Of a stretch of DNA of 64,000 bases, positions 1 to 64,000 are shown one piece after another. The number at the start of each line of letters is the position of its first letter. Positions within the stretch are counted from its first letter, which is position 1. This DNA is from an uncultured Candidatus Saccharibacteria bacterium (lineage in GTDB: Bacteria; Patescibacteriota; Minisyncoccia; Phycocordibacterales; Phycocordibacteraceae), in assembly GCA_964634305.1 (NCBI GenBank), contig CAZWLE010000001.1, positions 78,120 to 142,119 of the forward strand, given 5' to 3'. Below the pieces are notes generated by a model. The model saw only the letters and a list, made by a program, of their open reading frames with translations, searched no databases and was not told the origin of the DNA. The position numbers were made by a program, and so were the translations under genes.

Positions 1-1510
1 TAGCCCCTTCATCATCGAAGCTGTGGGTGATTTCGTGACCAATGACCGCACCAATCGCCCCATAGTTAAGAGCTGCGTCTCCGTCAGGGTCAAAGAATGG
101 TGGCTGCAAAATAGCAGCAGGGAACGTGATGTCGTTTAGGTTTGGCGCATTAAACGCATTCACAATCTGTGGTGCGCAGTACCACTCACTACGATCTACC
201 TTCTTTGGAAGTTTTCGCATCTCCCGCTTATGCTCGAATGCTGCAGAGCGCATAAGGTTGCCAATGTAGTCATCAGGACGAATCACTAGTGAGGTGTAGC
301 TGCGCCACTTATCTGGATAGCCAATCTTCCGACCCATGGCATGCAGCTTCTGTAGTGCTTTCTTTTTGGTAGGCGCACTCATCCAATCAAGATTCTTAAT
401 ACGTACCTCGTATGCCTCAAAAAGGTCATCAACAAGCGCATTCATCTTGCGCTTTGCGTGTTCAGTAAAGTGTTTACGCACATAGATACGTCCAAGAGGC
501 TCCGCAAGCGTGCTGTTTACCGCATTTAATACCCGTCGCCAGCGCGGCTTCATCGCTTTTGCGCCGGTCAAGGTTGCGCCATAGAACTGCCAGGTCTGAC
601 GTTCAAACGCAGGAGTGAGCGCACCAGCATAGTCGCTCACGAGCTGCCACTCAAGATAGAGCTTCCAATCCTCAAGAGGAATAAGCGTAAGAAGCTCATC
701 GACGCCCCTTATGAACAATGGCTGCATCACAATGAATGACGTGGCTTTGGGTGCGCCAATCTTAGTCATGAAGCGTTTCCAATCGATACCGGACGCATGC
801 TTCTGGAGCTGCGTCATATTCATTTTGTTGTACGTCTTCTCAATTTCTCGACGAGACACTTTGTCCATTGAAACTCGCGCAAGTGCTGTTTCAAGTGCCA
901 TGATGCGCTCCTGCTCATCTTTAATTGTCTTCGTGGTTCTCCCCATAAGCTTCAACATGCCTGCTACATATGCTGCGTAGGCGTTGCGAACCCGTAGAGA
1001 TTCAGGGTCATCATTGAGGTAGTACTCACAATCGGGCATGCCAAGACCGTCCTGGAAGATATGCAATATGTAGCGCGTCGTATCTTTTGAATCCTGATCA
1101 ATACCGACGCCAAACGGTGCCGAGACTCCTATTCGGCTCAGTGTGGCAGTCATGTCCATCACTTCACCACGGTGCTTAAGAGCACGAATACGGGAGATGA
1201 GGGGGAGCAGCGGTTTCAATCCAAGCTGCGTGCGTCGCTCTATATTCAATCCTGAACGAGTAAAATCACGAATCATACGCTCTGGGGTGCCCGCTTTTGG
1301 CGCAGCACCATTCTCTAACTCATCAAGAATGGCTTTCAATTTCTTGTCGGTTTCGTAGCGAAGAATAAGGAAAGACCCCCAGCGCGACTCCGCTTTCGGT
1401 ATGGGGTTTTTGTCTTGCCAGCCACCGTTCGCGTAATGATAAAAATCATCTTGTGGTCGCACTCGTGTATCCATGCCTTCGGTATCAAATCCCCATCCGC
1501 GTTTCTTCAT
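1..1510 (-). CDS. M13 family zinc metallopeptidase (neprilysin/PepO-like), N-terminal ~500 aa; C-terminus lies beyond the left edge of the window
   Basis: My translation of the reverse complement is open from an ATG (complement of 1508-1510) to the window edge. It contains HEITH (HExxH) with ...NYGAIGAVIGHEITHSFDDEG at the far left. No stop is seen because the C-terminus is off-window. Confidence 0.8.
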   Translation of the reverse strand, partial: MKKRGWGFDTEGMDTRVRPQDDFYHYANGGWQDKNPIPKAESRWGSFLILRYETDKKLKAILDELENGAAPKAGTPERMIRDFTRSGLNIERRTQLGLKPLLPLISRIRALKHRGEVMDMTATLSRIGVSAPFGVGIDQDSKDTTRYILHIFQDGLGMPDCEYYLNDDPESLRVRNAYAAYVAGMLKLMGRTTKTIKDEQERIMALETALARVSMDKVSRREIEKTYNKMNMTQLQKHASGIDWKRFMTKIGAPKATSFIVMQPLFIRGVDELLTLIPLEDWKLYLEWQLVSDYAGALTPAFERQTWQFYGATLTGAKAMKPRWRRVLNAVNSTLAEPLGRIYVRKHFTEHAKRKMNALVDDLFEAYEVRIKNLDWMSAPTKKKALQKLHAMGRKIGYPDKWRSYTSLVIRPDDYIGNLMRSAAFEHKREMRKLPKKVDRSEWYCAPQIVNAFNAPNLNDITFPAAILQPPFFDPDGDAALNYGAIGAVIGHEITHSFDDEGA

Positions 1511-1858
1511 ATAAGGAGTATAACGGAAATTGACATTGTACGCAGACTCGTGTCATATACCTTCGGGGGGCACTACGGAGTTATTCGTATGGCCTTATTC
1601 ATTGAGGTTGAAGCCGTGAACGGCGACAAGTTTTGCTTCGTTGGTGAGACTTTGAGCACCATCGAAGAGCGCGCAAAAGCAACCGGTATCGATATCTATC
1701 GGAACCGCCAGCTCATCAGCGCACAAGACCTCGCCGAATATCACATCACGCTCAATCCACGCCTCGTTCCCTCCGAACAGGAGGTTGCGTGACGGCACCG
1801 CACCTTGCTGCCGGCGTTCCGCTTCACCGCGGACGCCGGTCAGTCTTTTCATACGCGA

Positions 1859-1889
1859 TTGACAAAATCATTATTTTTGGCATTATATT
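1859..1889 (+). promoter_or_regulatory. Sigma70-like promoter (TTGACA-N17-ATTATA / N19-TATATT) directing rightward transcription toward the alaS leader
   Basis: Perfect -35 TTGACA at 1859-1864 with an AT-rich -10 at proper spacing. Confidence 0.4.
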
Positions 1890-1958
1890 TTAGTCGAAGG
1901 ACCACTTAGACCTGAGAACCCGCTATTGTGCGGAACGGTCGAACGTGATTTGAGGACA

Positions 1959-2069
1959 ATGCAGATGTATTGGATCGTGTTTGTGACTCTGTGGCTTCTT
2001 TTCATCGCTGCGCTCCTCTCAAAGAGCAAGACGATGCAAAAGGTGGCTAGGACGCTCAAACACGACTAA
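1959..2069 (+). CDS. Small hydrophobic leader peptide (36 aa, MQMYWIVFVTLWLLFIAALLSKSKTMQKVARTLKHD)
   Basis: ATG preceded by GAGGA SD at proper spacing. The peptide has a single TM-like segment. It lies between the promoter and a terminator directly upstream of alaS, and is too short for the ORF track. Confidence 0.3.
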   Translation: MQMYWIVFVTLWLLFIAALLSKSKTMQKVARTLKHD

Positions 2070-2077
2070 CGCATCAC

Positions 2078-2117
2078 CCTGTCGCGGCGCGCATGCGTCG
2101 CGGCAGGACTTTTTTAT
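2078..2117 (+). terminator. Rho-independent terminator/attenuator hairpin upstream of alaS
   Basis: CCTGTCGCGGCGC-GCAT-GCGTCGCGGCAGG forms a 13-bp GC-rich stem (two G.U), followed by ACTTTTTTAT. It ends 25 nt before the alaS ATG. Confidence 0.55.
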
Positions 2118-2141
2118 GTCTCATATGCTATCGTCTTCCGC

Positions 2142-4061
2142 ATGACAGTATCAGAGGTACGTAAGCGATATCTTGCCTTTTTCGCAGCCCGCGGCCATGT
2201 CGTGATTCCTTCGGCACCGATTGTGCCGGGCAACGACCCAACGACCCTGTTCACATCGTCAGGCATGCAGCCACTCGTGCCCTACCTCCTTGGTAAGGAC
2301 CATCCGGAGGGTAATCGCATTGTGAACTCCCAGATGAGTTTCCGTGCGGGCGATATTGAGGAAGTGGGTGACAATCGCCACACGACCTTCTTTGAAATGC
2401 TTGGTAACTGGTCACTTGGTGACTATTTCAAGAAAGAGCAGCTTCCATGGGTGTTTGAATTTCTTACCTCTAAAGAAGAGGGGCTTGGTCTCGACCCAGA
2501 AAAACTCTACGTCACAGTCTTTGCGGGAGACGCAGAAGCGAATATGCCAGAAGATGTTGAGGCAGCTGGCATTTGGAAAGAATTGTTTGCAGCAAAAGGC
2601 ATCACTGCTGAGTACGCAAATATTGGTAGTGAAGCAGAGGGTTACCAGAAAGGAATGGAGGGTAACGAACGTATCTTTGCGTACGATGCGAAGAAGAACT
2701 GGTGGAGTCGTGCTGGTGTGCCATCGAAGATGCCAGCAGGTGAGCCAGGTGGTCCTGACTCCGAGGTGTTTTATGACTTTGGTCTTCCGCACGACCCAAC
2801 GTGGGGACCAGAGTGCCACCCGAACTGTGACTGTGGTCGCTTTGTTGAGATAGGGAACTCGGTGTTCATGCAGTTTGTAAAGAATGAGGACGGTTCATTC
2901 TCAAATCTTCCTAAACAGAACGTGGACTTTGGTGGTGGTCTTGAGCGTCTTGCCTTTGCCACGATTGGTACGCCAGACGCCTTCCTTATAGATGTCTTCG
3001 ATGCACCACGTACCGTACTTGAGTCTCGTACCGGGAAGAAGTATGGAGAAGACGAAAGAGTCACTCGTTCGATGCGTATCGTGCTTGATCACATGCGCGC
3101 CGCTTCCTTTATGCTTGCCGAAGGCGTTCATCCGTCGAACACCGAAGCGGGCTATGTGCTTCGCCGCCTTATTCGTCGTGCTATTCGCGAAACAGACCGC
3201 CTTGGTGTCCACGACGCCATTCTTCCAGACGTCGCAGAAGGATACGCCGCGGTATACGCTGACCACTACCCACATCTTCAGGAAAATGCAGGAAAGATTC
3301 GTGACGAGCTCGCTAAAGAAGAGGAGCGGTTCCGTAAGACGCTCTCACAAGGTCTTAAGGAGTTTGAAAAGCTCGCAGAAAAGCGTGATGTGTCTGCAGA
3401 AGATGCCTTTGTACTCTTCACCACCTATGGCTTCCCATTTGAGTTGACCGAAGAGCTCGCTAAAGAGCGTGGCATCGCTATCGATACCGATGCGTTCGCT
3501 GCGAAAATGAAAGAGCACCAAGACACCTCACGCGCAGGTGGCGCACAGCGCTTTGCTGGTGGTCTTGCTGACCACGCAGAACAAACCGTGCGCTATCACA
3601 CTACGCACCACATCCTTCTCGCAGCGCTACAGAAGGTACTTGGTACGGAGGTAAAGCAGCGGGGAAGCAACATCACCTCAGAGCGTTTGCGTATCGACTT
3701 CGCCCATGGCGCGAAGATGACCGACGAAGAGAAAAAACAAGTCGAAGACATTGTTAACGATGTCATCTATCAAGACCTCCCGATGACTCGTTCAGTTATG
3801 CCGCGCGAAGAAGCAGAGAAACTTGGTGCTCAAATGGAGTTTGGCGTTAAGTATCCGGATATGGTGTCCGTGTATTCCCTTGGTCCCCTCGGCGCAACGG
3901 AAGCAGATCCTAAAATTGCTGAAGCGTTCTCACTTGAATTCTGTGGTGGGCCACACGTCACCAATACATCAGAGATTCACGAAGGCGGAAAGAAATTTAA
4001 GATTCTGAAAGAAGAAGCGGTTGCTGCAGGAGTACGCCGCATAAAAGCAGTAATGGCCTAA
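2142..4061 (+). CDS. alaS: Alanyl-tRNA synthetase, short form (639 aa): catalytic + tRNA-recognition + editing domains, no C-Ala domain
   Basis: The translation carries class II AlaRS motifs (FTSSGMQP, WGPECHPNCDCGRFVEIGNSVFMQF). It also has the editing-domain HxxxH (HTTHHIL) and CGGPH motifs. It ends shortly after the editing domain. Confidence 0.9.
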   Translation: MTVSEVRKRYLAFFAARGHVVIPSAPIVPGNDPTTLFTSSGMQPLVPYLLGKDHPEGNRIVNSQMSFRAGDIEEVGDNRHTTFFEMLGNWSLGDYFKKEQLPWVFEFLTSKEEGLGLDPEKLYVTVFAGDAEANMPEDVEAAGIWKELFAAKGITAEYANIGSEAEGYQKGMEGNERIFAYDAKKNWWSRAGVPSKMPAGEPGGPDSEVFYDFGLPHDPTWGPECHPNCDCGRFVEIGNSVFMQFVKNEDGSFSNLPKQNVDFGGGLERLAFATIGTPDAFLIDVFDAPRTVLESRTGKKYGEDERVTRSMRIVLDHMRAASFMLAEGVHPSNTEAGYVLRRLIRRAIRETDRLGVHDAILPDVAEGYAAVYADHYPHLQENAGKIRDELAKEEERFRKTLSQGLKEFEKLAEKRDVSAEDAFVLFTTYGFPFELTEELAKERGIAIDTDAFAAKMKEHQDTSRAGGAQRFAGGLADHAEQTVRYHTTHHILLAALQKVLGTEVKQRGSNITSERLRIDFAHGAKMTDEEKKQVEDIVNDVIYQDLPMTRSVMPREEAEKLGAQMEFGVKYPDMVSVYSLGPLGATEADPKIAEAFSLEFCGGPHVTNTSEIHEGGKKFKILKEEAVAAGVRRIKAVMA

Positions 4062-4063
4062 AG

Positions 4064-4093
4064 AATGAGGGCCCCGTTGCCGGGGCCCTCATG
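4064..4093. terminator. GC-rich hairpin between convergent alaS and the minus-strand gene (bidirectional terminator candidate)
   Basis: ATGAGGGCCCCG-TTGC-CGGGGCCCTCAT forms a perfect 12-bp stem. No clear U-tract follows. Confidence 0.4.
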
Positions 4094-4120
4094 GCCGTTC
4101 GATGCCGTAGACTGGACGTG

Positions 4121-4699
4121 CTAGTCGGCTGCAGGAGCAAGGACGATGACCGACCCGCTCAAGTCATTCGGGTTGCGCTTATCGTCGATATGCACGAGCT
4201 CATCGTCTTCGAGAAGACGTTCGCCCTGAAGGAGCTTCACGCCACCAAGGTCGAGCAATGCGCCGAACGTAAGCTCACGATTGAGACCCACCACGGCAAG
4301 CGTTTGGTCGCCGCGCTTAAACGTGACCGTCGTGTTCGCGTAGGTGTAGAGGCGGATGCTGCTCGACTCTGACGTACCGGTGTTCCCGGTATCATCACTC
4401 ACGAGCGTCATGACGTAGAGGTTCCCCGCATCGCCATCGCCGCCCTTCTTCAGATAACGCGAAAGTGCCTTGTCGAAAAGAAGCGCGACCGTTTCGGACG
4501 TAATATTGTCCAACGTGACGTTCTTGAGCACAGCGGCCGCTTGTACGACCTCTGGGTTGTCGAGAATCATCGCGAGATTGAGGTTGTGGCTCGTCCCGCC
4601 GCCGTCTTTGTAGTCGTCGATTGCTTTCTGAATAACATCCATGACATCCGTGCTCTCAAGGAGAAAAGAAATGTCGTGGGTGTTGATGTGCATGGCCAT
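4121..4699 (-). CDS. Hypothetical protein (192 aa, MAMHINTHDISFLLESTDVMDV...)
   Basis: This is a minus-strand ORF. Its start is trimmed to an internal Met so it does not overlap the divergent + gene. The upstream part of the 270-aa track ORF would overlap the 4848 gene. No recognisable domain. Confidence 0.45.
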   Translation of the reverse strand: MAMHINTHDISFLLESTDVMDVIQKAIDDYKDGGGTSHNLNLAMILDNPEVVQAAAVLKNVTLDNITSETVALLFDKALSRYLKKGGDGDAGNLYVMTLVSDDTGNTGTSESSSIRLYTYANTTVTFKRGDQTLAVVGLNRELTFGALLDLGGVKLLQGERLLEDDELVHIDDKRNPNDLSGSVIVLAPAAD

Positions 4700-4794
4700 A
4701 AGTTCTATCTCCAATAACCTGCCCGCCCCGGTGGGGATGAACAGGTGTCTGGAGACGCGATTAACGACCGGTCTGAAAATTACATTTTTTTTAC

Positions 4795-4826
4795 ATTTCG
4801 TCAAAATATGCGCTTTTTTGACGAAA
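4795..4826. promoter_or_regulatory. Perfect 11-bp inverted repeat (ATTTCGTCAAAA-N9-TTTTGACGAAA) in the divergent intergenic region; candidate operator
   Basis: Seen directly. The arms contain TTGACG halves. Flanking direct repeats TTACATTT x2 sit at 4780-4799. It lies between the divergently transcribed genes 4121..4699(-) and 4848..5975(+). Confidence 0.45.
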
Positions 4827-4847
4827 GAGTGCGTTACTATGTAGTCA

Positions 4848-5975
4848 ATGGGATTGTTTGGTGGCACTAACGCACGCTCAGTCGTGCTAATAGATGTAAG
4901 TTCTTCATCCGTACGTGCGGCGTATGCGCGCATTACGCCAAAAGCACCAGTCGCCCTTTACTACGCGATACGCGTACCTATGGAAACTGGTTCAGACACC
5001 AGCGTGTCGTCAACCGACATGCTGCGTACCCTCGATTCAGCACTCCGTGCGCTTCGCCAGGATGGTGCGCCGATACTCCATCGTCGTACGGGAAGCGGAA
5101 GTGTTGCTGCCGCCTTTGTGTCTCTTGGTGGTCCATGGCAGGACGCGTCTATACGAATAGAGACAGTAGGGGATGGTAAACCATTTACGTTTACGGCTGA
5201 CCTCCTTGAAAAGGCCAAAAAGAAGGGTGAGGTACCAAGCGGTCGTATCCGTTCAGAAGACACGATAGTAGCGACGGTATTAAATGGGTATGAGACTAAA
5301 GAACCGGTAGGAAAGAGAGCAAAAGGTGCAGAAATAATCATCCTTTCTGCGTCTATTGAAGCAGAGGTGGCTGAACTGATGCGCAAAACAATAGGTAGCT
5401 TCACGGCACACCGTGACGCACGCTTTTCTACCTTCGCTTCGCTTATTTACGAGTCAGTAGGCGCACTCTTCCCGCACGAAAAGGATTACTTAGGCCTTCG
5501 CGTGTCTGGAGAAGTGAGCGAATTGCTGTTTGTGAAGCACGGCACACCGCTTGCTTCTATTTCCATACCATCTGGTCTTAATGAATTTGTTCGTGCCGCT
5601 AAAGAAAGTGGTGTGAGTGCGTTCCCTGGGACGTCTGAAGTTGATTACACGACGCCCGGACTGTCTGAGCGCATGACGGCTGCACAAAAGAAGTGGACCG
5701 ATGCGATGATCGCATCACTCCAAGCGTTTACCGCAACCCACGCACTCCCGCGTTCACTCTTTTTGGTGACTGATCCTGAAGCACGCGCCTTCATGCATAA
5801 AGCAATAGACGTGCCGGACATTCATGCGCTCTGGCTTTCCGATGAACCACTCTCGGTTATCACCCTTGACCCATCTCATTTTGCAAAAGCCGTTGGTGGA
5901 GAAGCAGGTACGACGGAAGAAGTGCCGTTGAATATGCTTGCGCTTCTGGCACGCGAGCGTTTGGGAAAGAAATAG
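4848..5975 (+). CDS. Actin-like ATPase fold protein (PilM/FtsA-like), putative
   Basis: The N-terminal VVLIDVSSSSVRAAY resembles the PilM/FtsA phosphate-1 motif (GIDIGSSSIK). It is ~375 aa and is followed by a gene for a single-pass membrane protein. The assignment is tentative. Confidence 0.4.
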   Translation: MGLFGGTNARSVVLIDVSSSSVRAAYARITPKAPVALYYAIRVPMETGSDTSVSSTDMLRTLDSALRALRQDGAPILHRRTGSGSVAAAFVSLGGPWQDASIRIETVGDGKPFTFTADLLEKAKKKGEVPSGRIRSEDTIVATVLNGYETKEPVGKRAKGAEIIILSASIEAEVAELMRKTIGSFTAHRDARFSTFASLIYESVGALFPHEKDYLGLRVSGEVSELLFVKHGTPLASISIPSGLNEFVRAAKESGVSAFPGTSEVDYTTPGLSERMTAAQKKWTDAMIASLQAFTATHALPRSLFLVTDPEARAFMHKAIDVPDIHALWLSDEPLSVITLDPSHFAKAVGGEAGTTEEVPLNMLALLARERLGKK

Positions 5976-6057
5976 GTATCCCCGTCCCATAGTTTGCGAG
6001 GCTCCCCAAGCGGGCTACCATATCCTCATTACGGGCCTTAGTTATTCTTACGCGTAT

Positions 6058-7368
6058 ATGCCGAAAACCATTACCGACATCATCCCGCCGTCGCGTCGCA
6101 AAGCGCTGGAAGGGGAAGGAGGCGAATCAATCGCACCTCCACCGATGCCGTCCATGGATTCGTTTACAACGCCTACCACACCTCCCCCAGTACCACCGCA
6201 ACCACCGGTGCGTCCTATCCCTACCATGAGCATGGACCGTCCTTCAAAAAAGTTCCCTTGGAAACTTCTTATCGCCGCGGTTGTAGTCGTGGTGGTATCT
6301 ATTGGCGCGATGTATGCCTTCTCTGGTGCAAAAGTAACCGTTACGCCAGTCACTAATGCTATTTCAGTCACCGGTGACTTCTCTGCAACACCCTCATCAG
6401 GCGAACTACCCTTTGAGGTCATTACCGTTGAGAAAATAGGTATTCAGTCGGTACCATCAGAAGGCACCGAGACCGCAAACGACCCAGCACAGGGAACCAT
6501 TACCATCTACAACACCCAGGACAAGGTGCAGGAGCTCATTAAGAACACGCGCTTTGAGACTCCTGACGGCCTCATCTTCCGTATTCACGAGTCGATTCGC
6601 GTTCCTGCAGGCTCTACCGAGACACCGGGTACCCTCACGGCAACTGCGTACGCAGACGTTGGTGGCGAGAAGTACAACATTGGCCCAACCACGTTCACCC
6701 TCCCAGGGTTAAAGGGCTCACCAATCGCAAGTCAGGTCTACGCTAAGTCAGAAACGAATATGTCAGGTGGCTTCTCAGGTACTCGTCCATCAGTATCTCA
6801 AGCAACGAAGGACGCACAGTCCCCAAAGATTCGTGAGAGTCTCAGCAATGAACTTGCATCAGCGATTGCCGGCAGCATCCCTGAAGGCTACGTGCTTGTG
6901 CCAGGTTCTATCGCTACCTCATTTGCGCAGATGCCCGCTACCGCAGGTGACGACAACAAGTCGGTAGATGTACAGGAAAAGGGAACCGCAACCGCCATCA
7001 TCTTCCCGAACGAAGCACTCGCCAAAGCGATTGCGTACCGCACGATTGGTACCTACGCCGGTCAGGCAGCAACGGTCGATACCACCGCAAACCTCTCACT
7101 TGCGCCTAAGGACGGCAGCGTCATTGGTGCTAGCAGCGAGACCTTTGCCTTCACCTTGAGTGGCAACACGACCGTCATCTGGACCGTCGACCCAGCCAAA
7201 ATTGCAGGGTCCGTCGCAGGTAAAAGCCGCCAGGCAGCTCAGACGATTCTCGCTGGCTTCCCAGAGGTAGAGAAGGCAGTTCTGTCCCTCAAGCCGTTCT
7301 GGGCAGGCTCCATGCCAGAAGACCCTGAGGAGATTACGGTGGTCGTTGAGGCCGCCCAGGGCAAGTAA
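6058..7368 (+). CDS. Membrane-anchored protein with Pro-rich cytoplasmic N-terminus, one TM (LLIAAVVVVVVSIGAMYAF) and a large Thr/Ser/Gly-rich extracytoplasmic domain
   Basis: The ORF is trimmed to Met41 of the track ORF, the first Met after the upstream stop region. The N-terminus has a PPPVPPQPPVRP stretch. No known catalytic motifs. Confidence 0.5.
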   Translation: MPKTITDIIPPSRRKALEGEGGESIAPPPMPSMDSFTTPTTPPPVPPQPPVRPIPTMSMDRPSKKFPWKLLIAAVVVVVVSIGAMYAFSGAKVTVTPVTNAISVTGDFSATPSSGELPFEVITVEKIGIQSVPSEGTETANDPAQGTITIYNTQDKVQELIKNTRFETPDGLIFRIHESIRVPAGSTETPGTLTATAYADVGGEKYNIGPTTFTLPGLKGSPIASQVYAKSETNMSGGFSGTRPSVSQATKDAQSPKIRESLSNELASAIAGSIPEGYVLVPGSIATSFAQMPATAGDDNKSVDVQEKGTATAIIFPNEALAKAIAYRTIGTYAGQAATVDTTANLSLAPKDGSVIGASSETFAFTLSGNTTVIWTVDPAKIAGSVAGKSRQAAQTILAGFPEVEKAVLSLKPFWAGSMPEDPEEITVVVEAAQGK

Positions 7369-7382
7369 TCCGAGGTCCTTGT

Positions 7383-7411
7383 TTGACGCTCTAGGGCCTA
7401 TCTGTTACATT
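7383..7411 (+). promoter_or_regulatory. Sigma70-like promoter for the infA-rpmJ-rpsM... operon (TTGACG-N17-TACATT)
   Basis: Hexamers and spacing read directly; they lie 14 nt upstream of the infA ATG. Confidence 0.35.
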
Positions 7412-7424
7412 ATTCCGGCAGCAC

Positions 7425-7643
7425 ATGGATGAAGAGAGAGCGCAAGGAACGGCAACCGGCACCGTAGAGGAGGTGTTGCCGAATTCCCTGTTCCGGGTCC
7501 GTATGGAATCTGGAGATTTATTGCTCGCGTATCTTGCAGGCAAGATGCGTTTGCACCGAATCCGCGTCCTGGTAGGTGACTCGGTGGACCTTGTCCTCGA
7601 CCCCTACGGCGGACGCGCTCGCATCGTGAGGCGGCTCAGCTAA
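7425..7643 (+). CDS. infA: Translation initiation factor IF-1
   Basis: 72 aa with an S1-like fold. Motifs [31 protein letters not shown]...[23 protein letters not shown] match the IF-1 family. Confidence 0.85.
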
Positions 7644-7648
7644 TATTT

Positions 7649-7765
7649 ATGAAAGTACGCGCATCTATCAAAAAGCAGCAGCCGGGGGACCAAATTGTCC
7701 GCCGGAAAGGACGCTTGTACCGCATAAATAAGTTGAAGCCACGCCGTAAGGCGCGCCAGGGCTAG
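7649..7765 (+). CDS. rpmJ: Ribosomal protein L36, Cys-free (zinc-independent 'C-') form (38 aa, [38 protein letters not shown])
   Basis: It is absent from the track (<60 aa) and was read manually. It has MKVRAS...KRQG termini and sits between infA and rpsM. The usual CxxC...CxxxxH ligands are all replaced. Confidence 0.75.
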
Positions 7766-7865
7766 ATAGGTAACGAGTGCAGGGGCATTTGCAGCCTGCG
7801 CTCTTAATTCCGGGCAACCGGGAGGATATTTCAGAACTCACTTAACAAATCAGATTACCCACAGC

Positions 7866-8246
7866 ATGCGTATCGCAGGCGTCACCATTCCGGATAACAA
7901 GCAGCTCGTCTACTCACTCCCGCTCATCTACGGGATTGGTCCTACGCGTGCCCGCGATATTCTTCGCGAAGCAAAGGTAGAGACCACTCGTAAGGGCAGC
8001 GACCTCAACACTGATGAGGAGCAGCGCGTACGCTCACTCGCTGAGGCATACCTCATCGAAGGTGAGCTTCGTCGCGAAATCGCACAGAACGTTAAGCGTC
8101 TTAAGGATATTGGCGCAGCGCGCGGTACTCGCCACGCAAAGCGTCTTCCAGTAAAGGGTCAGCGCACCAAGACTAATTCCCGCACGGTCCGCGGTAACAC
8201 GCGTAAGACCATGGGTTCTGGTCGCCGCACGCTCGAGAAGACATAA
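7866..8246 (+). CDS. rpsM: 30S ribosomal protein S13
   Basis: MRIAGVTIPDNKQLVYSLPLIYGIG... with a Lys/Arg-rich C-terminal tail. Confidence 0.9.
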   Translation: MRIAGVTIPDNKQLVYSLPLIYGIGPTRARDILREAKVETTRKGSDLNTDEEQRVRSLAEAYLIEGELRREIAQNVKRLKDIGAARGTRHAKRLPVKGQRTKTNSRTVRGNTRKTMGSGRRTLEKT

Positions 8247-8270
8247 TCCCTGCTTTTTATCTAACTACCT

Positions 8271-8705
8271 ATGGGAAAGAAACGAATCATCAAGAAGAGC
8301 GGTCGTGGCCTCGATGCAGGTCGCAAGGAGCGCGCACTCGCAAAGTCGGCAAAGCGTCGCCTCGAGAAGGGTGTGCTTCATGTCGAAGCTACCTTCAACA
8401 ACACGAAGGCAGTGCTTACCGACGAAAAGGGCAATGCGGTTATGGCGTCATCAGCTGGCGCACTCGGCTTCTCCGGCGCTCGCAAGTCCACCCCGTACGC
8501 AGCCGCTAAGGTGGGTGAATTGCTTGGCGAAAAGGCCATTACGATTGGTCTTAAGGAAGCATCCGTCATCATCCGTGGTATCGGTGCTGGTCGTGAGTCT
8601 GCACTCCGCGCATTTGCCGGAAAGGGTATCGCTATCCGCGCTATCAAGGACATGACCCCGGTGCCTCACAACGGTCCTCGTGCGCCTAAGCCTCGTCGCG
8701 TCTAG
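8271..8705 (+). CDS. rpsK: 30S ribosomal protein S11
   Basis: HVEATFNNTKAVLTDEKGNAVMASSAGALGFSGARKSTPYAAA... is the S11 signature. Confidence 0.9.
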   Translation: MGKKRIIKKSGRGLDAGRKERALAKSAKRRLEKGVLHVEATFNNTKAVLTDEKGNAVMASSAGALGFSGARKSTPYAAAKVGELLGEKAITIGLKEASVIIRGIGAGRESALRAFAGKGIAIRAIKDMTPVPHNGPRAPKPRRV

Positions 8706-8719
8706 TCTCTTCTCTCACT

Positions 8720-9334
8720 ATGAAAACTATCTCTAAGTACAAGATTGCGAAGCGTCTCGGCGCTACGGTCTTCGAGAAGACCCAGTCTCAGAAGTTTGCT
8801 ATCGCTGCAGAGCGTGCAGCTAAGAACAAGAAGCGTGGCCGCGGTCGTGGACCGTCGGAATTCGGTAAGCAGCTTCTCGAGAAGCAGAAGGTACGTTTTA
8901 CGTACGGCCTCTCGGAGAAGCAGTTTAGTAACTACGTAAAGCTTGCTATGGCATCCTCAACCGTTACCCCGGTTGAAGCGATGCACCGTGCACTTGAAAT
9001 GCGTCTTGATAACCTCTGCTACCGCCTTGGTCTTGCCTCAACGCGTCGTGCTGCTCGTCAGATGGTGTCTCACGGCCACATCACGGTAAACGGCGTGAAG
9101 ACGACCATTCCTTCTCGCGCCATGCGCATCGGCGATCGTATCGCCGTGCGTGAAGGTTCGAAGGGAGCGGGCATGTTCGCGACCTTTGGGGAGAAGTTCA
9201 TGGAGCGTCCGCTTGCTTCATGGCTTACTTGGAACCCAAAGACCATGGAGGGCGGCGTCACCGAGTACCCGACGGCACAGTCGGCGGATCCGGCGGGCGA
9301 CCTCGTCGCGGTTATGTCGTTCTACAGCCGCTAA
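8720..9334 (+). CDS. rpsD: 30S ribosomal protein S4
   Basis: 204 aa with S4 N-terminal and S4 RNA-binding domains (RLDNLCYRLGLASTRRAARQMVSHGHITVNG). Confidence 0.9.
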   Translation: MKTISKYKIAKRLGATVFEKTQSQKFAIAAERAAKNKKRGRGRGPSEFGKQLLEKQKVRFTYGLSEKQFSNYVKLAMASSTVTPVEAMHRALEMRLDNLCYRLGLASTRRAARQMVSHGHITVNGVKTTIPSRAMRIGDRIAVREGSKGAGMFATFGEKFMERPLASWLTWNPKTMEGGVTEYPTAQSADPAGDLVAVMSFYSR

Positions 9335-9369
9335 TCATTTATTAACGAACAGGTAACTACGATTGAGTT

Positions 9370-10317
9370 ATGGAATACCACATCACACTTCCGTCTAAGC
9401 CCCGCGTTGTCTCTGAAGAAGGTCTCCAGGGTGTATACGAGATAGATTCACTCTATCCGGGCTACGGCCACACGCTTGGCAACTCCCTTCGCCGCATTAT
9501 TCTTTCTTCGCTCCCAGGCGCTGCTGTTACGTCGGTGAAAATCGATGACGTCGCGCATGAGTTTGCGACGATGGACGGCGTTCGCGAGTCCGTTATGGAG
9601 CTTTTGCTTAACCTCCGCCGCGTACACTTCGTCCTTCACGGCGATGAGGCACAGACCATTCGCCTTTCTGCAAAGGGTCCTAAGAAGCTTACGGCTGCTG
9701 ACCTTACGCTTCCTTCACAGGTAACGGTGTCTAATCCAGACGCGTATCTCTGTGAGATTTCTGGTAAGAACGGTATCGAGCTTGAAGCAACCATTGAGCG
9801 TGGTCTTGGCTACGTCGCTCGTGAGCAACTCACCAAGGAGAAGGTAGACATCGGCACGATTGCGCTTGATGCAACCTTCACCCCTATTCGCCGCGTTAAC
9901 TACGAAGTAGAGAACATGCGCGTTGGTGATCGCACCGACTTCAACCGCCTTCGCATTCTCATCGAGACCAACGGTACCCTCACGCCTCGTGAGGCTCTTG
10001 AGAAGTCGATTGAGACCATGATTCACCAGTTGAAGTCCGTCATCGGCTTCCAGGAAGAGACTGAATCGTCATCGTCTGATAGCGATGAAGGCGCATCTCC
10101 GGTCGTTGGCTCTGACCCAGCAAAGATGAAAATCTCTGACCTTGGTCTCTCGTCTCGCACTGCAACGGCACTTGCCGACGGCGGCGTAAAGACGGTAGCG
10201 GGTCTTCTTCGCAAGTCAGCATCTGCGCTTAAGGAGCTCGACGGCGTTGGCGACAAGGCAGTCACGGAAATCACCGAGGCGCTTGATAAGCTTGGCCTTG
10301 AGTTGAAGGGCGAATAA
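9370..10317 (+). CDS. rpoA: DNA-directed RNA polymerase alpha subunit
   Basis: 315 aa with the N-terminal dimerisation domain and C-terminal alphaCTD (KISDLGLSSRTATALADGGVKTVAGLL). Confidence 0.9.
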   Translation: MEYHITLPSKPRVVSEEGLQGVYEIDSLYPGYGHTLGNSLRRIILSSLPGAAVTSVKIDDVAHEFATMDGVRESVMELLLNLRRVHFVLHGDEAQTIRLSAKGPKKLTAADLTLPSQVTVSNPDAYLCEISGKNGIELEATIERGLGYVAREQLTKEKVDIGTIALDATFTPIRRVNYEVENMRVGDRTDFNRLRILIETNGTLTPREALEKSIETMIHQLKSVIGFQEETESSSSDSDEGASPVVGSDPAKMKISDLGLSSRTATALADGGVKTVAGLLRKSASALKELDGVGDKAVTEITEALDKLGLELKGE

Positions 10318-10327
10318 ATAATTAGGT

Positions 10328-10678
10328 ATGCGTCACCACGTTAAAGGAAGGAATCTCGGACGGCCGCGCGATCAGCGCAAGGCCCTCTTGAAGTCGCTCA
10401 CGCGCTCGCTCATTCTCCATGAGCGTATCTCAACGACCGAGGCGAAAGCCAAGGAGATACGCCCTATGGTTGAGAAGCTCGTGACCCGCGCGAAGACGGA
10501 TACGGTTGCAAACCGCCGTCTCGTGTCTTCCCGCGTCGGCGACGCAGAGGCCGTCAAGAAGCTCTTCACGGCTATTGCTCCTCGCTACAAGACTCGTGCC
10601 GGTGGCTACGTGCGCATCGTTAAGCGTGCACCACGCGCTGACGGTCGCCGCACCGCGTACATCGCATTCGTAAAGTAA
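10328..10678 (+). CDS. rplQ: 50S ribosomal protein L17
   Basis: MRHHVKGRNLGRPRDQRKALLKSL... is the L17 family. Confidence 0.9.
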   Translation: MRHHVKGRNLGRPRDQRKALLKSLTRSLILHERISTTEAKAKEIRPMVEKLVTRAKTDTVANRRLVSSRVGDAEAVKKLFTAIAPRYKTRAGGYVRIVKRAPRADGRRTAYIAFVK

Positions 10679-10682
10679 TCGT

Positions 10683-11087
10683 ATGGCTACCACTCGCATG
10701 AACAAGGACGACCGCAACCGCATCGCACATTCCGTTGCTCCACTTGAGTACACGATTGATGCTTCGGGCAAGACGCTTGGCCGCGTTGCGTCTGACGCTG
10801 CGCAGGCACTCCTTGGTAAGAAGTCCGCACACTACGTGCAGAACAAAGTGCTTCCAGTAAAAGTCACGATTACGAACGCAAAAAAGCTTAAGCTCACCGA
10901 ACAGCGTCTTGCGGAGAAGGCATACACCCGCTACACGGGTCACGTTGCCGGTCTTCGTCACTTCACGCTTCCTGAGCTCATTGCAAAGAAGGGTGTTGCT
11001 GCGGCGATTGAGAAAGCCGTCGACGGCATGATTCCACGCAACAAGCTCCGCAAGGAGCGCATGAAGCGCCTTACCATAACTGATTAA
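10683..11087 (+). CDS. rplM: 50S ribosomal protein L13
   Basis: 134 aa with L13-like composition; it is directly followed by rpsI. Confidence 0.8.
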   Translation: MATTRMNKDDRNRIAHSVAPLEYTIDASGKTLGRVASDAAQALLGKKSAHYVQNKVLPVKVTITNAKKLKLTEQRLAEKAYTRYTGHVAGLRHFTLPELIAKKGVAAAIEKAVDGMIPRNKLRKERMKRLTITD

Positions 11088-11091
11088 TACG

Positions 11092-11490
11092 ATGCCTGAT
11101 CTCGCCTACACTACCGCTGTTGGTCGCCGCAAAACGGCTACTGCACGCGTGAAGCTCGCCCCAGCAGGGAAGATGAGCGTCGTTGTTAATGGTCTTCCCG
11201 CCGACCAGTACTTCAAGACCAAAGAGCGCCAGGGGGTTACCCGTGATGCGTTCAAGGTTGAGGGTGTCGACGGCACCTTTGAGGTAACGGCAAACGTTTC
11301 TGGTGGCGGTGTTACCGCTCAAGCAGAAGCAGTCCGTATGGCTGTTGCTCGTGCACTCGAGAAACACAACGCAAACCTCCGTAAGCCACTCAAGGCTGCG
11401 GGGTACTTGAAGCGCGACCCACGCTCGGTTGAGCGTAAGAAGCCGGGTCTTTTGAAGGCTCGCAAGCGTCCATCTTGGAGTAAGCGCTAA
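11092..11490 (+). CDS. rpsI: 30S ribosomal protein S9
   Basis: 132 aa ending ...KRPSWSKR, with the GGGVTAQAEAVRMAVARAL motif. Confidence 0.9.
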   Translation: MPDLAYTTAVGRRKTATARVKLAPAGKMSVVVNGLPADQYFKTKERQGVTRDAFKVEGVDGTFEVTANVSGGGVTAQAEAVRMAVARALEKHNANLRKPLKAAGYLKRDPRSVERKKPGLLKARKRPSWSKR

Positions 11491-11526
11491 AACAAAACAC
11501 CCGCCTTTTGGCGGGTGTTTTGTTTT
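11489..11526. terminator. Bidirectional rho-independent terminator (AAAACAAAACACCCGCC-TTTTG-GCGGGTGTTTTGTTTT)
   Basis: A perfect palindromic hairpin flanked by A-tracts and T-tracts, immediately after the rpsI stop. Confidence 0.7.
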
Positions 11527-11622
11527 AGACCATTCTCATAACGTTGACAGTATGGAATAGATTTAGCATAGTGCAAAAACGATATTTCAGTACCGGAGTA
11601 CAACGCCATACAGGAGACTGAA

Positions 11623-12045
11623 ATGGCAAACATACGTGCAGAAGTAGCGACGACAGCATTGATGCTCGACCGGATGAACCCTGGCTACGCGGCCCACATC
11701 GACGTGTCGATTTTGGACTTCAACGGGCGTAATGCCCATACGTCCTGCATCTTGGCGCAGTTGCACGGCGGCAGCTATCTGGAGGGCTTGTATGTCCTCA
11801 AGGCCCGCGGCGTTTCGCAAGAAGAGCGCGAAGGCTTTTTCGCTCCCGCGGACAGCCTGTTGGTGTTCGGCCACTATCTGAGCTGGCTCGCCCCCTTTTT
11901 CGGATTCGTGGCGAACGAGCGCATGAAAGCGGCGTGGCGTTACGAAATCAAGAAACGACTTCGCAATCCGTCAGCATACCTCGTCGAGGCTCCTCCCAAG
12001 GAGCACGCCGAGCAAGTCGAAGAGCCTCACAGGCTCGCCGCCTGA
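11623..12045 (+). CDS. Hypothetical protein (140 aa), compositionally atypical (GC-rich) orphan gene
   Basis: A good AGGAG SD sits 6 nt upstream of the ATG. Local GC is visibly higher than in surrounding genes. The gene is flanked by terminator hairpins at 11489-11526 and ~12075-12112. An antisense track ORF 11587..11874 overlaps and is judged a shadow. Confidence 0.4.
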   Translation: MANIRAEVATTALMLDRMNPGYAAHIDVSILDFNGRNAHTSCILAQLHGGSYLEGLYVLKARGVSQEEREGFFAPADSLLVFGHYLSWLAPFFGFVANERMKAAWRYEIKKRLRNPSAYLVEAPPKEHAEQVEEPHRLAA

Positions 12046-12114
12046 CCTTGCATGCACTGCAATTCGCCCGCCCTTGGAGCAATCCTTGTGGCGGGCGTTG
12101 TGTATCGTATATTT

Positions 12115-12143
12115 TGACGCCCGTACTACTTTCGGGCATATTC
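12115..12143 (+). promoter_or_regulatory. Sigma70-like promoter for grpE (TTGACG-N17-CATATT). Predicted TSS coincides with the grpE ATG, so the mRNA may be leaderless
   Basis: The -10 ends 5 nt before the ATG at 12149. There is no SD. Confidence 0.35.
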
Positions 12144-12148
12144 TAGAA

Positions 12149-12694
12149 ATGAATACGAACAGCTCTCAGGATGATGTAGTAGTCGAAGCAGACGGCTCCG
12201 AGGAGCTTAGCGCAGATGACGCGAGTGAAGCATCCGGAAAAGTTGCAAAGCAGAAATCTGAGATAGAGCGCCTACGCGAAGAGAAGCAGGAATATCTCGA
12301 CGGCTGGCAGCGCGCGAAGGCGGACTATGTAAACGCGCTGAAGCGTTTTGAGGCAGAGAAGAAGGCGGCCGTTGAGCTTGGAAAAGTATTTTCAGTACAG
12401 GCATTCATTCCGGTCATGGATACCCTTGATAGGGCAGAGGCAGCAGGTGAGGTTCCTGAAGTTATGCGTGGTATTGCAAAGCAATTACATGACGCCGCAA
12501 AGACGCTCGGTCTTGAACGATTTGGCACAGTAGGCGAGGTGTTTGACCCAACACTCCACGAAGCGCTCGGCCAGGACCCTACGGAAGATAAGGAAAAGGA
12601 TGACACGGTTACAACCGTCCTCGAGGCAGGATGGCGCAGTGGCGCGCTTGTTATTCGTGCTGCAAAAGTACGTGTTGCGCATTTCGAAGGATAG
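12149..12694 (+). CDS. grpE: Nucleotide exchange factor GrpE
   Basis: Coiled-coil N-terminus plus a GrpE core (DYVNALKRFEAEKK...FIPVMDTLDRAE...WRSGALVIRAAKV). The track start at 12074 lies inside a terminator hairpin, so the start is placed at Met26. Confidence 0.85.
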   Translation: MNTNSSQDDVVVEADGSEELSADDASEASGKVAKQKSEIERLREEKQEYLDGWQRAKADYVNALKRFEAEKKAAVELGKVFSVQAFIPVMDTLDRAEAAGEVPEVMRGIAKQLHDAAKTLGLERFGTVGEVFDPTLHEALGQDPTEDKEKDDTVTTVLEAGWRSGALVIRAAKVRVAHFEG

Positions 12695-12751
12695 GTAACA
12701 AGCCCACCCGAACCCAACCTCCGGAGCGGACTTCTGTCATATCTGACGTGC

Positions 12752-12958
12752 CTATGCCCGCATTACCTGAACGGCGTAGGGTCCACTACGACTCTCAACG
12801 ATAGAGAAGACCAGTTTGTCGCCTTTCTTAAGATTGCTAAACGAAACCTCTACAAGATCATCGGAATGAAAGAAGAGTGGTTCTTTGAAGCCAACACAGC
12901 GCACAAAACCCGAGCTTCGTTCAGTGAGTTCTACAATTGTGCCTTTTTGATTTTGCAT
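12752..12958 (-). CDS. Cold-shock-domain protein paralog, divergent (RNP1 KGFGFI replaced by SGFVRCVGF)
   Basis: 68 aa, collinear with the csp gene immediately upstream. It retains ...LFFHS..L...SF..L.KGD.L.F.IVESR.GP.AV.V. Confidence 0.6.
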   Translation of the reverse strand: MQNQKGTIVELTERSSGFVRCVGFKEPLFFHSDDLVEVSFSNLKKGDKLVFSIVESRSGPYAVQVMRA

Positions 12959-13004
12959 GGGAGAGGAGTGAATGAGAAAGCGCCCATACGGGCGCTTATC
13001 TCGC

Positions 13005-13208
13005 TTAGGAAACCCGAGAGACCTTTACGGCCTTCGGACCCTTGTCGCCTTGCTCAACCTCGAACTCCAGGGTGTCGCCCTTCTGGAGGTCATCGAACGA
13101 CGCATTCACCAGCTCGTTGGAGTGGAAGAAGAGGTCCTTCTCCTGTCCTTCGATTTTGATGAATCCGAAGCCCTTATCGGTGAGACCAGCTATGATGCCT
13201 TTTTGCAT
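13005..13208 (-). CDS. cspA: Cold-shock protein CspA family
   Basis: MQKGIIAGLTDKGFGFIKIEGQEKDLFFHSNEL... carries canonical RNP1/RNP2 motifs. Confidence 0.9.
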   Translation of the reverse strand: MQKGIIAGLTDKGFGFIKIEGQEKDLFFHSNELVNASFDDLQKGDTLEFEVEQGDKGPKAVKVSRVS

Positions 13209-13926
13209 GTAGTGGTACTACAGTGAATCTAGTAACCATCAAATACAGGAGGCTGTAATCCGAAGTTCGACAAAATCGTAACCTCAGCGCTGCGGTTGAT
13301 GTTCTGAAAATATCATTTTTTATAATTTCTGTCAAATTCCTTTGGAGAGTGACCCTTCCGTTATCAGAGAGTCTTTGCTACTACTGTAGATAGCCTGTAC
13401 ATATCCACGGGCGTTTTTAGGGAGCTGCGAAATGGCTTCGAATGACGGTTGGAACATGCGTCCGATACACTGGTTCCTTCTTGTGATAGCACTTGTGGCA
13501 TTTGCTGCAGGCAGCTGGCAGATGGACGAGGCGGATCAGCATTTCCAACAAGTGGTCGAGCTAGAAATCGCTCAATAACAAACGCTCGCAACAATATACG
13601 CCGCCGGTCCTTCAGGGTTGGCGGCGTATTCTATTGACTTTTTAGGAATTTGTTATATCTTAGTATTCAGCTACAACCGTCGTAGCTTTTTGGGGATGCT
13701 GTAATGGCTGAAAAATTCATGCTCTCGATAATTACGGTTCTGGTTCTGGGTTCGCTCACGTACCACGTGTTGCGCGAAACCGACCCGACCTATGCTTCGA
13801 GGCTTGCCCAAGCCGTCTGTGCTTACGACCAAACTCTTCCGCATTGCCCACGGCAGGCGAGTTGAGCCGTAAGACCAGGCGTTACAACGGCCCGCGCTAC
13901 AGAGCGCGGGCCGTCTTGCGTCCTGC

Positions 13927-13955
13927 TTGAAACCAATCTTTGAGAAGCGTAGTAT
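13927..13955 (+). promoter_or_regulatory. Sigma70-like promoter for dnaK (TTGAAA-N17-TAGTAT)
   Basis: It lies ~60 nt upstream of the dnaK ATG. No CIRCE or HAIR element was recognised nearby. Confidence 0.35.
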
Positions 13956-14016
13956 GACCCTATACAGGGCTAGGGTTTCATCTTTTACCAATCCGCAACA
14001 CATAAGCTTTCTCTCT

Positions 14017-15894
14017 ATGGCGAAAATACTCGGCATCGATTTGGGCACGACTAATTCCGCGATGGCCATCATGGAAGGTGGCGAACCACGCGTTCTTGAG
14101 AACGCGGAAGGCGCACGCACGACTCCATCGATTGTTGCTATTGCTAAAAACGGCGAACGTCTCGTCGGTACGCTTGCAAAGCGTCAGGCAGTCACGAACC
14201 CAAAGAGCACTATTTACGGCATCAAGCGCTTTATGGGTCACCGCTTCACAGATGAGGCAGTGAGCAAGGATAAGGGCATTGTTCCGTACGAAATAAAGCA
14301 AGGACCAGATGGCGGTGTGCAGGTACACCTTGGCGATAAGGACTATCGTCCTGAAGAAGTCTCCGCGATGATTCTTGGAAAGCTGAAGGCTGATGCTGAA
14401 GCAAAGCTTGGTGAGAAAATTACCGAAGCAGTGATTACCGTTCCGGCATACTTTGACGACGCACAGCGCGCGGCTACCAAAGCCGCTGGTCAGGTCGCAG
14501 GCCTTGATGTTAAGCGCATCATCAACGAGCCAACCGCTGCGGCACTCGCGTACGGACTCAATAAAAAGAAAGATGAGAAGATTGCCGTCTACGACTTTGG
14601 TGGCGGTACCTTCGACGTCTCCATTCTTGAAGTAGGTGATGATGTCATCGAAGTAAAATCCACCGATGGCGACAGCCATATGGGTGGTCGCGATATCGAC
14701 CAGAAAATCGTCCGTTACCTTGCTGATGAGTTTAAGAAGGAGAGTGGTATTGATGTTACTAAGGACCCGCTCGCGCTTCAGCGTCTTGATGAGGGTGCAG
14801 AGAAGGCAAAGATTGAGCTCTCCTCTGCCGCAGAAACGGAAGTAAACATTCCATTCATTTCCGTTGACTCAAATGGCACGCCACAGCACCTTCTCGTGAA
14901 GCTCTCACGCGCAACGCTTGAATCGCTTGCCGAAGAGTTTGTGACGCGCTCAATGGATATCACGAAGCGCGCACTCGAGGCATCAGGCTTCAAGGCAAGC
15001 GATATCAACGAAATCATCATGGTAGGTGGTCAGACCCGCATGCCGCTCATTAAGGAAGAGGTGAAGAAGCTCTTCGGAAAGGAACCACATCTTGGTGTTA
15101 ACCCAGACGAAGTGGTAGCGATTGGCGCCGCGATTCAGGCCGGTATTCTCCAGGGTGACGTCAAAGATATTCTTCTCGTCGATGTTATTCCGCTCTCCCT
15201 CTCGATTGAAACGATGGGGGGCGTAGCGACGAAGCTTATTGAGCGCAACACCGCGATTCCAACCAGCCGCTCACAGACCTTCTCAACGGCGTCAGATAAT
15301 CAGACCTCGGTAGAGATTCATGTGACCCAAGGTGAGCGCGCCATGAGTAATGACAACAAGTCGCTTGGGCGCTTTAACCTCGACGGCATCCCACCAGCAC
15401 CACGTGGACTCCCACAGGTGGAAGTTACCTTTGATGTCGATAGTAACGGTATTCTCACCGTGAAGGCAAAAGAGAAGACCACGGGTAAGGAGCAGAGCAT
15501 CCGCATTGAAGGCTCCACCGGTCTATCAGAAGCTGACATTGAAAAGATGAAGAAGGATGCAGAGATGCATGCCGCAGACGACGCAAAGCGGAAAGACCTT
15601 GTCGACGCTAAGAACATGGCGGAACAGCTAGTCTATGCTGCAGAGAAGGCACTTAAAGAGAACGGTGACAAGATTCCGGAAGACGTTAAGAAAGATGTTG
15701 AGGACAAGATAGGCGACCTTCGTAAAGCACGTGAAGGTGAAGACCTCGACGCTATCAAGACAACAAGCGAAGCATTGTCTGCCTCCATGCAGAAGATTGG
15801 CGAGACGATGATGAAAGACCAGCCAGCAGCAGGCGATACACCACCAGAAACAGGAACGACTGATGCGGAGTTTACTGAAAAACCAAAAGAGTAA
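14017..15894 (+). CDS. dnaK: Chaperone DnaK (Hsp70)
   Basis: The start is set at [14 protein letters not shown]. Hsp70 signatures [16 protein letters not shown] and VGGQTRMP are present. The track ORF extends upstream over the promoter. Confidence 0.95.
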
Positions 15895-15901
15895 CGGCAT
15901 A

Positions 15902-15930
15902 CAAAAGAGCCCTCACCGGGCTCTTTTGTT
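15902..15930. terminator. Rho-independent terminator after dnaK (CAAAAGAGCCC-TCACC-GGGCTCTTTTG)
   Basis: A perfect 11-bp stem with a T-tract. Confidence 0.7.
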
Positions 15931-15998
15931 ACCACTGTACTCATGCTACAACGTGACTCCACGGTCCCGCGTCTCGGGACTGGCACAGGAGTGCTGAT

Positions 15999-16211
15999 AT
16001 GGAAAACTATGGTGGCTACATCGTATTGGGCATTGTAGGCATTCTCGCCATTCTCTGGGTCGTTAATGCTGCACGGGCACAATCTCGTTGCATCAATTGC
16101 GGCTGGATGGGGCGAGAATCGAGCGCTCTACGTAACGAGCCTGGTGCGCCGCCGCAGTGTCCTGACTGCCGTGGCTATCAGCTCAGACCTATGGGAGGCA
16201 AGCATGCCTGA
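15999..16211 (+). CDS. Small membrane protein with a C4 zinc-ribbon (CINCGW...CPDC)
   Basis: 70 aa: an N-terminal TM helix then a CxxC-X19-CxxC motif. Confidence 0.35.
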   Translation: MENYGGYIVLGIVGILAILWVVNAARAQSRCINCGWMGRESSALRNEPGAPPQCPDCRGYQLRPMGGKHA

Positions 16212-16404
16212 ACGCTACGCTTTCGAAGAAGTGCGCGCCATGGTTGCGACCGCGGCAGAATACTTCTCGACGCTTTCGGTGGTCGAACAATGCTTGGTGC
16301 TTGCTGCTTCCGCGGCTGTGGCACTGACTTCGGTCTCTGCGTTCGTCTACCACGAAATGGTCTCTCACCGACACCATGCACGGAGGACGCGCGTACGCTT
16401 ATGA
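16204..16404 (+). CDS. Small hypothetical membrane protein (66 aa)
   Basis: GGAGG SD 5 nt upstream of the ATG at 16204, and a hydrophobic segment. It overlaps the stop of the preceding small ORF. Confidence 0.3.
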   Translation: MPERYAFEEVRAMVATAAEYFSTLSVVEQCLVLAASAAVALTSVSAFVYHEMVSHRHHARRTRVRL

Positions 16405-16491
16405 CGACCGCTCCTAGGTCATCCTCAACCAGGCGCTTCGGCGCCTGGTTTTGTATCTCTAGAGCGCAATTTGGTATAGTGGCCTCTACCT

Positions 16492-17553
16492 ATGGCGAAG
16501 AACTACTACGACGTGCTTGGTGTCGACAAGAAGGCGACGCAGGACGACATCAAGAAGGCATTTCGCAAACTTGCCCAGAAGCACCATCCTGACAAAGGAG
16601 GTGATGAATCGGTATTCAAAGAAGTAACGGAAGCGTACGCCGTTCTTGGTGATGAGCGTAAGCGTCGAGAGTACGACTCATACGGTCAGTCATTCCCCGG
16701 CGGTGCAGGACCAGGAGGGTTTGATTTCTCAGGCTTTCAAAACGGTGCAGGTGGCGTCGAGTTTGACCTTTCTGATTTGTTCGGCGACCTCGGCGATATC
16801 TTCGGTGGCGCACGAGGGGGACGACGTGTACGCCGTGGTCGCGACATTTCTATCGATGTTGAAATCGCGTTTAAGGATTCCATCCTCGGCGTGAAGCGCT
16901 CGGTGCTCATTACTAAAATTGGTAAGTGCGATACGTGTGATGGGTCTGGCGCAAAGCCAGGTACTGAAACCATTACCTGCACCACCTGTAACGGTCAGGG
17001 AAAAATTCGTGAGACCCGAAACTCACCGCTTGGGTCGTTTACGTCAGTGCGTGCCTGTGCCGCGTGTGACGGCTCCGGAAAGGTACCAAAAGAAAAGTGT
17101 AAGAACTGTTCCGGTCATGGCATCCTCCGTAAGGAAGAAGAGGTAAAGCTTGATATCCCTGCTGGTATTGATAACGGGGAAATGATTCGTCTGCCAGGAC
17201 GCGGTGAAGCAGTGAAGGGAGGCGTAGCGGGCGACCTCTACGTAAAAGTACACGTAAAAGCACACCCAACCTTCCGCAAAGAAGGTGCCAATATCGTGAT
17301 GGAGCTTCCCGTGAAATTAACCGATGCACTCCTTGGCACCACGGTTTCTATAACGACTATTGATGACAAGGTGCTTGAAGTAAAAGTGCCGGCTATGGCA
17401 AAGACTGAAGAAACCTTGCGACTGCGTGGTAAGGGGGTAGCCTTTGGCGACGCTGCTGGTGACCTTCTGATACACGTCACCACCACACTTCCAAAGAAAC
17501 TTTCAGGAAAGGCGAAAAAGGCTATAGAAGCACTCAAAGAAGAAGGACTGTAG
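16492..17553 (+). CDS. dnaJ: Chaperone DnaJ (Hsp40)
   Basis: J-domain with HPD (KHHPDKGG), a G/F region, and four CxxCxGxG zinc-finger repeats. Confidence 0.95.
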   Translation: MAKNYYDVLGVDKKATQDDIKKAFRKLAQKHHPDKGGDESVFKEVTEAYAVLGDERKRREYDSYGQSFPGGAGPGGFDFSGFQNGAGGVEFDLSDLFGDLGDIFGGARGGRRVRRGRDISIDVEIAFKDSILGVKRSVLITKIGKCDTCDGSGAKPGTETITCTTCNGQGKIRETRNSPLGSFTSVRACAACDGSGKVPKEKCKNCSGHGILRKEEEVKLDIPAGIDNGEMIRLPGRGEAVKGGVAGDLYVKVHVKAHPTFRKEGANIVMELPVKLTDALLGTTVSITTIDDKVLEVKVPAMAKTEETLRLRGKGVAFGDAAGDLLIHVTTTLPKKLSGKAKKAIEALKEEGL

Positions 17554-17563
17554 AATAAGTCTC

Positions 17564-18394
17564 ATGGAAGGACCTCCAAAGAGAGACAAGATACCCTTGC
17601 TTCCATTTGAGGGAGAGCCGTTTTGGCATCCACGCCTTGAACCAGCAAAAGAACTCGACGTATTCGAGTTTGAATACCGCGCAGCAGAGCTATGGGCAAA
17701 ACATATTGGCGTGCCCACTATTGATGTAGTACGAGACAAAACGAATGATCTCCGCTGGGCAGCATTTTATGTTGGGTTTGATTTCAGAACAGGTAAGTAT
17801 CGGCCGGGCATTAATACTAGTGACCTCGTTGCTTCTGCATATAAGTCGTATCGCGCTATGCACGCAGAAGATACGATTCTTGAGCCATACCATGCTCCCG
17901 ATACGGCAGCGTTTGGGTGTATGAAATACGAGTTACGAGAAGCAGAAGGCTCAATAGGTATTCATTTCGATAACGCTGAGCGAGCAGTGGAAGGACCATT
18001 CTCACCAGAAGGGATTGAGCGTCGCAAACTTGAAATGCACGATTTGTTGGCAGCCGTAAAACAACGACACCCTGATATAGAAGTTGTTATGGGAAATTCG
18101 TGGCTGTATCACATCCCTGGCTACCGTTCACTATTCCCAGAAAGTTACGTTGAAAACCTTCATCCTGACCTTTCCGAAGATGAACTCAAGCGAGGATCAA
18201 CGGTATGGGGCCAATTCATTGACCGCAATAACCGTCTGAAGCGTGCAGAAGCGGATGCGTTTCTTAAAGCACTTGAGGAACTACCACCCGGTGCACCCTT
18301 TAGCGATGTATACGCTCCTAAAGGCCCCGTCTTACCACCTATGCGTGCTGAAGCACCTATCTCTGATTTTTATGAACACTACGGGATAGTGTGA
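17564..18394 (+). CDS. Hypothetical cytosolic protein (276 aa)
   Basis: A long ORF with no recognisable motif. Confidence 0.5.
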   Translation: MEGPPKRDKIPLLPFEGEPFWHPRLEPAKELDVFEFEYRAAELWAKHIGVPTIDVVRDKTNDLRWAAFYVGFDFRTGKYRPGINTSDLVASAYKSYRAMHAEDTILEPYHAPDTAAFGCMKYELREAEGSIGIHFDNAERAVEGPFSPEGIERRKLEMHDLLAAVKQRHPDIEVVMGNSWLYHIPGYRSLFPESYVENLHPDLSEDELKRGSTVWGQFIDRNNRLKRAEADAFLKALEELPPGAPFSDVYAPKGPVLPPMRAEAPISDFYEHYGIV

Positions 18395-18423
18395 TTCTCT
18401 AGCAGAGTACGCTGCTATACTAA

Positions 18424-18960
18424 ATGCTCATGGAAGGCATAGATTCTGCCGCCCTCGAGATATCGACTATCGCGACCGACGCCGCATCCAACGTGTGGCT
18501 GTGGGGAGGAAACTTTCTCGCGATTATCGTGCTCATGATTGGGCTCTTTGTATTCGCCCTTCGCAAAGGCGGCTCTGGCCTGATTGCACTCAACCTCGCC
18601 CTCTACGCAGGCTACGCACTCTATATCGTATTCCCCTACAGGGACGCGGTAATAGCTATTGGTTCAACACCACTCATTCAGGCCATACTCTCGGTCACGC
18701 TCTTTATCTTCGCAACGTTCATGCCTTTTGTGATTATTCTCAAACTCACGGCGCAGTCGTTTGGTCAGCTTTCGGTGTTTCAAAACCTACTTCTCTCGTT
18801 TGCCGCATCGTGTTTTCTCATGGTGCTCGGCTACCACGTGTTTGATATTTCAAACATTTATTCGTTCTCTGAGCCGTTGAACTACCTCTTTGCTCCTGAA
18901 GGGTACTTCTTCTACTGGTTTATTGCGCCGCTTATCGGTGTGTTCTTCCTCGCTCGATAG
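18424..18960 (+). CDS. Integral membrane protein (178 aa, ~5 TM)
   Basis: Hydrophobic periodicity; first of a run of small membrane proteins. Confidence 0.5.
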   Translation: MLMEGIDSAALEISTIATDAASNVWLWGGNFLAIIVLMIGLFVFALRKGGSGLIALNLALYAGYALYIVFPYRDAVIAIGSTPLIQAILSVTLFIFATFMPFVIILKLTAQSFGQLSVFQNLLLSFAASCFLMVLGYHVFDISNIYSFSEPLNYLFAPEGYFFYWFIAPLIGVFFLAR

Positions 18961-18961
18961 T

Positions 18962-19108
18962 ATGAAACTCGGCTTTCGTAACCTCATTATCACGCTCGGC
19001 ATCATTATGGTGCTGGCGTCAGGTTACCTTGGCGATTGGACCATCTGGATAGGGGCGCCAGTAGCATTCCTGGGAGTCATTCTTAAGTACGTGGACCGTG
19101 GGGGATAG
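18962..19108 (+). CDS. Small membrane protein (48 aa)
   Basis: Met25 of track ORF 18890..19108, chosen just after the upstream stop. Two hydrophobic helices. Confidence 0.3.
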   Translation: MKLGFRNLIITLGIIMVLASGYLGDWTIWIGAPVAFLGVILKYVDRGG

Positions 19109-19126
19109 GAGTGCTATACCACCCCT

Positions 19127-19318
19127 ATGCGCGATTTCCTTTCATTCGCCCTCCTCATAATACTTGTGGTACCCGCTGCTGCAGGGCTCCTTATTATGCT
19201 AAAAAACGAGCTTGAGATTAAAAAGAATGTTAGTGGTGGTTACGGTATTCTTGTCATTGCAGGCTTTTTCATAGTGTTTGTTATCATGCCGGTCTTTGCA
19301 TACTTCGTACGTTTTTAA
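19127..19318 (+). CDS. Small membrane protein (63 aa, 2 TM)
   Basis: Hydrophobic ORF in the same membrane-protein run. Confidence 0.35.
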   Translation: MRDFLSFALLIILVVPAAAGLLIMLKNELEIKKNVSGGYGILVIAGFFIVFVIMPVFAYFVRF

Positions 19319-19323
19319 TCCCT

Positions 19324-19878
19324 ATGTTCACAAAACTGAATGCTTGGTGGGTGCGAACACGTGCGAAGATTGGTCTCGTTGCGGTAGGGCATGGCGTCAA
19401 ACAGGTAGAGGAGGTGCTCTTTGATTGGCTTCTCTACGGCGTCATCGTGGGATATATGACTGCTTCCTATGGCATCGTGTGGGGTTCTGTCTATGCCTTT
19501 CTCGTCATGACGCCGCTTTCCGCCTTACTCTGTTGGCTCTACATCGTGTTTTACGACTGGGCAAAAATAGATTGGTTTGGGTTTGAAGCCATTAAAGATT
19601 ATAAGCAGGAGCTTGAAGGAGACGGGTGGTGGAAGCGAGTGACACGAAAAATCATGCGTATGGGAGATATACCTGCTTTTTTCATTCTCTCTATTCATGG
19701 CGACCCGTTTTGGACGACGGTGTATCTACGCCGCCATGAACATCAATATCAAGGCCTACGAGCCCGCGATTGGTGGATATTTGCGGCAAGTACACTCGTG
19801 TCTAATGCCTATTGGACGCTTCGCTGGACAGTGATTGTCGCGGTTGCACTCTACATCTGGAGCCTTATCGGCGGGTAG
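19324..19878 (+). CDS. Integral membrane protein (184 aa)
   Basis: Multiple TM segments and a Trp-rich composition. Confidence 0.5.
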   Translation: MFTKLNAWWVRTRAKIGLVAVGHGVKQVEEVLFDWLLYGVIVGYMTASYGIVWGSVYAFLVMTPLSALLCWLYIVFYDWAKIDWFGFEAIKDYKQELEGDGWWKRVTRKIMRMGDIPAFFILSIHGDPFWTTVYLRRHEHQYQGLRARDWWIFAASTLVSNAYWTLRWTVIVAVALYIWSLIGG

Positions 19879-19921
19879 TTTCCCACAGCAGAGCAGGGAA
19901 AAGGGAGTTTTTGTGGTATAT

Positions 19922-20344
19922 ATGAGCGTAATGGACCTGTCGGGCCGTCTGTTTCTTGTATTTGTAAGTGTCGCTATCGTCGCTGTTATTGGCGCGACTG
20001 GTTGGAAGTTTGTCATTGCGCGAGACTATGATGTTGTGGTTGAAGCAGCCTGTGACCCGACAGAGCAGACCTGCCACTATCGTGAGTGCTCAGAGGTATC
20101 AAACGTAGGCGATTGTCCGCCAAACGAACTCGAGTACTACCACGTGTATGTCATAAAAGCGCACGAGTTTGACACCTGCGCAGACGCATCATGCGCTGCT
20201 GAATGCGAAGCCGGCTCTATAACGTGTACGCCTATTGCGTGCGGTGATTACGAAGACGATGAATGTAGTGCCGAAGACCTCATGGCTGAAGAGACGGTGC
20301 CAGTAGAGGAGGAAAGTGCCGACACCCCTCAAGAGAGTCCGTAA
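19922..20344 (+). CDS. Membrane-anchored Cys-rich protein (10 Cys in ~90 aa) with acidic C-terminal tail
   Basis: The start is set at an internal Met after the overlap with the 19324 gene. One N-terminal TM is followed by CDPTEQTCHYRECSE...CPPNE...CADASCAAECEAGSITCTPIACGDYEDDEC. Confidence 0.45.
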   Translation: MSVMDLSGRLFLVFVSVAIVAVIGATGWKFVIARDYDVVVEAACDPTEQTCHYRECSEVSNVGDCPPNELEYYHVYVIKAHEFDTCADASCAAECEAGSITCTPIACGDYEDDECSAEDLMAEETVPVEEESADTPQESP

Positions 20345-20348
20345 CGAC

Positions 20349-21215
20349 ATGACGTCTAAAGCAATGAGCTACGTAGAAGCCTTGCTCAGACGGCTTCAAC
20401 GACAAGCATGGCACGAGACCTTAGTGCAAAATCGTGCACGCTTTGATAAGCACGTGTACACCTCGCTTCCCGACGCGATACAAGAGCTTGAACGCAGACG
20501 GGCTGACCCAAAACTTCGAGAACGTATAGAAGCAGCGCTTAACCACGACATACCCGCACCGCTTCGTACCGACCCACGAGCCGTACTCTTCCGTCAGGTC
20601 ATTACCCCCAACTACGAGACCCGTCGCTTTCTTAGCATTACGGACTCACTACCTATCAAACCCCTCTTTTTTGACCACAGTGACGACAAATACGTAGCAA
20701 ATAACGAATGGAAATATCATCTTGGGAGACTCTGTTTCTATAAAGGTCAGGACCAGAGCGGTAACGCGCAAAAAGAGTATCTAAAGATTATTGATTTCAA
20801 TGCCTATGACGGGAAGCCCATTTCAAGTGTACGCACCTTCTCTAATGAGTCGCTCGTAGATTTTCATCGTTCATTCTTTCTCTCTCGTTTCCCAGACCAC
20901 GAACAAGACTTGTTCTTTGCTTCTCCATGGATACAAAAACAGCGACTAGAAGGAAATGGCTACTACGAATCGGTACTGATGCTCTTTCTCTGTCACGGCA
21001 TCTTGTTCGAAAATTTTATGCTTGATTCCAAAGAGGCACGCTTTACACGCGATATTTTCTTGCCAGCATTTATCAAAGTACATAAGCGATTCCGCCTGAA
21101 ACCCCTCATCGTTAATCTCGAACCGACTGATATCGAAGGAGATTCGTTCTGGATGTATCACCCGTTTGAAGATAAAGCGTATGCGGAAGAACGGTTGCGT
21201 GCGCCCGTAGTATAA
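20349..21215 (+). CDS. Hypothetical protein (288 aa)
   Basis: The start is placed 5 nt after the upstream stop. No known domain. Confidence 0.45.
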   Translation: MTSKAMSYVEALLRRLQRQAWHETLVQNRARFDKHVYTSLPDAIQELERRRADPKLRERIEAALNHDIPAPLRTDPRAVLFRQVITPNYETRRFLSITDSLPIKPLFFDHSDDKYVANNEWKYHLGRLCFYKGQDQSGNAQKEYLKIIDFNAYDGKPISSVRTFSNESLVDFHRSFFLSRFPDHEQDLFFASPWIQKQRLEGNGYYESVLMLFLCHGILFENFMLDSKEARFTRDIFLPAFIKVHKRFRLKPLIVNLEPTDIEGDSFWMYHPFEDKAYAEERLRAPVV

Positions 21216-21231
21216 TTTTCGACACGGCCGT

Positions 21232-22854
21232 ATGGACGCAAACTCCTGTTTTATCCTCACACAAGACCTTCACACGGTCGTCTACTACTCCCACATCGTG
21301 CCGATGTTGTTCGCCCTCTTCCTTGCTATCTTTGCGCTCTTTAGAACGAAGGCCTCAACCCTTGCCGTTGTCTTCTTCCTCTTCACGCTCTCGTTCTCCC
21401 TCTGGCTTCTTGGCGACATGCTCACGTGGGTATCGCAGAACTACCACATCATCTATTTCACATGGTCGTGGCTTGATTTCCTCGATATCACCTTCTTTGT
21501 CCTTGGCGCATTCTTCTTTGCGCTTGTTGCACGCGGGAAGATAGCGCTCTGGGAGAAGATTGTCCTCGCTGCGCTCATGGTGCCGCCACTTGTTATTACC
21601 GCTACCGGTCACTCAGTCCTTGAGTTCAATCAGCCTATTTGTGAGGCGAGTGAAAACAGCTGGCTTGCTACCTATAAGTTTGCGGCAGAGGCAGTAGCGG
21701 TAGCATTGATGCTCTGGTCGTTCTTCCTTGGCTGGAGGAAATCCGACAAAGGTAAGCGCATCCAATTCTCCGTTATCTTCCTTGCGCTCATCCTCTTCTT
21801 TAGCGTCTTCTCGGGTACGGCCTACATTTCGTCTATCACCACTATCTACGAGATAACGCTGTACGGACTTTTCGTGCTGCCGCTCTTCCTCATCATTCTT
21901 ACCTTTGCGATTACCGACCTCCACCTCTTCCAGTTCCGGTTCGTCGGTACCCAAGTGCTCGCGTACGTACTCATCTTGATGACCGGTTCGCAGCTGCTCT
22001 TTATCGAAGACTCCTCGAACCGTGTCCTTACCCTCGTTACGATAGGTGTATCGGTCATCATTGGCTTCCTGCTTATTGAAAACGCCAAACGCGAAGCACA
22101 GGCGCGTGTACGCATTGAAGGCCTTGCGAAAGAACTGGCGCTTGCCAATGACCGCCTGAAAGAACTTGATCAGTTGAAGAGTGAATTCCTTTCCATAGCA
22201 TCCCACCAGCTCCGTGCCCCTATTACCGCCGTGCGTGGCTATGCCTCAAACATTGTTGAAGGCGAGTATGGCCCGGTACCGGATAACCTGAAAGAACCGC
22301 TTGCCACCGTGCAGGAAACCGCACGCATGATGGTTAACTCGATTGAGGACTACCTGAACATCTCTCGCATTGAACAGGGACGAATGAAGTACGAGAAGAG
22401 CGATTTCGATATTGCCGATATGGCAAAGAAGGTCGTCGAAGAACTTGGACCCCTTGCCATCAAGAAGAAACTCTCACTCGACACTTCTATTCCTGAAAAC
22501 CTGATGGTGAATGCAGATATTGGGAAGATTAAGCAGGTGGCTACTAACCTTCTTGATAACGCGATTAAATACACTGAGCAGGGTAGTGTGACCGTGAAGG
22601 TAGAGAAGATTGGCACGAACGCACGCGTCACGATACAAGACACGGGTGTTGGTCTTTCTCCAGAAGACATTGGTGGCCTCTTCGAGAAGTTCAAGCGTGC
22701 GCGTGGCGCAAATAAAGTGAACACGACAGGTACGGGTCTTGGCCTCTATGTGGCTAAGCAGCTTGTTGAAGGCAACGGTGGCAAGATTTGGGTTGAGTCC
22801 GACGGGCAAGGTAAGGGTTCTCGCTTTATCTTTGAGCTTCCGGCACTTTCTTAA
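21232..22854 (+). CDS. Sensor histidine kinase (multi-TM sensor + HisKA + HATPase_c); no adjacent response regulator
   Basis: 6-7 TM helices, an H-box (SHQLRAPITAV), an N-box (NLLDNAIKYT) and a G-box (GTGLGLYVAKQLVEGNGGKIWVES). Confidence 0.85.
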   Translation: MDANSCFILTQDLHTVVYYSHIVPMLFALFLAIFALFRTKASTLAVVFFLFTLSFSLWLLGDMLTWVSQNYHIIYFTWSWLDFLDITFFVLGAFFFALVARGKIALWEKIVLAALMVPPLVITATGHSVLEFNQPICEASENSWLATYKFAAEAVAVALMLWSFFLGWRKSDKGKRIQFSVIFLALILFFSVFSGTAYISSITTIYEITLYGLFVLPLFLIILTFAITDLHLFQFRFVGTQVLAYVLILMTGSQLLFIEDSSNRVLTLVTIGVSVIIGFLLIENAKREAQARVRIEGLAKELALANDRLKELDQLKSEFLSIASHQLRAPITAVRGYASNIVEGEYGPVPDNLKEPLATVQETARMMVNSIEDYLNISRIEQGRMKYEKSDFDIADMAKKVVEELGPLAIKKKLSLDTSIPENLMVNADIGKIKQVATNLLDNAIKYTEQGSVTVKVEKIGTNARVTIQDTGVGLSPEDIGGLFEKFKRARGANKVNTTGTGLGLYVAKQLVEGNGGKIWVESDGQGKGSRFIFELPALS

Positions 22855-22857
22855 CCT

Positions 22858-23718
22858 GTGGGGATAGAATCCAGACATTTCGACTCAGGGGTTCCAGGCA
22901 AGCGTCTCCTGGTGTTCGGCGCCATACACGGTGATGAGGTCTGTGGGCCAGCCGGTATACGGCGCATCGTTGATGAGCTCACCTCTAGAACGCTTGTTCT
23001 GCGAAGTGGTTCAGTAACACTCGTGCCGGTTGCTAACCCAGATGCCTACGAGCGCGGAGAGCGACAAATCGAAGCCGATTTGAACCGTGTCTTCAAAAAG
23101 ACAGACAATCCAGACTCGTATGAGGCACGTCTGGCAAATGAGTTGATTCAGTTAGCTGACCAGAGTGATGTGTTACTCGATTTGCATTCAAGCTCTGCGC
23201 CAGGACCAGTGAATGCCTTTCTAGACTACCCGTCCGCAGACATGGAAGCCTTTATGCTGTCTCTCCAACCGGGAACTATTATCTATGACTGGCCAAAAGT
23301 CTACGAACAACGACCTGACCTCGCGTCCTTCACAACCGAACGGTATATGCATGACCGTGGTGCTTCAGCGACCACCTTTGAATGCGGGCAACATCAGGAC
23401 GCTACGGCGCCAGACGTTGCTTACACGACCATACGACGAGCCCTTGCACACCTTGGCATAACCAATGGTGATTCTCTTTCAAAGGAGGGCAGTAAAACGA
23501 GAAAAGTCTGGATGCGAGAGGTGGTCACCTTCGACCAGGAAGGCGATGCGTTCCTTGGCTCTTGGAAGCATCTGGAGCATATCCCTAAAGGAACAGCGAT
23601 AGCAAAACGTGCTGACGGTACTGTGATTGAAGCAGGAGAGGGCTGCGTGATTATCTTCCCGTACCCAAAAGCAGAACCGGGAGATGAGTGGTTCTATCTT
23701 GGCGAACTTGAGCGTTGA
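22858..23718 (+). CDS. Succinylglutamate desuccinylase/aspartoacylase (AstE/AspA) family zinc deacylase
   Basis: GAIHGDEVCG, a DLHSSS motif and the C-terminal beta domain match the family by my recall. Confidence 0.55.
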   Translation: MGIESRHFDSGVPGKRLLVFGAIHGDEVCGPAGIRRIVDELTSRTLVLRSGSVTLVPVANPDAYERGERQIEADLNRVFKKTDNPDSYEARLANELIQLADQSDVLLDLHSSSAPGPVNAFLDYPSADMEAFMLSLQPGTIIYDWPKVYEQRPDLASFTTERYMHDRGASATTFECGQHQDATAPDVAYTTIRRALAHLGITNGDSLSKEGSKTRKVWMREVVTFDQEGDAFLGSWKHLEHIPKGTAIAKRADGTVIEAGEGCVIIFPYPKAEPGDEWFYLGELER

Positions 23719-23743
23719 CACATACCTCTAGAAAGGTTAGATT
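23715..23743 (+). promoter_or_regulatory. Sigma70-like promoter (TTGACA-N17-TAGATT) for the T-box leader
   Basis: The -35 overlaps the stop codon of the upstream gene. Predicted TSS ~23750. Confidence 0.4.
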
Positions 23744-23749
23744 AATTTC

Positions 23750-24030
23750 AGAGCAGCGTTCATCACAACTGCAACATCCTTGATTCCGGTCCCACGAAAG
23801 TGGGATTGGGCCGGAATCGCCCGCAAGGGCAGGATGGCTTCTGCGTAAGTGGAAGCCCGGTCGCTCCCGTAACCATGAGCTAACCGATGTCGGCCGCAAG
23901 GTGTCTCGAGTCGGTGAGTCCTAAGGCGCAAGCCTTAGGAGAAAAGGGTGGTACCGCGAGGATTCTCCTAAAAAAATTCCCCGCCCCTGTATGCGTCTTT
24001 TGACGTGCACATGGGCGGGGAATTTTTGTT
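23750..24030 (+). promoter_or_regulatory. T-box riboswitch leader (tRNA-sensing transcription attenuator)
   Basis: The canonical T-box sequence A-AGGGTGGTACCGCG sits at 23945-23958. The antiterminator can form as AGGG[UGGUACC]GCGAGG...CCCCGC-CCCU. It competes with the terminator AATTCCCCGCCC...GGGCGGGGAATTTTTGTTT at 23975-24030. Upstream are multiple GNRA hairpins (stem I/II region). The specifier codon is not resolved. Confidence 0.7.
23975..24030 (+). terminator. Intrinsic terminator of the T-box expression platform
   Basis: A 12-bp GC-rich stem plus a T6 tract. It overlaps the artefactual track start of the downstream ORF. Confidence 0.65.
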
Positions 24031-24091
24031 TATGGGATTCCTCACTGTGGCAGTCGTTGTGAGTGCTGCGGTTCTTTCATGGAGAGTACGT

Positions 24092-24922
24092 ATGGTTAGC
24101 ACCTTAGCAACCTTCAAAAATCGCTTCGAGGTCAAGCCTCGTTTAGCGTGGCACCTAGGGGTGGAGCGGGAACGCTTCATCACTGACAAAAAGGGCCGAA
24201 TCGTACCGTCAGCAAAGGAAATTATCGACTACATCCGGAAACAGTATCTGGGGTCGGTTAACTTCCTGAGCGGCGACGTCGCGCCCGGTCTCGGAGAGCT
24301 CATCACCTATGAACTTTCTGCGTGCCAACTAGAGTCCCGGACGATACCAGACACCCTCAAGCATCTGAAAGGACAGCTGGAACGGTGGGACAAAGATATG
24401 GCGGCTGCCTTCGAACATCTTGGGTATGTACAATCGCACATCGAGGTCGCTCCGGAAGATATGCCGCTGGACGTCTATCCCGATCCAACCGGCCGCTATC
24501 AGAAGATAGTGTCAGCTATCTCGCGCACAGCACTTCTCGCTGCGTGCCGAGTAGCTGGGACTCATATCCACGTCGGTATGCCAGACCTAGAGACGGCGCT
24601 GAAGGTATATAACTACCTGACACGTCACGTCACCGAGCTCTGCGAGATGGGTAACGGCTCTTTCGGACAACGTCTGGAGATTTATCGCCAGATGGCCCCT
24701 GACTGGAAACCAATGCCATATGAATCCTGGCAGGACTACTACGACGTAGCCTGCCGCAAAGGGTTCGTCGATGATCCTCGTCAATGCTGGACACTTATCC
24801 GTATCAGCGTGCATGGAACCATTGAATTCCGCATGTTCGGCGCGACCGATTCTATCGACCGCATCGTTTCGTGGGCCGAGCGCTGTCACGCGCTTTGCTT
24901 GGAAGCAATGAATACTCGTTAG
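24092..24922 (+). CDS. Carboxylate-amine ligase, glutamate-cysteine ligase family 2 (GCS2/YbdK-like)
   Basis: The start is moved to Met30 (GGAGAG SD) because the track start lies in the terminator hairpin. Motifs ERERFITD and GTHIHVGMPD match the family. Confidence 0.55.
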   Translation: MVSTLATFKNRFEVKPRLAWHLGVERERFITDKKGRIVPSAKEIIDYIRKQYLGSVNFLSGDVAPGLGELITYELSACQLESRTIPDTLKHLKGQLERWDKDMAAAFEHLGYVQSHIEVAPEDMPLDVYPDPTGRYQKIVSAISRTALLAACRVAGTHIHVGMPDLETALKVYNYLTRHVTELCEMGNGSFGQRLEIYRQMAPDWKPMPYESWQDYYDVACRKGFVDDPRQCWTLIRISVHGTIEFRMFGATDSIDRIVSWAERCHALCLEAMNTR

Positions 24923-25014
24923 CAGGTCGTAACTATTACCTGAGGAGGATGCGTGCGGGGCTCATAACCCCCACGCATCTTTTCATAGCAAGATACACTA
25001 TCAGCAACTTTCTT

Positions 25015-25458
25015 ATGTCACTTTACTTCGCGTATGGCTCGAATATGGATGAGACGCAAATGCGTGAGCGTTGTCCTGAATCCACGCTTCTTGGCACCGC
25101 TACGCTGCATGCTCACCGTCTCGTATTCACTATCCCTTCTCGAAAATGGGGAGGGGGATGTGCAGATATTGTTCCTGACCAAAACGCAGAGATATATGGT
25201 GTGCTATACGAACTATCCGATGCAGATTTCGCAGCGCTCGACAAGAAGGAAGGGGTATTCACGAAGAGTTATCGACGAGTATCCGTAATGGTTGAGCGTG
25301 AGAGTGAGATGGTACGTGCGGATACCTACGAGGTGGTCTCGAAGACTGAAGGATTGGCTCCTTCTATGCCGTATATCTCTCAGATAGTGAGAGCTGCGGA
25401 ACGATTTTCGTTTCCAGATTCATACCTCGTCTACCTTCGCTCCTTCACATCGACGTAG
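25015..25458 (+). CDS. Gamma-glutamyl cyclotransferase (GGCT family)
   Basis: LYFAYGSNM... closely matches the GGCT N-terminal motif (FLYFAYGSNL). It is ~147 aa. An alternative start at 24949 is possible. Confidence 0.65.
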   Translation: MSLYFAYGSNMDETQMRERCPESTLLGTATLHAHRLVFTIPSRKWGGGCADIVPDQNAEIYGVLYELSDADFAALDKKEGVFTKSYRRVSVMVERESEMVRADTYEVVSKTEGLAPSMPYISQIVRAAERFSFPDSYLVYLRSFTST

Positions 25459-25473
25459 TGCTATACTCCCGCC

Positions 25474-26721
25474 ATGACCTTGGCTGAAGAACTGAAAGCG
25501 CGTGGATTCGCGGAGCATTCCTCCGCACCTCTTGAAACTATCCTTAAGGATAAACGCTACGCATATCACGGCATGGACCCGACCGCAGACTCCTTGCATG
25601 TTGGCCACCTCGTCCCACTTCTTCTTATGAAGCGGCTCTCAGACGCAGGTCATAAGACGGTGTTCTTGGTAGGAGGCGGCACCGGCATGATAGGGGACCC
25701 GCGCGACTCGGGTGAACGCTCACTTCTTGATAAGAAGACGCTCGAACACAACAAGAAGGCACTGCGTGCTCAGCTTCAAACCCTTATGGGAAAGAAGATT
25801 GAAATGGTTGATAACGCTGACTGGCTTTCAAAGCTCGGGATGCTTGAGTTCCTCCGTGACATTGGCAAGCACTTCACGGTAAACGACTTGGTAAAGCGTG
25901 ATCTCATTCGTCGCCGTCTTGAAACACCGGACGATTCCATCTCCTACACTGAATTCACCTATGCATTGCTTCAAGGCTTTGACTTCCTTGAGCTCTTTAA
26001 GAAGAAGGGTGTTGACCTTCAGGTAGGTGGTGCAGATCAGTGGACCAACATGCTTTCCGGCGTCGACCTGGTTCGCAAGAAGCTTGGTAAAGAGGTGTTC
26101 GTGTTCACGAATCCTCTCGTCACGGACGCGAACGGCAAGAAATTCGGAAAGTCCGAAGGCAACCCTATCTGGCTCGATGGTAAAAAGACGTCGTCGTTCA
26201 AGTTCTATCAGTTCTGGATGGCGCTCCCAGACCAGGGACTTGAGACCTACCTAAAGCTCTATACGTTCCTTCCGCTTGCAGATATTGAAACCCTCATGCA
26301 AAAGCACAATGCGGCCCCACAAGATCGCGAAGCACAGGAGACCCTGGCACGTCTCGTGACCGAAATCGTGCATGGTCCTGCGGCAACCGCTGCAGCGGCA
26401 GCTGCTACCGACGCATTGTTTGGTGGTCGTGCGCTATCGTCACTGTCTTCCATCGAACGTCAGTGCCTCATCGCTGAAGCACCGACTGCGCAGATTTCTA
26501 AGGGAGACGCAGAAAAGGGATACCCTATCGCTGATGCACTCGTTGCTGGCGGTATCGTGCCGTCTAAATCTGAAGCACGTCGCGTCATTGACGCAAAAGG
26601 GGTCACGATAAACGGAAAGCCGGTTGATAGTCTCGACCCAACCGTAAAGACCGCTGACTTTGACGGGGGACTCGCTATTGTTCGCAAAGGAAAGAATCCG
26701 CTCGTGCTCGTACTGAAATAG
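25474..26721 (+). CDS. tyrS: Tyrosyl-tRNA synthetase
   Basis: Class I aaRS with HIGH-type HVGH and KMSKS-type KFGKS, plus a C-terminal S4-like domain. It is 415 aa. Confidence 0.9.
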   Translation: MTLAEELKARGFAEHSSAPLETILKDKRYAYHGMDPTADSLHVGHLVPLLLMKRLSDAGHKTVFLVGGGTGMIGDPRDSGERSLLDKKTLEHNKKALRAQLQTLMGKKIEMVDNADWLSKLGMLEFLRDIGKHFTVNDLVKRDLIRRRLETPDDSISYTEFTYALLQGFDFLELFKKKGVDLQVGGADQWTNMLSGVDLVRKKLGKEVFVFTNPLVTDANGKKFGKSEGNPIWLDGKKTSSFKFYQFWMALPDQGLETYLKLYTFLPLADIETLMQKHNAAPQDREAQETLARLVTEIVHGPAATAAAAAATDALFGGRALSSLSSIERQCLIAEAPTAQISKGDAEKGYPIADALVAGGIVPSKSEARRVIDAKGVTINGKPVDSLDPTVKTADFDGGLAIVRKGKNPLVLVLK

Positions 26722-26723
26722 CT

Positions 26724-27299
26724 ATGCCAACCGAGTGGGAGGGCGTCTTCTGGCCGATTGATAAAGATGCGGTTCGTAAAGCTCTCTCGGACGCTGGTGC
26801 CGAACTGGTGTTTCCAGAGCGCCTCATGCGCCGGGTGAATCTCTATCTTCCTGAAAGCGTCACGACGCAAGGCTTTGCTCGTGTACGGGACGAAGGCCAT
26901 CGCACCACCCTTTCTGTTAAAGATACAAGCGGTACCCGTATTGAAGACAAGAAGGAAGTACAGGTCGTCGTTGATGACTTTGATAGTGCACAAGACCTTC
27001 TTCGCGCGCTTGGCTGTAAGGACAAAAACTATCAGGAATCGACGCGTGAGCTATGGACCCTCGACGGAGCAGAGATAACCATAGACGAGTGGCCATTCCT
27101 TGAGCCACTCTGTGAAGTTGAGGCAGATTCCGAAGCATCCGTACGGGCCGTTGCTGAAAAGCTCGGGTTTGATTGGAGTACGGCTCGATTTTGTTCTGCG
27201 GATAAGCTCTACGCAGAGAAATACAATGTCCATCACACGGCCATTACGCAGGGTATCCCGCGCCTTACGTTCGATATACCGGACCCGTTCAAAAAATAA
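26724..27299 (+). CDS. Hypothetical protein, possibly CYTH-domain (CyaB/thiamine-triphosphatase-like)
   Basis: Size ~190 aa and an N-terminal EWEGVFW resembling the CYTH EIERKFL motif. The call is weak. Confidence 0.3.
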   Translation: MPTEWEGVFWPIDKDAVRKALSDAGAELVFPERLMRRVNLYLPESVTTQGFARVRDEGHRTTLSVKDTSGTRIEDKKEVQVVVDDFDSAQDLLRALGCKDKNYQESTRELWTLDGAEITIDEWPFLEPLCEVEADSEASVRAVAEKLGFDWSTARFCSADKLYAEKYNVHHTAITQGIPRLTFDIPDPFKK

Positions 27300-27325
27300 C
27301 GAAATCTGCTATACTCCTGCCGTGC

Positions 27326-27410
27326 GCGTCGGTACTCAAGTGGTCAACGAGGGTTGGCTGTAAACCAACTGGCTTTGCCTACGTAGGTTCGAATCCTACC
27401 CGGCGCACCA
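27326..27410 (+). tRNA. tRNA-Tyr (anticodon GTA), long variable arm, encoded CCA
   Basis: Folded by hand. Acceptor GCGTCGG/CCGGCGC (one G.U), D-arm, anticodon stem GTTGG/CCAAC with loop CTGTAAA, a 13-nt variable arm, T-arm GTAGG-TTCGAAT-CCTAC, and discriminator A + CCA. Confidence 0.85.
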
Positions 27411-27419
27411 ACGAAAAAT

Positions 27420-27449
27420 CCGGAGGAAGCCCTCCGGTTTTTTCTTTTG
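27420..27449 (+). terminator. Rho-independent terminator ending the T-box/tyrS/tRNA-Tyr operon (CCGGAGG-AAGC-CCTCCGG-TTTTTT)
   Basis: A perfect 7-bp GC stem plus a T6 tract. Confidence 0.75.
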
Positions 27450-27470
27450 TGTGTTATAGTCCCGCTACCT

Positions 27471-29516
27471 ATGGCACCGAAGCGCCTCGTGGCCTTCCTC
27501 TTTCTCGTTGCGTTCTGCGCGGAACCTATCACTGTCCTTGCACAGGAAGCAGTAGATTCAGTCACCACAGAACCAGCTATAGAGGAAGAGACGCCGTATG
27601 CCCCTGAGCTTCCGAGCGAGATACTCGCTACCTCAACCGAAGCGATTGCTGTAGAGGAGTCAGTAGTTGTTGAAACTGTCACGGTCGAAGAACCAGTAAC
27701 TGAGGTTCCGGTTATTGAAGGAGAGTACATTCCTGGTGAAGTGGTTGTGCAGTACGAAGACGACGTAACACCAACGGTCATTCAAACTGACGAGGGTGTT
27801 GCTGAAACAATTGCTGAGCTCTCGACCGACCCCACGATTGCGTTTGTAGAACCAAACTACGTCCGTTCTATGGATGTGCTTAGCTCAACCACGGACCCTC
27901 TCGCAGAACTCCTATGGGGACTTGAGATTACTCGCGCATCAGATGTATGGTCACGCACCACTGGCGAGGAGGTCATCATTGCGATTATTGATACGGGCGT
28001 TGACTACACGCATCCCGACCTTGCTGCCAATATGTGGAGCGATGCGAACTGTGTCGACGAGACAGGCGCAGCAATTGTGGGTGGCTGCACCAATGGATGG
28101 GACTTCGTGGATAACGATAACAACCCGATGCCCGTAAATACCGGAGGGAGCTGGTACCACGGCACTCATGTGGCTGGTACTGCTGGTGCGGTATACAACA
28201 ACGATATAGGTGTTATCGGTATGGCACCAAATGTCAAAATCATGGCGCTTCGCTTTGGTCTTGATACGGCTTCTGAAGCGAGAGCGATTGATTTTGCTCG
28301 CCGCAACGGCGCGAAGATTATCAATGCAAGCTTTAGTGGAAGTGGCACCTCAAACATTGAGCGCGAAGCTATTGAGCGCTTTGAAGCAGCGGGTGGTCTG
28401 TTTGTTGCTGCTGCAGCGAACAAATCAAACGATGCAGATGTAATTCCTGCATATCCGGCGGCATACAATCTGCCAAGCGTCATAAGTGTCGCGGCAAGCA
28501 CCGATACCGATGCCTTGGCCTCGTTTTCTAATTACGGAGCAACCTCGGTCGACCTCGCCGCTCCAGGCGTCGATATCGTAAGCACTTTTCCACTGGCGGC
28601 AGCTGAGGATTACGGCATTCTCGATGGCACCTCCATGGCAACGCCGCACGTTGCCGGTGCTGCTGCACTTCTCTGGGCGTTTAAGCCAGCACTCTCAGCA
28701 AGTGCTGTTAAGTCACTCATCCTTGATTCAGGTGACGCAGTACCAAGCCTTTCTGGAAAGACCGTATCAGGGAAGCGTCTCAACGTATTTACCGCTATCA
28801 CGAACGCCGATGAACAGCCTGTCATTACGATTACCGGTGATAACCCAACGTCACTTACGGTAGGGCAAACCTACACCGAGCTTGGCGCGACCGCATCCGA
28901 CGATGAGGATGGTGACCTCACCTCTCTTATTCAGGTTTCTGGTGCCGTAGACACCAACACGGTAGGAAATTACTCAATTACCTACACTGTTGAAGACTCT
29001 GCGGGACACGAAACGATTGCTACACGCAGCGTTGTGGTGAATGCCGTTATTTCGTCTGGTGGCGGAGGAGGAGGCGGGGGCGGTGGTGGAGGTGGCGGCT
29101 CAAAGAAGAGCAAGACCACTAAAAAGAAAGAGACAAAACAAGACAATAAAGCTGAAGAACCGCTGCCACGTGAGACACAATCGGAAGTGCGAGGTAACTC
29201 TCGTGCACCGCTTTTCTTCGTAAACCTTACCGAAGGCTCAACGGGTACTGAAGCAAAAGAATTGCAAAAGGCACTTACTAAACTCGGCTTCTACACCGGC
29301 CCTATCACTGGCTTTATGGGTCCCATGACTAAGGACGCGCTGATGCGTTATCAAACGGCACGCGGTATTCCTGCAACAGGTATAAACGATGCGGCAACGC
29401 GCGAGAAGCTCAACGCAGAGTACGAGCAGAGCGAAGCAGACCGTATGAGTTACTTACTCTCCCTTCTTTCAGAACTGCAGGCACTTCTCGCGGCAATGCG
29501 GGCACAGAGTATATAA
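27471..29516 (+). CDS. Secreted subtilisin-like serine protease (S8) with poly-Gly linker and C-terminal peptidoglycan-binding domain
   Basis: A signal peptide. Catalytic triad motifs are IDTGVD (Asp), HGTHVAGT (His) and GTSMATPHVAG (Ser). A G16 linker precedes a PG_binding_1-like LQKALTKLGFYTGPITGFMGPMTKDALMRYQ. The start is moved to Met9, after the terminator. Confidence 0.9.
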   Translation: MAPKRLVAFLFLVAFCAEPITVLAQEAVDSVTTEPAIEEETPYAPELPSEILATSTEAIAVEESVVVETVTVEEPVTEVPVIEGEYIPGEVVVQYEDDVTPTVIQTDEGVAETIAELSTDPTIAFVEPNYVRSMDVLSSTTDPLAELLWGLEITRASDVWSRTTGEEVIIAIIDTGVDYTHPDLAANMWSDANCVDETGAAIVGGCTNGWDFVDNDNNPMPVNTGGSWYHGTHVAGTAGAVYNNDIGVIGMAPNVKIMALRFGLDTASEARAIDFARRNGAKIINASFSGSGTSNIEREAIERFEAAGGLFVAAAANKSNDADVIPAYPAAYNLPSVISVAASTDTDALASFSNYGATSVDLAAPGVDIVSTFPLAAAEDYGILDGTSMATPHVAGAAALLWAFKPALSASAVKSLILDSGDAVPSLSGKTVSGKRLNVFTAITNADEQPVITITGDNPTSLTVGQTYTELGATASDDEDGDLTSLIQVSGAVDTNTVGNYSITYTVEDSAGHETIATRSVVVNAVISSGGGGGGGGGGGGGGSKKSKTTKKKETKQDNKAEEPLPRETQSEVRGNSRAPLFFVNLTEGSTGTEAKELQKALTKLGFYTGPITGFMGPMTKDALMRYQTARGIPATGINDAATREKLNAEYEQSEADRMSYLLSLLSELQALLAAMRAQSI

Positions 29517-29553
29517 AAGCGAACGCCGCGGTTGAACCGCGGCGCCCAGGCTT

Positions 29554-29682
29554 TTAACAGATTGTCGTCTGACAATACTGAGCACTCTGGTCGATTTGCT
29601 TCGGTGTGTAGAGCTGTATCACCAGCCCTGTCACCAAAACTACGACGAAGAGTATCCCAGCAAGCCTCAGATGTTCAACCAT
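29554..29682 (-). CDS. Possible small membrane protein (42 aa)
   Basis: AGGGG SD and a TTGACT...TATTAT promoter-like sequence on the minus strand. One TM helix. It is the C-terminal part of a longer, implausible track ORF. Confidence 0.2.
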   Translation of the reverse strand: MVEHLRLAGILFVVVLVTGLVIQLYTPKQIDQSAQYCQTTIC

Positions 29683-29805
29683 GATTCGCCCCTGTGCTTT
29701 GCCGCCAGCCTGCGGCAGGTATATACAGTATAATACACAAAAAGGTATAAAGTCAAGTTCTGGGGACAACGGCACCATACACAAGCATCTGCTATGCTTA
29801 CGCGC

Positions 29806-30747
29806 ATGACGGCAAAGAAAACGATGCTCACAGGCCTCCAGCCCTCGGGCGACCTCCATATTGGCAACTATTTCGGTGCACTCGCGCCGTACAAAGCAGA
29901 GTACGAGAACTACGAGAGTTGGCTCATGGTAGCTGACTACCATTCACTCACATCACTTCGCGACGCAGCGGGTCTTCGTACCAACACCCTTAACGTCGTT
30001 CGTGATTATCTTGCCGCAGGATTTGACCCTGAGAAGATAACTATCTTTAAGCAATCAGACGTTCCTGCACACACGGAACTCGCATGGATTTTCGATTGTC
30101 TCGTGACCGTGCCGTTCCTTGAGCTTGGACACGCGTATAAAGACAAGGTAGCGAAGGGTCTTGAAGCAAACGCCGGTCTCTTTACGTACCCTATGCTTAT
30201 GGCCGCTGACATTCTCCTCTATGACACCGATGTGGTTCCGGTAGGTGAGGACCAGCGTCAGCATCTTGAATACGCACGCGAAGCCGCTGCGAAGTTTAAT
30301 AATGCGTACGGCGAAACATTCAAAGAGCCCAAAGAACTCATCCTTAAAGCAGTAGGAGTGGTTCCGGGTACGGATGGCAAGAAGATGAGTAAGAGCTATG
30401 GCAACACCGTGCCGCTCTTTGGCACCCGCGATGAGCTCTCCAAAGCAGTCATGAGCATCGTTACCGACTCCTCAGGTGAGCGTCCTGAGAATGTGTATGC
30501 AATTCACGCGCTCGTTAAAAACGAAGCTGAGCTTGCTGCGCTCTACGAGGAGAAGAAGGGGAAGTACAAGGACCTCAAGGAAGCCCTTATCGAAGACCTC
30601 GATGCGTACCTTGCCCCAATGCGTGAGAAGCGTGATGCACTTTCGGATGATGACGTACGGAAGGTATTGGCTGGCGGCGCAGAGAAGGCGCGGGCAAAGA
30701 GTGAAGCAAAAATGGAAGCCGTGCGAAAGGCAGTCGGGGTTCGGTAG
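29806..30747 (+). CDS. trpS: Tryptophanyl-tRNA synthetase
   Basis: Class I aaRS motifs GNYFGAL (HIGH-like) and KMSKS (KMSKSYGN). ~313 aa. Confidence 0.9.
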   Translation: MTAKKTMLTGLQPSGDLHIGNYFGALAPYKAEYENYESWLMVADYHSLTSLRDAAGLRTNTLNVVRDYLAAGFDPEKITIFKQSDVPAHTELAWIFDCLVTVPFLELGHAYKDKVAKGLEANAGLFTYPMLMAADILLYDTDVVPVGEDQRQHLEYAREAAAKFNNAYGETFKEPKELILKAVGVVPGTDGKKMSKSYGNTVPLFGTRDELSKAVMSIVTDSSGERPENVYAIHALVKNEAELAALYEEKKGKYKDLKEALIEDLDAYLAPMREKRDALSDDDVRKVLAGGAEKARAKSEAKMEAVRKAVGVR

Positions 30748-30798
30748 ACAATCCTACGTGCGGTGCTAGCATCGTCTTGCACCATAGGGAGAAACGAT

Positions 30799-31020
30799 AT
30801 GGTACTCGTCATCGTTGGGTTTTTAGCCCTCGCGGCAAGTGGCGTCTTGTGTGGTATGGCTGCCCATCACCACGCGAATGCACAGCTTGCTGATGTCTTC
30901 CGACATGACAATCTCATGACGGAAGATGAACACAATCGCAACATCTGCCTGGCGCTTTGTGTTGTGTTCGTTCTCGTTGCGGTCGGGTGTTTCTATGGGG
31001 CATACGCCTTGAACACCTAA
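30799..31020 (+). CDS. Small membrane protein (73 aa, 2 TM)
   Basis: GGGAGAAA SD. Hydrophobic helices flank a His-rich loop. Confidence 0.4.
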   Translation: MVLVIVGFLALAASGVLCGMAAHHHANAQLADVFRHDNLMTEDEHNRNICLALCVVFVLVAVGCFYGAYALNT

Positions 31021-31086
31021 GCCCCGAAATACACACAAAGTAACGCCCGCGCAAGAACTGCGCGGGCGTGGTATTTTAGGGCCTAT

Positions 31087-32409
31087 ATGGCACGGGTACT
31101 TATAGGCGAGCTCAGCTCGCATGCGGGCGAAGATGTCTCTATCTCGGGATGGGTCGAGGTTCGTCGCGACCAGGGCAAAATGGTCTTCTTTGATTTCCGC
31201 GACCGCTCAGGCGTCGTGCAGGGTGTTGTGCTTCCAGGGAGTGCAGCAATGGATACCGCCAAGGAGTGCCGCCAGGAGTATGTCGTGCGTGTAGACGGTA
31301 CCGTTAATAAGCGTCCTGAGAAGAACGTTGTTGCTGGCAAGGTAAACGGCGATATTGAGCTCGAAGTAAAAGGCATTGAAATACTTTCCGCGGCACAAGA
31401 GCTTCCGTTTGAAAAAGATACCGACCTTAACATCGACACTCGGTTTGATTTCCGTCCGTACACTATTCGCTCAGAACGCGACCGTGATGTCTTCTCAGTA
31501 CAAGCAACCATCCTTGAGGAGTACCGCGCATCCCTTGCTCGTCAGGGCTTCACGGAATTTACCGCTCCCGCATTGGTAGGCGGCGACGCAGAGGGTGGTG
31601 CAGCTGTTTTCAAGGTTGAGTACTACAACGACAAGACGGCGTACCTTGCCACCTCACCGCAGCTCTATAAGCAGATTATGGTGGGAGCGTTTGAACGCGT
31701 ATTCACGATTGCAAAGATTTTCCGCGCCGAGAAGAGCGCTACAACCCGTCACCTCTCAGAGCTCACCCAGATGGACTTTGAAATGGGCTTTATTGAAGAC
31801 GAGCGCGACGTCATGGCTGTGCTTGAAACGACGATTCGCGACACAGTGAATGCTGTTGTTGCAAAGCATCCTGACGTCTTTGCACGTCTTGGCGCAGACG
31901 TACCGCTCCTTGGTGAGCGCTTCCCTGTACTTACTCTCGAAGAGGCACATAAAACCCTTGGTGTTGCTCCTGAAGACGACATGACTCCAGAGCATGAGCG
32001 CGCTATCTGCGAATGGGCCGCAAAGGAACACGGTTGTGACTTTGTGTTCATTACTCGCTTCCCAACAGACGCACGTGCCTTCTACACCATGAGCGCAGAA
32101 GGACCGCTCTCCAAAGGCTTTGATCTTCTCTTCCGAGGTCTTGAGATAAACTCCGGCGCACAACGTATTCACAATTACGACGACATGGTCGCTCGTATTG
32201 CCGAACGCGGTATGGACCCTAAGAAGTTCGCGTTTTACCTTCAAGCCTTTAAGTACGGTATGCCACCACACGGTGGCTGCTCAACCGGTCTTGAGCGGTT
32301 CACGATGAAGATGCTTGGTCTTGGCAACGTTAAGGAAGCATCGGCATTCCCTCGTGATATGAACCGTATCGATATCCTACTTTCGGAGACTGATAAGCCA
32401 GTCGATTAA
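31087..32409 (+). CDS. aspS: Aspartyl-tRNA synthetase, short archaeal/non-discriminating type (440 aa)
   Basis: An N-terminal OB anticodon-binding domain followed by a class II core (FRAE, GGCSTGLER). It lacks the bacterial GAD insertion. Confidence 0.9.
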   Translation: MARVLIGELSSHAGEDVSISGWVEVRRDQGKMVFFDFRDRSGVVQGVVLPGSAAMDTAKECRQEYVVRVDGTVNKRPEKNVVAGKVNGDIELEVKGIEILSAAQELPFEKDTDLNIDTRFDFRPYTIRSERDRDVFSVQATILEEYRASLARQGFTEFTAPALVGGDAEGGAAVFKVEYYNDKTAYLATSPQLYKQIMVGAFERVFTIAKIFRAEKSATTRHLSELTQMDFEMGFIEDERDVMAVLETTIRDTVNAVVAKHPDVFARLGADVPLLGERFPVLTLEEAHKTLGVAPEDDMTPEHERAICEWAAKEHGCDFVFITRFPTDARAFYTMSAEGPLSKGFDLLFRGLEINSGAQRIHNYDDMVARIAERGMDPKKFAFYLQAFKYGMPPHGGCSTGLERFTMKMLGLGNVKEASAFPRDMNRIDILLSETDKPVD

Positions 32410-32419
32410 CCTCATTCCT

Positions 32420-33382
32420 ATGCCTACTCTCAAAGAGCTCTACGCCATCGCGGTTGATGCTGGTATTGATGCTGACCCTCGTGGTCGTGAAGGGGTCGAG
32501 AAGGTACTCGCACGTCGCAAGAAGGAATACGACGGTCTCTCAGCAGCAAAACAGGCAGAGTACGACCCTGAAGACCTTTGGGACCCCTACATCGATTCCG
32601 GTATTCTCACAGGCAACCCAGATAAGGAAGTAAAGAAGGTCATGGCGGGTATCGACCTTGATACCGGCGAAGTGGCCGTTGCTGGTATTTTGAACGACCG
32701 CGGTGCAGGCATCGATGCGCTCGTCGCTCACCACCCACACGCTACCGGCTACGCTGCACTCCACGAAGTTATGGAGATGCAGGCAGAGAACATGGCGCGC
32801 TATGGCGTACCTATCAACATCGCTGAAGGTCTGATGCGTGACCGTATCGATGAAGTCGCACGTAAAATTTCTCCTCGCAATCACACTCAGGCAGTAGACG
32901 CAGCAAAGCTCCTCGACATTTCCTTCATGGCAACGCACACCATGGCAGACAACATGGTCTTCGCATTCCTTGAGGAATTGTTTGCAAAGCGTGGAGCAGA
33001 CACAGTAGGTGATGTGCTGTCCATCTTGAAGGAGATTCCTGAGTATCAGGTAGCAATGAAGACGAAGGCAGGACCAACGCTTTTCTCAGGTAGTGAGCGT
33101 AATCGCACTGGCAAGATCGCGCCGCTTGAAATCACCGGCGGTACCGAGGGTCCGCATCTTTCCTACGAAAAACTCGCACATGCCGGCGTCGGTACCATCA
33201 TCAGCATGCATGCCTCCGAGGAGCATCGTAAAGAAGCACAAAAGCATCACATCAATCTTGTGATTGCAGGCCATATGAGCTCCGACTCCATTGGTATGAA
33301 CCTCATCCTCGACCGCTTTGAGGCGAAGGGTGTTGAAATTGTCCCAACCTCCGGATTTATCCGCGTCAGCAGAAATAAGTAG
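32420..33382 (+). CDS. Nif3-like dinuclear metal centre protein
   Basis: The WD..GIL.G...EVKKV..GIDL...V...G.DALVAHHP pattern is typical of Nif3/YqfO. Confidence 0.5.
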   Translation: MPTLKELYAIAVDAGIDADPRGREGVEKVLARRKKEYDGLSAAKQAEYDPEDLWDPYIDSGILTGNPDKEVKKVMAGIDLDTGEVAVAGILNDRGAGIDALVAHHPHATGYAALHEVMEMQAENMARYGVPINIAEGLMRDRIDEVARKISPRNHTQAVDAAKLLDISFMATHTMADNMVFAFLEELFAKRGADTVGDVLSILKEIPEYQVAMKTKAGPTLFSGSERNRTGKIAPLEITGGTEGPHLSYEKLAHAGVGTIISMHASEEHRKEAQKHHINLVIAGHMSSDSIGMNLILDRFEAKGVEIVPTSGFIRVSRNK

Positions 33383-33396
33383 GGTAGGATAAAGGC

Positions 33397-34137
33397 GTGG
33401 ACGAGAACACGGTCAGCGCTTCTTCATATCAAATACGCACCCCTGCATTTGAGGGTCCATTCGCGCTTGTCCTTGAACTTATCGAAAAACGTAAGCTGCT
33501 CGTTAACGACCTCTCGCTTTCAGAGATTACCGACGATTTCATACAGCATGTTCGCTCCAAGGCAGAGTTTCCGGTTGAGGACGCGGCAGATTTCATTCAA
33601 GTAGCCGCAACACTCCTTCTCATAAAATCGAAGTCCCTTATTCCCGACCTCGAGCTTTCAGGAGAGGAAGAAGAGGACGTCGAAGACCTTAAGCGTCGTC
33701 TTGCCATGTACGAAAAGACGCGCGACGCTGCACGCCTCTTGGGACGTATCTTTGGCCGTGACCTCATGGTGTCAGCAGGGGAGCAGACACCAGAGCCTGC
33801 CTTTGGTCCGGGCAAAGATATGACCCGTGAGCAGCTTGCAAAGGCACTTCATGACGCACTTGCTGCACTGGAGAAGGAAGAAAAGCTTCCCGAAGCACGC
33901 GTTCGTCCAATGGTCACCATAGAAGAAATGATGGATAGACTTCTTGGCCGGGTGCAGAAGGCACTCAATATGTCCTTCAAAGAGTTTGCAGGTGACACCA
34001 AAGAGAAAGTGGAGGTTATCGTCTCATTCCTTGCACTGCTTGAGCTCGTGAAGCAGGGTGCTGTTGATGTACTCCAGCATGAGAGTTTTGCGGATATCCG
34101 TATTACCAATACGTCTGCCGGCGTACCACGCTATTAG
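33397..34137 (+). CDS. scpA: Segregation and condensation protein A (kleisin)
   Basis: FEGPFALVLELIEKRKLLVNDLSLSEITDDF is the N-terminal ScpA signature. Confidence 0.8.
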   Translation: MDENTVSASSYQIRTPAFEGPFALVLELIEKRKLLVNDLSLSEITDDFIQHVRSKAEFPVEDAADFIQVAATLLLIKSKSLIPDLELSGEEEEDVEDLKRRLAMYEKTRDAARLLGRIFGRDLMVSAGEQTPEPAFGPGKDMTREQLAKALHDALAALEKEEKLPEARVRPMVTIEEMMDRLLGRVQKALNMSFKEFAGDTKEKVEVIVSFLALLELVKQGAVDVLQHESFADIRITNTSAGVPRY

Positions 34138-34181
34138 TCATCCCCAGTCGTCAAGGTTGGCCGCTCTGTACAAAAGCGGTA

Positions 34182-34745
34182 TTGTGTAGCCATATGGCGC
34201 TTACTCCTCCGGCGTTGCTTGAAGCATTGCTTTTTGCGTCCGGCGAAGCCGTTTCGAAGAAAAAACTCGCAACCCTCCTTGGCGTGAAGGCGGACCTATT
34301 GGCGCAAGCAACAGATGCGCTTCGCACCTCACTTACCGGTCGTGGTCTCGCACTCATTGAGACTGACAATGACCTAGAACTTCGTACCGCTGCAGACGCG
34401 TCAGATTTTGTCATGAAGCTTCGCGAAGCCGAGCTATCCCGCGACCTTGGAAAGGCAGGTCTTGAAGTACTGGCGATTATTCTCTACCGAGGTAGCGCAA
34501 CCCGTGGAGAGGTGGACTGGGTCCGCGGTGTTAACTCGGCACAGACGATGCGGTCACTGTTGATGCGTGGACTTGTCGAGAAGACTGAGAACCAGGAAGA
34601 CGCTCGTCGCCCTCATTACAAAGCGACGGTTGATGCCCTCGCTCATCTTGGGGTAGAGAAGCGTGAACAGCTCCCAGAGTATGCCGAACTCTCAGCAGCA
34701 CTCACAAACAAAGAGACGGCAGTGGCCGAAGGAATGGACGTATGA
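34182..34745 (+). CDS. scpB: Segregation and condensation protein B
   Basis: LEALLFASGEAVSKKKLATLLGV is the winged-helix ScpB signature. Confidence 0.8.
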   Translation: MCSHMALTPPALLEALLFASGEAVSKKKLATLLGVKADLLAQATDALRTSLTGRGLALIETDNDLELRTAADASDFVMKLREAELSRDLGKAGLEVLAIILYRGSATRGEVDWVRGVNSAQTMRSLLMRGLVEKTENQEDARRPHYKATVDALAHLGVEKREQLPEYAELSAALTNKETAVAEGMDV

Positions 34746-35716
34746 GCGACACGACAAACCTAAAATCCCTCGTTGAGGAAATAGAGAACCGCCGCAAGCG
34801 CCGTGAGGCGCGACAAATGGCGCTCGCATTTCTTGCAGGTGTCGGCCTCCTTGGAGGTGGAGGGGTACTTGCGATGCATACGCTGAGTCAAAAGACAGCG
34901 CCGGTAGCATCGGTTCCAGAAACACCACGCCCAAGTGCCTTCGATGGTATCGAGCTGTCTGCTCGCGCGGCTATCGTCTATGACCTCACGACCGGTGACA
35001 TCCTGTACGAAAAGAATGCAGAGGCACAGCTTCCACTCGCATCCCTTACAAAGCTTCTTACCCTTTACGCAGCGACCGAGAGTCTTTCTGCAAAATCTCC
35101 TGTCGTTATTACTGCCAAAGCACTCGCTACCGAAGGAGAAAGTGGATTTGTTGAGGGTGATACGTTCTCTTTTGAAGATGCAGCAAAGCTTGCGGTCGTT
35201 GCCAGTAGTAACGACGCAGCAGAAGCGATAACCGAAGCCGCTACCGCCGCAGGACAGGCTTCCAACGGAACGGCACTCCTTGCCTCAGCCGCCTCAGCAA
35301 TAGGACTGACGCAGACCTACGCTCTGAACGGTACTGGTCTGGATGAGAATGGAGAAATTTCTGGTGGATACGGCTCTGCGCACGATATTGCGCTTCTTGC
35401 CGGTGCATTGCTTCGCCGTGTACCTGGCATCATGCGCGCGACGATAGACCCCACCGTAACCGCTACCTCATACACAGGCACATCCTATACGCTTAAAAAC
35501 ACCAATACGGATATTCATCACACACCGGGTCTCATGCTCTCGAAAACGGGGTACACCGACCTTGCAGGCGGGAATCTTGCCATTGTGTTTGATGCCGGTA
35601 TGGGTCACCCGGTCGCTATCGTCGTACTTGGCTCTACACGTGATGAGCGTTTTGTTGATGTGGGACGTCTTGTACGTGCAACCTCTGCCGAATTCGCCGG
35701 CCTTACGCTGCCATGA
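34742..35716 (+). CDS. D-alanyl-D-alanine carboxypeptidase (S11, PBP5/6-like), membrane-anchored
   Basis: SxxK (ASLTKL), SxN (SSND) and KTG (KTGYT) motifs are present. An N-terminal TM anchor. Translationally coupled to scpB (ATGA overlap). Confidence 0.8.
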   Translation: MSDTTNLKSLVEEIENRRKRREARQMALAFLAGVGLLGGGGVLAMHTLSQKTAPVASVPETPRPSAFDGIELSARAAIVYDLTTGDILYEKNAEAQLPLASLTKLLTLYAATESLSAKSPVVITAKALATEGESGFVEGDTFSFEDAAKLAVVASSNDAAEAITEAATAAGQASNGTALLASAASAIGLTQTYALNGTGLDENGEISGGYGSAHDIALLAGALLRRVPGIMRATIDPTVTATSYTGTSYTLKNTNTDIHHTPGLMLSKTGYTDLAGGNLAIVFDAGMGHPVAIVVLGSTRDERFVDVGRLVRATSAEFAGLTLP

Positions 35717-36789
35717 TTGAAAGCATTGCACTCTTCGACGCTGCCCGCGTCCTCGTTCCCTTCATGGCGTCATTTGCGATAGGTATTCTCATGGCGCCGC
35801 TTCTGGCTGACCTTTTGTATGAGAAGAAGGCGTGGAAGAAAAAGGCAGGGAAGGGAACCGGTATGGGAGACAACAACGGTACGCCACTCTTTGATGAACT
35901 CCATGCGGTGCGCGAGACGTCTGCACCACGTATGGGTGGCATTGTTATCTGGGGCTCCGTCGCACTCAACGCTCTCGCGTTTGTCCTTCTTGCTAACGTT
36001 TTTGACGGTAACTTTTCAACCCTACCGTTCATCACGCGCGAACAAACCTGGTTGCCGTTCTTCGCGCTCCTTGCCGGCGCCTTCGTTGGACTTATCGATG
36101 ATTTCCTAGAGGTAACACGCGGTAATGGTGGTCTTCCGCTCCCGTGGCGTCTTTTGGTCGTCACGCTTCTTGCTGGTTTTATTGGTTGGTGGTTCTACGA
36201 CAAGCTCGATATTTCTGCGGTAGGTATTCCGTTTGTAGGTCCTTTTGAGCTCGGGCTTCTGTTCATACCGTTCTTTGTGTTCGTCACCCTTGCTATTTAT
36301 GCTTCCGGCGTTATCGACGGTATTGATGGTCTTGCAGGGGGTATCTTCGCGATTATCTTCATGGCCTACGCAGGTATCGCCTTTGCACAGGAGCAGGTGA
36401 CACTCGCTGCGTTTGCGGCAGCGGTCTCTGGTGCTACCTTTGCCTTCCTTTGGTTTAATGTCCCTCCTGCACGCTTTTATCTTTCAGAGACAGGGAGCAT
36501 GGCGCTTACCTTAGCGCTTGCGGTCACGGCGTTTTCCACGGACGTACTCGGAGAAGGAGTGGGCGTAGCCGTGCTTCCAATAATTGCTCTTCCACTTACC
36601 GCAACAGTACTCACGAGTGTTCTCCAGGTGGTGTGGAAGGTAGTGTTTAAGAAAAAGCTCTTCCGTATTGCCCCTATACACCACCACTTTGAAGCACTCG
36701 GCTGGCCGTCCTACAAAGTCACGATGCGGTATTGGATTATCACCATAATTGCCGGCATCTTTGGTATTGCGATTGCGCTACTGAAGTAG
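35713..36789 (+). CDS. mraY: Phospho-N-acetylmuramoyl-pentapeptide transferase
   Basis: DD(F)LE, GIDGLAGG and PIHHHFE motifs. ~10 TM. ATGA overlap with the dac gene. Confidence 0.9.
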   Translation: MIESIALFDAARVLVPFMASFAIGILMAPLLADLLYEKKAWKKKAGKGTGMGDNNGTPLFDELHAVRETSAPRMGGIVIWGSVALNALAFVLLANVFDGNFSTLPFITREQTWLPFFALLAGAFVGLIDDFLEVTRGNGGLPLPWRLLVVTLLAGFIGWWFYDKLDISAVGIPFVGPFELGLLFIPFFVFVTLAIYASGVIDGIDGLAGGIFAIIFMAYAGIAFAQEQVTLAAFAAAVSGATFAFLWFNVPPARFYLSETGSMALTLALAVTAFSTDVLGEGVGVAVLPIIALPLTATVLTSVLQVVWKVVFKKKLFRIAPIHHHFEALGWPSYKVTMRYWIITIIAGIFGIAIALLK

Positions 36790-36856
36790 GGTTTGGTTTT
36801 CTTATACTTATCGATTTCCAGCCAATAATCTTGAATCGGTGCGTTAGAATGGGGAA

Positions 36857-37966
36857 ATGCGCCCGCTGAAAATCTCGGGAGATAGGCTCTTTTTTCTCAT
36901 CGTCGTCATTCTCGTCGTCGGTGGCGTCGCAATGTTTGCGTCGGCATCGCTTGGTCTTCTGGCACGTGCAGACGAATCTCCCCTCCGCCTTGCGTTCACG
37001 CAGCTCATGCTTGGGCTCGTGCCAGGCGTCATAGCGCTTCTTGCGCTCCGTTACATGTCTCCCAAGGCGATAGAGCGTTTTGCGCCTATTGTCTACGGAG
37101 GCGCCATTCTCCTTACGCTTCTCGTGTTTATTCCAGGCATAGGCCTCACGCTCAATGGAGCGACGCGCTGGATAAACCTTGGGTTTACTACTGTCCAGCC
37201 AGGCGAGTTCCTCAAAATAGGGGTCATCCTCATGCTTGCGTGGTGGCTTGCACGCGAACGCAGCAAACTCTCTGATTTCCGCTCTGGCCTTATCCCGTTT
37301 GGCATCATCGTGGGTCTGCCGTGTCTCATCCTCCTTGCGATGCCGAATACGTCGACCGCACTCGTTATTGGCGCGACTGCGCTTGGTATGTATCTGCTCG
37401 CGGGTGCGCCTTGGCGCGACATTCTCCTCATCATTGCTGCCGCTGCGCTCGTGCTTGCGATAGCAGTGTTCTCTCGGCCCTACCTTATGAGTCGCGTGAT
37501 GACGTATTTTGACCCTAGTCAGAACGCCCAAACCTCGAGCTACCAGATTCAACAGTCCCTTATAGCCATAGGGTCAGGCGGCATCATTGGTCGCGGGTTT
37601 GGCCAGAGCGCGCAGAAATTTAACTATCTGCCTGAGGCAGTAGGGGACTCGGTTTTTGCCGTGTACGCAGAGGAATTTGGCTTTATAGGGTCCGTCCTCC
37701 TAGTACTGCTGTTTGCAGGGTTTGCCATGCGTGGATTTGCGATAGCTGCTGACGCGTCTACTGCCTTTGGTGCCTTAGCCGCCACAGGACTAACCATGCT
37801 CATATCTATATCCGCCTTTTTAAACATAGGCGCGATGCTCGGTATCCTGCCGCTTACTGGCTTACCCTTACCGTTTGTGTCGCACGGCGGTACCGCGCTT
37901 CTTGCCGCGCTTGCCTCGGTAGGCATTATTTTGAACGTCGGCGCCCATCGAAAGAAGAAAGCCTAG
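36857..37966 (+). CDS. ftsW: SEDS-family peptidoglycan polymerase FtsW/RodA
   Basis: Multi-TM with RWINLG...QPGEFLKIGVILMLAWWLA. Confidence 0.85.
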   Translation: MRPLKISGDRLFFLIVVILVVGGVAMFASASLGLLARADESPLRLAFTQLMLGLVPGVIALLALRYMSPKAIERFAPIVYGGAILLTLLVFIPGIGLTLNGATRWINLGFTTVQPGEFLKIGVILMLAWWLARERSKLSDFRSGLIPFGIIVGLPCLILLAMPNTSTALVIGATALGMYLLAGAPWRDILLIIAAAALVLAIAVFSRPYLMSRVMTYFDPSQNAQTSSYQIQQSLIAIGSGGIIGRGFGQSAQKFNYLPEAVGDSVFAVYAEEFGFIGSVLLVLLFAGFAMRGFAIAADASTAFGALAATGLTMLISISAFLNIGAMLGILPLTGLPLPFVSHGGTALLAALASVGIILNVGAHRKKKA

Positions 37967-38003
37967 TTAGGTATTCACAATAAACATGTGGCGTTCATGA
38001 AGA

Positions 38004-38819
38004 GTGGGCAGCGGATGCTACACTTCATGGTATCTATCGGCACATGCTGGCGAACGCATGAATCTTTTTTCCCTACACAAACATGATCGTCGTATCACGC
38101 ATGTGTATTCGAATGCGACCGTACTTCCGAATCGCTATTCGTTCCGCTTGGTAAAGCGAGCGAGTGCCTACCCGGTTACTGAAACACCGCTTCCTGCGCC
38201 ATACGATATAGCGCCAATAGTAGTAAGCAGCGCACCAGAGCCCGCACCCATACCCGATGAGGCACCTGAGATAGTTACTACATTTGACGAACGTCCAGAG
38301 CTCGGAGCAAGCGTCGTTGACGACCAAAAGCGGATGTTCCTGAAGCTGGCGAGTGTCGTGGGTCTTGGCGTAGTGGCTGCCTCCGCGATTCCAGAAAAAG
38401 CGCAGGCATACGTTATGGGTAGTAGTCCTACCTCAGGCGTCGTCGGAATGAAGGATGCGACTAATACTCGTATTAATCCCGCTACTGAGGAAGCACTCCA
38501 GGCGATTCTGGAAGGTAATGCCGTATTGAAAAAGACCGTGAGTCTATCTGCGTCTGGAACTATCCATACCCCAGCCTCTGGGAAAAAAGTTCGTATCTAC
38601 AACACTAAGTTTTCACTTGATGCGAACGTTACCAGTGTCTCGTTCCGCTTTGCTTCGGGCGGAACTGATTTCGAAAAGTACATCTCGCCACGTACTGGCG
38701 GGCTGTACGGCACGAATAATCACCCGAACTACAAGGAGGGTGGGGTAGACGAGGTCGTATACTGCGTCATAAGCGGTAGCGCGAATGTGCAGATTAATAT
38801 TGATTATCTAGAGGTATAA
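38004..38819 (+). CDS. Hypothetical single-pass membrane protein; internal KR-M-F-L-K motif + hydrophobic core + AQA resembles a Tat-type signal
   Basis: DDQKRMFLKLASVVGLGVVAASAIPEKAQA occurs at residues ~100-130. The N-terminal 100 aa may be cytoplasmic, or the true start may lie downstream. Confidence 0.45.
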   Translation: MGSGCYTSWYLSAHAGERMNLFSLHKHDRRITHVYSNATVLPNRYSFRLVKRASAYPVTETPLPAPYDIAPIVVSSAPEPAPIPDEAPEIVTTFDERPELGASVVDDQKRMFLKLASVVGLGVVAASAIPEKAQAYVMGSSPTSGVVGMKDATNTRINPATEEALQAILEGNAVLKKTVSLSASGTIHTPASGKKVRIYNTKFSLDANVTSVSFRFASGGTDFEKYISPRTGGLYGTNNHPNYKEGGVDEVVYCVISGSANVQINIDYLEV

Positions 38820-38826
38820 TTTTCGT

Positions 38827-41235
38827 ATGGCTAAACGAGTCACCGAGCACACGTTCACTGGAGGTACGGTCATGTATGACGCGTATGATTCCACCAAGAC
38901 CGTTCTTGGCGATCTCATCCGTCAATACACCGGCGCTGCTTCAACAGATAAATTTGCCGGACCAGTTAAAGTTGCGGTTGCTCGCCCAAATGAAACATCA
39001 GTGGCGGTACCAGGTATCTATCCCCATGTGGTGCGGTGGGCCGATAAATCTGGGTACTACTCAACGGGTACCGTAGCAGTATCAGGAACTGCTGTAACCG
39101 GTACCAGCACTGCCTGGTTAACCGCAGGAGTACCCATCAACGCGCGTATTGGCTTTGGCACGACTGATCCTGTCGCAGTAACCACGTGGTACACCATTTC
39201 CGCCATTGCCTCAAACACCTCTATCACGATTGATACGACAGCAGGAACTATTGCGGGAGGTACGTCGTTTGTAATTGATATGAATTACAACATCGATTGG
39301 GTCTTCCTCGCTGACGCTGCGGCTGCGGCTGCCACTCGTCGTATCACCATGTTTGAATTCCGTCGTGGTACATCCGTATTTACTTGGAAGGGGTTTATCA
39401 CTCAAACCTACCCAACAGCTACTAACCACACCATAGCGGGTATGCGTGCTGTGTACGCACCCTACACAACCGGTACCGTTGCTGTATCTGGTGCAACGGT
39501 TACTGGAACGTCTACCTCCTGGAGCACTAACCGTATCAATATTGGATCGCGTATTGGCTTTGGCTCAACGGACCCTACTCAAATTTCGACCTGGTACTAC
39601 ATCAATGCCGTAGGCTCAGATACATCAATCACGATTCAAAATAACGTGACTGCGTCAGGCACGGGCGGTACTGCTTCAAACCTCACCATATCGGGCGGTA
39701 CGGCCTATGTGATTGAAGACTTGCGTGTTCTGACCTCAACAGTAAACGCCACAGCTACCAACGGCGGCCTCTTTATGACCCCTGGTCTCTCCTATGGTGA
39801 TTTCACCGCTGCCGGTACGACTATTGCCGCTGCGACAACGGTTGATAAGGTCAAAGCATGCTACTGGCTCGCTGACGCCTCAACCGTCACCAACGACGTG
39901 GCATCCGGTCTTGCTATTGACGACCAGGACAGTTGGACACAGCAGTACTGTTATGTGATTGAACGTCAAGCAGCGACAACTCCAGCAATATATAAATACA
40001 ATTTTCGTGTTGCGCTTGCCTCAATAACGTCTGGAAAAACTACTAGCGCCTTTGTACTTGCTACTGGTACTCAAAGCGTGACTGGTAACGTATCCCAAAC
40101 CAACAACGGTCGCATCGGCACGCTGCAGCATGGTCCTGGTATAGGAGTGAAATCGCTGTACTTTGCAACAACCACTCGTATCTATCGAGTCGCAGTCACG
40201 AATATTACCAACGCTTCTACGACTTTCCTTTCAGATGCTATGGTTGAAGTACCGACCGGAGGTACTAACACGTATGCTGCGACGGGTGCGTTAACAGGTG
40301 TTGAGATCTCTGACCAAATAGATCGTCTTGTCGTTACGTCGACAGGCGCTGCTGGTGTACGAAGTTATGTAACAAAGTACAACACTAACTCCGATCCGTT
40401 CGACCACATCTTCCTAGTCGATTCAAAACAGCTTGACCAATCAACTGCGGATTCTGATTCAGTTCCTCATCCAAACATTCAGGCAGGTATCATTAACGTA
40501 TGGTCTGAGGAAGGATTGACCTATATTTCTCGCACCGGTACCGCCTCAACGACGAACCATCTCTATGCAGTCCCTCTTGGCGCAGACTGGAGCTATGCGG
40601 ATGGTACGGTAAAGCAACGCCTTGTAACGCCTGAATTGGCTACCCCTAACGCCGTTAAGTATGTGCGCGCATATTTCAACAGCGCTCAGTACTTAGGTCT
40701 CGACAATCTCACCATTCCTACAGAACCAGTGCGCATGTATTACCGCACCTCGGGCATTAGTGATAACTCTGGAGCATGGACACTCATTGATCAAACAGGG
40801 GACATCACCGGAGTAGATGGGGCCGCGTCAATACAGTTTGCTCTAGAGTTCCGCGTTATTGGAACGTTCTGTCTTCCAAACCGTGTCTACAATGTCTGTG
40901 TCGTATATGAAGACGACACTACTGACAGTCACTATCAGCCGTCAGTGGCGAATTCCTCCACGGTTGATAAACGATTTGCGTGGCGCTTCTCAACCGCCTT
41001 TGGTGGCACTGTGCCAACCCTACGGGTACGTCTGTATAACGCTACATCAGGCGGTCTATTGGTTGACGACAATACAGCAAGTCCAACAGGTACGTTTGAG
41101 AAAAGCACCAACGATGGCGGAAGCTGGGGTTCCTACAACACCACTGACAAAGCAAACGACACTACCTACATTCGCTACACTCCTGCGTCCCTTGGTGACA
41201 ACATAAAAGTACGTGCGCTTTTGACTCTGGACTAA
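38827..41235 (+). CDS. Large Thr/Gly/Ser/Ala-rich beta-type protein (802 aa) with internal domain duplication; putative surface/structural protein
   Basis: Two ~150-aa repeats (TGTVAVSGTAVTGTSTAW...RIGFGTTDP...TWY.I.A..S.TSITI). No signal peptide and no catalytic motifs. Confidence 0.5.
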   Translation: MAKRVTEHTFTGGTVMYDAYDSTKTVLGDLIRQYTGAASTDKFAGPVKVAVARPNETSVAVPGIYPHVVRWADKSGYYSTGTVAVSGTAVTGTSTAWLTAGVPINARIGFGTTDPVAVTTWYTISAIASNTSITIDTTAGTIAGGTSFVIDMNYNIDWVFLADAAAAAATRRITMFEFRRGTSVFTWKGFITQTYPTATNHTIAGMRAVYAPYTTGTVAVSGATVTGTSTSWSTNRINIGSRIGFGSTDPTQISTWYYINAVGSDTSITIQNNVTASGTGGTASNLTISGGTAYVIEDLRVLTSTVNATATNGGLFMTPGLSYGDFTAAGTTIAAATTVDKVKACYWLADASTVTNDVASGLAIDDQDSWTQQYCYVIERQAATTPAIYKYNFRVALASITSGKTTSAFVLATGTQSVTGNVSQTNNGRIGTLQHGPGIGVKSLYFATTTRIYRVAVTNITNASTTFLSDAMVEVPTGGTNTYAATGALTGVEISDQIDRLVVTSTGAAGVRSYVTKYNTNSDPFDHIFLVDSKQLDQSTADSDSVPHPNIQAGIINVWSEEGLTYISRTGTASTTNHLYAVPLGADWSYADGTVKQRLVTPELATPNAVKYVRAYFNSAQYLGLDNLTIPTEPVRMYYRTSGISDNSGAWTLIDQTGDITGVDGAASIQFALEFRVIGTFCLPNRVYNVCVVYEDDTTDSHYQPSVANSSTVDKRFAWRFSTAFGGTVPTLRVRLYNATSGGLLVDDNTASPTGTFEKSTNDGGSWGSYNTTDKANDTTYIRYTPASLGDNIKVRALLTLD

Positions 41236-41238
41236 GCC

Positions 41239-41862
41239 ATGACTCCGATTACTAAGAGTGAACAGGTCGCTGATATAAAGGACTTGGTAGTCCTGACAGA
41301 TAGCGGCGAGTACGCAGATACTGATCTTATCCTCTGCGCTTCAACCGATGCGCCAACCATTGCTATTGCTCAGTATCAAGCACAATTCGTGAAGTATGGT
41401 GAAATGGTCTACCAGTTCGAAAAGCCAGAAGAGTTGGGGCAGGCTATCGTTGCACTTGATGCAGAGTCTACACATGACGCTGCGCAATTGTGGCGTGAAG
41501 AAGAGGCACGACGTATCGCACGAGAGCAGGGAACATTGACCCCTGCTGACCAAAGCCCTGCTCCTGATGCAGTCGTACCACCAGAACCTGAAGCAGAGCC
41601 ACAACCAGAAGAAGAGGTTGAATTTCTTAACGACCCGCCTGCACAAAACGCTACATCAACGCCACCGACCAGTGACCAACCGTCTGAACCGGAAATGCCA
41701 GTTATTGACGTCACTGATCCTCCTGAAGTACTAGGAACCACGACTCCTGACCTTCCACCCGTTGACCCAGACCCACTTCCACCTCCTATCACAGAGCCAG
41801 ACATTGTGCCTATTCCTGAACCAGAGGTAATAAGCAATACCAGTACTACCACTCCAGAGTAG
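41239..41862 (+). CDS. Hypothetical protein with globular N-domain and acidic Pro/Glu-rich disordered tail
   Basis: 207 aa; the tail is PEPEAEPQPEEE...PPVDPDPLPPPITEPDIVPIPEPE. Confidence 0.45.
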   Translation: MTPITKSEQVADIKDLVVLTDSGEYADTDLILCASTDAPTIAIAQYQAQFVKYGEMVYQFEKPEELGQAIVALDAESTHDAAQLWREEEARRIAREQGTLTPADQSPAPDAVVPPEPEAEPQPEEEVEFLNDPPAQNATSTPPTSDQPSEPEMPVIDVTDPPEVLGTTTPDLPPVDPDPLPPPITEPDIVPIPEPEVISNTSTTTPE

Positions 41863-41864
41863 CT

Positions 41865-42053
41865 ATGGCACTCACTGATATCAATTTCAACGAAGGTGAA
41901 GGGCAGGATTTTATCGTTGAACGACCTACCGGCACATTAGGAACACCGGTTGATATCCTTCTTACAGCAAACGCTGATGACTATCCGGTGCTTGAGACAG
42001 AACCAGTGGGTGGTGGCGGTGGGGGAGACGAAATCTTCATCATTAACGACTAA
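41865..42053 (+). CDS. Small hypothetical protein (62 aa) with G6 stretch
   Basis: A short ORF tightly packed (2-nt gap) after the previous gene. Confidence 0.3.
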   Translation: MALTDINFNEGEGQDFIVERPTGTLGTPVDILLTANADDYPVLETEPVGGGGGGDEIFIIND

Positions 42054-42076
42054 CGAGACTCTGCTATCCTACGGGC

Positions 42077-42808
42077 ATGGAGGACGCGGTCGGGTTTGCT
42101 GAAACATACGGTACCTATCTAGAGGAGCTGCGGGTTCGTCTATATCGGTTGGCTATTGTCTTTGTCGCTGCTTTTTTTATTGGCGTTGCCTCAACCGGCG
42201 TATTATTGCCATTCTTTGTACGCTTTCTTGCCATAGAGAACGTCACTATTATCACTACGTCTCCTTTTCAATTGCTTGAACTCGCCATGAATACGGGCTT
42301 CTTTGTTGCCCTTATCGTGACCATTCCGCTCGCATTTCATCAGGCATACACGTTTTTGCGCGACGGTCTTTTGCCACAAGAACGACGTATTATCTTTTTT
42401 CTGATACCGCTATCCCTAGGATTGTTTGCGGTAGGGTTCGCCTACGGTTTTGCGGTCATGTACTACGCCATACAATTCATCGCGAGTCTCAATACAACAT
42501 ATGGCATTACGAACCTATGGAGCATTACTCAGTTTATTTCCCAAATGCTCATTACCGCCGCGCTCCTTGGCTGCATTTTCCAATTCCCGGTCATTATTTC
42601 AGGCCTCGTGCGCCTTGGGGTATGTAGCGCGAACTTCCTGCGCCGTCATCGGCGAAGCGCCTATGCCTTGATATTCGTCTTCGTCGCTTTACTTCCCCCT
42701 ACCGACGGGCTATCGTTTCTTGTGATGTCCCTTCCGCTTATAGGACTATACGAGCTCACCATCATCGGTAACTCGTTTGGTCGACGGAAAGAACTCTTAA
42801 AAGCGTAA
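42077..42808 (+). CDS. tatC: Twin-arginine translocase subunit TatC
   Basis: 243 aa with 6 TM and a TatC-like topology and composition (FFV.F...G..F..P). Confidence 0.7.
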   Translation: MEDAVGFAETYGTYLEELRVRLYRLAIVFVAAFFIGVASTGVLLPFFVRFLAIENVTIITTSPFQLLELAMNTGFFVALIVTIPLAFHQAYTFLRDGLLPQERRIIFFLIPLSLGLFAVGFAYGFAVMYYAIQFIASLNTTYGITNLWSITQFISQMLITAALLGCIFQFPVIISGLVRLGVCSANFLRRHRRSAYALIFVFVALLPPTDGLSFLVMSLPLIGLYELTIIGNSFGRRKELLKA

Positions 42809-42819
42809 CCTTAGCACCT

Positions 42820-42978
42820 ATGTTTGGACTCGGTTCAAATGAGCTCATCATCATCGCAGTCATTCTTGTGCTCCTTTTTGGCGCAACAAGAATTCCTGCC
42901 CTCACTCGTGGGGTAGCGGACGCGATTCGCACGCTCCGCGGCGCATTCAAGGACGAGGACAAGAACAAGAAGGGCTAG
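42820..42978 (+). CDS. tatA: Twin-arginine translocase subunit TatA/E (52 aa)
   Basis: It is absent from the track (<60 aa). MFGLGSNELIIIAVILVLLFGATRIP has an N-terminal TM, a hinge, and an amphipathic helix (ALTRGVADAIRTLRGAF). Confidence 0.7.
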   Translation: MFGLGSNELIIIAVILVLLFGATRIPALTRGVADAIRTLRGAFKDEDKNKKG

Positions 42979-43064
42979 CGTTCGCTTGTTCAAGAACACC
43001 GCCACAGGAGCACTGTGGCGGTGTTCTTGTGTAGATGTGGAAATGATGAAGAAAAGGGGGGTGG

Positions 43065-46000
43065 GTGGGTGCTACCATAGCTACAGCCTCACGGCGGCAT
43101 TCCGTGCATATTCCATCTTTCACCACTGCACGTATTACGCGACTAAGCGCACTAGCGTTGGTTCTGTTCGCTGTACTTGCTGCAACGGCGTATGCCGCGT
43201 ATCCGCAGTACCTTCCCAACACGTCTGTCACCATCGGTGAATTTGTGTATGACGACGATTTTCAAGCAACCACCACTGCTGGCTGTACCGTCAGCGTGTA
43301 CGAGCCAGGAGGCAGTCTGTCAGTTAACGCTGCTTCTATGTCAGCTGACGCCAACAGCTGGTACTCGTACTCATTTACACCGTCCGGAGGGACGGTCGGT
43401 ATTTGGCGCACCGTCATGTCGTGTGGCTCCTCAGGAAATGGCAGTCTTATCCGTGCTGACAAGACCTTTGAGATTACCAACAACATCGTCTCATCGACCT
43501 CGGTCGCCGCACTCGTTAACACCAACACCAACACGGCCATAGCAACTGCCTCTTCTTCACTCTCAGCCACATTACCTGGGTCTATTTGGGCTTTCTCTGG
43601 AAGAACGCTGACGTCGTTTGGTACGTTGGTGTCTGACATCTGGGCAAACGGTACGCGTACGCTCACTGGTTTTGGCACGCTCGCGTCTGACGTATGGGGT
43701 GTCGCAACGAGAACGCTTACCGCTGCAACACTAAGCTCCGGTTCGCTCGCGACTCTCACTGACGTTCAGAACGCGTCGTCATCAGTAGTCACACTGGTAA
43801 ACGCCAATACTAATACAGCATCGTCATCGATAGCGTCGGTAGTAAATGCCAACACGAACGCCATTGTTGCAGTGGCATCATCCTCTCTAGCTGCGGTGAT
43901 AAATGCGAACACTAACGCATCCATCCTTACTGCTTCTACGTCACTTGGCACGTCGATTGCTTCTGTATCTACATCGATTACCAATATTCCAACAGCCGTA
44001 TGGGCATCGGGTACACGCACCCTAACCTCATTTGGCACGCTCGCGTCAGACGTATGGACGAGTGGTACGCGCACACTCACAGGCGCAGGTCTCACCTCAG
44101 GTTCACTCGCTACACAAACGGATGTGCAGAATGCATCGTCATCGGTAGTGACGCTCGTAAATGCTAATACCAACACTACCGTTAATACCGCATCCTCCTC
44201 ACTTGCGGCTGTTATTAACGCAAATACCAACCTGCAAGTCCTCACCGCATCCTCATCTCTTGGCGCATCAATTGCGGCTGTCGCATCCTCAATCACTAAT
44301 ATCCCAACGAATGTATGGGCTGCAGGTACTCGTACGCTCACGAGTTACGGCACGCTCGCGGCTGATGTGTGGACCAACGGTACGCGCACGCTTACCGGTG
44401 CCGGTCTCTCGTCTGGCTCACTTGCGACACAGTCTGACGTTCAAACTGCCTCCTCGTCACTTGGCTCAGCGGTTTCTGCAAGTACGGCGAGCGTAAATGC
44501 CAACACTAACTCCATTGTAGGTACTGCTTCGTCATCGCTCGCTGCCATCATTAACGCGAACACGAACCTTCAAGTCCTGACCGCATCAACCTCACTTGGT
44601 ACTTCGATTGCATCCGTAGCGTCTTCAATCACGAACATTCCAACCGCAGTCTGGGCTGCGGGTACCCGTACGCTCACTGGGTTTGGCACCCTTGCAGCTG
44701 ACGTCTGGACCAACGGCACGCGTACGCTTACCGGTGCGGGCCTCACGTCTGGTTCACTCGCTACACAAACGGATGTGCAGAATGCATCGTCATCGGTCGT
44801 AACGCTTGTAAATGCCAACACGAATACCACCGTTGGTACGGCATCTTCGTCGATAGCGTCTGTCGTGAATGCCAATACGAATGCACAGGTTCTTGCTGCA
44901 TCCTCGTCGCTTGGTGCAACTCTTTCAACCCTCTCAAGCTCTATATCAAACGTTCCTGCAGCCGTTTGGAATATTGCTACATCGACTCTCACCACACCAG
45001 GTTCTATCGGCAGGGTGCTTGCGCTTAACATCGATATTCCAATCTCTTCCGTTTCGGGCGGCGCTGGCATCACCGTTGCTGATATCTGGGCATATGGCGC
45101 ACGTACACTCACAAGCGCCGCACTCACCTCAGGTTCACTCGCTACACAAACGGATGTACAAAATGCCTCCTCGTCTGTCGTTACTCTTGTGAACGCAAAT
45201 ACCAACACGGCCTCCTCCTCAATCGCAGCGGTGGTGAATGGCACGATTGTTACTGCGTCGTCATCGCTTGGTTCAGCAATATCGGCAGGTACGGCAAGCG
45301 TAAATGCCAACACGAATGCAACGGTGCTGAACGCATCGTCGTCTCTTGCAACATCGATTTCTGGTATACCGGCAGCAGTATGGGCAGCTGGAACACGTAC
45401 CCTAACCTCCTTTGGTACGCTCGCAGCTGATGTATGGACGAACGGCACACGCACACTCACCGACGCTGGTCTTACTTCAGGTTCGCTTGCGACCCAATCT
45501 GATGTTCAGACCGCATCAAGCTCTCTAGGGGCTGCAGTCTCTGCAGGGACAGCAAGCGTAAATGCCAACACGAACGCAGTCGTTGGTTCCGCATCCTCTT
45601 CGCTCGCATCAGTTATCAATGCAAATACCAATCTCCAGGTACTCACCGCATCAACCTCACTTGGTACCTCTATCGCATCGGTTGCTACCTCAATCACCAA
45701 CATTCCAACCGCAGTATGGGCTGCGGGTACCCGTACGCTTACTGGATTTGGCACCCTCGCGTCTGACGTGTGGGCAGTTGGAACACGTACGCTCACGGGC
45801 GCTGGTCTTAGCTCCGGTTCACTTGCCACACAGTCTGATGTTCAGACCGCCTCCTCGTCACTTGGCTCAGCCGTTGCTGCTGGTACGGCGAGTGTGAACG
45901 CGAACACTAACAGTATCGTTGGCACCGCATCCTCCTCGATAGCAGCAGTGGTGAATGCCAATACTAACTCCGTCGTTGCCATCGCATCCTCCTCACTTGC

Positions 46001-49000
46001 CGCCGTCATTAATGCAAACACGAACGCAGCAGTCCTCACGGCTTCTACCTCACTTGGCACATCGATTGCATCCGTCGCAACGTCAATCACCAATATTCCA
46101 ACGGCCGTATGGGCCTCAGGTACTCGTTCTCTCACCACGTTTGGCACGCTCGCCTCTGATGTATGGGCCGTTGGTACACGTACCCTCACTGGCGCAGGTC
46201 TGAGCTCAGGCAGCCTTGCGACCCTTACTGACGTTCAGAACGCATCTTCATCGGTCGTAACGCTGGTTAATGCCAATACCAACACTACCGTCGGCACTGC
46301 CTCTTCATCGCTTGGTTCAGCGGTCTCTGCAGGAACCGCAAACGTGAATGCAACGGTCGCTACTGCATCGTCATCACTCGCATCAATCATTAATGCGAAC
46401 ACTAACCTTCAGGTACTGACCGCATCCTCATCTCTTGGTGCATCAATTGCGACTGTTGCGTCTTCTATAACAAATATTCCTACCAATGTATGGGCTGCAG
46501 GTACTCGTACACTCACGAGTTACGGCACCCTCGCGGCTGATGTATGGACGAACGGCACAAGAACGCTCACTGGCGCAGGTCTAAGTTCAGGTTCACTCGC
46601 AACACAATCAGACGTTCTTACTGCATCAAGCTCTCTCGGTTCAGCGGTATCTGCAGGAACCGCGAGTGTGAATGCGAATACTAATAGCGTCGTAGGCACT
46701 GCCTCGTCATCAATTGCATCGATAGTTAACGCAAACACTAATACTCAGGTCCTCACCGCCTCCACGTCACTCGGTGCTTCTATCGCATCCGTAGCGTCTT
46801 CAATCACGAACATTCCAACCGCAGTCTGGGCTGCGGGTACCCGTACGCTCACTGGGTTTGGCACCCTTGCAGCTGACGTCTGGACCAACGGCACGCGTAC
46901 GCTTACCGGTGCGGGCCTCACGTCTGGTTCACTCGCTACACAAACGGATGTGCAGAATGCATCGTCATCGGTCGTAACGCTTGTAAATGCCAACACGAAT
47001 ACCACCGTTGGTACGGCATCTTCGTCGATAGCGTCTGTCGTGAATGCCAATACGAATGCACAGGTTCTTGCTGCTTCCTCGTCTCTTGGCGCATCACTCA
47101 GCGCGCTCCCAACCGCTATTTGGGGCGTAGCAACAAGCACGTTGAATGTTCCTAACTCCATTGGTCTCGTACTCGCCACAAACATCGACCGCGCTATCTC
47201 AAGCGTTACTGGTGTGGGAGGAGGCCTCAGCGCGGCTGATGTATGGGCATACGGTACCCGCACACTCACTGGCGCATCCCTTACTTCAGGCTCACTTGCC
47301 GTTCAGTCAGATGTACTCACTGCTTCCTCATCGCTTGGTAGTGCAATTACGAATAGTCAGACCGCAATCAATAGCAATACCGACACAACGGTCGGGACGG
47401 CATCGAGCTCCATCGCTGCAGTGGTGAATGCAAACACCAACTCAGTCGTACAGGCAGCATCTTCATCGCTTGGGATTTCACTTTCCAGTCTTGCGTCAGC
47501 CGTTGCCGCGGTACCAGTAGGGGTGTGGGCAAACAGTACTCGTTCACTCACGACGTTCGGCACCCTCGCGTCTGATGTATGGGGTGTAGGTACTCGTACG
47601 TTGACCGGTGCTGGTCTCTCGTCTGGATCACTTGCAACACAAACTGACGTACAGACTGCCTCAAGCTCGGTCGCTGCAGTCGTAAACGCAAACACGAATG
47701 CTGCTATTAGCACTGCATCATCGTCAGTAGCATCAGTCGTTAATGCCAATACCAACGCGAGCGTACTAACTGCGTCTACATCGCTCGGTACATCGATCGC
47801 ATCGGTCGCAACGTCTATCACCAACATTCCAACCGCGGTCTGGGCAGCAGGCACCCGTACGCTTACTGGATTTGGCACCCTTGCAGCTGACGTCTGGACC
47901 AACGGTACGCGCACGCTTACCGGTGCCGGTCTCTCGTCTGGCTCACTTGCGACACAGTCTGATGTTCAAACAGCTTCTTCATCGCTTGGCTCAGCGGTTA
48001 CTGCCGGTACGGCGAGTGTGAACGCGAACACTAACAGTGTCGTTGGCACCGCATCCTCCTCTGTTGCGTCAGTCGTGAATGCAAACACAAACGCAACGGT
48101 TCTCGCTGCGTCATCATCTCTTGGCCTGTCCCTCTCAACGATTTCTTCGTCCATCACCGGCATCCCAACTGCGGTATGGGGCGTGGCTACCTCAACGCTT
48201 TCAACACCAGGGTCGATTGGTCGCGTACTCTCAGAAAACATCGACATTCCACTCTCTACTATTTCAGGTGGGGGAGGAGCTACCGCAGCTGACATCTGGG
48301 CGTACGGCGCACGCACACTCACAAGCGCTGCGCTCACGTCAGGCGCTATCGCTACCCAAAGCGACATACAGACCGCATCGTCATCTATCGCTGCAGTCGT
48401 GAATACGAATACGTTCACGACGGTCTCTAATGCGTCGTCATCCATTGCTGCAGTCGTTAATACAAACACGGTCGCTGCAGTACAAACTGCTTCAACCTCT
48501 CTCGGTGCTTCAATTTCAAATATTCCAAACGCGGTATGGAGTGCAAGTACCAGAACCCTCACGTCGTTTGGCACCTTGGTTAACGACATATGGAACTTCG
48601 CAACGCGTACACTCACGACCAGTACATCAGCAACCTGGAGTATGTCGCTCTCTGGCTCTAAGAATGTTCTTGCAGGTACGGCATATCGCGCCACGGTAAC
48701 GCTTTCAAATGACGGAAATCTTGAAGACCCATTGGCTGCACCAACGATTACGATTTATGACAGCAATCGTGCAGCCGTCGTCACTAATGCTGCAATGACG
48801 CATGCAGGTACTGGTATCTATCAGTACACGCTCACTACCTCAGGCAGTGCATCGGAAGGTGCATGGGAAGCACTCGTTACCTCAAACGTTGAGAGCGGAA
48901 AGACGCTCACGAGTTCTGAGTTCTTCACGCTCTCAACCGCACCAGCGCAGGTGCTCATCCAGTCGATGGCATCCACCACCGTGCCAAACATTGCCGCAAA

Positions 49001-49487
49001 CATTCGTATCACAAACGAAGGTAACGTCGATTACGAATACCAGTACGAGTGGTGTGTGGTATCTACGATTGGTAACGCCTGTGGTGGGGGAGACGACATC
49101 TACTACGCATCAGCTGCCAAACTCATTGAGACGGGACAAAACTTTGATACCACGCTCACCGCAACCGTACCGCTTACCGGTACCTACTACTTCAAGACGG
49201 TCGTCTATTTCGGTGCTGAATCGTCTGGCGCCTCACGTCAGTTCACTGCAACGGCTGGCAGCACCGGTGGTGGTGGAGGCGGTGGTGGAAGCGGTAGTTG
49301 TGATGACAACCGTGAAGACGCTGACCTTAACTGTGACGGCAAGGTAAATGCCATCGACTTCTCGATTCTTCTAGCGTTCTGGAAGACAGAGCCACCGTTC
49401 CGTAATCCGGGGGTTGACCTCAATAATGACGGCAAAGTGGATGCTATCGACTTCTCGATACTTCTCTACCGCTGGGAACGCAATTAA
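43065..49487 (+). CDS. Giant repetitive surface protein (2140 aa): RR-containing signal/anchor, ~1900 aa of Ala/Ser/Thr/Asn-rich tandem repeats, Gly-rich linker, C-terminal type-I dockerin
   Basis: GTG start after an AAAAGGGGGG tract. The N-terminus is ASRRHSV + LSALALVLFAVLAATAYA. Repeats carry VNANTN / WAAGTRTLTGFGTLAADVW motifs. The C-terminus has duplicated Ca-binding segments DLNCDGKVNAIDFSILL / DLNNDGKVDAIDFSILL. Confidence 0.8.
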   Translation: MGATIATASRRHSVHIPSFTTARITRLSALALVLFAVLAATAYAAYPQYLPNTSVTIGEFVYDDDFQATTTAGCTVSVYEPGGSLSVNAASMSADANSWYSYSFTPSGGTVGIWRTVMSCGSSGNGSLIRADKTFEITNNIVSSTSVAALVNTNTNTAIATASSSLSATLPGSIWAFSGRTLTSFGTLVSDIWANGTRTLTGFGTLASDVWGVATRTLTAATLSSGSLATLTDVQNASSSVVTLVNANTNTASSSIASVVNANTNAIVAVASSSLAAVINANTNASILTASTSLGTSIASVSTSITNIPTAVWASGTRTLTSFGTLASDVWTSGTRTLTGAGLTSGSLATQTDVQNASSSVVTLVNANTNTTVNTASSSLAAVINANTNLQVLTASSSLGASIAAVASSITNIPTNVWAAGTRTLTSYGTLAADVWTNGTRTLTGAGLSSGSLATQSDVQTASSSLGSAVSASTASVNANTNSIVGTASSSLAAIINANTNLQVLTASTSLGTSIASVASSITNIPTAVWAAGTRTLTGFGTLAADVWTNGTRTLTGAGLTSGSLATQTDVQNASSSVVTLVNANTNTTVGTASSSIASVVNANTNAQVLAASSSLGATLSTLSSSISNVPAAVWNIATSTLTTPGSIGRVLALNIDIPISSVSGGAGITVADIWAYGARTLTSAALTSGSLATQTDVQNASSSVVTLVNANTNTASSSIAAVVNGTIVTASSSLGSAISAGTASVNANTNATVLNASSSLATSISGIPAAVWAAGTRTLTSFGTLAADVWTNGTRTLTDAGLTSGSLATQSDVQTASSSLGAAVSAGTASVNANTNAVVGSASSSLASVINANTNLQVLTASTSLGTSIASVATSITNIPTAVWAAGTRTLTGFGTLASDVWAVGTRTLTGAGLSSGSLATQSDVQTASSSLGSAVAAGTASVNANTNSIVGTASSSIAAVVNANTNSVVAIASSSLAAVINANTNAAVLTASTSLGTSIASVATSITNIPTAVWASGTRSLTTFGTLASDVWAVGTRTLTGAGLSSGSLATLTDVQNASSSVVTLVNANTNTTVGTASSSLGSAVSAGTANVNATVATASSSLASIINANTNLQVLTASSSLGASIATVASSITNIPTNVWAAGTRTLTSYGTLAADVWTNGTRTLTGAGLSSGSLATQSDVLTASSSLGSAVSAGTASVNANTNSVVGTASSSIASIVNANTNTQVLTASTSLGASIASVASSITNIPTAVWAAGTRTLTGFGTLAADVWTNGTRTLTGAGLTSGSLATQTDVQNASSSVVTLVNANTNTTVGTASSSIASVVNANTNAQVLAASSSLGASLSALPTAIWGVATSTLNVPNSIGLVLATNIDRAISSVTGVGGGLSAADVWAYGTRTLTGASLTSGSLAVQSDVLTASSSLGSAITNSQTAINSNTDTTVGTASSSIAAVVNANTNSVVQAASSSLGISLSSLASAVAAVPVGVWANSTRSLTTFGTLASDVWGVGTRTLTGAGLSSGSLATQTDVQTASSSVAAVVNANTNAAISTASSSVASVVNANTNASVLTASTSLGTSIASVATSITNIPTAVWAAGTRTLTGFGTLAADVWTNGTRTLTGAGLSSGSLATQSDVQTASSSLGSAVTAGTASVNANTNSVVGTASSSVASVVNANTNATVLAASSSLGLSLSTISSSITGIPTAVWGVATSTLSTPGSIGRVLSENIDIPLSTISGGGGATAADIWAYGARTLTSAALTSGAIATQSDIQTASSSIAAVVNTNTFTTVSNASSSIAAVVNTNTVAAVQTASTSLGASISNIPNAVWSASTRTLTSFGTLVNDIWNFATRTLTTSTSATWSMSLSGSKNVLAGTAYRATVTLSNDGNLEDPLAAPTITIYDSNRAAVVTNAAMTHAGTGIYQYTLTTSGSASEGAWEALVTSNVESGKTLTSSEFFTLSTAPAQVLIQSMASTTVPNIAANIRITNEGNVDYEYQYEWCVVSTIGNACGGGDDIYYASAAKLIETGQNFDTTLTATVPLTGTYYFKTVVYFGAESSGASRQFTATAGSTGGGGGGGGSGSCDDNREDADLNCDGKVNAIDFSILLAFWKTEPPFRNPGVDLNNDGKVDAIDFSILLYRWERN
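43500..48600 (+). repeat. Intragenic tandem repeat array (unit ~110 aa / ~330 bp, higher-order period ~2175 bp) including ~290-bp identical copies at 44610-44899 and 46785-47074
   Basis: Checked by direct comparison of nucleotide lines. Other copies are ~80-90% identical. The many antisense track ORFs here are repeat artefacts. Confidence 0.8.
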
Positions 49488-49489
49488 CT

Positions 49490-50323
49490 ATGAGACCTTT
49501 CCTTATCGCTCTTCTGCTTCTTCTCATCGCGCCAAGCGCGCATGCTGCGCGTGTTGAAGTGACGCCGTCCGTAAGCGAAGCGGCACCAGGTCAATCATTC
49601 ACTCTTACGGTCGTCTTGTTTGCTGACGAGACCGCGGTGAACGTTGCCGAAGGAAGGATTCTTATTCCTGAAGGCGTCCATGTAGATGCGGCAAGTGTTG
49701 CCGGTGCTGCGTTTACGCTCTGGCCCTCTCCACCTTCTTACTCTCCCGTTGAAAACGCTGTCCTGTTCTCAGGAGGCGTCCCTGGCGGTATTGCAGGCAG
49801 AACATCAGGTACGCTATTTACGATACGCGCTCGTGCGGATGAAGCAGGTTCGTACGTGTTCTCACCACGCGCCGTCAACGCATATCTTGATGATGGAAAA
49901 GGTACGTTGGATTCCGTCACTACTTCGTCAGCCGTGGTGTCAGTGCATGAGGGCGCATCAGCACCAGCCGGTGTCGATCAAGCAAAGGAACCACTCTCTG
50001 CCGCGATTGGTAGTGACCCATCACTCTTTGACGGTAAATACTTTGTTGCCTTTTATGGTGGCGACCGAGGTAACGGCATCCTTCGCTACGAAGTGAAGGA
50101 AGGTGTCTTTGGTAGCTTTGTTGACGCTGGACGCTACTACGTACTCGAAGACCAATCGCTTGGGCGCCAGATTACGATTCGCGCGATAGACGCTGAGGGT
50201 GTCGCTGCAGAGAAGGTACTTGCCGCAGAACGTGGTATTCCTGCCTGGGTCTTCATCGCCGGTGCCATCTTCCTCGCCCTTGCTCTCTGGCGCCTCATCC
50301 GCCGCATGCGCAGCCGCGTATGA
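49490..50323 (+). CDS. Cohesin-like domain protein, Sec signal peptide, C-terminal TM anchor
   Basis: Signal is MRPFLIALLLLLIAPSAHA. The cohesin-like pattern is VEVTPSVSEAAPGQSFTLTVVL...NVAEGRILIPEGVHV. The C-terminus is WVFIAGAIFLALALW + RRMRSR. Confidence 0.55.
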   Translation: MRPFLIALLLLLIAPSAHAARVEVTPSVSEAAPGQSFTLTVVLFADETAVNVAEGRILIPEGVHVDAASVAGAAFTLWPSPPSYSPVENAVLFSGGVPGGIAGRTSGTLFTIRARADEAGSYVFSPRAVNAYLDDGKGTLDSVTTSSAVVSVHEGASAPAGVDQAKEPLSAAIGSDPSLFDGKYFVAFYGGDRGNGILRYEVKEGVFGSFVDAGRYYVLEDQSLGRQITIRAIDAEGVAAEKVLAAERGIPAWVFIAGAIFLALALWRLIRRMRSRV

Positions 50324-51783
50324 AAAAGCTCCTCGCACTCACCCTCGCACTCTTTCTTCTAGCGCCGTCAGCGTTTGCGGCGAGCATGAGCGTGCTGCCG
50401 GCAGGACGGAATGTTAATGCCGGTGACCTCGTGACTGCACGCGTCTCTATTAATACGAGCGGGGTAGCAATTAACCAAGCAGAAGCAACGCTTCGTTTTC
50501 CTACCGATGTTCTGGAAGTAGTCTCAGTGTCAAAGTCGTCGTCTATCTTCTCACTCTGGGTTGAAGAGCCAACCTATTCAAATACCGCAGGTACCGTTTC
50601 TTTTAATGGTGGTGTCCCAACCCCTGGCTACACCGGAAGCGACGGTGCGGTTGTCTCCGTCACTTTTCATGCAAAGACAGCAGGGACGGCGAGCCTTCTC
50701 CTGTCCGATGCAGCGGTGCGCGCAAACGACGGGCGAGGAACGGATGTTCTGTCCAGCTGGAGTGGGGCAACGATAACCGTAACCGCTGTCACTACGCCTG
50801 CGCCGCTTCCTGCTGCACCGACGCCGACGCCTAGCCCTACGCCGACCCCAACACCAGCTCCAATACCGTCTGACACCTCTGCAACCATTTCCTCGCTGAC
50901 GCACCCAAGTCAGGACATGTGGTATGCAAACGCGAATCCGACCGTACGCTGGAGCCTGCCACGTGGCGCCACCTCCGTACAAGTCATCGTTTCTTCTGAC
51001 CAAGATGCAGTCCCTACCGTCACCCACGCCGCATCGGTGACCGAACGAAAGATTGAGAATCTTGCAGACGGCACCTCGTACTTCAATCTTCGCTACCGCA
51101 CAGGTAGTACGTGGAGTGACCTGTATACCTTCCGTCTCAATATCGATACCGCACCACCAGAAGCGATGACGCACTCGTTTGTATATGACGAAGCATCACG
51201 TGAGCTCATGATTGCGCTTGCGGCAAGCGATGAGACGTCAGGTATCGCAAGCTACGAGCTCACGATTGACAAAGACGCTCCGGTATCACTTCGCGCTGAA
51301 GCGTTTGCGGAAGGTACCTACGGGTATCCGGTTGATGAACCAGGTCTCCACACCGTCTCACTCGCCATTATTGATAAAGCAGGGAATCGTCTCACGATAC
51401 CGGGCTCCTTCATGGTTCCGGTTTCCGTCCTCGACACGCCACTCGTCTCGTTCGGCTTCTTCAATATCACCTTGCTCGGCGCACTCCTCTTCATGGGCCT
51501 CATCTCCATACTTTCTCTCCTCGTTGCCGCTACTGCGCTCTGGCGTCCGCACCAGAAGCCAAAGAAAGCTGCATCTCCGGTAAAGGGTCGTGCGTCAAAA
51601 GAGATAGTCCGTCAGGCATTCGATATCTTGCGCCAAGACCTTGATACGAATGTAGGCGTAGCACAGAAGATACGAGACGGTAAGCCGCTCACCGCTGAAG
51701 ATGAGGCTGCGGGCCGCACCATGCGTAAAAACCTTGATGACTTCGAGCGTTACCTCAACGAGGAGGCAAACCTCTCCAAGTAG
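50320..51783 (+). CDS. Cohesin-like domain protein with Pro/Thr linker, Ig/FN3-like middle domains, C-terminal TM anchor and cytoplasmic tail
   Basis: Signal is MKKLLALTLALFLLAPSAFA. The cohesin-like N-domain is NVNAGDLVTARVSINTSGVAINQAEATLRFPTDVLEVVSV. A TPTPSPTPTPTP linker and a TM (LLGALLFMGLISILSLLVAATALW) follow. Confidence 0.55.
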   Translation: MKKLLALTLALFLLAPSAFAASMSVLPAGRNVNAGDLVTARVSINTSGVAINQAEATLRFPTDVLEVVSVSKSSSIFSLWVEEPTYSNTAGTVSFNGGVPTPGYTGSDGAVVSVTFHAKTAGTASLLLSDAAVRANDGRGTDVLSSWSGATITVTAVTTPAPLPAAPTPTPSPTPTPTPAPIPSDTSATISSLTHPSQDMWYANANPTVRWSLPRGATSVQVIVSSDQDAVPTVTHAASVTERKIENLADGTSYFNLRYRTGSTWSDLYTFRLNIDTAPPEAMTHSFVYDEASRELMIALAASDETSGIASYELTIDKDAPVSLRAEAFAEGTYGYPVDEPGLHTVSLAIIDKAGNRLTIPGSFMVPVSVLDTPLVSFGFFNITLLGALLFMGLISILSLLVAATALWRPHQKPKKAASPVKGRASKEIVRQAFDILRQDLDTNVGVAQKIRDGKPLTAEDEAAGRTMRKNLDDFERYLNEEANLSK

Positions 51784-51813
51784 GAGAGGGGGCGCGTGCT
51801 ATCATGCCCGCAC

Positions 51814-52968
51814 ATGAAGATAGTTTTCGCCGGCGGAGCCACAGGTGGTCACTTCTACCCCCTTATTGCAGTCGCTGAAGAGGTCCGCGCACTCGCACGC
51901 GAACGACAGCTTATTGAGCCGAAGCTCTACTATCTTGCGCCTACCACGTTTGATACAGAGGCACTCTTTGAGAACGAAATTACTTTTATCCCCTGTCCTG
52001 CAGGGAAGTGGCGTCGCTATTTCTCCCTCCAAAACTACACCGACCTTTTTGTAACCCTTGGCGGCTGCATTTCAGCCGTTATGACACTGTTCTCGATATA
52101 TCCGGATGTCGTCTTTAGTAAGGGAGGGTATGCATCAGTGCCCGTAGTGCTTGCGGCACGTCTTCTACGCATTCCGGTCATCATTCACGAATCAGATGTA
52201 GAGCCAGGACGTGCAAACCTTCTCGCTGCCTCATTTGCGTACCGTATTGCGGTGACTTTTGATAAAACGACGACGTACTTCCCAGAAAAAGTACGCGGAA
52301 AGGTCGCACGTACCGGTATTCCCATTCGCAGCGCGCTTCGTCATCCCGTAGCAGAAGGTGCGCGCGAAGAACTACGCCTCGACCCGAACGTTCCTACCAT
52401 TCTTATTTTGGGTGGGTCATCTGGCGCACAGAAGATTAACGAAGTAGTGCTTTCAGGTCTTTCCGAACTGGTTGATACCGCAAATATCATTCATCAAACG
52501 GGACGCGACCTCTATACCGGCGTCGCCGGTGCCGCAAAAGTGATTCTTGAGAAAAGCGCGAACGCTGGTCGCTATCACGCCTTCCCATACCTCAACTCAC
52601 TCTCTATGCGCCGCGCGTCTGGTGCTGCAGACCTTGTCGTATCCCGCGCTGGTATGACGGCAGTTGCCGAGATTTCTATCTGGGGTAAGCCAGCTATTCT
52701 CATTCCGATTCCCGAGTCGGTAAGCCATGACCAACGCACCAACGCATACGCATATGCGCACACGGGTGCGGCGAGTGTGCTCGAAGAGCAGAACCTCTCG
52801 CCACACGTCCTCGTGTCTGAAGCTCGTCGCATCCTTGGTGACGCAAATGTGCGCAGCGCCATGAGTGCCGCGAGCGCAACCTTCGCGAACGTTGAGGCTG
52901 GGAAGATTATTGCTGAAGAACTTATTGCGCTTGGTTTGTCCCACGAACCACAGGCAAAAAACTTCTAA
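51814..52968 (+). CDS. murG: UDP-N-acetylglucosamine--N-acetylmuramyl-(pentapeptide) pyrophosphoryl-undecaprenol N-acetylglucosamine transferase
   Basis: MKIVFAGGATGGHFYP is the G-loop, and the GT28 C-terminal domain is present. The start is set at Met7 of the track ORF. Confidence 0.85.
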   Translation: MKIVFAGGATGGHFYPLIAVAEEVRALARERQLIEPKLYYLAPTTFDTEALFENEITFIPCPAGKWRRYFSLQNYTDLFVTLGGCISAVMTLFSIYPDVVFSKGGYASVPVVLAARLLRIPVIIHESDVEPGRANLLAASFAYRIAVTFDKTTTYFPEKVRGKVARTGIPIRSALRHPVAEGAREELRLDPNVPTILILGGSSGAQKINEVVLSGLSELVDTANIIHQTGRDLYTGVAGAAKVILEKSANAGRYHAFPYLNSLSMRRASGAADLVVSRAGMTAVAEISIWGKPAILIPIPESVSHDQRTNAYAYAHTGAASVLEEQNLSPHVLVSEARRILGDANVRSAMSAASATFANVEAGKIIAEELIALGLSHEPQAKNF

Positions 52969-52969
52969 T

Positions 52970-53752
52970 ATGGCAAAGGAGAAATATCCGAAGAGCAGTG
53001 TATACCGACACAATCGAGACATGTTAGAGGAGCGCGCAAGAAATGCTACGGACGTATTTCGGGAAGGAAAGGCATGGATGTCGCATAAGGAACGTGCTGA
53101 GATGATTACTGACATGTTCGGTTCAGGGGTGCGTCCAGAAAAACTGAGTGATGACGAACTCAACGACATCATCGATTACGTTGAGTTCCTTTCGAAAAGA
53201 ACCGGGGCGGCAGCGCTACATTCCAAGAAGTTTCGTTCAGAAGTAGATGAGGGTTCAACACAAAACGCTCTGGAGAAATGGTCTCCTACAAGATCAGGCA
53301 TGATTGGCCATGACGCTATGCATGGTATGTGGGCCTGGCTTCGCTCAGGTGGACTGTCATTTGCACCAGGGTTTATCGACCAACCAGACGAGGAGGGAGA
53401 CAACATTGCATGGATGGAGGAACGCTACACAGAGCTTTTAAGTGATAACTTTTTTGACCTGCGCGAAGCATTCATGGCCGACGGCGTTGATGCTTCACCG
53501 GACCCTGTACGAAGAGCACTACTCATATGGGAAAACAGCTATGGTGAACCGGAGCGGTCAGCGTATATGACAGAACATCGGATGCCGGAATTAGTAGCTA
53601 TGGCACGTAATCTGTATGCCGAGATGAAAAAGCATGGGGATGGAAACATAGACCCGTATTTTGCGTTGCGAGAATTTCAGAGAACCATGAAGCCAGTCCT
53701 CGAACGTTTACGTCGTGCACGTAAGCGTGGTCAAGAGGCGGTCCTGGATTGA
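52970..53752 (+). CDS. Hypothetical protein, 'EKYPKS' family paralog A
   Basis: MAKEKYPKSSVYRHN... with GHDAMHGMWAWL. It is paralogous to 56440..57249. The start is at Met36 of the track ORF, just after the murG stop. Confidence 0.5.
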   Translation: MAKEKYPKSSVYRHNRDMLEERARNATDVFREGKAWMSHKERAEMITDMFGSGVRPEKLSDDELNDIIDYVEFLSKRTGAAALHSKKFRSEVDEGSTQNALEKWSPTRSGMIGHDAMHGMWAWLRSGGLSFAPGFIDQPDEEGDNIAWMEERYTELLSDNFFDLREAFMADGVDASPDPVRRALLIWENSYGEPERSAYMTEHRMPELVAMARNLYAEMKKHGDGNIDPYFALREFQRTMKPVLERLRRARKRGQEAVLD

Positions 53753-53779
53753 TAGCGACCGCTCCGGCATACTGTCTCT

Positions 53780-55096
53780 ATGTCCGTCGTTACCCGTATC
53801 CCGCCCTCGCCAACCGGCCGTTTCCATATTGGAACAGCGCGTACGGCACTCTTCAACTATCTATACGCCCGTAAAATGGGTGGAAAGTTCTTGTTCCGTA
53901 TTGAGGATACCGATAAGGAGCGCAGCACCAAGGAGCATGAACAGAACATCATCGACGGTCTTGCATGGCTTGGTCTTGAGCATGACGGTGAGATAGTGCG
54001 TCAGTCGGAGCGTGCAGAGCGCCACGCCGAGCTGCTTCGTAAACTCGTTGCTGAAGACAAGGCATACATATCAAAAGAGGCGAGTGCAAAGGTGGAAGGA
54101 GCAGAAGTAGAAGTGGTACGTCTTCGTAACATCGGTCGTTCTATAACCTTTAATGATGAAATTCGTGGCAACATTACGTTTGATACGACTGAACTCTCAG
54201 ATTTTGTTATTGGTCGCTCTATAGACGACCCGCTGTATCACTTTGCCGTTGTCGTCGATGACGCTGACATGGGTGTTACCCATGTCATTCGTGGGGAAGA
54301 CCATATTTCAAACACGCCACGCCAAATTCTTATTCAGGAAGCGCTTGGTCTCTCACGTCCTACCTACGCGCATCTTCCCCTTATTCTTGCGCCTGATCGC
54401 TCAAAGATGAGTAAGCGTCATGGCGCCGTTGCGCTCTCTGAATACAAAGAGCAAGGCTTTGTACCAGAAGGCATCATTAACTATCTCGCGCTCTTAGGCT
54501 GGGGACCGGGTGACGATAGAGAGGATTTCTCACTTTCTGAGCTCGTTGAAGCATTTGATTTATCGAATGTACACAAATCAGGCGCTGTATTCGACATGGT
54601 GAAGTTCAAGTCGGTTAATCATCGTTGGCTTCGCAAACTCTCTGATGAGGAGTATCTCTCACTCGGCGGCTTTGCAACCGATGAGACCACGCTCAAGGCA
54701 GTCCCTCTTATGAAGGACCGTGCGACGACCTTTGGTGAGGCACGAACCATGCTCGAAACGGAACTTGGATTCCTATTTGCAGCCCCAACGCCTGACCCTA
54801 CTATCCTCAAGGCTAAAGAGGGTCCACTGGGGGCAAAAGAGGCTCTGGAGGCCGTTCTTGGAGCTATAGAAGGCCTTCCGGAGGGCGTTTCTGCTGAGAA
54901 AGTGAAGGAAGTTCTCATGCCGCTTGCCGATGCTGAGGAGGCAAAAGGGAAGGGGGGACGAGGTGCAGTGCTTTGGCCTACTCGCTACGCTCTTTCAGGT
55001 CAGGAGCGGTCACCAGACCCCTTCACACTCGTCTCCATTCTCGGTGTCACTGAGAGCGCATCGCGTCTCAAAACCGCCCTTGCTATACTTTCCTAA
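53780..55096 (+). CDS. gltX: Glutamyl-tRNA synthetase (GluRS/GlxRS)
   Basis: PSPTGRFHIGTARTALFNY is the HIGH region and SKMSKRHG is the KMSKS region. 438 aa. Confidence 0.85.
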   Translation: MSVVTRIPPSPTGRFHIGTARTALFNYLYARKMGGKFLFRIEDTDKERSTKEHEQNIIDGLAWLGLEHDGEIVRQSERAERHAELLRKLVAEDKAYISKEASAKVEGAEVEVVRLRNIGRSITFNDEIRGNITFDTTELSDFVIGRSIDDPLYHFAVVVDDADMGVTHVIRGEDHISNTPRQILIQEALGLSRPTYAHLPLILAPDRSKMSKRHGAVALSEYKEQGFVPEGIINYLALLGWGPGDDREDFSLSELVEAFDLSNVHKSGAVFDMVKFKSVNHRWLRKLSDEEYLSLGGFATDETTLKAVPLMKDRATTFGEARTMLETELGFLFAAPTPDPTILKAKEGPLGAKEALEAVLGAIEGLPEGVSAEKVKEVLMPLADAEEAKGKGGRGAVLWPTRYALSGQERSPDPFTLVSILGVTESASRLKTALAILS

Positions 55097-56436
55097 TGCG
55101 GAATTACGTCCTTTCACTCTCATTCCTCCTTGTACTCCTTGCCTGTGTCTCGTTAGCGCCGATTGGTACGCGCGCTGATTCTGTTGATGATATTAAGCGT
55201 CAGATTGAGGAAATCAACCGTCAGCGAGCAGAACTAGACGAAGAAATTGCGGCGTATCAGCGGCAACTTGATGTGCTTGGGGGTCAGCGTCAGACGCTGC
55301 AGGGCGCCATTCAAACCCTCGACGTATCACGCAACAAGACTGCCGCGCAAATTAAAGATATTCAAAAGAAGATTGCAGGAGCGACCCTTAAGCTCTCAGA
55401 ACTTTCCATAGAGATAACGGACAAAGAGGCATCCATTGCGCTCGACCAAGCAGCCGTTGCTGCCTCACTCCGGGACGTTGATGCAGCCGATGACATTTCA
55501 CTCATTGAGCAACTTCTTTCCTCAGATGATATTGCTGACGCCTGGGAACGCATTGATCAACTGTCCGCACTTACAGAAGCGCTTGGCACTCATGCTGCCA
55601 TCCTTTCCGATGCAAAAGTCGTACTCCGCGGTCAACATGAAGCGGTGTCCTCCACTAAAAAAGACCTTTCGTCTGCAAACGTAGAGCTTGATAGTCAAAA
55701 GAAAGCGCTGGACGTACAAAAAGCAGAGAAGGCAACCCTTCTCTCGCAGACACAGTCAGCAGAGAGTCAGTACCAAGCGCTCATAGCTGAGAAACGCCGG
55801 CAACAAGCGCAGTTTGAATCTGAACTCTCACAGCTTGAAGATAGTCTCAACATTTCTATCGATTCCTCAATTATTGCGTCAGCCGGCTCAGGTGTGTTGC
55901 GCTGGCCATTCTCGGAGAATTTTATGCTGGGCTGTGAAGGGAAATTAGGCGCGCTCGGCAACCCTTTCTGTGTTACGCAGTACTTTGGCAACACCTCATT
56001 CTCGACCGCAAACCCCCAGATATATAACGGTTCAGGCCATAACGGCATCGATATAGGTGCACCAAGTGGCACACCCCTTCTTGCGGCACTTGGCGGCACC
56101 GTTATGGACACCGGTAATACTGATGCTGTTCCTGGTTGTTACTCTTTTGGTAAATGGGTACTTATTAAACACGCGAACGGTATCGCTACGCTCTATGCCC
56201 ATCTCTCCTCTATTCAAGCAACGCGTGGACAGGCCGTTTCAAGTGGTGATGTCATTGGGTACTCTGGTATGACTGGTTATGCGACCGGCCCTCATCTTCA
56301 CTTTGCCGTATATGCATCTCAAGGCGTGCAGGTCATGAGTCTTGCTGAGTACCGTGGTGCCACCTCTCCGTGTGCGACGGCAAAAATGCCGGTTGCACCA
56401 AAAGACGCATATCTTAATCCGATGTCGTATCTCTAA
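55096..56436 (+). CDS. M23 family peptidoglycan metalloendopeptidase with long N-terminal coiled coil (EnvC/LytM-like)
   Basis: Signal/TM, ~250 aa of coiled coil, then GHNGIDIGAPSGTPLLAALGGTV...HLHFAVY (HxxxD / HxH motifs). Confidence 0.8.
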   Translation: MRNYVLSLSFLLVLLACVSLAPIGTRADSVDDIKRQIEEINRQRAELDEEIAAYQRQLDVLGGQRQTLQGAIQTLDVSRNKTAAQIKDIQKKIAGATLKLSELSIEITDKEASIALDQAAVAASLRDVDAADDISLIEQLLSSDDIADAWERIDQLSALTEALGTHAAILSDAKVVLRGQHEAVSSTKKDLSSANVELDSQKKALDVQKAEKATLLSQTQSAESQYQALIAEKRRQQAQFESELSQLEDSLNISIDSSIIASAGSGVLRWPFSENFMLGCEGKLGALGNPFCVTQYFGNTSFSTANPQIYNGSGHNGIDIGAPSGTPLLAALGGTVMDTGNTDAVPGCYSFGKWVLIKHANGIATLYAHLSSIQATRGQAVSSGDVIGYSGMTGYATGPHLHFAVYASQGVQVMSLAEYRGATSPCATAKMPVAPKDAYLNPMSYL

Positions 56437-56439
56437 GAC

Positions 56440-57249
56440 ATGAGCGAAAAGTATCCAAAGAGCGGCCTGTATCGCGAGCACAAGGCGGAAGTACAGGAGT
56501 ATGCAAAGGAACGATACGAGCGGTTTACGCATAATCTGGACGGCGAGCTTCAGAGGATGTTTGGTAAGAACATCAATCTCGAAACAGTCACGGAAGAACA
56601 ACGCGAGAGTATCTGCCTCATCGCCAAGTACGCCTTACAACGACTTGTTGGTGGAGCGCTCTATTCTAAATATCATGACGGGCCTGGAACGCTTGGGGAA
56701 GCGGTAGACCATGTCATTCGCGAGGACGACGTCGGTCATGACATTATGCATGCGATGGTCGCGGGCATGATGAATGAAAATCGCTCGCACGTTCCTGTGT
56801 ACGCCACGACATCTGCTAATGGTATGGTTGACCGCAAGGTACACTCGTATGAGCAACTCGAGGAGGCATACGTGGGCTTGTTCGAACATATGACTTCGCT
56901 CGCAAGCTCCCTCAAAGAGATGGTTGGCAATCCACAGAAGCTGGAGCAGGGTCTTAAAGATGCACGAATTTCATTCCATGAACGACAAGAACTACGTCGT
57001 CTTGCTAAGAAAAATCCTGGGCTCTTTTTTATGCAGTATTGGGAGAAAACGGATTTCATAGGCGGCAGCCCTGCGCAAAGCAGCTTCCGCGCGGCTCATC
57101 GCGCCCCTGCGATAGCTGAGGTTATGAGCCATTTGTACGAACATACGAAGAATGGTGCGCTCAACCCTAATTTCCCGCTCACTGAGTTCCTACGCATCCA
57201 CGAGCCACTAGTCACTCGTCTACGCGCTAAGCCTAACGCTAGCGAATAA
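56440..57249 (+). CDS. Hypothetical protein, 'EKYPKS' family paralog B
   Basis: MSEKYPKSGLYREHK... with GHDIMHAMVAGM. Paralogous to 52970..53752. Confidence 0.5.
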   Translation: MSEKYPKSGLYREHKAEVQEYAKERYERFTHNLDGELQRMFGKNINLETVTEEQRESICLIAKYALQRLVGGALYSKYHDGPGTLGEAVDHVIREDDVGHDIMHAMVAGMMNENRSHVPVYATTSANGMVDRKVHSYEQLEEAYVGLFEHMTSLASSLKEMVGNPQKLEQGLKDARISFHERQELRRLAKKNPGLFFMQYWEKTDFIGGSPAQSSFRAAHRAPAIAEVMSHLYEHTKNGALNPNFPLTEFLRIHEPLVTRLRAKPNASE

Positions 57250-57406
57250 ATGAGTGCTCAATCTGCTCAATCGTTGTTAGTGAGACAGGCCAGCAGTAGC
57301 TACACATACCACCCTGGAAGGTGTGGCCACGCACACACGTCTTTGAATCAGCGGGAAATGCCATAGCCGCACCTTACTGCAGACCTTATGAGGCCTGCAT
57401 GAATGA

Positions 57407-58084
57407 CTAAGGCATGTCGCGTAGTCGCCAGAGGATACGACAGGCCGTACTTCGGTGAGGTGACCATTGTGCTGCAACCGTTTCGTATACCTCTCGCTTG
57501 GAGTCTTTAGGAATGCCATAGAGCGTCTCCATCGAACGAATGAGACCAAGGTCACGTGCAGAAAAAATATCGGGGTGTCCAAGACCAAACATAAGAAACA
57601 TTTCAGCCGTCCATTGCCCAATACCCCATACTGCGGTTAATGCTTCGATAGCCTGTTCTGGTGACTGTTTCCGTAACCCCGAGAGACGCAGGCCATTAGT
57701 CACGGCACGCGCAAGTTCTTTCAAGGTTTTTGCCTTCGCGGCGGAAAGGCCTGCCGTGCGCATGCGGGGCAGGGGAGCAGCAAGGACAGAGGCTGGCGTT
57801 ACCCTTCCACCACACACTATTTCAAGCCGCTTCCAAATAGTGTCTGACGCTTTGACCGAAAGCTGTTGTGAGACCACTGACTCCGCAAGGGAAGCGAACA
57901 GACGGTCACCGCTACGCGGTGCCGACCGTTTAGCGAGCATCTTACGAACCCGTTTGCCCGCGGTATAGAACACTGGGTCCACCTTTTTATAGTGCAGAAA
58001 TGCAGCGTCCAGGTCATCCATAGCGTCGCTATTATACCCATGACCGCAAGGAACAGGGCGGGTCTCTCGGGCTATAATCCCCAT
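57407..58084 (-). CDS. HhH-GPD base-excision DNA glycosylase (AlkA / 3-methyladenine glycosylase II-like)
   Basis: Helix-hairpin-helix + Gly/Pro + Asp: WGIGQWTAEMFLMFGLGHPDIFSARDLGL. Confidence 0.7.
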   Translation of the reverse strand: MGIIARETRPVPCGHGYNSDAMDDLDAAFLHYKKVDPVFYTAGKRVRKMLAKRSAPRSGDRLFASLAESVVSQQLSVKASDTIWKRLEIVCGGRVTPASVLAAPLPRMRTAGLSAAKAKTLKELARAVTNGLRLSGLRKQSPEQAIEALTAVWGIGQWTAEMFLMFGLGHPDIFSARDLGLIRSMETLYGIPKDSKREVYETVAAQWSPHRSTACRILWRLRDMP

Positions 58085-58086
58085 AT

Positions 58087-58284
58087 ATGCTCCACCTTAT
58101 CGTGTGGGTCGTCATCGGACTCCTGGCGCTCTCCTTCTTTGGCATATCGCTTCGCGCTATCGCGAACTCACCAACCAGCCAGGACAATATGTCGTTCCTG
58201 GTCGACACTCTTCGAATTGGCTGGGATTATCTTGAGGCGTGGGTAACGACTCTCATCTCAGGCTTTACTGACCTTGGTCAATAA
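58087..58284 (+). CDS. Small membrane protein (65 aa)
   Basis: Two hydrophobic helices. It lies divergent from the glycosylase gene. Confidence 0.35.
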   Translation: MLHLIVWVVIGLLALSFFGISLRAIANSPTSQDNMSFLVDTLRIGWDYLEAWVTTLISGFTDLGQ

Positions 58285-58285
58285 T

Positions 58286-58531
58286 ATGGAAGAAGAGCGC
58301 CGCAAGATAACAATACTGGTGCCAAAAGAAGCGGAACCAACCTTTGCAAACGCAACGCAGGTTATGGTCTCCGATGACTCCGTCATCGTTCAGTTTGCAT
58401 TCGTTCGTCCAGCTGCAACGAGCGGTCAACTGCTTTCTGAAGTAGTGATGTCTCCAAAACATGCGATTGAATTTAAGCGGGCACTTGATGAGACCATCAA
58501 GAAGCATTTCACCCGCCATCTCGAGAACTAG
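58286..58531 (+). CDS. DUF3467-like small protein
   Basis: The pattern ...NATQVMVSDDSVIVQFAFVRP...VVMSPKHAIEFKRALDETIKKH matches my recall of the DUF3467 family. Start at Met5 of the track ORF. Confidence 0.45.
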   Translation: MEEERRKITILVPKEAEPTFANATQVMVSDDSVIVQFAFVRPAATSGQLLSEVVMSPKHAIEFKRALDETIKKHFTRHLEN

Positions 58532-58567
58532 ACAAATACGTTTTTAGTGCTATGATTTACATTAACC

Positions 58568-60598
58568 ATGCCTGACGGATTCAATCGACCTCCCAAGGTA
58601 CAGCGCGCTGAGGCGATACGGGTCGAACCCGTGCAGGAACAACCTCCACAAGAACTTTCGATTGACTCAAAACCAAAAACTCCTCGTAAGAAAGCTGATG
58701 CTGCTCAGCAAACCGTTATTCTTCGTGAGCGCTTGCAGAAACGCCGCAAGGTAAGTAAACGCGAGAGAGAACTTATGACGCCTGAGGAAATTAAGGCGGA
58801 AGATGACGCTCAAAGTCAGAACAGAGATGCACGAAAAGAGCGTGCGGCTAAGCATGCCAAAACCACGGCATGGGGCGTAGCAGGCGTTGCATACCAATCT
58901 CAACTTGGCAGAAAAGCTCCAAAAGAAAAAATAAAGGTAGTAGCAAGGAAACAGCTCGAAAAACTAGCGACCTTGAAGAAGTTCGAGGAAACACAGATAC
59001 GTGCAGTAGACGAAGGTACGTTGACCGAAGAACAAGCAAATTTGAACATCGAGAATGCGCGGGGAATATGGCGTGAGACTGTCCGACTCGAGGAAGAGCG
59101 AGCACATCTTTCGCACGGCGGCATATTTAGCATTGCGTACCAAACCGGACTTCGCGGTGCAGAGGAAGATCTTAGTGCAATAGCGAACAAAATTCGTACC
59201 TCGCTTGGTTTTTCTCCATCAAAAGAACGTCGTCCGCAGAAGAGTCCATTTGAATCATCAATTAAGAACATGCTGTTCTCGACGCTTGCACTCTTTCAGG
59301 GACTAAATACCGCTGATGCTATCCGTTACAAAACGGACCCATTGGCCCCACAAGCATACGCAGGCGCACCAAGTGAGAGCGGACCTCGGATGATAGACGG
59401 AGTAGCAACGGTTGTGCTAAGCGATACAGCGCATTCGCCGTTTGCGGAACTTATCAAAGAACGTGGTTCATTGGAGCTCTCAAATTTTTACTTCCAACGA
59501 CCAGATAGGGGCATTTTCCGTACTTTCAGTGTGAATGAAAATACAGTCGCCACATTTGCTCCATACGAGTCACTTGAGAGATTATGGAAAGTCAAGCGCG
59601 AGAATCAAATCTCTGATGGTGTGGCAGCAAACCTTGGCTCCGAAATCTTCCTACAGCGTTGGCGCGATGCGGAAGCGCGTGGTGATTTGCATCGTTCAAG
59701 TCTCGATTTGGAAATGACTCGAAGCTACGGTCTTCTTGAAGGTGTGACTTCTACTGAAGCAGTGCTTAAGAATTTTGATTGGCAACGCTTCGCTGAAGAC
59801 CAATCGATAAGTGAGGAAAATCTGAGACTCATTCAAGCTCTTTCCGAACTCATAACACCGGTAATGATTGAATCAATCTTCCTCACTGAAATCATGCCTC
59901 ATAGCAGCGACGGTGCACTAAATGCAGCGATGTACGATTTCGTCCTTATCTACGGTGGTAGAGCCTATGTCTCTGCAATACCAGCACTTGGTGATGCTTA
60001 CATGTCCGTAGGTCCATCACAGGCAACCACATTTGTTACCGGTCCTAACCGGAGCACCGGCATTATGAGTCGATACATGAGCCCCGAAGCGTTCCGTCTC
60101 CTTAGATTGCCAACCTCCTATGAAGCAACAGACTCGGAGGAATATAAGACAGAAATAGCCATGAGTCCGGAGATTATTCTCTCCATCGCTGAGCACCGCA
60201 CTCTAACGCTTCTTAACGGAATGTGGAATATCGTTGCCTACACACAGAGCGGCGGAAATGCCCGTGAAGGACTCGAGCTTATCTTAGAAGAAGCAGAAAA
60301 TGGAGACCGCCGCACCGCACTTACTCGTCTCGCAGAATTGTTGGGAGAGTCGCACAATCACTCAGTTAAGACTGAAAGTGCTCTGCGCGCATTTGCCGAA
60401 AGAGGGGATATCACCGCCTCTCTTCCAAGCTTCACGTCTGATGATGCAATTGCTGAGTATGGAAGACGTATGCAGGGTAACTTTCCGGTCCTCTACGACC
60501 GATACAGCTATCTGGATAACCCCGAGACCCGACGTGCTATCCGTGAAGGGACGGTAACCGTTGCTGGGTCCTCGAGCCCTGCGAATAGGGCTCGATAG
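58568..60598 (+). CDS. Hypothetical protein (676 aa) with basic Lys/Arg-rich N-terminal region
   Basis: A long ORF with no recognisable motifs. Confidence 0.5.
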   Translation: MPDGFNRPPKVQRAEAIRVEPVQEQPPQELSIDSKPKTPRKKADAAQQTVILRERLQKRRKVSKRERELMTPEEIKAEDDAQSQNRDARKERAAKHAKTTAWGVAGVAYQSQLGRKAPKEKIKVVARKQLEKLATLKKFEETQIRAVDEGTLTEEQANLNIENARGIWRETVRLEEERAHLSHGGIFSIAYQTGLRGAEEDLSAIANKIRTSLGFSPSKERRPQKSPFESSIKNMLFSTLALFQGLNTADAIRYKTDPLAPQAYAGAPSESGPRMIDGVATVVLSDTAHSPFAELIKERGSLELSNFYFQRPDRGIFRTFSVNENTVATFAPYESLERLWKVKRENQISDGVAANLGSEIFLQRWRDAEARGDLHRSSLDLEMTRSYGLLEGVTSTEAVLKNFDWQRFAEDQSISEENLRLIQALSELITPVMIESIFLTEIMPHSSDGALNAAMYDFVLIYGGRAYVSAIPALGDAYMSVGPSQATTFVTGPNRSTGIMSRYMSPEAFRLLRLPTSYEATDSEEYKTEIAMSPEIILSIAEHRTLTLLNGMWNIVAYTQSGGNAREGLELILEEAENGDRRTALTRLAELLGESHNHSVKTESALRAFAERGDITASLPSFTSDDAIAEYGRRMQGNFPVLYDRYSYLDNPETRRAIREGTVTVAGSSSPANRAR

Positions 60599-60708
60599 GC
60601 TTCATTACAGCCGTAATATGAAGTTCTTCATAATTCCTTCAGGGGTCTAGAGCTATTGTGCGCCAGTCCTTCGAGGAGGACCGTAATTCGAACAACACCC
60701 TAAATTCC

Positions 60709-60921
60709 ATGAAAAAGCTGATTCTTGCTCTCGGTATCGCGGCGGCAGCCGTTCCTGGTCTTGCTTCCGCAGCTACGTACGCGTACGTGAACACGGCAGG
60801 CGAGGTGATGACGATGGAGGCAGCTACCGCTGAGGTAGCCCTCACGACCGCCCCGAACCTCCATTTGCGTAGTGGCGTTATGCTCGTCGGTGACGACGAT
60901 GCTGACGTCATCGGCAACTAA
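60709..60921 (+). CDS. Small secreted protein (70 aa) with signal peptide
   Basis: MKKLILALGIAAAAVPGLASA followed by an acidic C-terminus. Start at Met18 of the track ORF. Confidence 0.4.
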   Translation: MKKLILALGIAAAAVPGLASAATYAYVNTAGEVMTMEAATAEVALTTAPNLHLRSGVMLVGDDDADVIGN

Positions 60922-60942
60922 GAGCCGTACAGGCCATAGTAA

Positions 60943-60981
60943 TGAAAGGTCCCGGAGCGTGCTGCGCTTCGGGACCTTTCA
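60943..60981. terminator. Stable hairpin (GAAAGGTCCCG...CGGGACCTTTC) between convergent/adjacent genes
   Basis: An 11-bp perfect stem with no strong U-tract. Confidence 0.4.
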
Positions 60982-61033
60982 TGAAGAACGACCATAGGTC
61001 GCTCATAATCGATTTCCTCTCTATACTTTACGC

Positions 61034-61834
61034 ATGACTACAAAACTGATTATCCCTGTGCTTGCACTCACATTCCTCATGCCAGGCGCCGTCTTTGCTG
61101 CTGACGGCAGCTTCGACGAGAAGACGCTCACCACTGATATCAAAAAGCCGACCGTAACGGGAGAAGCTGAAGATGTAAAAACGGTACGCATTCTTATTGA
61201 GAACAAAGAAGGGAAGGATATGTTCCGCAGCAACAAAATTACCGTTAAGAAAGGGGAGTGGAAGACAAAGATTTCCAAGGACCTCCCTGCCGGTACGTAC
61301 GACATAACGTTGTATGGGCCTAAAGGAGTGAGCAAGCAAACGTTGGCTAAAGACGAATTCGTCGTCAATCCAAAAGGTGTTGCTGCTGGTTCAACCATTG
61401 CAGGTGGTACGTTGAATGTCTCGTCCGTTCCGCTTCTTATGGGCGGCACCGCATCACGTGGCGCATCTATTCCGGTCGCCTACGTTAAAGTCTCAAACCC
61501 TGGAAAGAAAGTAGCTGCCATTACTGGCTTTCGTCTGAGCGAAACAGGCACCGCACCTGAAGATAAGGTCGTCATCGGATTCTCAACGAGCGATGATAAG
61601 GGCGGCTCACGAACGACGACGTATACAACCTTCAAAAGTGGTTACGCACTCGTCCCGCTGGCAGCAACGATTGAGCCAGGCACGTTCAAGATTTTCACCA
61701 TCAAAGCAATCATGGGCGGCGCTGATTCCTACTACGGAAAGAAGCTCCAGATTGATGTCGCAGGTGTTGGTTCGGCAGGTACCGTCAACGGAACATTCCC
61801 AATGAAGGGCACGACCTTCACCCTCATTTACTAG
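61034..61834 (+). CDS. Secreted hypothetical protein (266 aa), likely beta-sandwich domains
   Basis: Signal peptide MTTKLIIPVLALTFLMPGAVFA; Lys/Thr/Gly-rich. Confidence 0.5.
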   Translation: MTTKLIIPVLALTFLMPGAVFAADGSFDEKTLTTDIKKPTVTGEAEDVKTVRILIENKEGKDMFRSNKITVKKGEWKTKISKDLPAGTYDITLYGPKGVSKQTLAKDEFVVNPKGVAAGSTIAGGTLNVSSVPLLMGGTASRGASIPVAYVKVSNPGKKVAAITGFRLSETGTAPEDKVVIGFSTSDDKGGSRTTTYTTFKSGYALVPLAATIEPGTFKIFTIKAIMGGADSYYGKKLQIDVAGVGSAGTVNGTFPMKGTTFTLIY

Positions 61835-61844
61835 TCCCCTCCTA

Positions 61845-61930
61845 GATAAAAAACGGCCCACTCTCTAGGTTTTTTATCTCGTTCTCGCGATGCCGAGATA
61901 AAAAGAGCGCCGCCTTTACGGGCGGCGCTC
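61845..61930. terminator. Three consecutive hairpins (GATAAAAAAC/GTTTTTTATC; TTTATCTCG/CGAGATAAA; GAGCGCCGCC/GGCGGCGCTC): compound terminator
   Basis: Read directly. The first two share a strand, as alternative structures. Confidence 0.5.
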
Positions 61931-62554
61931 GCTTAAGTTTGCTGTTACTTGCCTGAGTTGACGAAGGCTCAGAACACCAGTCGCGCTGGATGTCGAGTTC
62001 TTGGCACTGAAGGGCTAACACCTAGCCGCCCAGCCCTAAAGGCCGCACCGAGCCTTCGCCAAGACAAATATAGCCTATATATGAGGCATTTCAACTATAT
62101 ATACATCTATGACTTCCCCGGTTTTAGAGAAAAGCGGGGAAGTGGTCTATAGACGAATCCCTCTAAGATTCTGATTTCGAGTCGTGAGGGAAGTATGGAA
62201 AATAATTTCTATACAGATACGCATGCATATGGGCGCACACTAAAAAGAATCCGAAGGGGAAGTACCTTCAAAAAGAATCAGAGGCCGCTCCTTACCTACG
62301 CCTCAGGATATGCTTCGTAAAAGATATATTGTGCGAAGCATATAGTTTTGAGTTGGACAGCCCTGAACCCAGCTTTAAAGCCCTGCTCCCTATCTCGATA
62401 TCTCACTCACTTCCCGCTCGTCGTCTATCAAAACTTTTTCCGTTACTGCGTAATAAATTGTTTTTACATTTTCGACCACTTCCCCGGACCAGGGTAGTGG
62501 AGCAGCGGGGAGGAGCTAAATCGTAAACGAGTCAGACTCAAATACCTGACTCCC

Positions 62555-63340
62555 CTACCCTAGCGATATCTTCTCGTTTGTAAGATTTTGATATATGCGC
62601 TTGAAATTCTGTAAATCGTTTTTATCACCAGGACCAAGATGTTTGTAATTCGCACGAATCCACAAGCCCATGTCTTCCCATAACCTTTGAAGTTCAGGAG
62701 GCAGGTGGGCACGATGTTTTTGCCGTTCGTCTGATAATGCATAGAACATAATGAAAGAGCCTCCTTGTTTCCTTCTCATCTGCATTCGACGATTTCGCGC
62801 TACATCACTTTCCGTAGGAGTGCTGTCAGTAACGGGAATCGAGGCTGAACGCATCGCTTCCGCTATGTAGTGCGTATCTCTTACCATAAGCTCAATCAAC
62901 AGCTCCCGAAAAGCTTCATCTCGAACGTTCGGACCTTCTCTATAGAAAAAAGCTTGCTCCACCAACGCTCTATATTCTGCAGTGAGATTGGTCTTTCCTG
63001 AGGTATCGGTCATGGAGACGGCATGAGCCTTGCTTCCCGTAAACTGATGAACCTTCTTTAAGGTCGCATCGAAATATGGTTCACCGACAAACTCTTCTGG
63101 AGCAGACTTACTATAGCGAATAACAGCCTCGGCGAGAGACGGGTCGTTTGCAATCATGGCCCCGTATGCTTTCCGCTGAACCTCATGTTGTCCTTGTCCT
63201 ATCTGGAATGCCCAGAACACTATCTCAGAGACACGTTCAGCGTCGCTTATCGCTTCCTTACGCTCGTACTTTCCTTCTGGCGACCGGAGCGGAAACTTCT
63301 GATTATTAAGGAGCTTCGAAAATATCCCTCCTTCTCTCAT
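62555..63340 (-). CDS. Hypothetical protein (~261 aa)
   Basis: A minus-strand ORF. The start is placed at Met16, 1 nt after the stop of the upstream LOG gene. The alternative Met1 at 63385 overlaps the LOG gene by 44 nt. Confidence 0.5.
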   Translation of the reverse strand: MREGGIFSKLLNNQKFPLRSPEGKYERKEAISDAERVSEIVFWAFQIGQGQHEVQRKAYGAMIANDPSLAEAVIRYSKSAPEEFVGEPYFDATLKKVHQFTGSKAHAVSMTDTSGKTNLTAEYRALVEQAFFYREGPNVRDEAFRELLIELMVRDTHYIAEAMRSASIPVTDSTPTESDVARNRRMQMRRKQGGSFIMFYALSDERQKHRAHLPPELQRLWEDMGLWIRANYKHLGPGDKNDLQNFKRIYQNLTNEKISLG

Positions 63341-63341
63341 A

Positions 63342-63944
63342 TCAACATTGAACGTTCTTGACGATATAGTCGTACGCCTCGTCAACCGAGTCCACGAGAT
63401 GGAAGATATCCATATCTTCTGGGTTTATCGCCTTGTTCTTCTCAAGGAGTGTCGTCTTTATAAACTGCATAAGCGGCTCCCAATACTCCTTTCCGTAGAT
63501 GACGATAGGAATCTTCCGAATCTTCTTGGTCTGCACGAGCGTCACTATTTCAAAAAACTCATCGAGCGTGCCAAATCCTCCTGGAAAGAAGACATAGACT
63601 TCAGACGCGAACGCGAGCATCGTCTTGCGTGCAAAGAAGTGATCGAACGTAAGCGTCTCTGTTAGGTACCCATTTGCGGCCTGCGGCTCGCCAAGACGAA
63701 TATTGAGGCCCACAGAGGTACCACCCACCTCATGTGCACCCTTGTTAGCCGCCTCCATAATGCCCGCTGCCCCACCGGTAATGACTGCAAAACCCTTCTT
63801 TGCAAGCTGGCCAGCGAGAGCTGTTGCAGACTCGTAGTACTGCCCTGCAAACGTTGTACGAGTAGACCCAAAGAACGTCACCGCAGTGCCGTACTTTTTG
63901 AGCAGGTCGAACCCTTCAACGAACTCGGACATTATTTTAAACAC
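63342..63944 (-). CDS. LOG family protein (cytokinin riboside 5'-monophosphate phosphoribohydrolase / TIGR00730)
   Basis: GGAAGIMEAANKGA and the PGGFGTLDEFFE motif (PGGxGTxxE). Confidence 0.8.
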   Translation of the reverse strand: MFKIMSEFVEGFDLLKKYGTAVTFFGSTRTTFAGQYYESATALAGQLAKKGFAVITGGAAGIMEAANKGAHEVGGTSVGLNIRLGEPQAANGYLTETLTFDHFFARKTMLAFASEVYVFFPGGFGTLDEFFEIVTLVQTKKIRKIPIVIYGKEYWEPLMQFIKTTLLEKNKAINPEDMDIFHLVDSVDEAYDYIVKNVQC

Positions 63945-64000
63945 GCGCCACGGTTCGAGTTCGCGTGGCTTACAAACGAGTGGTTCAGGCGCCGCCGGTA

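Follow-up and report, generated by a model that had tools for sequence, protein, structure and literature searches.

The 64 kb window (the whole stretch of DNA analysed here) carries a T-box-like leader in front of a predicted ligase gene, followed on the same strand by tyrS and a tRNA-Tyr gene. Which tRNA would such a leader sense, and how many of these genes would it control? An earlier note had proposed that it senses tRNA(Tyr) and governs a five-gene operon running from the ligase gene to tRNA-Tyr. We consider it about 85% probable that a divergent tryptophan-sensing T-box instead controls the single ligase gene, making the ligase a tryptophan-starvation-induced enzyme, with the neighbouring genes transcribed separately. 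The earlier interpretation is mostly wrong, although parts of it find support.

A divergent T-box leader upstream of the ligase gene

Judged from its sequence, the leader (23744–24032) is a genuine T-box riboswitch, though an atypical one, of the transcription-attenuating type; its divergent class occurs in Patescibacteria. At the gathering threshold, a search with Rfam RF00230 did not find the leader, and none of 16 related loci tested passed the gathering score. A permissive search of 551 nt returned 27.8 bits (E = 2.5e-4; gathering score 93), and this alignment, though sub-threshold, spans the leader end to end. The earlier note had made its T-box depend on an RF00230 match; taken literally, that rule rejects the leader, but it is too strict because the comparative evidence shows a real T-box, albeit a divergent one. 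The same leader lies 5' of the orthologous gene at about 105 Patescibacteria loci (45 of 71 from genomes, 60 of 80 from metagenomes). Across the leader alignment, 84% of cells are paired (69.5% in shuffles) and both sides change in 43 of 53 pairs; shifting the 3' partners by one to three columns makes the pairing score collapse. The fold of the window's own leader is far beyond chance (z −6.9), and the minimum-free-energy structure of the whole leader contains the terminator.

The predicted elements of the class are, in order, a truncated Stem I, Stem II, the IIA/B pseudoknot, Stem III, the antiterminator and the terminator (Table 1). The transcription start was placed from a predicted sigma-70-like promoter. 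This promoter overlaps the stop codon of the AstE-like gene upstream. In the RF00230 alignment, the Stem II hairpin falls where the Stem II S-turn belongs. Stem IIA is invariant among aligned leaders, and in IIB GCUC (23863–23866) pairs with GAGC (23877–23880), with 96.8% pairing and 4/4 pairs changing on both sides. For Stem III the MAFFT columns are uninformative, because its length and sequence differ among loci.

The T-box sequence that the earlier note had claimed is present (AGGGTGGTACCGCG, 23945–23958), as is an antiterminator with a 7-nt bulge sharing its 3' strand with a terminator (23945–24032), in the textbook geometry that the note described. This 3' strand, CGCCCCT (23982–23988), also forms part of the 5' arm of a long hairpin (23975–24024), after which comes TTTTTGTTT. 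Of 32 leaders, 30 form all seven A1 and A2 pairs; across the 32, A1 covaries (AGGG/CCCT versus AAGG/CCTT), as do the terminator pairs. Further downstream, a GTTCTTT motif is a possible anti-SD element; 34/66 orthologous loci have it within 100 nt 5' of the start, compared with a background frequency of 0.09 per 100 nt.

Table 1. Positions of the leader elements, genes and flanking features in the 64 kb window.
Feature	Position	Strand	Remarks
AstE/AspA-type zinc amidohydrolase gene	22858–23718	+	PF24827, 2e-22
Sigma-70-like promoter of leader (predicted)	23715–23743	+	TTGACA, 17 nt spacer, TAGATT; 10/12 matches, consensus match only
Truncated Stem I	23776–23835	+	basal helix ATCC/GGAT; no distal T-loop platform
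UGA of GA-type (K-turn-like) motif in Stem I	23781–23783	+	
Stem I lower helix	23784–23789 / 23811–23816	+	97.7% paired; 6/6 pairs change on both sides
Stem I short capping (upper) hairpin	23791–23804	+	100% paired
Specifier UGG (Trp), 23807–23809, and 3' purine G23810	23807–23810	+	predicted from sequence
Stem I extra hairpin, lineage-specific	23819–23830	+	91.5% paired
Stem II hairpin, loop UGCGUAAGUG	23836–23857	+	96.4% paired; 6/6 pairs covary
Stem IIA (CGG/CCG) and IIB pseudoknot	23858–23880	+	with conserved CCGUAA (F-box-like)
Additional linker helix ACCGA/UCGGU round small hairpin	23883–23915	+	89.4% paired; 5/5 pairs covary
Stem III hairpin, purine-flanked (GAG 5', GAAAA 3')	23919–23940	+	
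T-box sequence and antiterminator	23945–23988	+	A1 AGGG/CCCU, bulge UGGUACC 23949–23955, A2 GCG/CGC
Intrinsic terminator competing with antiterminator	23975–24032	+	arms AAUUCCCCGCCC... / ...GGGCGGGGAAUU, then UUUUUGUUU
GTTCTTT motif just 5' of Shine-Dalgarno	24071–24077	+	Shine-Dalgarno GGAGAG 24081–24086
Ligase gene (276 aa), predicted regulated gene	24092–24922	+	GS/GCL fold (glutamine-synthetase / glutamate-cysteine-ligase)
Terminator-like hairpin and UUUUCAU	24944–24986	+	−25.8 kcal/mol, z −4.6; directly 3' of ligase gene
AIG2/GGACT-type gamma-glutamyl(amine) cyclotransferase gene (GGCT)	25015–25458	+	
TGCTATACT extended −10 motif before tyrS	25459–25476	+	7 nt before tyrS ATG
tyrS	25474–26721	+	15-nt gap after GGCT gene
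CYTH gene	26724–27299	+	
TGCTATACT extended −10 motif before tRNA-Tyr	27307–27324		
tRNA-Tyr(GTA)	27326–27410	+	
Terminator 3' of tRNA-Tyr	27420–27437		
trpS (TrpRS)	29794–30747	+	4.9 kb 3' of ligase gene; without T-box of its own

Specifier and tRNA specificity

The T-box most likely senses tRNA-Trp rather than tRNA-Tyr, to judge from its putative specifier and bulge. The UGG lies in a 3' side bulge of Stem I, directly 5' of the 3' strand of the lower helix, and UGGG is invariant in 32/32 leaders of a first set and 69/69 distinct leaders of a larger one. The base before UGG varies among the 69 (U in 58, C in 8, G in 2, A in 1), which rules out an NUG reading frame. The T-box bulge base is C in 49 of these leaders, U in 20, and A or G in none, which fits the G73 of neighbouring tRNA-Trp genes (15/15 of those adjoining the ligase gene). 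In this window the bulge reads UGGU, which, taken alone, would fit an A73 tRNA such as tRNA-Tyr equally well; the genome's tRNA-Trp gene lies outside the 64 kb, and G73 is assumed for it by extrapolation from relatives. A T-box before the AspRS gene (aspS) at locus L071 has the same geometry, with GAC followed by A at the equivalent specifier position and a UGGC bulge.

Among the tRNA genes at 80 genome loci, 15 of 40 are tRNA-Trp, and trpS occurs in the flanks of 29 of 71 genome loci. At L053, a tRNA-Trp gene lies directly 3' of the ligase gene. Among conserved neighbours of the ligase gene, the AstE-like gene is the commonest (38–44 of about 70 loci) and mostly stands directly 3' of the ligase gene; in this window it sits 5' of the ligase gene, outside the T-box unit. 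Eight loci without the T-box encode seven distinct leader peptides with clusters of Trp codons (WW, WWxW or WxW), followed by a GC-rich hairpin and a U-run, and in two of them (L035 and L044) a competing antiterminator pairing of GUAGGGC with GCCCUAC is possible.

Extent of the regulated unit

The conserved hairpin 3' of the ligase gene, together with the promoter-like motifs of tyrS and tRNA-Tyr, suggests that the regulated unit is most likely the ligase gene alone. The hairpin at 24944–24986 is probably the 3' end of this unit, with termination deduced from its form; a corresponding hairpin stands 3' of the ligase gene in 9/9 GGCT-type loci and, among the 21 AstE-type loci folded, in nearly every one. 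It has just four consecutive U, so partial read-through into GGCT and tyrS is possible. The GGCT gene, a neighbour in the closest relatives that lies 3' of the ligase gene in 8/80 genome loci and 20/80 metagenome loci, is probably outside the unit, and tyrS and CYTH are neighbours in only 6/80 and 1/80 loci. The TGCTATACT motif occurs at 4 sites versus 0.34 expected, and with [AG]TG exactly 7 nt 3' of it at 3 sites versus 0.04 expected; the copy before tyrS is a probable promoter of a leaderless tyrS mRNA.

The gene calls of the earlier note hold (the GCS2-like assignment weakly; GGCT; tyrS after a 15-nt gap; CYTH; tRNA-Tyr; the terminator at 27420–27437). The 27420 hairpin is not, as had been claimed, the only clear terminator, since a strong hairpin with a U-run also stands at 24944–24986. 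The five-gene operon itself is contradicted by that conserved hairpin, by extended −10 motifs at leaderless distance and by the rarity of tyrS and CYTH as neighbours. Its author had named as contrary evidence a specifier unrelated to the downstream aminoacyl-tRNA synthetase, combined with a terminator or promoter inside the unit ahead of tyrS, and the predicted elements present this combination.

Alternative readings

That a tyrosine-sensing T-box drives GCS2, GGCT, tyrS, CYTH and tRNA-Tyr as one operon is very improbable. The downstream tyrS and tRNA-Tyr share the strand with short gaps, the close relatives L014 and L019 also have tyrS within a few kb, and the window's UGGU could pair with A73 of tRNA-Tyr. 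However, the Tyr codons UAC and UAU were sought in the leader 5' of the T-box sequence and neither was found, and the UGGC bulge of 49 of the 69 related leaders would not pair with the A73 of the window's tRNA-Tyr gene; the hairpin, promoter-like motifs and rare synteny described above also speak against it. A cysteine-sensing T-box, with a glutamate-cysteine-ligase-like target, deserves equally little credence. The earlier note had remarked on a UGC in a hairpin loop; the loop exists (Stem II), with the UGC at 23842–23844 rather than 23851–23853. This triplet is nearly invariant, unpaired and followed by a purine, and the protein belongs to the glutamate-cysteine ligase superfamily. Yet it reads GGC in L021, hence is not invariant, and its hairpin occupies the Stem II S-turn position, where canonical GAA/AGUA stands in the aspS T-box of L071. 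Bacterial tRNA-Cys has U73 and would need a bulge A, present in 0/69 leaders; the neighbours are tRNA-Trp and trpS rather than Cys genes, and the leader peptides of T-box-less orthologues hold Trp, not Cys, codons. Least credible of all is a leucine specifier one base 5' of UGG, with the last G as the 3' purine. U or C precedes UGG in 66/69 leaders, giving the Leu codons UUG or CUG, and RNAalifold pairs the final G of UGGG with an invariant U; but three leaders would give GUG or AUG, the A73 of bacterial tRNA-Leu conflicts with the bulge C in 49/69, and the synteny is not Leu-related but, like the leader peptides, Trp-linked.

A variant that keeps tRNA-Trp sensing is unlikely, though far from negligible: the hairpin at 24944–24986 might terminate only partly, so that tryptophan starvation would also raise GGCT and possibly tyrS. 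The short U-run (UUUUCAU), the 8 genome and 20 metagenome loci with GGCT next after the ligase gene, and a search of 24986–25015 that found no strong promoter are consistent with it. Against it, the hairpin is kept in nearly all loci whichever gene comes next (AstE-like, GGCT or, in L053, tRNA-Trp, depending on lineage), and tyrS has its own leaderless-type promoter motif.

Comparison with known systems

Like the transcriptional T-boxes of Firmicutes (RF00230; B. subtilis tyrS, L. lactis trp leaders), the leader has the T-box sequence, a 7-nt NCCA-pairing bulge, mutually exclusive antiterminator and terminator, Stem II, a IIA/B pseudoknot, Stem III and, on the 3' side of Stem I, a specifier with a purine after it. 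It differs in its Stem I of about 60 nt, which lacks the distal interdigitated T-loop platform, in having an additional hairpin at the base of Stem I and a further linker helix, and in a Stem II loop of UGCR...AGUG instead of GAA...AGUA. Its host (Patescibacteria) and target also differ, the latter being a ligase gene rather than an aminoacyl-tRNA synthetase, biosynthesis or transporter gene. Trp-specific T-boxes are well known from trp operons, trpS, anti-TRAP and Trp transporters (PMC2494555, PMC9382623). A literature search for T-boxes in Patescibacteria found no paper pairing the two within the library covered.

Actinobacterial ileS T-boxes, a translational class with short or ultrashort Stem I (reviewed in PMC7583486; Sherwood et al., 2015), likewise have Stem II and the IIA/B pseudoknot beside a short Stem I that does not touch the tRNA elbow. 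However, they sequester the Shine-Dalgarno sequence, whereas the leader here has a classical intrinsic terminator, and their AUC (Ile) specifier lies in the apical loop, whereas UGG lies in a side bulge beneath a small capping hairpin; in L021 and the L071 aspS leader the specifier turns into an apical loop. The T-box-less orthologues resemble E. coli trpL-type ribosome-mediated attenuators in their Trp-codon leader ORFs before a hairpin and U-run, but these stand at related loci, not in this window, and the gene controlled is the ligase, not trp biosynthesis.

The ligase itself matches Pfam GCS2 (18.1 bits, cut-off 21) and the NCBIfam YbdK family (1e-12) weakly, below cut-off in both cases. 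Its AlphaFold2 model (pLDDT 89.4) has YbdK (1R8G) as best PDB match (TM 0.73), the GS/GCL fold being common to YbdK/GCS2 carboxylate-amine ligases and EgtA. Compared with YbdK it is about 100 residues shorter and 18% identical, and unlike these ligases it falls in its own small, compact clade, mainly of Patescibacteria (160 clusters at E ≤ 1e-30), in which regulation and synteny are both linked to Trp. The conserved motifs E-x-E, H-x-H and E-x-R are putatively catalytic, a role we assign from family knowledge. A homologue from Acidobacteria (26% identical) is an ordinary YbdK of 379 aa, and its gene stands in another context.

Proposed mechanism and role

In the mechanism we propose, tRNA-Trp would pair at two places: its CCA anticodon with the UGG specifier, and its 3' end GCCA with the bulge 5'-UGGU-3', through a U-G wobble in this genome and C-G in most relatives. 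Uncharged tRNA-Trp would stabilise the antiterminator, allowing RNA polymerase to pass the terminator and transcribe one gene, that of the ATP-dependent carboxylate-amine ligase, before the transcript ends at the hairpin 24944–24986; GGCT, tyrS, CYTH and tRNA-Tyr would be separately transcribed neighbours. Antitermination by uncharged tRNA-Trp of a single-gene unit would make the ligase a tryptophan-starvation-induced enzyme.

The earlier note rightly saw a GCS2-like ligase as an unusual T-box target. An ATP-consuming ligase is also an odd effector for amino-acid starvation. No Trp-yielding reaction is evident for it, so its physiological role is a guess; most likely it would act in tryptophan acquisition or salvage, together with adjoining amide-cleaving enzymes (AstE-like, M20 or GGCT). 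What is new here is an enzyme family as a predicted T-box target, and, from the T-box and leader-peptide sequences, bacteria of the candidate phyla radiation (CPR) appear to couple its gene to tryptophan starvation by at least two independent routes.

A short-Stem-I T-box upstream of the ligase gene

The leader of the ligase gene (a GCS2/YbdK-like ORF) contains a T-box sequence, an antiterminator and a long terminator, and the 3′ strand of the antiterminator (CGCCCCU, 23982–23988) is embedded in the terminator's 5′ arm. The terminator is present in the minimum-free-energy fold of the leader, which is far better than that of shuffled sequence (z = −6.9), and its pairs covary.

Positions and details of features in the window and in related loci. 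L-numbers denote loci around ligase orthologues and P-numbers denote proteins of the ligase family; positions without an L-number are those of the window.
Feature	Position	Details
Sigma-70-like promoter	within 23715–24091, first element	TTGACA, 17-nt spacer, TAGATT
Leader		about 290 nt, downstream of the promoter
Stem I		basal helix, UGA (GA-motif-like), 6-bp lower helix, small capping hairpin, 3′-side bulge R-Y-U-G-G-G
Stem III hairpin	23919–23940	
T-box sequence	23945–23958	AGGGUGGUACCGCG
Antiterminator		helix A1 AGGG/CCCU; 7-nt bulge UGGUACC (UGGNACC type); helix A2 GCG/CGC
Long terminator	23975–24024	followed by UUUUUGUUU; 5′ arm 23975–23986
Ligase gene	24092–24922	weak GCS2/YbdK-like ORF; true start ATG 24092, preceded by GGAGAG
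AIG2/GGACT-like gene	25015–25458	
tyrS	25474–26721	
CYTH gene	26724–27299	
tRNA-Tyr(GTA)	27326–27410	
Terminator	27420–27437	
TGCTATACT sites	18413–18421, 25459–25467, 27307–27315, 55081–55089	
Trp leader peptide, L035	L035:5782–5890	MKSIPRNNFWWTWQNL
Trp leader peptide, L044	L044:5777–5890	MVIVVKKLAWWAYRNPLQS
Trp leader peptide, L112	L112:426–620	...KLAWWLWENS...
Trp leader peptide, L113	L113:983–1150	MSWWRALQS...
Trp leader peptide, L129 and L132	L129:2792–2910	MNTKIQVTHSWWGWQ
Trp leader peptide, L136	L136:655–790	...VSAWWAQIE...
Trp leader peptide, L147	L147:2800–2960	...AVWHWAH...
M20-operon leader peptide	e.g. L037:4520–4700	loci L032, L010, L076, L037, L006, L012, L045, L048, L074, L142, L143
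GNAT–ligase fusion or adjacency		P0058, P0079, P0094, P0099, P0105, P0117; L010, L015, L032, L045, L048
Chorismate-mutase/methyltransferase fusion	L046:1355–2503, L025:4233–5348, L008:3464–4480	about 10 more, beside trpS

Stem I is about 60 nt long and is capped by a 5-bp hairpin with a GAAA loop; its conserved R-Y-U-G-G-G bulge lies directly 5′ of the 3′ strand of the lower helix. At the base of the stem, where T-boxes have a K-turn (GA motif), a GA-motif-like UGA is conserved on the 5′ strand (23781–23783). On the 3′ strand, leaders without an extra hairpin carry UGAG, and the window has its extra hairpin (23819–23830) at this place. The distal Stem I platform, consisting of the AG bulge, the distal loop and the interdigitated T-loops that contact the tRNA elbow, is absent from the leader. 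This platform is optional in T-box classes with a short Stem I (PMC7583486). Compared with known T-boxes, the leader has two added lineage-specific helices and a variant Stem II loop.

A permissive search with the Rfam T-box model RF00230 aligned the whole model to the leader at 27.8 bits (E = 2.5e-4 for 551 nt), far below the gathering score of 93. The 3′ half matched well, and Stem I measured 48 nt against the 87 expected by the model. The gathering score was likewise reached by none of the 16 related loci, and at this threshold only tRNAs were found in these loci and the window. The earlier note had described the leader as a T-box; the T-box sequence, antiterminator and terminator bear this out, while the Rfam score does not. 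With its core defining features in place, bar the optional distal platform and the Rfam score, the leader is a T-box by function and membership, and we consider it almost certain to be a real one.

Other matches to the T-box motif in the window were treated as chance matches, those at 17334, 47516 and 56362 being coding sequence on inspection and that at 28152 lying within the ORF of an S8 peptidase. Among the other matches in related loci, the sole real second T-box is found in L071 at 7190, upstream of the AspRS gene aspS. This leader (L071:7000–7270) is of the same short-Stem-I style, with an ultrashort Stem I whose apical loop, CUGACA, presents the specifier GAC followed by an A that abuts the helical 3′ strand (UUGAUCCAG-CUGACA-CUGGUGAGG). 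Its Stem II motif is the canonical GAA/AGUA, its bulge, UGGC, fits a tRNA-Asp with G73, and its score, too, falls short of the Rfam gathering score. It represents a second kind of Patescibacteria T-box and serves as a positive control for the specifier geometry.

Conservation and covariation of the leader

Clear orthologues of the ligase (40–60% identity) occur in many Patescibacteria, including Kaiserbacteria, Paceibacteria, Moranbacteria, Saccharibacteria-labelled bins and others. Using a profile built from 32 aligned leaders (alignment A1, not to be confused with the antiterminator helix), we located this leader immediately ahead of the ligase orthologue in 45 of 71 genome loci and in 60 of 80 independent metagenome loci. 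RNAalifold predicted 53 pairs, 44 of them with compensatory changes. In the hand-drawn T-box structure 84% of cells were paired, compared with 69.5% in shuffles, and both partners vary in 43 of 53 pairs; the covariation score of 0.44 dropped to 0.10–0.16 when the 3′ partners were slid by one to three columns.

Resolved by helix, the share of paired cells was 97.7% for lower Stem I, 100% for upper Stem I, 96.4% for Stem II, 96.8% for the IIB pseudoknot and 89.4% for the linker helix, with 6/6, 4/5, 6/6, 4/4 and 5/5 pairs, respectively, changing on both sides. Stem IIA is invariant and has no such pairs. Because their lengths vary, Stem III and the antiterminator are misaligned in the MAFFT columns, and both were assessed per sequence instead. 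The two antiterminator helices form all 7 of their pairs in 30 of the 32 leaders, and helix A1 covaries (AGGG/CCCU versus AAGG/CCUU).

The specifier points to tRNA-Trp

The conserved bulge of Stem I ends in UGGG, that is, UGG followed by a purine, and this tetranucleotide is invariant in all 69 distinct full-length leaders. The preceding base varies (U in 58, C in 8, G in 2 and A in 1), and therefore only the UGG frame encodes one single amino acid. A specifier followed by a purine on the 3′ side of Stem I is in the canonical position (PMC7583486). Opposite the discriminator, 49 of the same 69 leaders have a bulge C and the other 20 a bulge U; A and G do not occur. The tRNA-Trp(CCA) genes of related loci have G73 in 15 of 15 cases; taking G73 from these loci, it would pair with a bulge C or form a wobble with U, as in the window. 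No covariation between the bulge base and the discriminator was seen across these 15 genes, and since all of them have G73, the comparison shows compatibility only.

Gene neighbourhoods agree with this assignment. Of the 40 tRNA genes in 80 genome loci, 15 encode tRNA-Trp(CCA), commonly in the order ligase, AstE-like zinc amidohydrolase and tRNA-Trp, all on one strand, and TrpRS genes occur in the flanks of 29 of 71 genome loci. The trpS gene of the window is located at 29794–30747, with no T-box motif upstream of it. It lies a few kilobases downstream of tyrS, as does a gene of the AspRS/AsnRS type (31087–32409), and three aminoacyl-tRNA synthetase genes are thus clustered within 7 kb of the window.

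Two other ligands have to be weighed against tRNA-Trp. Sensing of tRNA-Tyr, as put forward in the earlier note from the downstream tyrS and tRNA-Tyr genes, is contradicted by the invariant UGG and by the leader upstream of the T-box sequence, which contains neither UAC nor UAU. The UGC pointed out in the same note, at 23842–23844, could be read as a Cys specifier. It lies in the loop of a hairpin that Rfam aligns to Stem II, and in the related locus L021 it is replaced by GGC. Bacterial tRNA-Cys has U73, so a Cys T-box would need A in the bulge, a base that was never seen, and we rejected this reading. On this evidence, tRNA-Trp is very probably the ligand (probability about 0.9).

Extent of the transcription unit

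The gene calls of the earlier note hold, but its proposal that the T-box controls a five-gene operon reaching to tRNA-Tyr fails. Directly after the ligase stop codon lies a hairpin, GGAGGAUGCGUGCGGGG-CUCAUAA-CCCCCACGCAUCUUUUCAU (24944–24986; −25.8 kcal/mol, z = −4.6). A counterpart of this hairpin, GC-rich and in most cases trailed by a U-run, is found after the ligase gene in 9 of 9 loci in which the gamma-glutamyl(amine) cyclotransferase (GGCT) gene comes next, and in nearly all of 21 AstE-type loci, whichever gene follows. The extended −10 motif TGCTATACT occurs at 4 sites in the window (0.34 expected), and in 3 of these an (A/G)TG lies 7 nt past the −10 hexamer (0.04 expected): before the tyrS ATG (25474), 2 nt before the 5′ end of tRNA-Tyr, and at 55081. 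The 7-nt spacing suggests promoters of leaderless transcripts, which may serve tyrS and other genes of the host genome. Together with the presence of tyrS in only 6 of 80 loci, the conserved hairpin and this motif 7 nt before the tyrS start speak against the operon, and the unit controlled by the T-box is probably a single gene. Because the U-run after the hairpin is short, partial read-through into the following genes may nevertheless occur. The observation of the earlier note as a whole is thus confirmed in part.

The motif GTTC(T/A)TT is found 5–40 nt upstream of the Shine–Dalgarno (SD) sequence of the ligase gene in 34 of 66 loci, T-box-bearing and T-box-less ones alike (background rate 0.09 per 100 nt; window copy at 24071–24077). 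Its UUCUUU could pair with AAAGGA, which would make the motif a candidate anti-SD element; it may instead be a protein-binding site. Bearing on the former, its distance to the SD sequence is often too short for a hairpin. The window also encodes an S8 subtilase (27447–29516) that has Ig-like and peptidoglycan-binding domains and, at ~29000–29045, 14 consecutive glycines encoded by a GGN repeat.

Trp leader peptides in loci without a T-box

In loci without a T-box, the ligase orthologues come after short leader ORFs that contain many Trp codons (FWWTW, AWW, WWLW, SWW, WWGW and WHW clusters), each followed by a GC-rich hairpin and a U-run. In L035 and L044, GUAGGGC at or just past the leader stop codon can pair with GCCCUAC of the 5′ arm of the terminator, an arrangement that would follow classical attenuator logic. 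These leaders look like classical ribosome-mediated Trp attenuators in Patescibacteria. Taken together, the T-box and the Trp leader peptides therefore tie the ligase gene to the charging of tRNA-Trp by at least two unrelated devices.

A different leader peptide, M-K/R-x-T-A-I-Q-x-N-N-W-H-H-N/D-H ... E-G-G-x-W, is conserved roughly 200 nt ahead of the M20 gene in operons where an M20 peptidase gene, with or without a GNAT acetyltransferase gene, precedes the ligase. The sequence that encodes it, CGAAGGGGG, can base-pair with the 5′ arm of a terminator further downstream, CACCCUUCG. That conservation extends to the peptide suggests that it functions in arrest or attenuation, with involvement of Trp and His codons. 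In L006, L012 and L037 the M20 gene directly precedes the ligase gene and ends in His-Trp-stop (CAT TGG TAR), and two conserved hairpins separate its stop codon from the ligase gene; the terminal Trp codon might act as a sensor. Leader ORFs in L066 (5846–5926) and L067 (5841–5906), upstream of the ligase and followed by terminators, contain much Phe and only one Trp (NNWFSFFF, NFFFW), and may act as attenuators that respond to aromatic amino acids.

The regulated ligase and its gene neighbours

In the ligase (276 residues), the motifs E-x-E, H-x-H and E-x-R are invariant, and several Cys and Trp residues are conserved. Its invariant residues E25, E27, E74, E81, H158, H160, E245 and R247 are the putative metal- and ATP-binding catalytic residues. 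The sequence falls below curated cut-offs (Pfam GCS2, PF04107, 18.1 bits versus 21; TIGR02050, 44.8 versus 176.4), and a sequence search of PDB chains returned nothing significant; only the fold search matched. An AlphaFold2 model (pLDDT 89.4) gave E. coli YbdK (1R8G) as the best Foldseek match (E = 1.8e-9, TM 0.73, 18% identity), followed by plant glutamate–cysteine ligase and glutamine synthetases. The predicted fold and the conserved motifs indicate an ATP-dependent carboxylate–amine ligase, and the view that the T-box has an unusual target, a GCS2-like gene with the glutamine synthetase/glutamate–cysteine ligase (GS/GCL) fold, stands. An exhaustive profile search among 1.84 billion representatives yielded just 160 clusters (50% identity) with E ≤ 1e-30, and almost all have 245–300 residues. 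Of the Acidobacterial and Solirubrobacterales homologues, the comparison covered the Acidobacterial L073; its protein is an ordinary 379-residue YbdK, 26% identical and in a different gene context, and was uninformative.

Across about 70–80 loci, the AstE-like gene is a neighbour in 38–44, TrpRS in 27–29, a fusion of a chorismate-mutase domain with a methyltransferase in 13–14, M20 peptidase in 9–10, GGCT in 8, tyrS in only 6 and CYTH in 1. Some members have a GNAT acetyltransferase domain as an N-terminal fusion, or the gene for it immediately upstream of the ligase gene, frequently with an M20 peptidase gene before it; together these form a trio of acyltransferase, ligase and deacylase. The fusion of type II chorismate mutase with a SAM-dependent methyltransferase recurs beside trpS and the ligase gene; its presence is remarkable, as these organisms are believed to be without a pathway for aromatic amino acids.

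The recurrent partners are deacylases of the AstE/AspA and M20 types and a GGACT-type cyclotransferase, all of which break X-CO-NH-amino-acid or gamma-glutamyl bonds. From this we infer that the ligase and its partners are a conjugate-forming and conjugate-cleaving pair acting on tryptophan or a close relative, and the regulation of the ligase likewise points to tryptophan and away from cysteine. Patescibacteria are generally believed not to synthesise tryptophan. A direct role of the ligase in tryptophan supply has at best an even chance of being real. More tentatively still, this protein of 250–280 residues could be the main tryptophan-starvation effector of Patescibacteria, carrying out an undescribed ATP-dependent step of tryptophan capture or salvage. 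Candidates for this step are the formation of a gamma-glutamyl- or N-acyl-tryptophan conjugate, later cleaved by the AstE-like, M20 or GGCT enzyme, or a Dop-like reverse reaction that releases tryptophan from conjugates of this kind. One may speculate that the cycle traps scarce tryptophan, releases it by the Dop-like reversal or detoxifies an inhibitor of TrpRS.

Discussion

Trp-specific T-boxes are already known from trp operons, trpS, anti-TRAP and transporters (PMC2494555, PMC9382623). In the literature we found no record of one upstream of a ligase with the GS/GCL fold, nor anything relevant on the ligase family. Searches that paired T-boxes with Patescibacteria, the candidate phyla radiation, Parcubacteria or Saccharibacteria also returned none, with a coverage incomplete enough that an earlier description is possible. 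Short Stem I is known mainly from translational ileS leaders, whereas the Patescibacteria T-boxes combine it with a transcription terminator and may form a previously unrecognised class. Control of the ligase may have evolved at least twice, through these T-boxes and through the Trp-cluster leader-peptide attenuators.

Leaders of this kind are abundant in Patescibacteria, but all 17 tested (the window and 16 related loci) fall short of the gathering score. Standard annotation is blind to this class, Rfam-based surveys and catalogues are therefore expected to miss it, and regulatory RNA may be under-counted across roughly a quarter of bacterial diversity. Clues to gene function from sequence alone are few, and a T-box specifier is among them: here it marks an orphan enzyme family as linked to tryptophan, in agreement with the Trp-cluster leader peptides and the synteny with trpS and tRNA-Trp. 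This provides a testable entry to how ultra-small, host-dependent bacteria handle a shortage of the scarcest amino acid.

Follow-up and report, generated by a model that had tools for sequence, protein, structure and literature searches.

Ten same-strand genes occupy the 13.8-kb spacer between ftsW and murG in the window (the whole 64-kb stretch of DNA analysed), with the following features.

35713-36789: mraY (Pfam Glycos_transf_4, 76 bits)
36857..37966, + strand: ftsW, left flank of the insertion (Pfam FTSW_RODA_SPOVE, 315 bits)
38058..38819, + strand: o271, 253-aa Tat-signal precursor with a jelly-roll mature domain
38827..41235, + strand: o802, 802-aa (85-kDa) all-beta protein
41239..41862, + strand: o207, acidic protein conserved in all loci
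41865..42053, + strand: o62, acidic 62-aa protein present in every cell locus
42077..42808, + strand: tatC (PF00902, 132.6 bits; TIGR00945, 116.8 bits)
42820..42978, + strand: tatA, 52 aa (TIGR01411, 45.5 bits, E 4e-12, under the 53.9-bit cutoff)
42992..43028, + strand: 16-bp perfect hairpin directly 3' of tatA
43065..49487, + strand: giant 2140-aa Ser/Ala/Thr-rich fibre protein with a Dockerin_1 match
49323-49463 (aa 2087-2133): type-I dockerin, C-terminal in the giant
49490..50323, + strand: o277, signal peptide, cohesin-like N-domain and TM helix (no Pfam match)
50320..51783, + strand: o487, signal peptide, cohesin (PF00963) and TM helix
51814..52968, + strand: murG, right flank (Pfam GT28 N and C domains)

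The first-pass annotation had described ftsW and murG as separated by genes without a role in wall synthesis, which was confirmed with the ORFs and coordinates it gave, although it counted nine genes rather than ten because the conserved 62-aa ORF at 41865-42053 had been left out. Its first gene, taken for a membrane protein with an internal Tat-like signal, does carry a Tat signal behind a long n-region but encodes a secreted precursor (ATG at 38058, 253 aa). HMM searches bore out the assignments of tatC and tatA, the latter with a below-cutoff score and with a precomputed PF02416 match for the identical product in L013. In an independent assembly (Logan, SRR23592405), two contigs with 97–98.5% DNA identity reproduce both junctions, and the arrangement is thus not an assembly artefact; the o487-murG junction is the same in L012.

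The block comprises two units, o271-o802-o207-o62-tatC-tatA and giant-o277-o487, parted by the strong hairpin. Intergenic gaps within the first unit are 7, 3, 2, 23 and 11 nt, and the hairpin (minimum free energy −37.2 kcal/mol for a 69-nt stretch, z = −6, equalled by 0 of 200 shuffles) probably acts as a terminator or a site of processing where one transcription unit gives way to the next. As murG starts 30 nt past the stop codon of o487, its transcription is now probably coupled to the fibre/cohesin unit.

Conservation and local relocation of the cassette

All ten families recur in L001–L011 and L014–L018 where the contig is long enough, and linkage of the cassette was found in >15 other CPR genomes in unrelated neighbourhoods. 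Four gene orders were observed: the canonical one, one with tatCA first (L014–L016), one with tatAC inverted (L005) and one with a divergent fibre-cohesin unit (L003, L017). In the closest other species (L002), mraY-ftsW-murG-gltX-M23 are contiguous, with ftsW and murG 44 nt apart, and the cassette lies downstream, ~6 kb from murG; the split is therefore lineage-specific, as the first-pass annotation had asked of related genomes. Identities between L002 and the window are 84% for o802, 98% for tatA and 69% for tatC, against 76% for both ftsW and murG. The cassette is a conserved chromosomal gene set of Paceibacteria-type CPR that has been relocated locally into the ftsW-murG spacer, relocation rather than acquisition being indicated by its position ~6 kb away in L002, where ftsW and murG adjoin, and by its other places in other genomes. 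That it lies within the dcw cluster is a curiosity at species level.

It is very unlikely that the block is a horizontally acquired island or a prophage remnant inserted in the dcw cluster, even though it separates two genes that adjoin in L002, phages carry homologues of four of its genes and o802 has a weak tail-fibre match in PHROG (E=0.0067). The L002 copy has diverged about as much as housekeeping genes, and the cassette sits among housekeeping genes in hundreds of CPR lineages. No integrase or transposase was found in or by the cassette, no tRNA lies beside it, no flanking repeat exceeds 8 nt, and the block holds no capsid, portal, terminase or tail-tube gene. Composition is native, with GC and GC3 of the block falling inside the range seen in its flanks. 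The earlier label of accessory island does not fit a gene set so widely conserved in the CPR clade, and recent acquisition is largely refuted by the L002 copy, the native composition and the wide CPR occurrence.

The Tat unit and its phage relatives

The signal of o271 consists of QKRMFLK, an h-region and AQA|Y, and the mature protein left by cleavage after residue 117 is a 136-aa jelly-roll domain. It corresponds to the Tat motif (S/T-R-R-x-F-L-K, h-region and AxA) in a KR variant, and one R-to-K change is tolerated (PMC6708511). Across the family, the (K/R)RxFLK motif, h-region and AxA are conserved; among the 120 best homologues the twin residues are KR in at least 88 and RR in 15, with RRRxFLK in L010 and L011, NRRAFLK in L008 and RR forms also in L006. 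No other Tat-like signal occurs inside the window. The cassette encodes both TatC and a TatA/E-family protein and no TatB-specific gene; Tat has been reported in Paceibacteria (PMC9166423), and both the co-expression of minimal TatAC translocases with one cargo and hitchhiker co-export are established for Tat (PMC6708511). The first-pass annotation had dedicated the translocase to the dockerin-bearing giant. Since the giant has a Sec-type signal, as do both cohesin proteins, and the Tat-type signal is on o271, the predicted cargo is o271 and not the giant.

The three genes that follow o271, at gaps of 2–7 nt, encode partners without a signal peptide or hydrophobic segment (o802, o207 and o62). 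The best conserved cassette gene is o802, which shows 69–87% identity, evolves as slowly as housekeeping genes and belongs to a family of at least 1724 clusters at 90% identity and at least 545 at 50%. Single-chain structure prediction, run on o802 and o271, gave for o802 a six-bladed beta-propeller core with extra beta domains. The protein is beta-rich, low in charge and high in Thr/Ser, with 4.1% K+E against 10–18% in soluble cytoplasmic proteins encoded in the window; this extracellular-like composition is only suggestive of o802 leaving the cell. The acidic o207 (pI 4.05) has a conserved N-domain of ~100 aa and a Pro/Thr/Glu-rich tail, and the o62 consensus is MALTDINF.EGEGQDF..E...GGG.IFI... 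This arrangement would allow a minimal TatAC, encoded together with its own cargo, to export more than the one protein of unit 1 that bears an export signal: o271, o802, o207 and o62 may form a folded complex in the cytoplasm that passes through the membrane as one, with o271 as carrier. Such a complex is supported indirectly, by the recurrence of this gene set and order in phage modules and by the composition of o802.

Export of an enzyme by the same route is a doubtful alternative, in which o802 would be a catalytic propeller (sialidase-, lactonase- or depolymerase-like) carried by o271 that degrades an envelope polymer of host or prey, the fibre only holding the target. Propeller enzymes with a cofactor or metal are typical Tat cargo, two Asp-box-like motifs were seen by inspection in conserved o802 columns, and the list of BFVD structures matched includes endosialidase-type tailspikes. 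The TM-scores in that list are, however, ≤0.25, identity to all propeller structures is 9–13%, no enzyme family was matched in Pfam, NCBIfam or PDB sequence searches, and no catalytic residues were identified in o802. The propeller fold is generic and so indicates nothing specific about ligand or catalysis.

Phage genomes contain homologues of o271, o802, o207 and o62, arranged in this order within modules of structural genes. An o802-like gene followed by an o62-like gene is present in 14 of 19 phage-like contigs, and homologues of the o207 N-domain lie downstream of o802-like genes in four phage contigs. The order in L030 is portal, a protein with the o271 jelly roll at its end (without the Tat signal), o802-like, o207N-like, o62-like and head protease, while in L019, L023, L024 and L029 the phage-type homologues adjoin tail-fibre genes (largest tail-fibre match phrog_11518, E=2e-134). 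In fold, o271 is similar to the jelly rolls of phage cement and turret proteins. A PHROG scan of eight cassette proteins and the giant (all products except TatC) returned the weak o802 match given above and a TatA match as its only matches, and no homologues were found among 50,697 deposited phage genomes. The phage-encoded homologues of the first four genes, in the same order, had been missed in the earlier reading.

The fibre unit and a proposed surface structure

The 210-kDa giant combines a Sec-type signal and a conserved N-terminal domain with ~14 repeats of 105–131 aa, Ig-like domains and a Gly run; homologues range from 690 to 2305 aa, with the N-domain and the dockerin common to all. 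The dockerin proposed earlier was upheld by Dockerin_1 (PF00404) at 34.5 bits against a Pfam cutoff of 22.9, and 5 of 5 homologous giants also score above the cutoff (26–49 bits). Both Ca-loop motifs are found (DLNCDGKVNAID and DLNNDGKVDAID), within a duplicated segment in which each copy has a DxNxDGxxxxxD loop and a helix (DLNCDGKVNAIDFSILLAFW and DLNNDGKVDAIDFSILLYRW). Directly downstream, in the gene order given previously, lie the probable cohesin anchors, which like the giant have ordinary Sec-type signal peptides with AxA sites. In o487 the cohesin domain (aa 31–133) is followed by a Pro/Thr linker, Ig-like domains, a TM helix (~aa 375–408) and a charged cytoplasmic tail; in o277 the cohesin-like N-domain is followed by a second beta domain and a TM helix (~aa 243–273). 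The identification of two cohesin-like proteins held in Pfam for o487 (PF00963, 29.3 bits against a 24.1-bit cutoff; 34.1 in the L008 homologue) and not for o277, whose N-domain is nevertheless paralogous to the o487 cohesin (BLASTP E=2e-10). Similarity to cohesins is weak, with PF00963 passed by 2 of 6 tested o487-type proteins and by no o277-type protein, and with a precomputed match in ~17 of 120 o487 homologues. Cohesin structures were the only PDB matches at E<0.1 of a joint profile of the o487 and o277 N-domains (5m2o, 2.7e-4; 5aoz, 4.5e-4; 5m2s, 8.9e-3), the best being cohesins of R. flavefaciens. The system was called non-cellulosomal in the first-pass annotation, and indeed dockerin loops in the window occur on the giant fibre only and no catalytic Pfam domain is present in the cassette. 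With two cohesin proteins and one dockerin, one partner is unaccounted for.

We lean towards a reading in which this relocated CPR cassette builds one surface structure, with a pre-folded phage-like adhesin complex exported through Tat by hitchhiking and a Sec-exported fibre docked on membrane cohesins. Once exported by Sec, o277 and o487 would each show one cohesin module outside with the C-terminal helix in the membrane, and the giant, with its dockerin at the C-terminal end, would be fixed to the cell through Ca-dependent dockerin-cohesin binding, with the conserved N-terminal domain facing away from the cell. Because the two units remain linked across at least four rearrangements of gene order, they most likely build one structure, whose target would probably be a glycan or protein of a partner cell or substrate that it binds (or cuts). 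Unit 1 is tied to unit 2 by gene linkage only.

We consider it unlikely that the units are unrelated neighbours, one a TatAC pair with a jelly-roll cargo and cytoplasmic helpers (o802, o207 and o62) for maturation or proof-reading, the other an independent cohesin-dockerin fibre. Dedicated cytoplasmic chaperones are frequent for Tat cargoes (PMC6708511), and such a role would agree with the lack of an export signal in the three proteins, with the strong hairpin between the units and with their placement on opposite strands in L003, L005 and L017. Against this, the units are adjacent in every examined locus despite four rearrangements, the composition of o802 is that of a surface protein rather than a cytoplasmic one, its homologues occur in phage-particle fibre modules with no Tat cargo to mature, and an 85-kDa propeller with its level of identity would be an unusual chaperone. 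A cell coat with o802 as S-layer lattice protein and the cohesin proteins as membrane anchors is highly improbable. Cryo-EM work has reported S-layers on CPR cells, and o802 is large, beta-rich, low in charge and high in Thr/Ser, but it has neither signal peptide nor dockerin, its very high conservation is atypical for S-layer proteins and its homologues belong to phage fibre modules.

The phage relatives of the surface structure that we favour also allow a more specific and tentative suggestion, that Paceibacteria-type CPR took over, or share with their phages, a fibre cassette of jelly-roll base, propeller receptor-binding protein and two small partners, whose jelly-roll subunit was given a Tat signal for export of the preassembled complex in folded form, and which was mounted with a dockerin-ended giant fibre on membrane cohesins as a previously undescribed host-attachment organelle. 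The attachment of CPR/Patescibacteria to partner cells, and their interaction with them, is known chiefly from a few cultivated Saccharibacteria. The cassette, widespread in one large CPR class and strongly conserved, supplies candidates for a surface apparatus, with a defined Tat cargo and a cohesin-dockerin pair testable in vitro, and the occurrence of the propeller protein in both CPR and phages may reflect a shared receptor or an arms race. If this holds, phage components, a Tat pump and connectors of cellulosome type would together form an attachment organelle in ultra-small bacteria, and cohesin-dockerin pairing and Tat hitchhiking would both acquire a new biological role.

Comparison with known systems

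As in a canonical dcw cluster, mraY, ftsW and murG lie on one strand, and they are contiguous in L002; the window differs in the 13.8-kb block, unrelated to wall synthesis, between ftsW and murG. Phage fibre and decoration modules (collagen-like tail fibres, beta-propeller tailspikes, jelly-roll cement/decoration proteins) share with the cassette o802, o62, the o207 N-domain and the o271 jelly roll in the same order beside portal, protease or tail-fibre genes. The cell copies, in contrast, have housekeeping genes as neighbours and no further phage gene close by, their jelly-roll subunit has gained a Tat signal, and the phage contigs lack both tatAC and the cohesin-dockerin unit.

The Tat pair resembles tatAdCd-phoD and tatAyCy-efeB of B. 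subtilis in having TatA and TatC without TatB, and resembles TatAC-cargo operons in general in sharing one operon with a protein that has an xRxFLK signal and an AxA site (PMC6708511). It differs in that the cargo is a small jelly-roll protein without a recognisable cofactor site and that KR replaces RR in most o271 family members. Signal-less partners encoded directly downstream are likewise a feature of hitchhiking by the E. coli hydrogenase-2 HybOC (PMC6708511), although co-export is here a proposal read from the genes and the putative passengers are structural proteins of phage-particle type rather than redox subunits.

The second unit shares with the cellulosomes of Clostridium thermocellum and Ruminococcus flavefaciens a secreted protein with a C-terminal type-I dockerin of two Ca-loop/helix segments, and single cohesin modules on cell-bound anchors encoded beside it. 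Non-cellulosomal cohesin and dockerin modules have been catalogued by Peer et al. 2009 (as cited in PMC8542988). Unlike in cellulosomes, the cassette has no glycoside hydrolase or other CAZyme carrying a dockerin, no CBM and no multi-cohesin scaffoldin; the dockerin is instead borne by a repeat fibre, each anchor has one cohesin-like module and uses a C-terminal TM helix in place of SLH domains or sortase, and the host is a reduced-genome CPR bacterium in which the system is linked to a Tat unit.

Gene order and location of the cassette

Ten same-strand open reading frames (ORFs) were counted between ftsW (36857–37966) and the ATG of murG (51814–52968), nine of which are tabulated here.

Tabulated genes of the 13.8-kb cassette between ftsW and murG
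38058–38819, + strand: o271, Tat-signal jelly-roll precursor (253 aa; true start)
38827–41235, + strand: o802, beta-propeller protein
41239–41862, + strand: o207, acidic protein
41865–42053, + strand: o62, acidic protein
42077–42808, + strand: tatC
42820–42978, + strand: tatA
43065–49487, + strand: giant dockerin fibre (2140 aa)
49490–50323, + strand: o277, membrane-anchored, cohesin-like
50320–51783, + strand: o487, membrane-anchored, cohesin domain

mraY, ftsW, murG, TatC and TatA were identified by Pfam/NCBIfam, the NCBIfam score of TatA lying under its cutoff (E = 4e-12), and the cohesin/dockerin assignment of the first-pass annotation held up, both the Dockerin_1 domain of the giant and the Cohesin domain of o487 scoring over curated cut-offs. 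Looking up the window's own proteins by exact sequence gave no match. The ftsW stop lies 91 nt from the o271 ATG, after which o802, o207 and o62 are spaced by gaps of 7, 3 and 2 nt. A 16-bp perfect hairpin (42992–43028; 69-nt stretch −37.2 kcal/mol, z = −6) without a U-tract sits directly 3′ of the tatA stop and is probably a terminator or processing site dividing the cassette into two transcripts, the Tat unit (o271 to tatA) and the fibre/cohesin unit (giant, o277 and o487). Since the o487 stop is only 30 nt upstream of the murG ATG, murG is likely co-transcribed with the fibre unit. Scanning for promoter and terminator consensus sequences yielded nothing informative. Both cassette junctions recur in an independent assembly of a 97–98.5% identical strain (contigs L012 and L013), so the ftsW–cassette–murG arrangement is real and an assembly artefact is ruled out.

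Scanning one genome per species for o802 recovered 11 loci, all in CPR metagenome-assembled genomes labelled Saccharibacteria, Nomurabacteria or Paceibacterota; elsewhere, homologue names read Pacebacteria or Parcubacteria. All ten cassette families are present in each sufficiently long locus (tblastn), and the more distant loci (L014–L018, L020) have the same content. Four gene orders were seen, in which the tatCA pair or the fibre–cohesin unit can be moved or inverted but is never parted from the rest. The neighbours vary by locus (for example, RND efflux with ychF, ruvABC with a tRNA synthetase, or ribosomal proteins). Tandem tatA pairs occur in the cassettes of L006 (14042–14365) and L008 (13722–14081), and two tandem o802 paralogues in that of L018 (5177–10618).

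Among the loci compared, the window's neighbourhood is common only to L002, from the closest other species. There mraY–ftsW–murG–gltX–M23 is contiguous, with 44 nt from ftsW to murG, and the cassette begins ~3.7 kb past M23; the split of ftsW from murG highlighted by the first-pass annotation is thus absent from this relative. The description of the insert as an accessory island was not borne out. Cassette GC and GC3 lie inside the range of the flanks, there is no integrase, adjoining tRNA or flanking repeat >8 nt, and cassette proteins diverge from those of L002 to roughly the same degree as housekeeping proteins. Given the native composition, the lack of mobility features and the nearby cassette in L002, a recent horizontal island was rejected; because of these features and the housekeeping-like divergence, we conclude that the cassette is vertically inherited and moved a few kb into the ftsW–murG spacer in the window's species.

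Several other loci in the window were recorded. An insertion of ~805 bp (52954–53758) between murG and gltX contains a 260-aa ORF (MAKEKYPKSS...; region given as 52970–52752) that matched nothing in Pfam or NCBIfam and nothing significantly in PHROG, and is missing from L012 (97–98% identical) and L002, where gltX directly follows murG. A secreted S8 subtilase (27447–29516) with bacterial surface Ig-like and PG_binding_1 peptidoglycan-binding domains is probably a further envelope-associated protein. Downstream of the dcw/gltX block lie a 676-aa ORF without a Pfam family (58568–60598) and one of 266 aa that weakly matches the Ig-like Big_13 (61034–61834), neither with a counterpart in L002.

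Genes of the Tat unit and their phage relatives

Among the window's 56 larger ORFs, o271 is the sole carrier of a Tat-type signal. In all o271 homologues (K/R)RxFLK precedes a hydrophobic stretch, which is followed by P-x-x-A-x-A. Of the 120 best database homologues, 15 have a clear RR form, as do L006, L008, L010 and L011; most of the remainder, the window included (QKRMFLK...AQA|Y), have the KR form, a single R-to-K change of the kind that Tat tolerates (PMC6708511). In the region preceding the signal (window 38058–38330; L002–L011), an N-terminal motif, L(P/S)N(R/K)YSF(R/K)L, is conserved 40–90 residues before the Tat motif and is a possible site of chaperone binding or regulation.

o802, o207 and o62 lack both signal peptides and hydrophobic segments. 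No cassette protein is better conserved than o802 (69–87% identity vs 42–69% for tatC), and its composition (K+E 4.1%, S+T+N+G 38%) is unlike that of the window's soluble cytoplasmic proteins and similar to that of the giant fibre. Every database name in the o802 and o271 families is 'hypothetical protein', neither has a Pfam family, and PDB sequence-profile searches with both gave no match; o271, o207 and o62 had no match in Pfam, NCBIfam or PHROG. Two Asp-box-like motifs in o802, ISDNSGAW (aa 644–651; 40756–40779) and STNDGGSW (aa 760–767; 41104–41127), fall in conserved columns, and sialidases and endosialidase tailspikes are among its structural matches. In the disordered tails of o207 (window 41540–41862), (S/T)TTPE-like motifs recur in all species and a basic patch ends several; the motifs may be sites of glycosylation or of binding to the propeller.

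When 1.84 billion representatives were searched with a profile, 545 o802-family clusters emerged, mostly of ~710 aa, some of which lie within Tat cassettes (L020). Other o802 contigs (L019, L021–L024) lack tatAC, o271 signals and cohesins and carry phage genes, namely a 2822-aa tail-fibre protein (phrog_11518, E = 2e-134) and collagen-like tail fibres, together with HNH endonucleases, a head protein and ribonucleotide reductase. Fifteen IMG/VR viral contigs have o802 relatives at 41–59% identity; a tblastn search of 50,697 deposited phage genomes with o802 found no homologue. In HMM scans of 19 phage-like contigs, an o62-like gene lies directly 3′ of the o802-like gene in 14, 4 have an o207-N-domain gene, and 1 has an o271-type jelly roll. 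The order in phage-like contig L030 is portal (E = 2e-101), a 351-aa protein with a C-terminal o271 jelly roll and no Tat signal, o802-like, o207N-like, o62-like, a 164-aa protein and head maturation protease. On the strength of these gene sets, o271, o802, o207 and o62 are, as judged from sequence, one unit that is found in the particle modules of phages as well, which argues that the four proteins may assemble together and act outside the cell.

These relatives might suggest that the cassette is an acquired island or prophage remnant, a reading made very improbable by its native composition and its presence in L002. In a crude neighbour-joining tree of 140 o802-family members, which is star-like, cell-type and phage-type members do not separate and no donor is indicated. 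In the phage-like contigs L021 (4192–16651) and L032 (1–5148), three or four o802-like genes stand in tandem, with one copy joined to the N-terminal end of a 1935-aa PKD/BNR protein, a pattern typical of diversifying receptor-binding genes. By hhalign, the o271 family showed no relation to the 156-aa protein that follows the L021 array.

Fibre, cohesins and a possible surface structure

Homologues of the giant (690–2305 aa) all have a Sec-type signal with an AxA site, and share a conserved domain at the N-terminus (GEFVYDDDF...), Ser/Ala/Thr-rich repeats that vary in number (~14 of 105–131 aa each in the window), a Gly run and a C-terminal dockerin, over the Pfam cutoff in 5/5 tested. The repeats are visible at the protein level only, Tandem Repeats Finder reporting none in the gene, and a PHROG scan of the giant gave no match. 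A Tat translocase dedicated to this protein, as initially suggested, is contradicted by the Sec-type signals of its homologues; moreover, its RR at aa 10–11 sits 17 residues ahead of the h-region, without FLK context or conservation, and the giant was rejected as a Tat cargo.

o277 has no Pfam match, and its N-domain shares 34% identity with the cohesin domain of o487 (E = 2e-10); a joint o277 and o487 profile matched R. flavefaciens cohesins alone in the PDB. Common to all homologues of both are a signal peptide, a single cohesin-like module, additional beta domains and a transmembrane helix at the C-terminus, to which the o487 type adds a charged cytoplasmic tail. An S-layer, with o802 as lattice protein and the cohesin proteins as its membrane anchors, seems highly unlikely, since o802 has neither a signal peptide nor a dockerin and its homologues sit in phage fibre modules.

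We infer computationally that TatAC would export o271, by hitchhiking, in a folded complex of ~128 kDa with o802, o207 and o62; a need for folded export would explain why tatAC is kept beside these genes in a reduced genome. The giant fibre, exported by Sec, would be held by its dockerin on o277 and/or o487 with its N-domain distal, and the complex and fibre would make up one surface structure that binds or cuts a target on a partner cell or substrate. Two independent systems, with o802, o207 and o62 as cytoplasmic helpers, would fit their missing signals and the putative transcript boundary; we regard this as unlikely beside the non-cytoplasmic composition of o802, the phage modules and the unbroken linkage of the units. 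An exported propeller enzyme, with o802 as the catalytic protein and the fibre holding the target, is likewise a rather improbable reading; it would fit the Asp-box-like motifs, but o802 matched no enzyme family in Pfam, NCBIfam or PDB sequences. The single surface structure is our preferred interpretation.

Relation to known systems

Literature on cohesin or dockerin with CPR, Parcubacteria or Patescibacteria yielded no account of the cassette, and no published description of the o802 and o271 families was found; the nearest item is a single essential dockerin-domain protein of a Saccharibacterium (PMC10633639). The parts each have precedent: non-cellulosomal cohesin–dockerin pairs (Peer et al. 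2009, as cited in PMC8542988), single-cargo minimal TatAC operons and hitchhiker export (PMC6708511), and Tat genes in Paceibacteria (PMC9166423). We found no description of their combination, and for the surface biology of CPR bacteria it holds real interest. A cellulosome is ruled out, as the cassette, unlike that system, contains no enzymes, CBM or multi-cohesin scaffoldin, and has neither an SLH nor a sortase anchor.

Follow-up and report, generated by a model that had tools for sequence, protein, structure and literature searches.

What does a 2140-residue protein with a dockerin at its C-terminus do in a CPR bacterium (candidate phyla radiation, or Patescibacteria), how does it leave the cell, and what holds it there? 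The gene, here named Dock, lies in the 64-kb stretch of DNA that we analysed (the window), and its features are collected in Table 1. We think it fairly probable that Dock is a non-enzymatic surface fibre of Paceibacteria, variable in length and anchored by a cohesin-dockerin interaction.

Table 1. Features of the Dock locus, in window coordinates
Feature	Position	Strand	Basis
tatC	42077-42808	+	Pfam TatC, E 2e-38; directly upstream of Dock
tatA	42820-42978	+	Pfam TatA_B_E, E 1.5e-10; directly upstream of Dock
Perfect 17-bp stem-loop between tatA and Dock	42991-43029	+	terminator position
Purine/G-rich tract AAAAGGGGGGTGGGTGGGT	43052-43070	+	window scan; equivalent purine-rich stretches in L012 and L020
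Dock, dockerin fibre gene	43065-49487	+	2140-aa ORF; homologues 29-37% identical over full length
TGCTACCAT, extended -10-like box	43070-43078	+	matches window-wide TGCTATACT-type boxes
Signal peptide, ORF aa 1-44	43065-43196	+	read from sequence
N-terminal β-sandwich domain, aa 45-140	43197-43484	+	tblastn, P0047 model, Foldseek
Repetitive stalk, aa 141-1852	43485-48620	+	motif maps, segment table
290-bp identical block, copy 1	44610-44899	+	inside 86% block 44186-44918
290-bp identical block, copy 2	46785-47074	+	inside 46361-47093
Two C-terminal β-sandwich (MG2/Ig-like) domains, aa 1855-2066	48627-49262	+	loci comparison, P0047 model
Gly-rich linker TGGGGGGGGSGS, aa 2067-2078	49263-49298	+	sequence; linker also in relatives
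Type I dockerin, aa 2087-2137	49323-49475	+	Pfam PF00404
CohA, 277 aa	49490-50323	+	start 2 nt past Dock stop
CohB, 487 aa	50320-51783	+	4-nt overlap with CohA; Pfam Cohesin

Domains of Dock and its cohesin neighbours

A sequence-only reading of this DNA had described a single Ala/Ser/Thr/Asn-rich protein with a Gly linker and a canonical C-terminal dockerin. The ORF list and the composition (Ser, Ala and Thr 48% and Asn 7% of 2140 residues) agree with this, the linker is found just ahead of the dockerin, and the C-terminus, at 34.5 bits, exceeds the gathering score (22.9) of Pfam Dockerin_1. The dockerin consists of two near-identical segments, each a Ca-loop plus helix (DLNCDGKVNAIDFSILLAFW ... 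DLNNDGKVDAIDFSILLYRW), with complete Ca-loops in both halves, and the PDB sequences that match it best belong to dockerins of cellulosomes. The C-terminal β-sandwich region, which has a weak Pfam MG2 match, carries the conserved motif NEG..EYQYEWCVV...CGGGDD and shows 46-69% identity over the 86 loci that were retrieved; both of its Cys are invariant among relatives, which fits exposure of the family to the extracellular space. At the end furthest from the dockerin, the N-terminal domain contains a GEFVYDD motif and two Cys, and tblastn recovered it at 36-69% identity in the majority of the loci for which DNA upstream is included. Searches of Pfam, NCBIfam and PHROGs returned no catalytic family match for Dock.

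Two genes follow Dock immediately. CohA comprises a signal peptide, a divergent cohesin, a second small domain, a C-terminal transmembrane helix and a basic tail; Pfam Cohesin matched 4 of 36 CohA orthologues (best E 2.7e-11), and Ruminococcus flavefaciens scaffoldin cohesins were the top PDB matches of the CohA profile (E 3e-4). CohB comprises a signal peptide, a cohesin (29.3 bits in Pfam, gathering score 24.1), a Pro/Thr linker, Ig-like domains, a transmembrane helix and, on the cytoplasmic side, a tail of ~70 aa; conservation of the tail counts among the evidence for this layout. An HMM derived from CohA matches the N-terminal domain of CohB with an E of 1e-32. The sequence-only reading had made no mention of these adjoining proteins.

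The window holds exactly one dockerin, in Dock, and two cohesins, one each in CohA and CohB. The 86 loci represent 85 independent places (L004 and L005 carry the same gene), and Dock is followed by CohA in all 86 and by CohB in 84, with a median gap between Dock and CohA of 61 nt. TatC is only 39-73% identical among these loci, and the outer flanks differ. The presence of cohesin partners next door would explain the dockerin on Dock, which probably plugs into the membrane-anchored CohA/CohB cohesins. Further, three relatives (P0010, P0011 and P0013) share the stalk and C-terminal domains of Dock and end in a transmembrane region of their own where Dock has its dockerin, which indicates that the dockerin takes the place of a membrane anchor.

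Relatives of Dock are encoded by 178 GTDB species, and every credibly labelled one belongs to Paceibacterota. Dock is an unusually long member of this widespread, unstudied family of putative cell-surface fibres of ultra-small Paceibacteria, whose members share the N-terminal β-sandwich, the two C-terminal β-sandwiches, the Gly linker and the dockerin and differ in the length of the stalk. The AF2 model of a one-unit relative, P0047 (mean pLDDT 80), has confident β-sandwiches at both ends (82-97 for the N-terminal block, near 90 or above in most blocks of the C-terminal region), a two-helix dockerin and a helical stalk. Foldseek placed the N-terminal domain among MG/Ig-like folds and matched the C-terminal domains to MG/FnIII-type folds; the fold matches were adhesin-like domains of MG/Ig/FnIII type, with no enzyme among them. 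The long stalk segments were modelled by AF2 as helices of low confidence (pLDDT 43-72). These segments lack E, K, R and H in 1061 residues and contain many poor helix formers. The hydrophobicity spectrum of the stalk shows nothing beyond harmonics (3.8 and 2.1 residues) of its 19-aa period, so a β-structured fibre is a possible alternative to helices.

In the anchored fibre that we favour, a cleavable signal peptide would direct export, and the type I dockerin, on its flexible Gly linker, would bind the cohesins of CohA and/or CohB, predicted single-pass membrane proteins that are probably translationally coupled to Dock, so holding Dock on the cell. The two C-terminal β-sandwiches would form the base. 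The stalk would act as a spacer, its short Trp/Arg connectors alternating with uncharged segments that are probably helical and probably assembled as an oligomeric coiled coil, roughly 150 nm long if fully helical, and would push the N-terminal β-sandwich outward, presumably toward a host cell or surface. If the function is adhesive, a tip that is conserved and not variable suits a ligand that is itself conserved better than it suits adhesion to particular hosts.

The same architecture and anchoring could also serve a structural component of the envelope, such as an S-layer-like canopy, a spacer, a matrix or a biofilm scaffold. We regard this as unlikely. In its favour, conservation extends to both terminal domains, the family occurs almost throughout a clade (the 178 species), RbmA, a biofilm scaffold, and adhesin 'extender' domains are among the fold matches, and Dock has genes for the cell wall and for division around it (FtsW/RodA, MurG and an M23 peptidase). 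However, stalk length varies about six-fold between species, with some relatives nearly stalkless, which is unusual for a lattice-forming layer, and the domain-family searches matched no SLH or S-layer family.

Stalk repeats and length variation

The stalk body had been read as ~17 tandem units, but we counted 15 units of connector plus segment. The 15 connectors, of the form W-x(2-3)-GTR(T/S)LT, are exactly 37 aa long in 11 cases and 55-60 aa in the other 4. Alternating with them are 14 long segments of 62-95 aa, which are rich in Ala/Ser/Thr/Asn/Val and built of 19-aa ASSSxxxx(V/I)NANTNxxVxx repeats, and a single short segment that leads the series (aa 141-169). Both inner motifs that had been noticed recur in Dock (27 W..GTR(T/S)LT and 30 NxNTN), and [IVL]xxNT occurs 31 times in the stalk, against 5.0 ± 2.2 in shuffled sequences.

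At the DNA level, the stalk contains repeat families with a spacing of 315-402 nt and 60-82% identity; Tandem Repeats Finder reported no repeat. The two blocks described as base-for-base identical do match at 290/290 positions, at an offset of 2175 bp. What had been taken for a ~2.2-kb higher-order repeat is really one pair: similarity at this offset spans only ~733 bp (44186-44918 against 46361-47093, 86% identity), with the 290 bp as its core. Since the remaining repeat pairs are just 71-83% identical over >100 bp, recent gene conversion, one of the two events that the sequence-only reading had proposed, is the natural reading of an identical core within an 86% block.

That reading had also expected the locus to vary in length and to be at risk in assembly. 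Among complete relatives, lengths run from 533 to 3002 aa and W motifs number 2-31. One homologue pair, P0005 and P0006, encoded on contigs of unequal length (39,965 and 56,978 bp in ENA), agrees at every residue over 687 aa, after which a clean block of ~152 aa separates the two. In 15 relatives the gene looks broken, and 12 of these have a 100-N scaffold gap within the repeats. The clean block and the gaps support length variability, at the level of the family, and point to a real assembly risk at the stalk repeats. Stalk length would evolve by duplication, deletion and gene conversion among units.

The length and repeat order of Dock could themselves be partly an artefact of a collapsed or chimeric assembly, in which case neither the 2140 aa nor the 290-bp identity would be genuine. 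The gaps in relatives make this worth considering, as do exact repeats of 290 bp, longer than common read lengths, but we find it improbable: the Dock ORF is uninterrupted, the divergence of the other repeat pairs makes them resolvable with short reads, and the homologue in L012 is of similar size (2283 aa). In addition, identity decays gradually around the core (0.70-0.88 in 100-bp windows upstream; 0.74, then 0.33 downstream), which suits a conversion tract, whereas an assembly junction would leave a sharp edge.

Export signal and 5' region

According to the sequence-only reading, Dock would be a Tat-exported surface protein, turned on and off by slipped-strand changes in a G tract at its RBS and start codon. 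We hold this to be very improbable. The signal peptide does have an RR in its n-region (ORF residues 10-11), ahead of the h-region LSALALVLFAVLAAT and a cleavage motif (AYA, cut before AY), and tatC-tatA, directly upstream, keep both their place and their strand in 43 of the 53 loci that are informative. However, the RR lies 15 residues ahead of the hydrophobic core and does not fit S/T-R-R-x-F-L-K; the pair of arginines is confirmed, and its Tat type is not supported. Among 39 relatives only 8 have an RR in the leader, and the other 31 have Lys-rich, Sec-like leaders without one; the leaders end in A-x-A, followed by a conserved (Y/F)xPG..IGEFVYDD motif. Some high-GC relatives (L007, L008, L011, L013 and L021), in which RR(R)N stands near the h-region, are more favourable to Tat. 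On the other hand, a small protein encoded upstream in the same gene cluster was found at 33 loci and bears a (K/R)RxFLK signal at almost every one of them; it is the evident substrate of TatC-TatA and accounts for the tat genes beside Dock. Sec is most likely the export route of Dock, and a part for Tat keeps a small probability, given that tatC-tatA are conserved beside the gene.

The G tract, AAAA-GGGGGG-T-GGG-T-GGG, lies where it had been reported and overlaps the first possible GTG; a second in-frame GTG is at 43104. As a switch it fares poorly. Its longest run is a G6, of which the window holds four, with none of 7 or more, against a chance expectation of ~10 per strand estimated from base composition, so that such runs are no more frequent than chance would make them. 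At this position L012 and L020, the closest relatives, show a purine-rich stretch and no long homopolymer. The tract may be a Shine-Dalgarno-like element that precedes GTG 43065 or, alternatively, an upstream promoter element. The former would agree with the switch, since AAGGGGGG, just before this GTG, is SD-like and the majority of genes in this genome have no SD. As to the latter, the box TGCTACCAT has counterparts at the same position in L012 (TGCTACACT) and L020 (TGCTACGAT); if it is a promoter, GTG 43065 and the RR codons would fall outside the coding mRNA, and the RR codons may be untranslated 5' UTR. Upstream, the 100-nt intergenic stretch with the stem-loop folds at -40.3 kcal/mol (z = -4.95), and in L012 and L020 the corresponding place is occupied by hairpins with T-runs after them.

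Comparison with known systems

The closest parallel to the anchored fibre is the surface anchoring of cellulosomes, in which, for example, a scaffoldin type II dockerin is held by membrane- or wall-anchored cohesin proteins, as in Clostridia and Ruminococcus flavefaciens. Dock is likewise a large, putatively secreted protein with a C-terminal Ca-binding dockerin, and genes for cohesin anchors adjoin its own; the CohA profile finds its best PDB matches among R. flavefaciens scaffoldin cohesins, and the near-identical dockerin halves recall type I dockerins with a dual binding mode. That Dock is itself a cellulosome-type component, whether an enzyme with a dockerin or a scaffoldin, that serves to degrade polysaccharides, we give next to no credence in spite of its type I dockerin and adjacent cohesins, because Dock, CohA and CohB contain no catalytic or carbohydrate-binding module, CohA and CohB have a single cohesin each, the 64 kb encode only one dockerin, and the lineage is CPR. 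The system also differs from cellulosomes in having no multi-cohesin scaffoldin, a single fibre as cargo, and anchors that are single-pass membrane proteins and not SLH or sortase-linked.

As a putative modular fibre with a distal domain and a variable-length stalk of recombining repeats, with short connectors between segments, Dock resembles trimeric autotransporter adhesins (YadA, SadA, UspA1) and fibrillar proteins of Gram-positive bacteria, M protein among them. Its (I/V)xxNTxx motif seems to resemble the N@d layers of trimeric autotransporter coiled coils. Unlike these proteins, it has no β-barrel anchor and no LPXTG motif, and its stalk is uncharged; PDB sequence comparison gave no similarity of this stalk to any solved one.

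Very large repeat proteins with dockerin-type repeats, proposed to attach to host or prey, are also found in ultra-small Omnitrophota (bioRxiv 10.1101/2023.11.21.568195). Like them, Dock is a very large repeat protein of an ultra-small bacterium and has dockerin-type repeats, but the Omnitrophota giants exceed 30,000 aa, combine many dockerin and thrombospondin repeats with enzyme-like domains and have their own transmembrane anchors, and no homology with Dock is evident.

Finally, cohesin and dockerin modules outside cellulosomes have been reported (Peer et al. 2009, as cited in PMC3821032 and PMC6487960), and a dockerin-domain protein, SEML1_0315, is essential in the Saccharibacterium Southlakia epibionticum, its function being only speculated upon (PMC10633639). 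The descriptions of these cases give no partner cohesins, conserved operon or stalk. Dock is like them in being a dockerin protein of a cellulosome-free organism and, in the case of SEML1_0315, a CPR envelope protein suspected of a part in host adhesion.

The fibre, its putative cohesin partners and their neighbourhood

The more interesting result of this analysis is a conserved module of three genes, encoding a dockerin protein (the fibre) and two cohesin proteins downstream of it (CohA and CohB), together with the Tat-containing block to which it is linked in Paceibacteria. The fibre gene is the giant repeat open reading frame of the sequence-only reading, and it is present at the full length reported; Ser, Ala and Thr make up ~16% of the protein each, and Asn 7%. 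Its dockerin is canonical, as had been proposed: Pfam Dockerin_1 (PF00404) matches with 34.5 bits, where the gathering score is 22.9, and the last 60 residues hold two nearly identical segments of calcium loop plus helix, DLNCDGKVNAIDFSILLAFW and DLNNDGKVDAIDFSILLYRW. These have the form of a type I dockerin, that is, two segments of ~22 residues, each with the calcium loop D-x-[DN]-x-D-G-x-x-[DN]-x-x-D and then a helix (DLNCDGKVNAID followed by FSILLAFW, and DLNNDGKVDAID followed by FSILLYRW). When the whole protein was compared with PDB sequences, cellulosomal dockerins were the only matches, and in the structural model of a shorter relative (P0047) the dockerin appears as two confident helices. 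The glycine linker was also confirmed, as a Gly8 linker ahead of the dockerin (aa 2067-2078).

Coordinates of the features discussed
Feature	Position	Strand	Remark
Small protein with Tat-type signal	38004-38819	+	orthologues in 33 related loci
802-aa Thr/Ser/Gly-rich protein	38827-41235	+	without signal peptide
Acidic Pro-rich protein	41239-41862		
tatC	42077-42808		
tatA	42820-42978		
Hairpin directly after tatA	42991-43029	+	perfect 17-bp stem, 5-nt loop
G tract AAAAGGGGGGTGGGTGGGT	43052-43070		overlaps GTG 43065
Fibre gene	43065-49487	+	2140 aa
Box TGCTACCAT	43070-43078		window version of TGCTACNNT
Six antisense ORFs	43262-48694	-	165-296 aa
Diverged repeat pair, offset 2175	44186-44918 and 46361-47093		86% identity, 733 bp
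Identical core of that pair	44610-44899 and 46785-47074		290/290 positions
CohA	49490-50323	+	277 aa
CohB	50320-51783	+	487 aa
CohB C-terminus	51400-51783	+	

Exactly one dockerin was found in the 64-kb window, and the cohesins are those of CohA and CohB. CohA begins 2 nt past the stop codon of the fibre gene and CohB overlaps CohA by 4 nt. Each anchor protein carries a single cohesin, a Sec-type signal peptide and a C-terminal transmembrane helix, to which CohB adds a cytoplasmic tail of ~70 aa. CohB matches Pfam Cohesin (PF00963) with 29.3 bits, above the gathering score of 24.1. The CohA of the window has no Pfam match itself; 4 of 36 CohA orthologues do match Pfam Cohesin (best E 2.7e-11), a CohA profile has Ruminococcus flavefaciens scaffoldin cohesins as its top PDB matches (E 3e-4), and an HMM made from the CohA domain matches the N-terminal domain of CohB (E 1e-32). 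By these profile comparisons, CohA is a divergent cohesin. The tail of CohB (...EIVRQAFDILRQDL...NLDDFERYLNEE in the window, ...EVHKAMLLLKEELRNQLETLEKIK... in the related locus L001) is helical-looking, charged and conserved across distant loci. This conservation suggests that CohB may have an intracellular partner.

A full-length homology search with the fibre returned 18 relatives at 29-37% identity, one of them annotated as a Candidatus Taylorbacteria dockerin protein, and the gene order on their contigs was TatC, TatA, fibre, a ~300-aa protein and a ~500-590-aa protein. We then scanned one genome per GTDB species with the aligned C-terminal 290 aa, a conserved part of the fibre, and a relative of this C-terminal module was found in 178 species. 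The 80 loci that we kept are labelled within Paceibacterota/Parcubacteria (Nomura-, Adler-, Zambryski-, Magasanik-, Falkow- and Doudnabacteria) or bear evidently automatic labels. CohA follows the fibre gene in all 86 fetched loci, with a median gap of 61 nt, and CohB is present in 84 of them; these 86 loci represent 85 independent places, L004 and L005 carrying the same gene. TatC is only 39-73% identical across the fetched loci and their outer flanks differ, and therefore the linkage of the three genes exceeds what recent common ancestry would give.

The window fibre is a large member of an existing, uncharacterised family, all of whose features it shows: the N-terminal domain with GEFVYDD, the W..R.LT motifs of the repetitive body (the stalk), two C-terminal domains, the Gly linker, the dockerin, and CohA plus CohB downstream. 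In protein databases its members are annotated as 'hypothetical' or 'dockerin type I domain-containing protein'. A profile search there gave at least 403 clusters at 90% identity (E<=1e-10), with listed lengths mostly of ~300-830 aa; many of the shortest, which come from small contigs, are probably fragments. The stalk profile alone matched 845 representative clusters at E<=1e-3. We found no relative closer to the window fibre than ~56-58% identity, and neither the fibre nor CohB had a record of identical sequence.

The block next to the module consists of a small protein with a Tat-type signal, an 802-aa protein, an acidic protein, TatC and TatA. The tatC-tatA pair lies on the same strand as the fibre in 43 of 53 informative loci, is inverted nearby in 6 and is absent in 3; in 6 loci the block is inverted as a whole with respect to the three-gene module. 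The 802-aa protein is the most conserved of the neighbourhood (up to 85% identity where TatC reaches only 43%) and contains an internally duplicated motif, YxTGTVAVSGxxVTGTSTxW...IGFG..DP....WY.I. It had no Pfam, NCBIfam or PDB match, and a weak one to a PHROG tail-fibre family (E 0.007).

Repeats, stalk and terminal domains of the fibre

The number of repeat units had been put at ~17; we counted 15. They are defined by 15 connectors with (I/V)W-x2-3-GTR(T/S)LT motifs, 11 of exactly 37 aa and four of 55-60 aa, and three of these four long connectors hold the extra motif VWxxATSTLxxPGSIGxxLxxNID. The connectors alternate with a short segment at the front (aa 141-169) and with 14 long ones of 62-95 aa, which are uncharged, rich in Ala/Ser/Thr/Asn/Val and built from 19-aa repeats of the form ASSSxxxx(V/I)NANTNxxVxx. 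Tandem Repeats Finder reported no repeat in the gene, because the units are too diverged. Six minus-strand open reading frames antisense to the fibre gene were considered and rejected as genes, being by-products of its repetitive, stop-poor composition.

The two 290-bp blocks that had been called identical are so at every position. The higher-order repeats of ~2.2 kb stand in part: the identical core does recur at an offset of 2175, but similarity at that distance is limited to the one 733-bp pair that encloses it, and the remaining repeat pairs show 71-83% identity over more than 100 bp. In 100-bp windows around the core, identity is 0.70-0.88 on the upstream side and 0.74, then 0.33, downstream. 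An identical core within an 86% block, a gradual decay of identity around it and the age of the other units support the gene conversion that had been suggested.

Variation in length is seen in a homologue, in line with the expectation for this locus. The relatives P0005 and P0006, encoded on contigs of 39,965 and 56,978 bp (ENA), show no difference over 687 aa, after which a clean block of ~152 aa sets them apart. The predicted risk for assembly is also real. Among 15 relatives with an apparently broken gene, 12 have a 100-N scaffold gap inside the repeats, all in public MAGs (L010, L019, L023, L029, L034, L040, L045, L048, L057, L063, L065 and L071), and for this reason many of the family's database entries are truncated halves, each annotated as a protein of its own. 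The gene in the window is uninterrupted, and its repeats outside the 290-bp block are diverged enough for assembly. As the family is a frequent breakpoint of metagenome assemblies, lengths annotated in MAGs need confirmation by long reads.

Common to the family are a signal peptide, an N-terminal domain of ~95 aa, two C-terminal domains (motif NEG..EYQYEWCVV..CGGGDD, both Cys invariant), the Gly linker and the dockerin. Complete proteins range from 533 aa (two W motifs) to 3002 aa, and the variation lies between the shared parts. The window fibre is the third longest of ~45 complete proteins and its closest analogue is that of L012 (2283 aa, 31 W motifs), while P0047 (552 aa) is essentially the window fibre with a single stalk unit. 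An AF2 model of P0047 (68-sequence alignment, mean pLDDT 80) shows confident beta-sandwiches, one N-terminal and two C-terminal, and a helical stalk at pLDDT 43-72. Foldseek against the PDB returned macroglobulin, Ig and FnIII-type sandwiches (TEP1, alpha-2-macroglobulin, RbmA, an adhesin extender) and no enzyme folds, and no catalytic domain was found in Pfam, NCBIfam or PHROGs.

The evidence on the stalk fold is mixed. A second AF2 run, on aa 522-810 of the window fibre with a 10-row paralogue alignment, reached pLDDT 49, so that only its secondary structure is usable; both runs gave long helices over the 19-aa repeat segments, at low pLDDT. The pattern [IVL]xxNT, which matches the N@d motif known from trimeric coiled coils, occurs 31 times against 5.0 +/- 2.2 in shuffles, a six-fold enrichment. 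On the other side, E, K, R and H are all absent from the 1061 residues of the long segments, in which poor helix formers abound. Their hydrophobicity and hydrophobic-moment spectrum, computed to tell helix from strand, gave an ambiguous periodicity, its peaks (3.8 and 2.1 residues) being harmonics of the 19-residue repeat alone, and a two-unit stalk piece matched no PDB sequence, solved stalks included. Segment lengths are quantised by 7 residues (62/69/76), which we do not count as coiled-coil evidence because one duplicated indel may explain it. The stalk is probably an oligomeric helical fibre, and if fully helical its long segments alone would span roughly 160 nm.

Start of the fibre gene and the Tat-type signal

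The G tract exists and overlaps the first possible start of the fibre, GTG 43065, but it may not be the ribosome-binding site it was taken for. Its proposed role as a phase-variation switch found no support: the homopolymer is only G6, short of the long tracts (typically >=8) of such switches and no commoner than chance predicts. Four runs of G6 occur in the window, with no longer ones, where by our own estimate from base composition ~10 per strand would be expected by chance; in L012 and L020 the runs at the tract's place are only G3-G4. Metagenomes scanned with a pattern that spans the tract and allows a variable gap gave 0 matches; with the N-terminal domain of the fibre the best match was 58%, no near-identical sequence being present in the collections.

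Most genes of the window lack a Shine-Dalgarno sequence and have instead an extended -10-like box 6-11 nt before ATG (TGCTATACT, TGCTATCCT, GTATAAT and similar; starts for example at 25474, 38827, 42077, 53780, 55096 and 61034). Strict TGNTANNNT boxes at this position number 11 on the + strand, which carries nearly all long open reading frames, and 0 on the - strand. This pattern points to mRNAs that would be predominantly leaderless or near-leaderless, gene by gene, even in tightly packed arrays.

Ahead of the fibre gene, the intergenic regions of L012, L020 and the window are laid out alike: tatA is followed by a hairpin, then by a purine-rich stretch and by TGCTACNNT. The 100-nt stretch with the window hairpin folds at -40.3 kcal/mol (z = -4.95). 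No T-run follows this hairpin, unlike the equivalent hairpins of L012 and L020, and for that reason a consensus terminator scan missed it and folding found it. In L012 and L020 the start codon lies 5-6 nt after the box, while in the window GTG 43065 lies upstream of it and the next in-frame start is GTG 43104, giving MHIPSF..., which resembles an internal start option of L020 (MHTLF). We consider neither start much likelier than the other, although 43104 is slightly preferred; the mature protein is the same under both.

The 'RR signal' of the fibre could not be upheld as a Tat signal. The RR occurs in the context SRRHSV, 15 residues before the h-region and without a match to (S/T)-R-R-x-F-L-K, and if translation starts at GTG 43104 its codons are not translated. 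Any RR is present in the leaders of 8 of 39 complete relatives, most of which have Lys-rich leaders of the Sec type; twin arginines are not conserved among the orthologues.

A Tat-type signal was found in the small upstream protein. In the window it reads QKRMFLK, then directly the h-region and AQA (QKRMFLKLASVVGLGVVAASAIPEKAQA, then YVMGSSPTSGVVG), and the signal (D/N)-(K/R)-R-x-F-L-K, h-region, A-x-A recurs in nearly all loci with an orthologue. The protein has no Pfam or PDB match. Its signal lies unusually far from the start of the reading frame, and a conserved LPxxYSF(R/K)L(V/I)S motif precedes it. Judged by this signal, the small protein is likely a substrate of the adjacent TatC/TatA, which explains the conserved tatC-tatA neighbourhood better than the RR of the fibre. 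The observations of the sequence-only reading were, overall, mostly correct, and its interpretation is partly supported.

Proposed anchoring of the fibre and comparison with known systems

In the simplest interpretation, the dockerin would dock the fibre onto membrane-anchored CohA and/or CohB, and the stalk would be a variable-length spacer presenting the N-terminal domain. Since the halves of the dockerin are nearly identical, it might conceivably bind either way round, or to the cohesin of CohA or that of CohB. A sister architecture was seen in P0010, P0011 and P0013, which keep the stalk and both C-terminal beta-sandwiches and have, in place of Gly linker and dockerin, a long coiled-coil-like region and transmembrane helices, some members with SH3 domains. 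Dockerin plus cohesin and a built-in anchor thus appear interchangeable, and these self-anchored proteins may be read as independent support for anchoring through the dockerin.

A life attached to other cells is assumed for CPR/Patescibacteria; to our knowledge, Paceibacteria have no cultured members, and next to nothing is known of their attachment machinery. The dockerin fibre and the two membrane cohesins, a set of genes that is easy to recognise, are concrete candidates for surface display and host contact. For a CPR bacterium, an adhesive role of the fibre towards a host is plausible, whereas the conservation of its N-terminal 'tip' argues for a conserved ligand or for a structural role. 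In a cultured Saccharibacterium, a dockerin-domain envelope protein is essential (PMC10633639).

A wider reading, which we put forward tentatively and consider rather unlikely as a whole, joins both sets of genes. The fibre might be the outward part of an undescribed eight-gene, two-block surface-appendage system found across Paceibacteria, with the Tat-exported small protein, the 802-aa protein, the acidic Pro-rich protein, TatC and TatA as one block and the dockerin fibre with its two cohesin anchors as the other. The tunable length of the fibre would set how far an episymbiont reaches towards its host, and through its conserved cytoplasmic tail CohB would link the fibre to the inside of the cell.

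Other identities for the fibre fared less well. It is not a cellulosome component, since Pfam, NCBIfam and a fold search revealed no GH/CE/PL and no scaffoldin plus CBM modules; nor is it a trimeric autotransporter adhesin, as its C-terminus is a dockerin and YadA_anchor gave no match. A phage tail-fibre origin was dismissed, neither PHROGs nor NCBIfam having a family for the fibre.

In the literature on dockerins, with or without cohesin, in CPR/Patescibacteria/Parcubacteria, we found neither the module nor the stalk repeat described. The fibre resembles trimeric autotransporter adhesins and M-like proteins in its logic, but has no beta-barrel anchor, LPXTG motif or sequence similarity to them. 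Cohesins and dockerins outside cellulosomes are known to be widespread. With the anchoring of cellulosomes the fibre system would share the attachment to the cell through cohesin and dockerin; it differs in lacking enzymes and a CBM, in its single cohesins and in having one cargo only. If anchoring through the dockerin is correct, the module would be a clear example from nature of cohesin-dockerin pairs that serve as a general surface anchor outside polysaccharide degradation.
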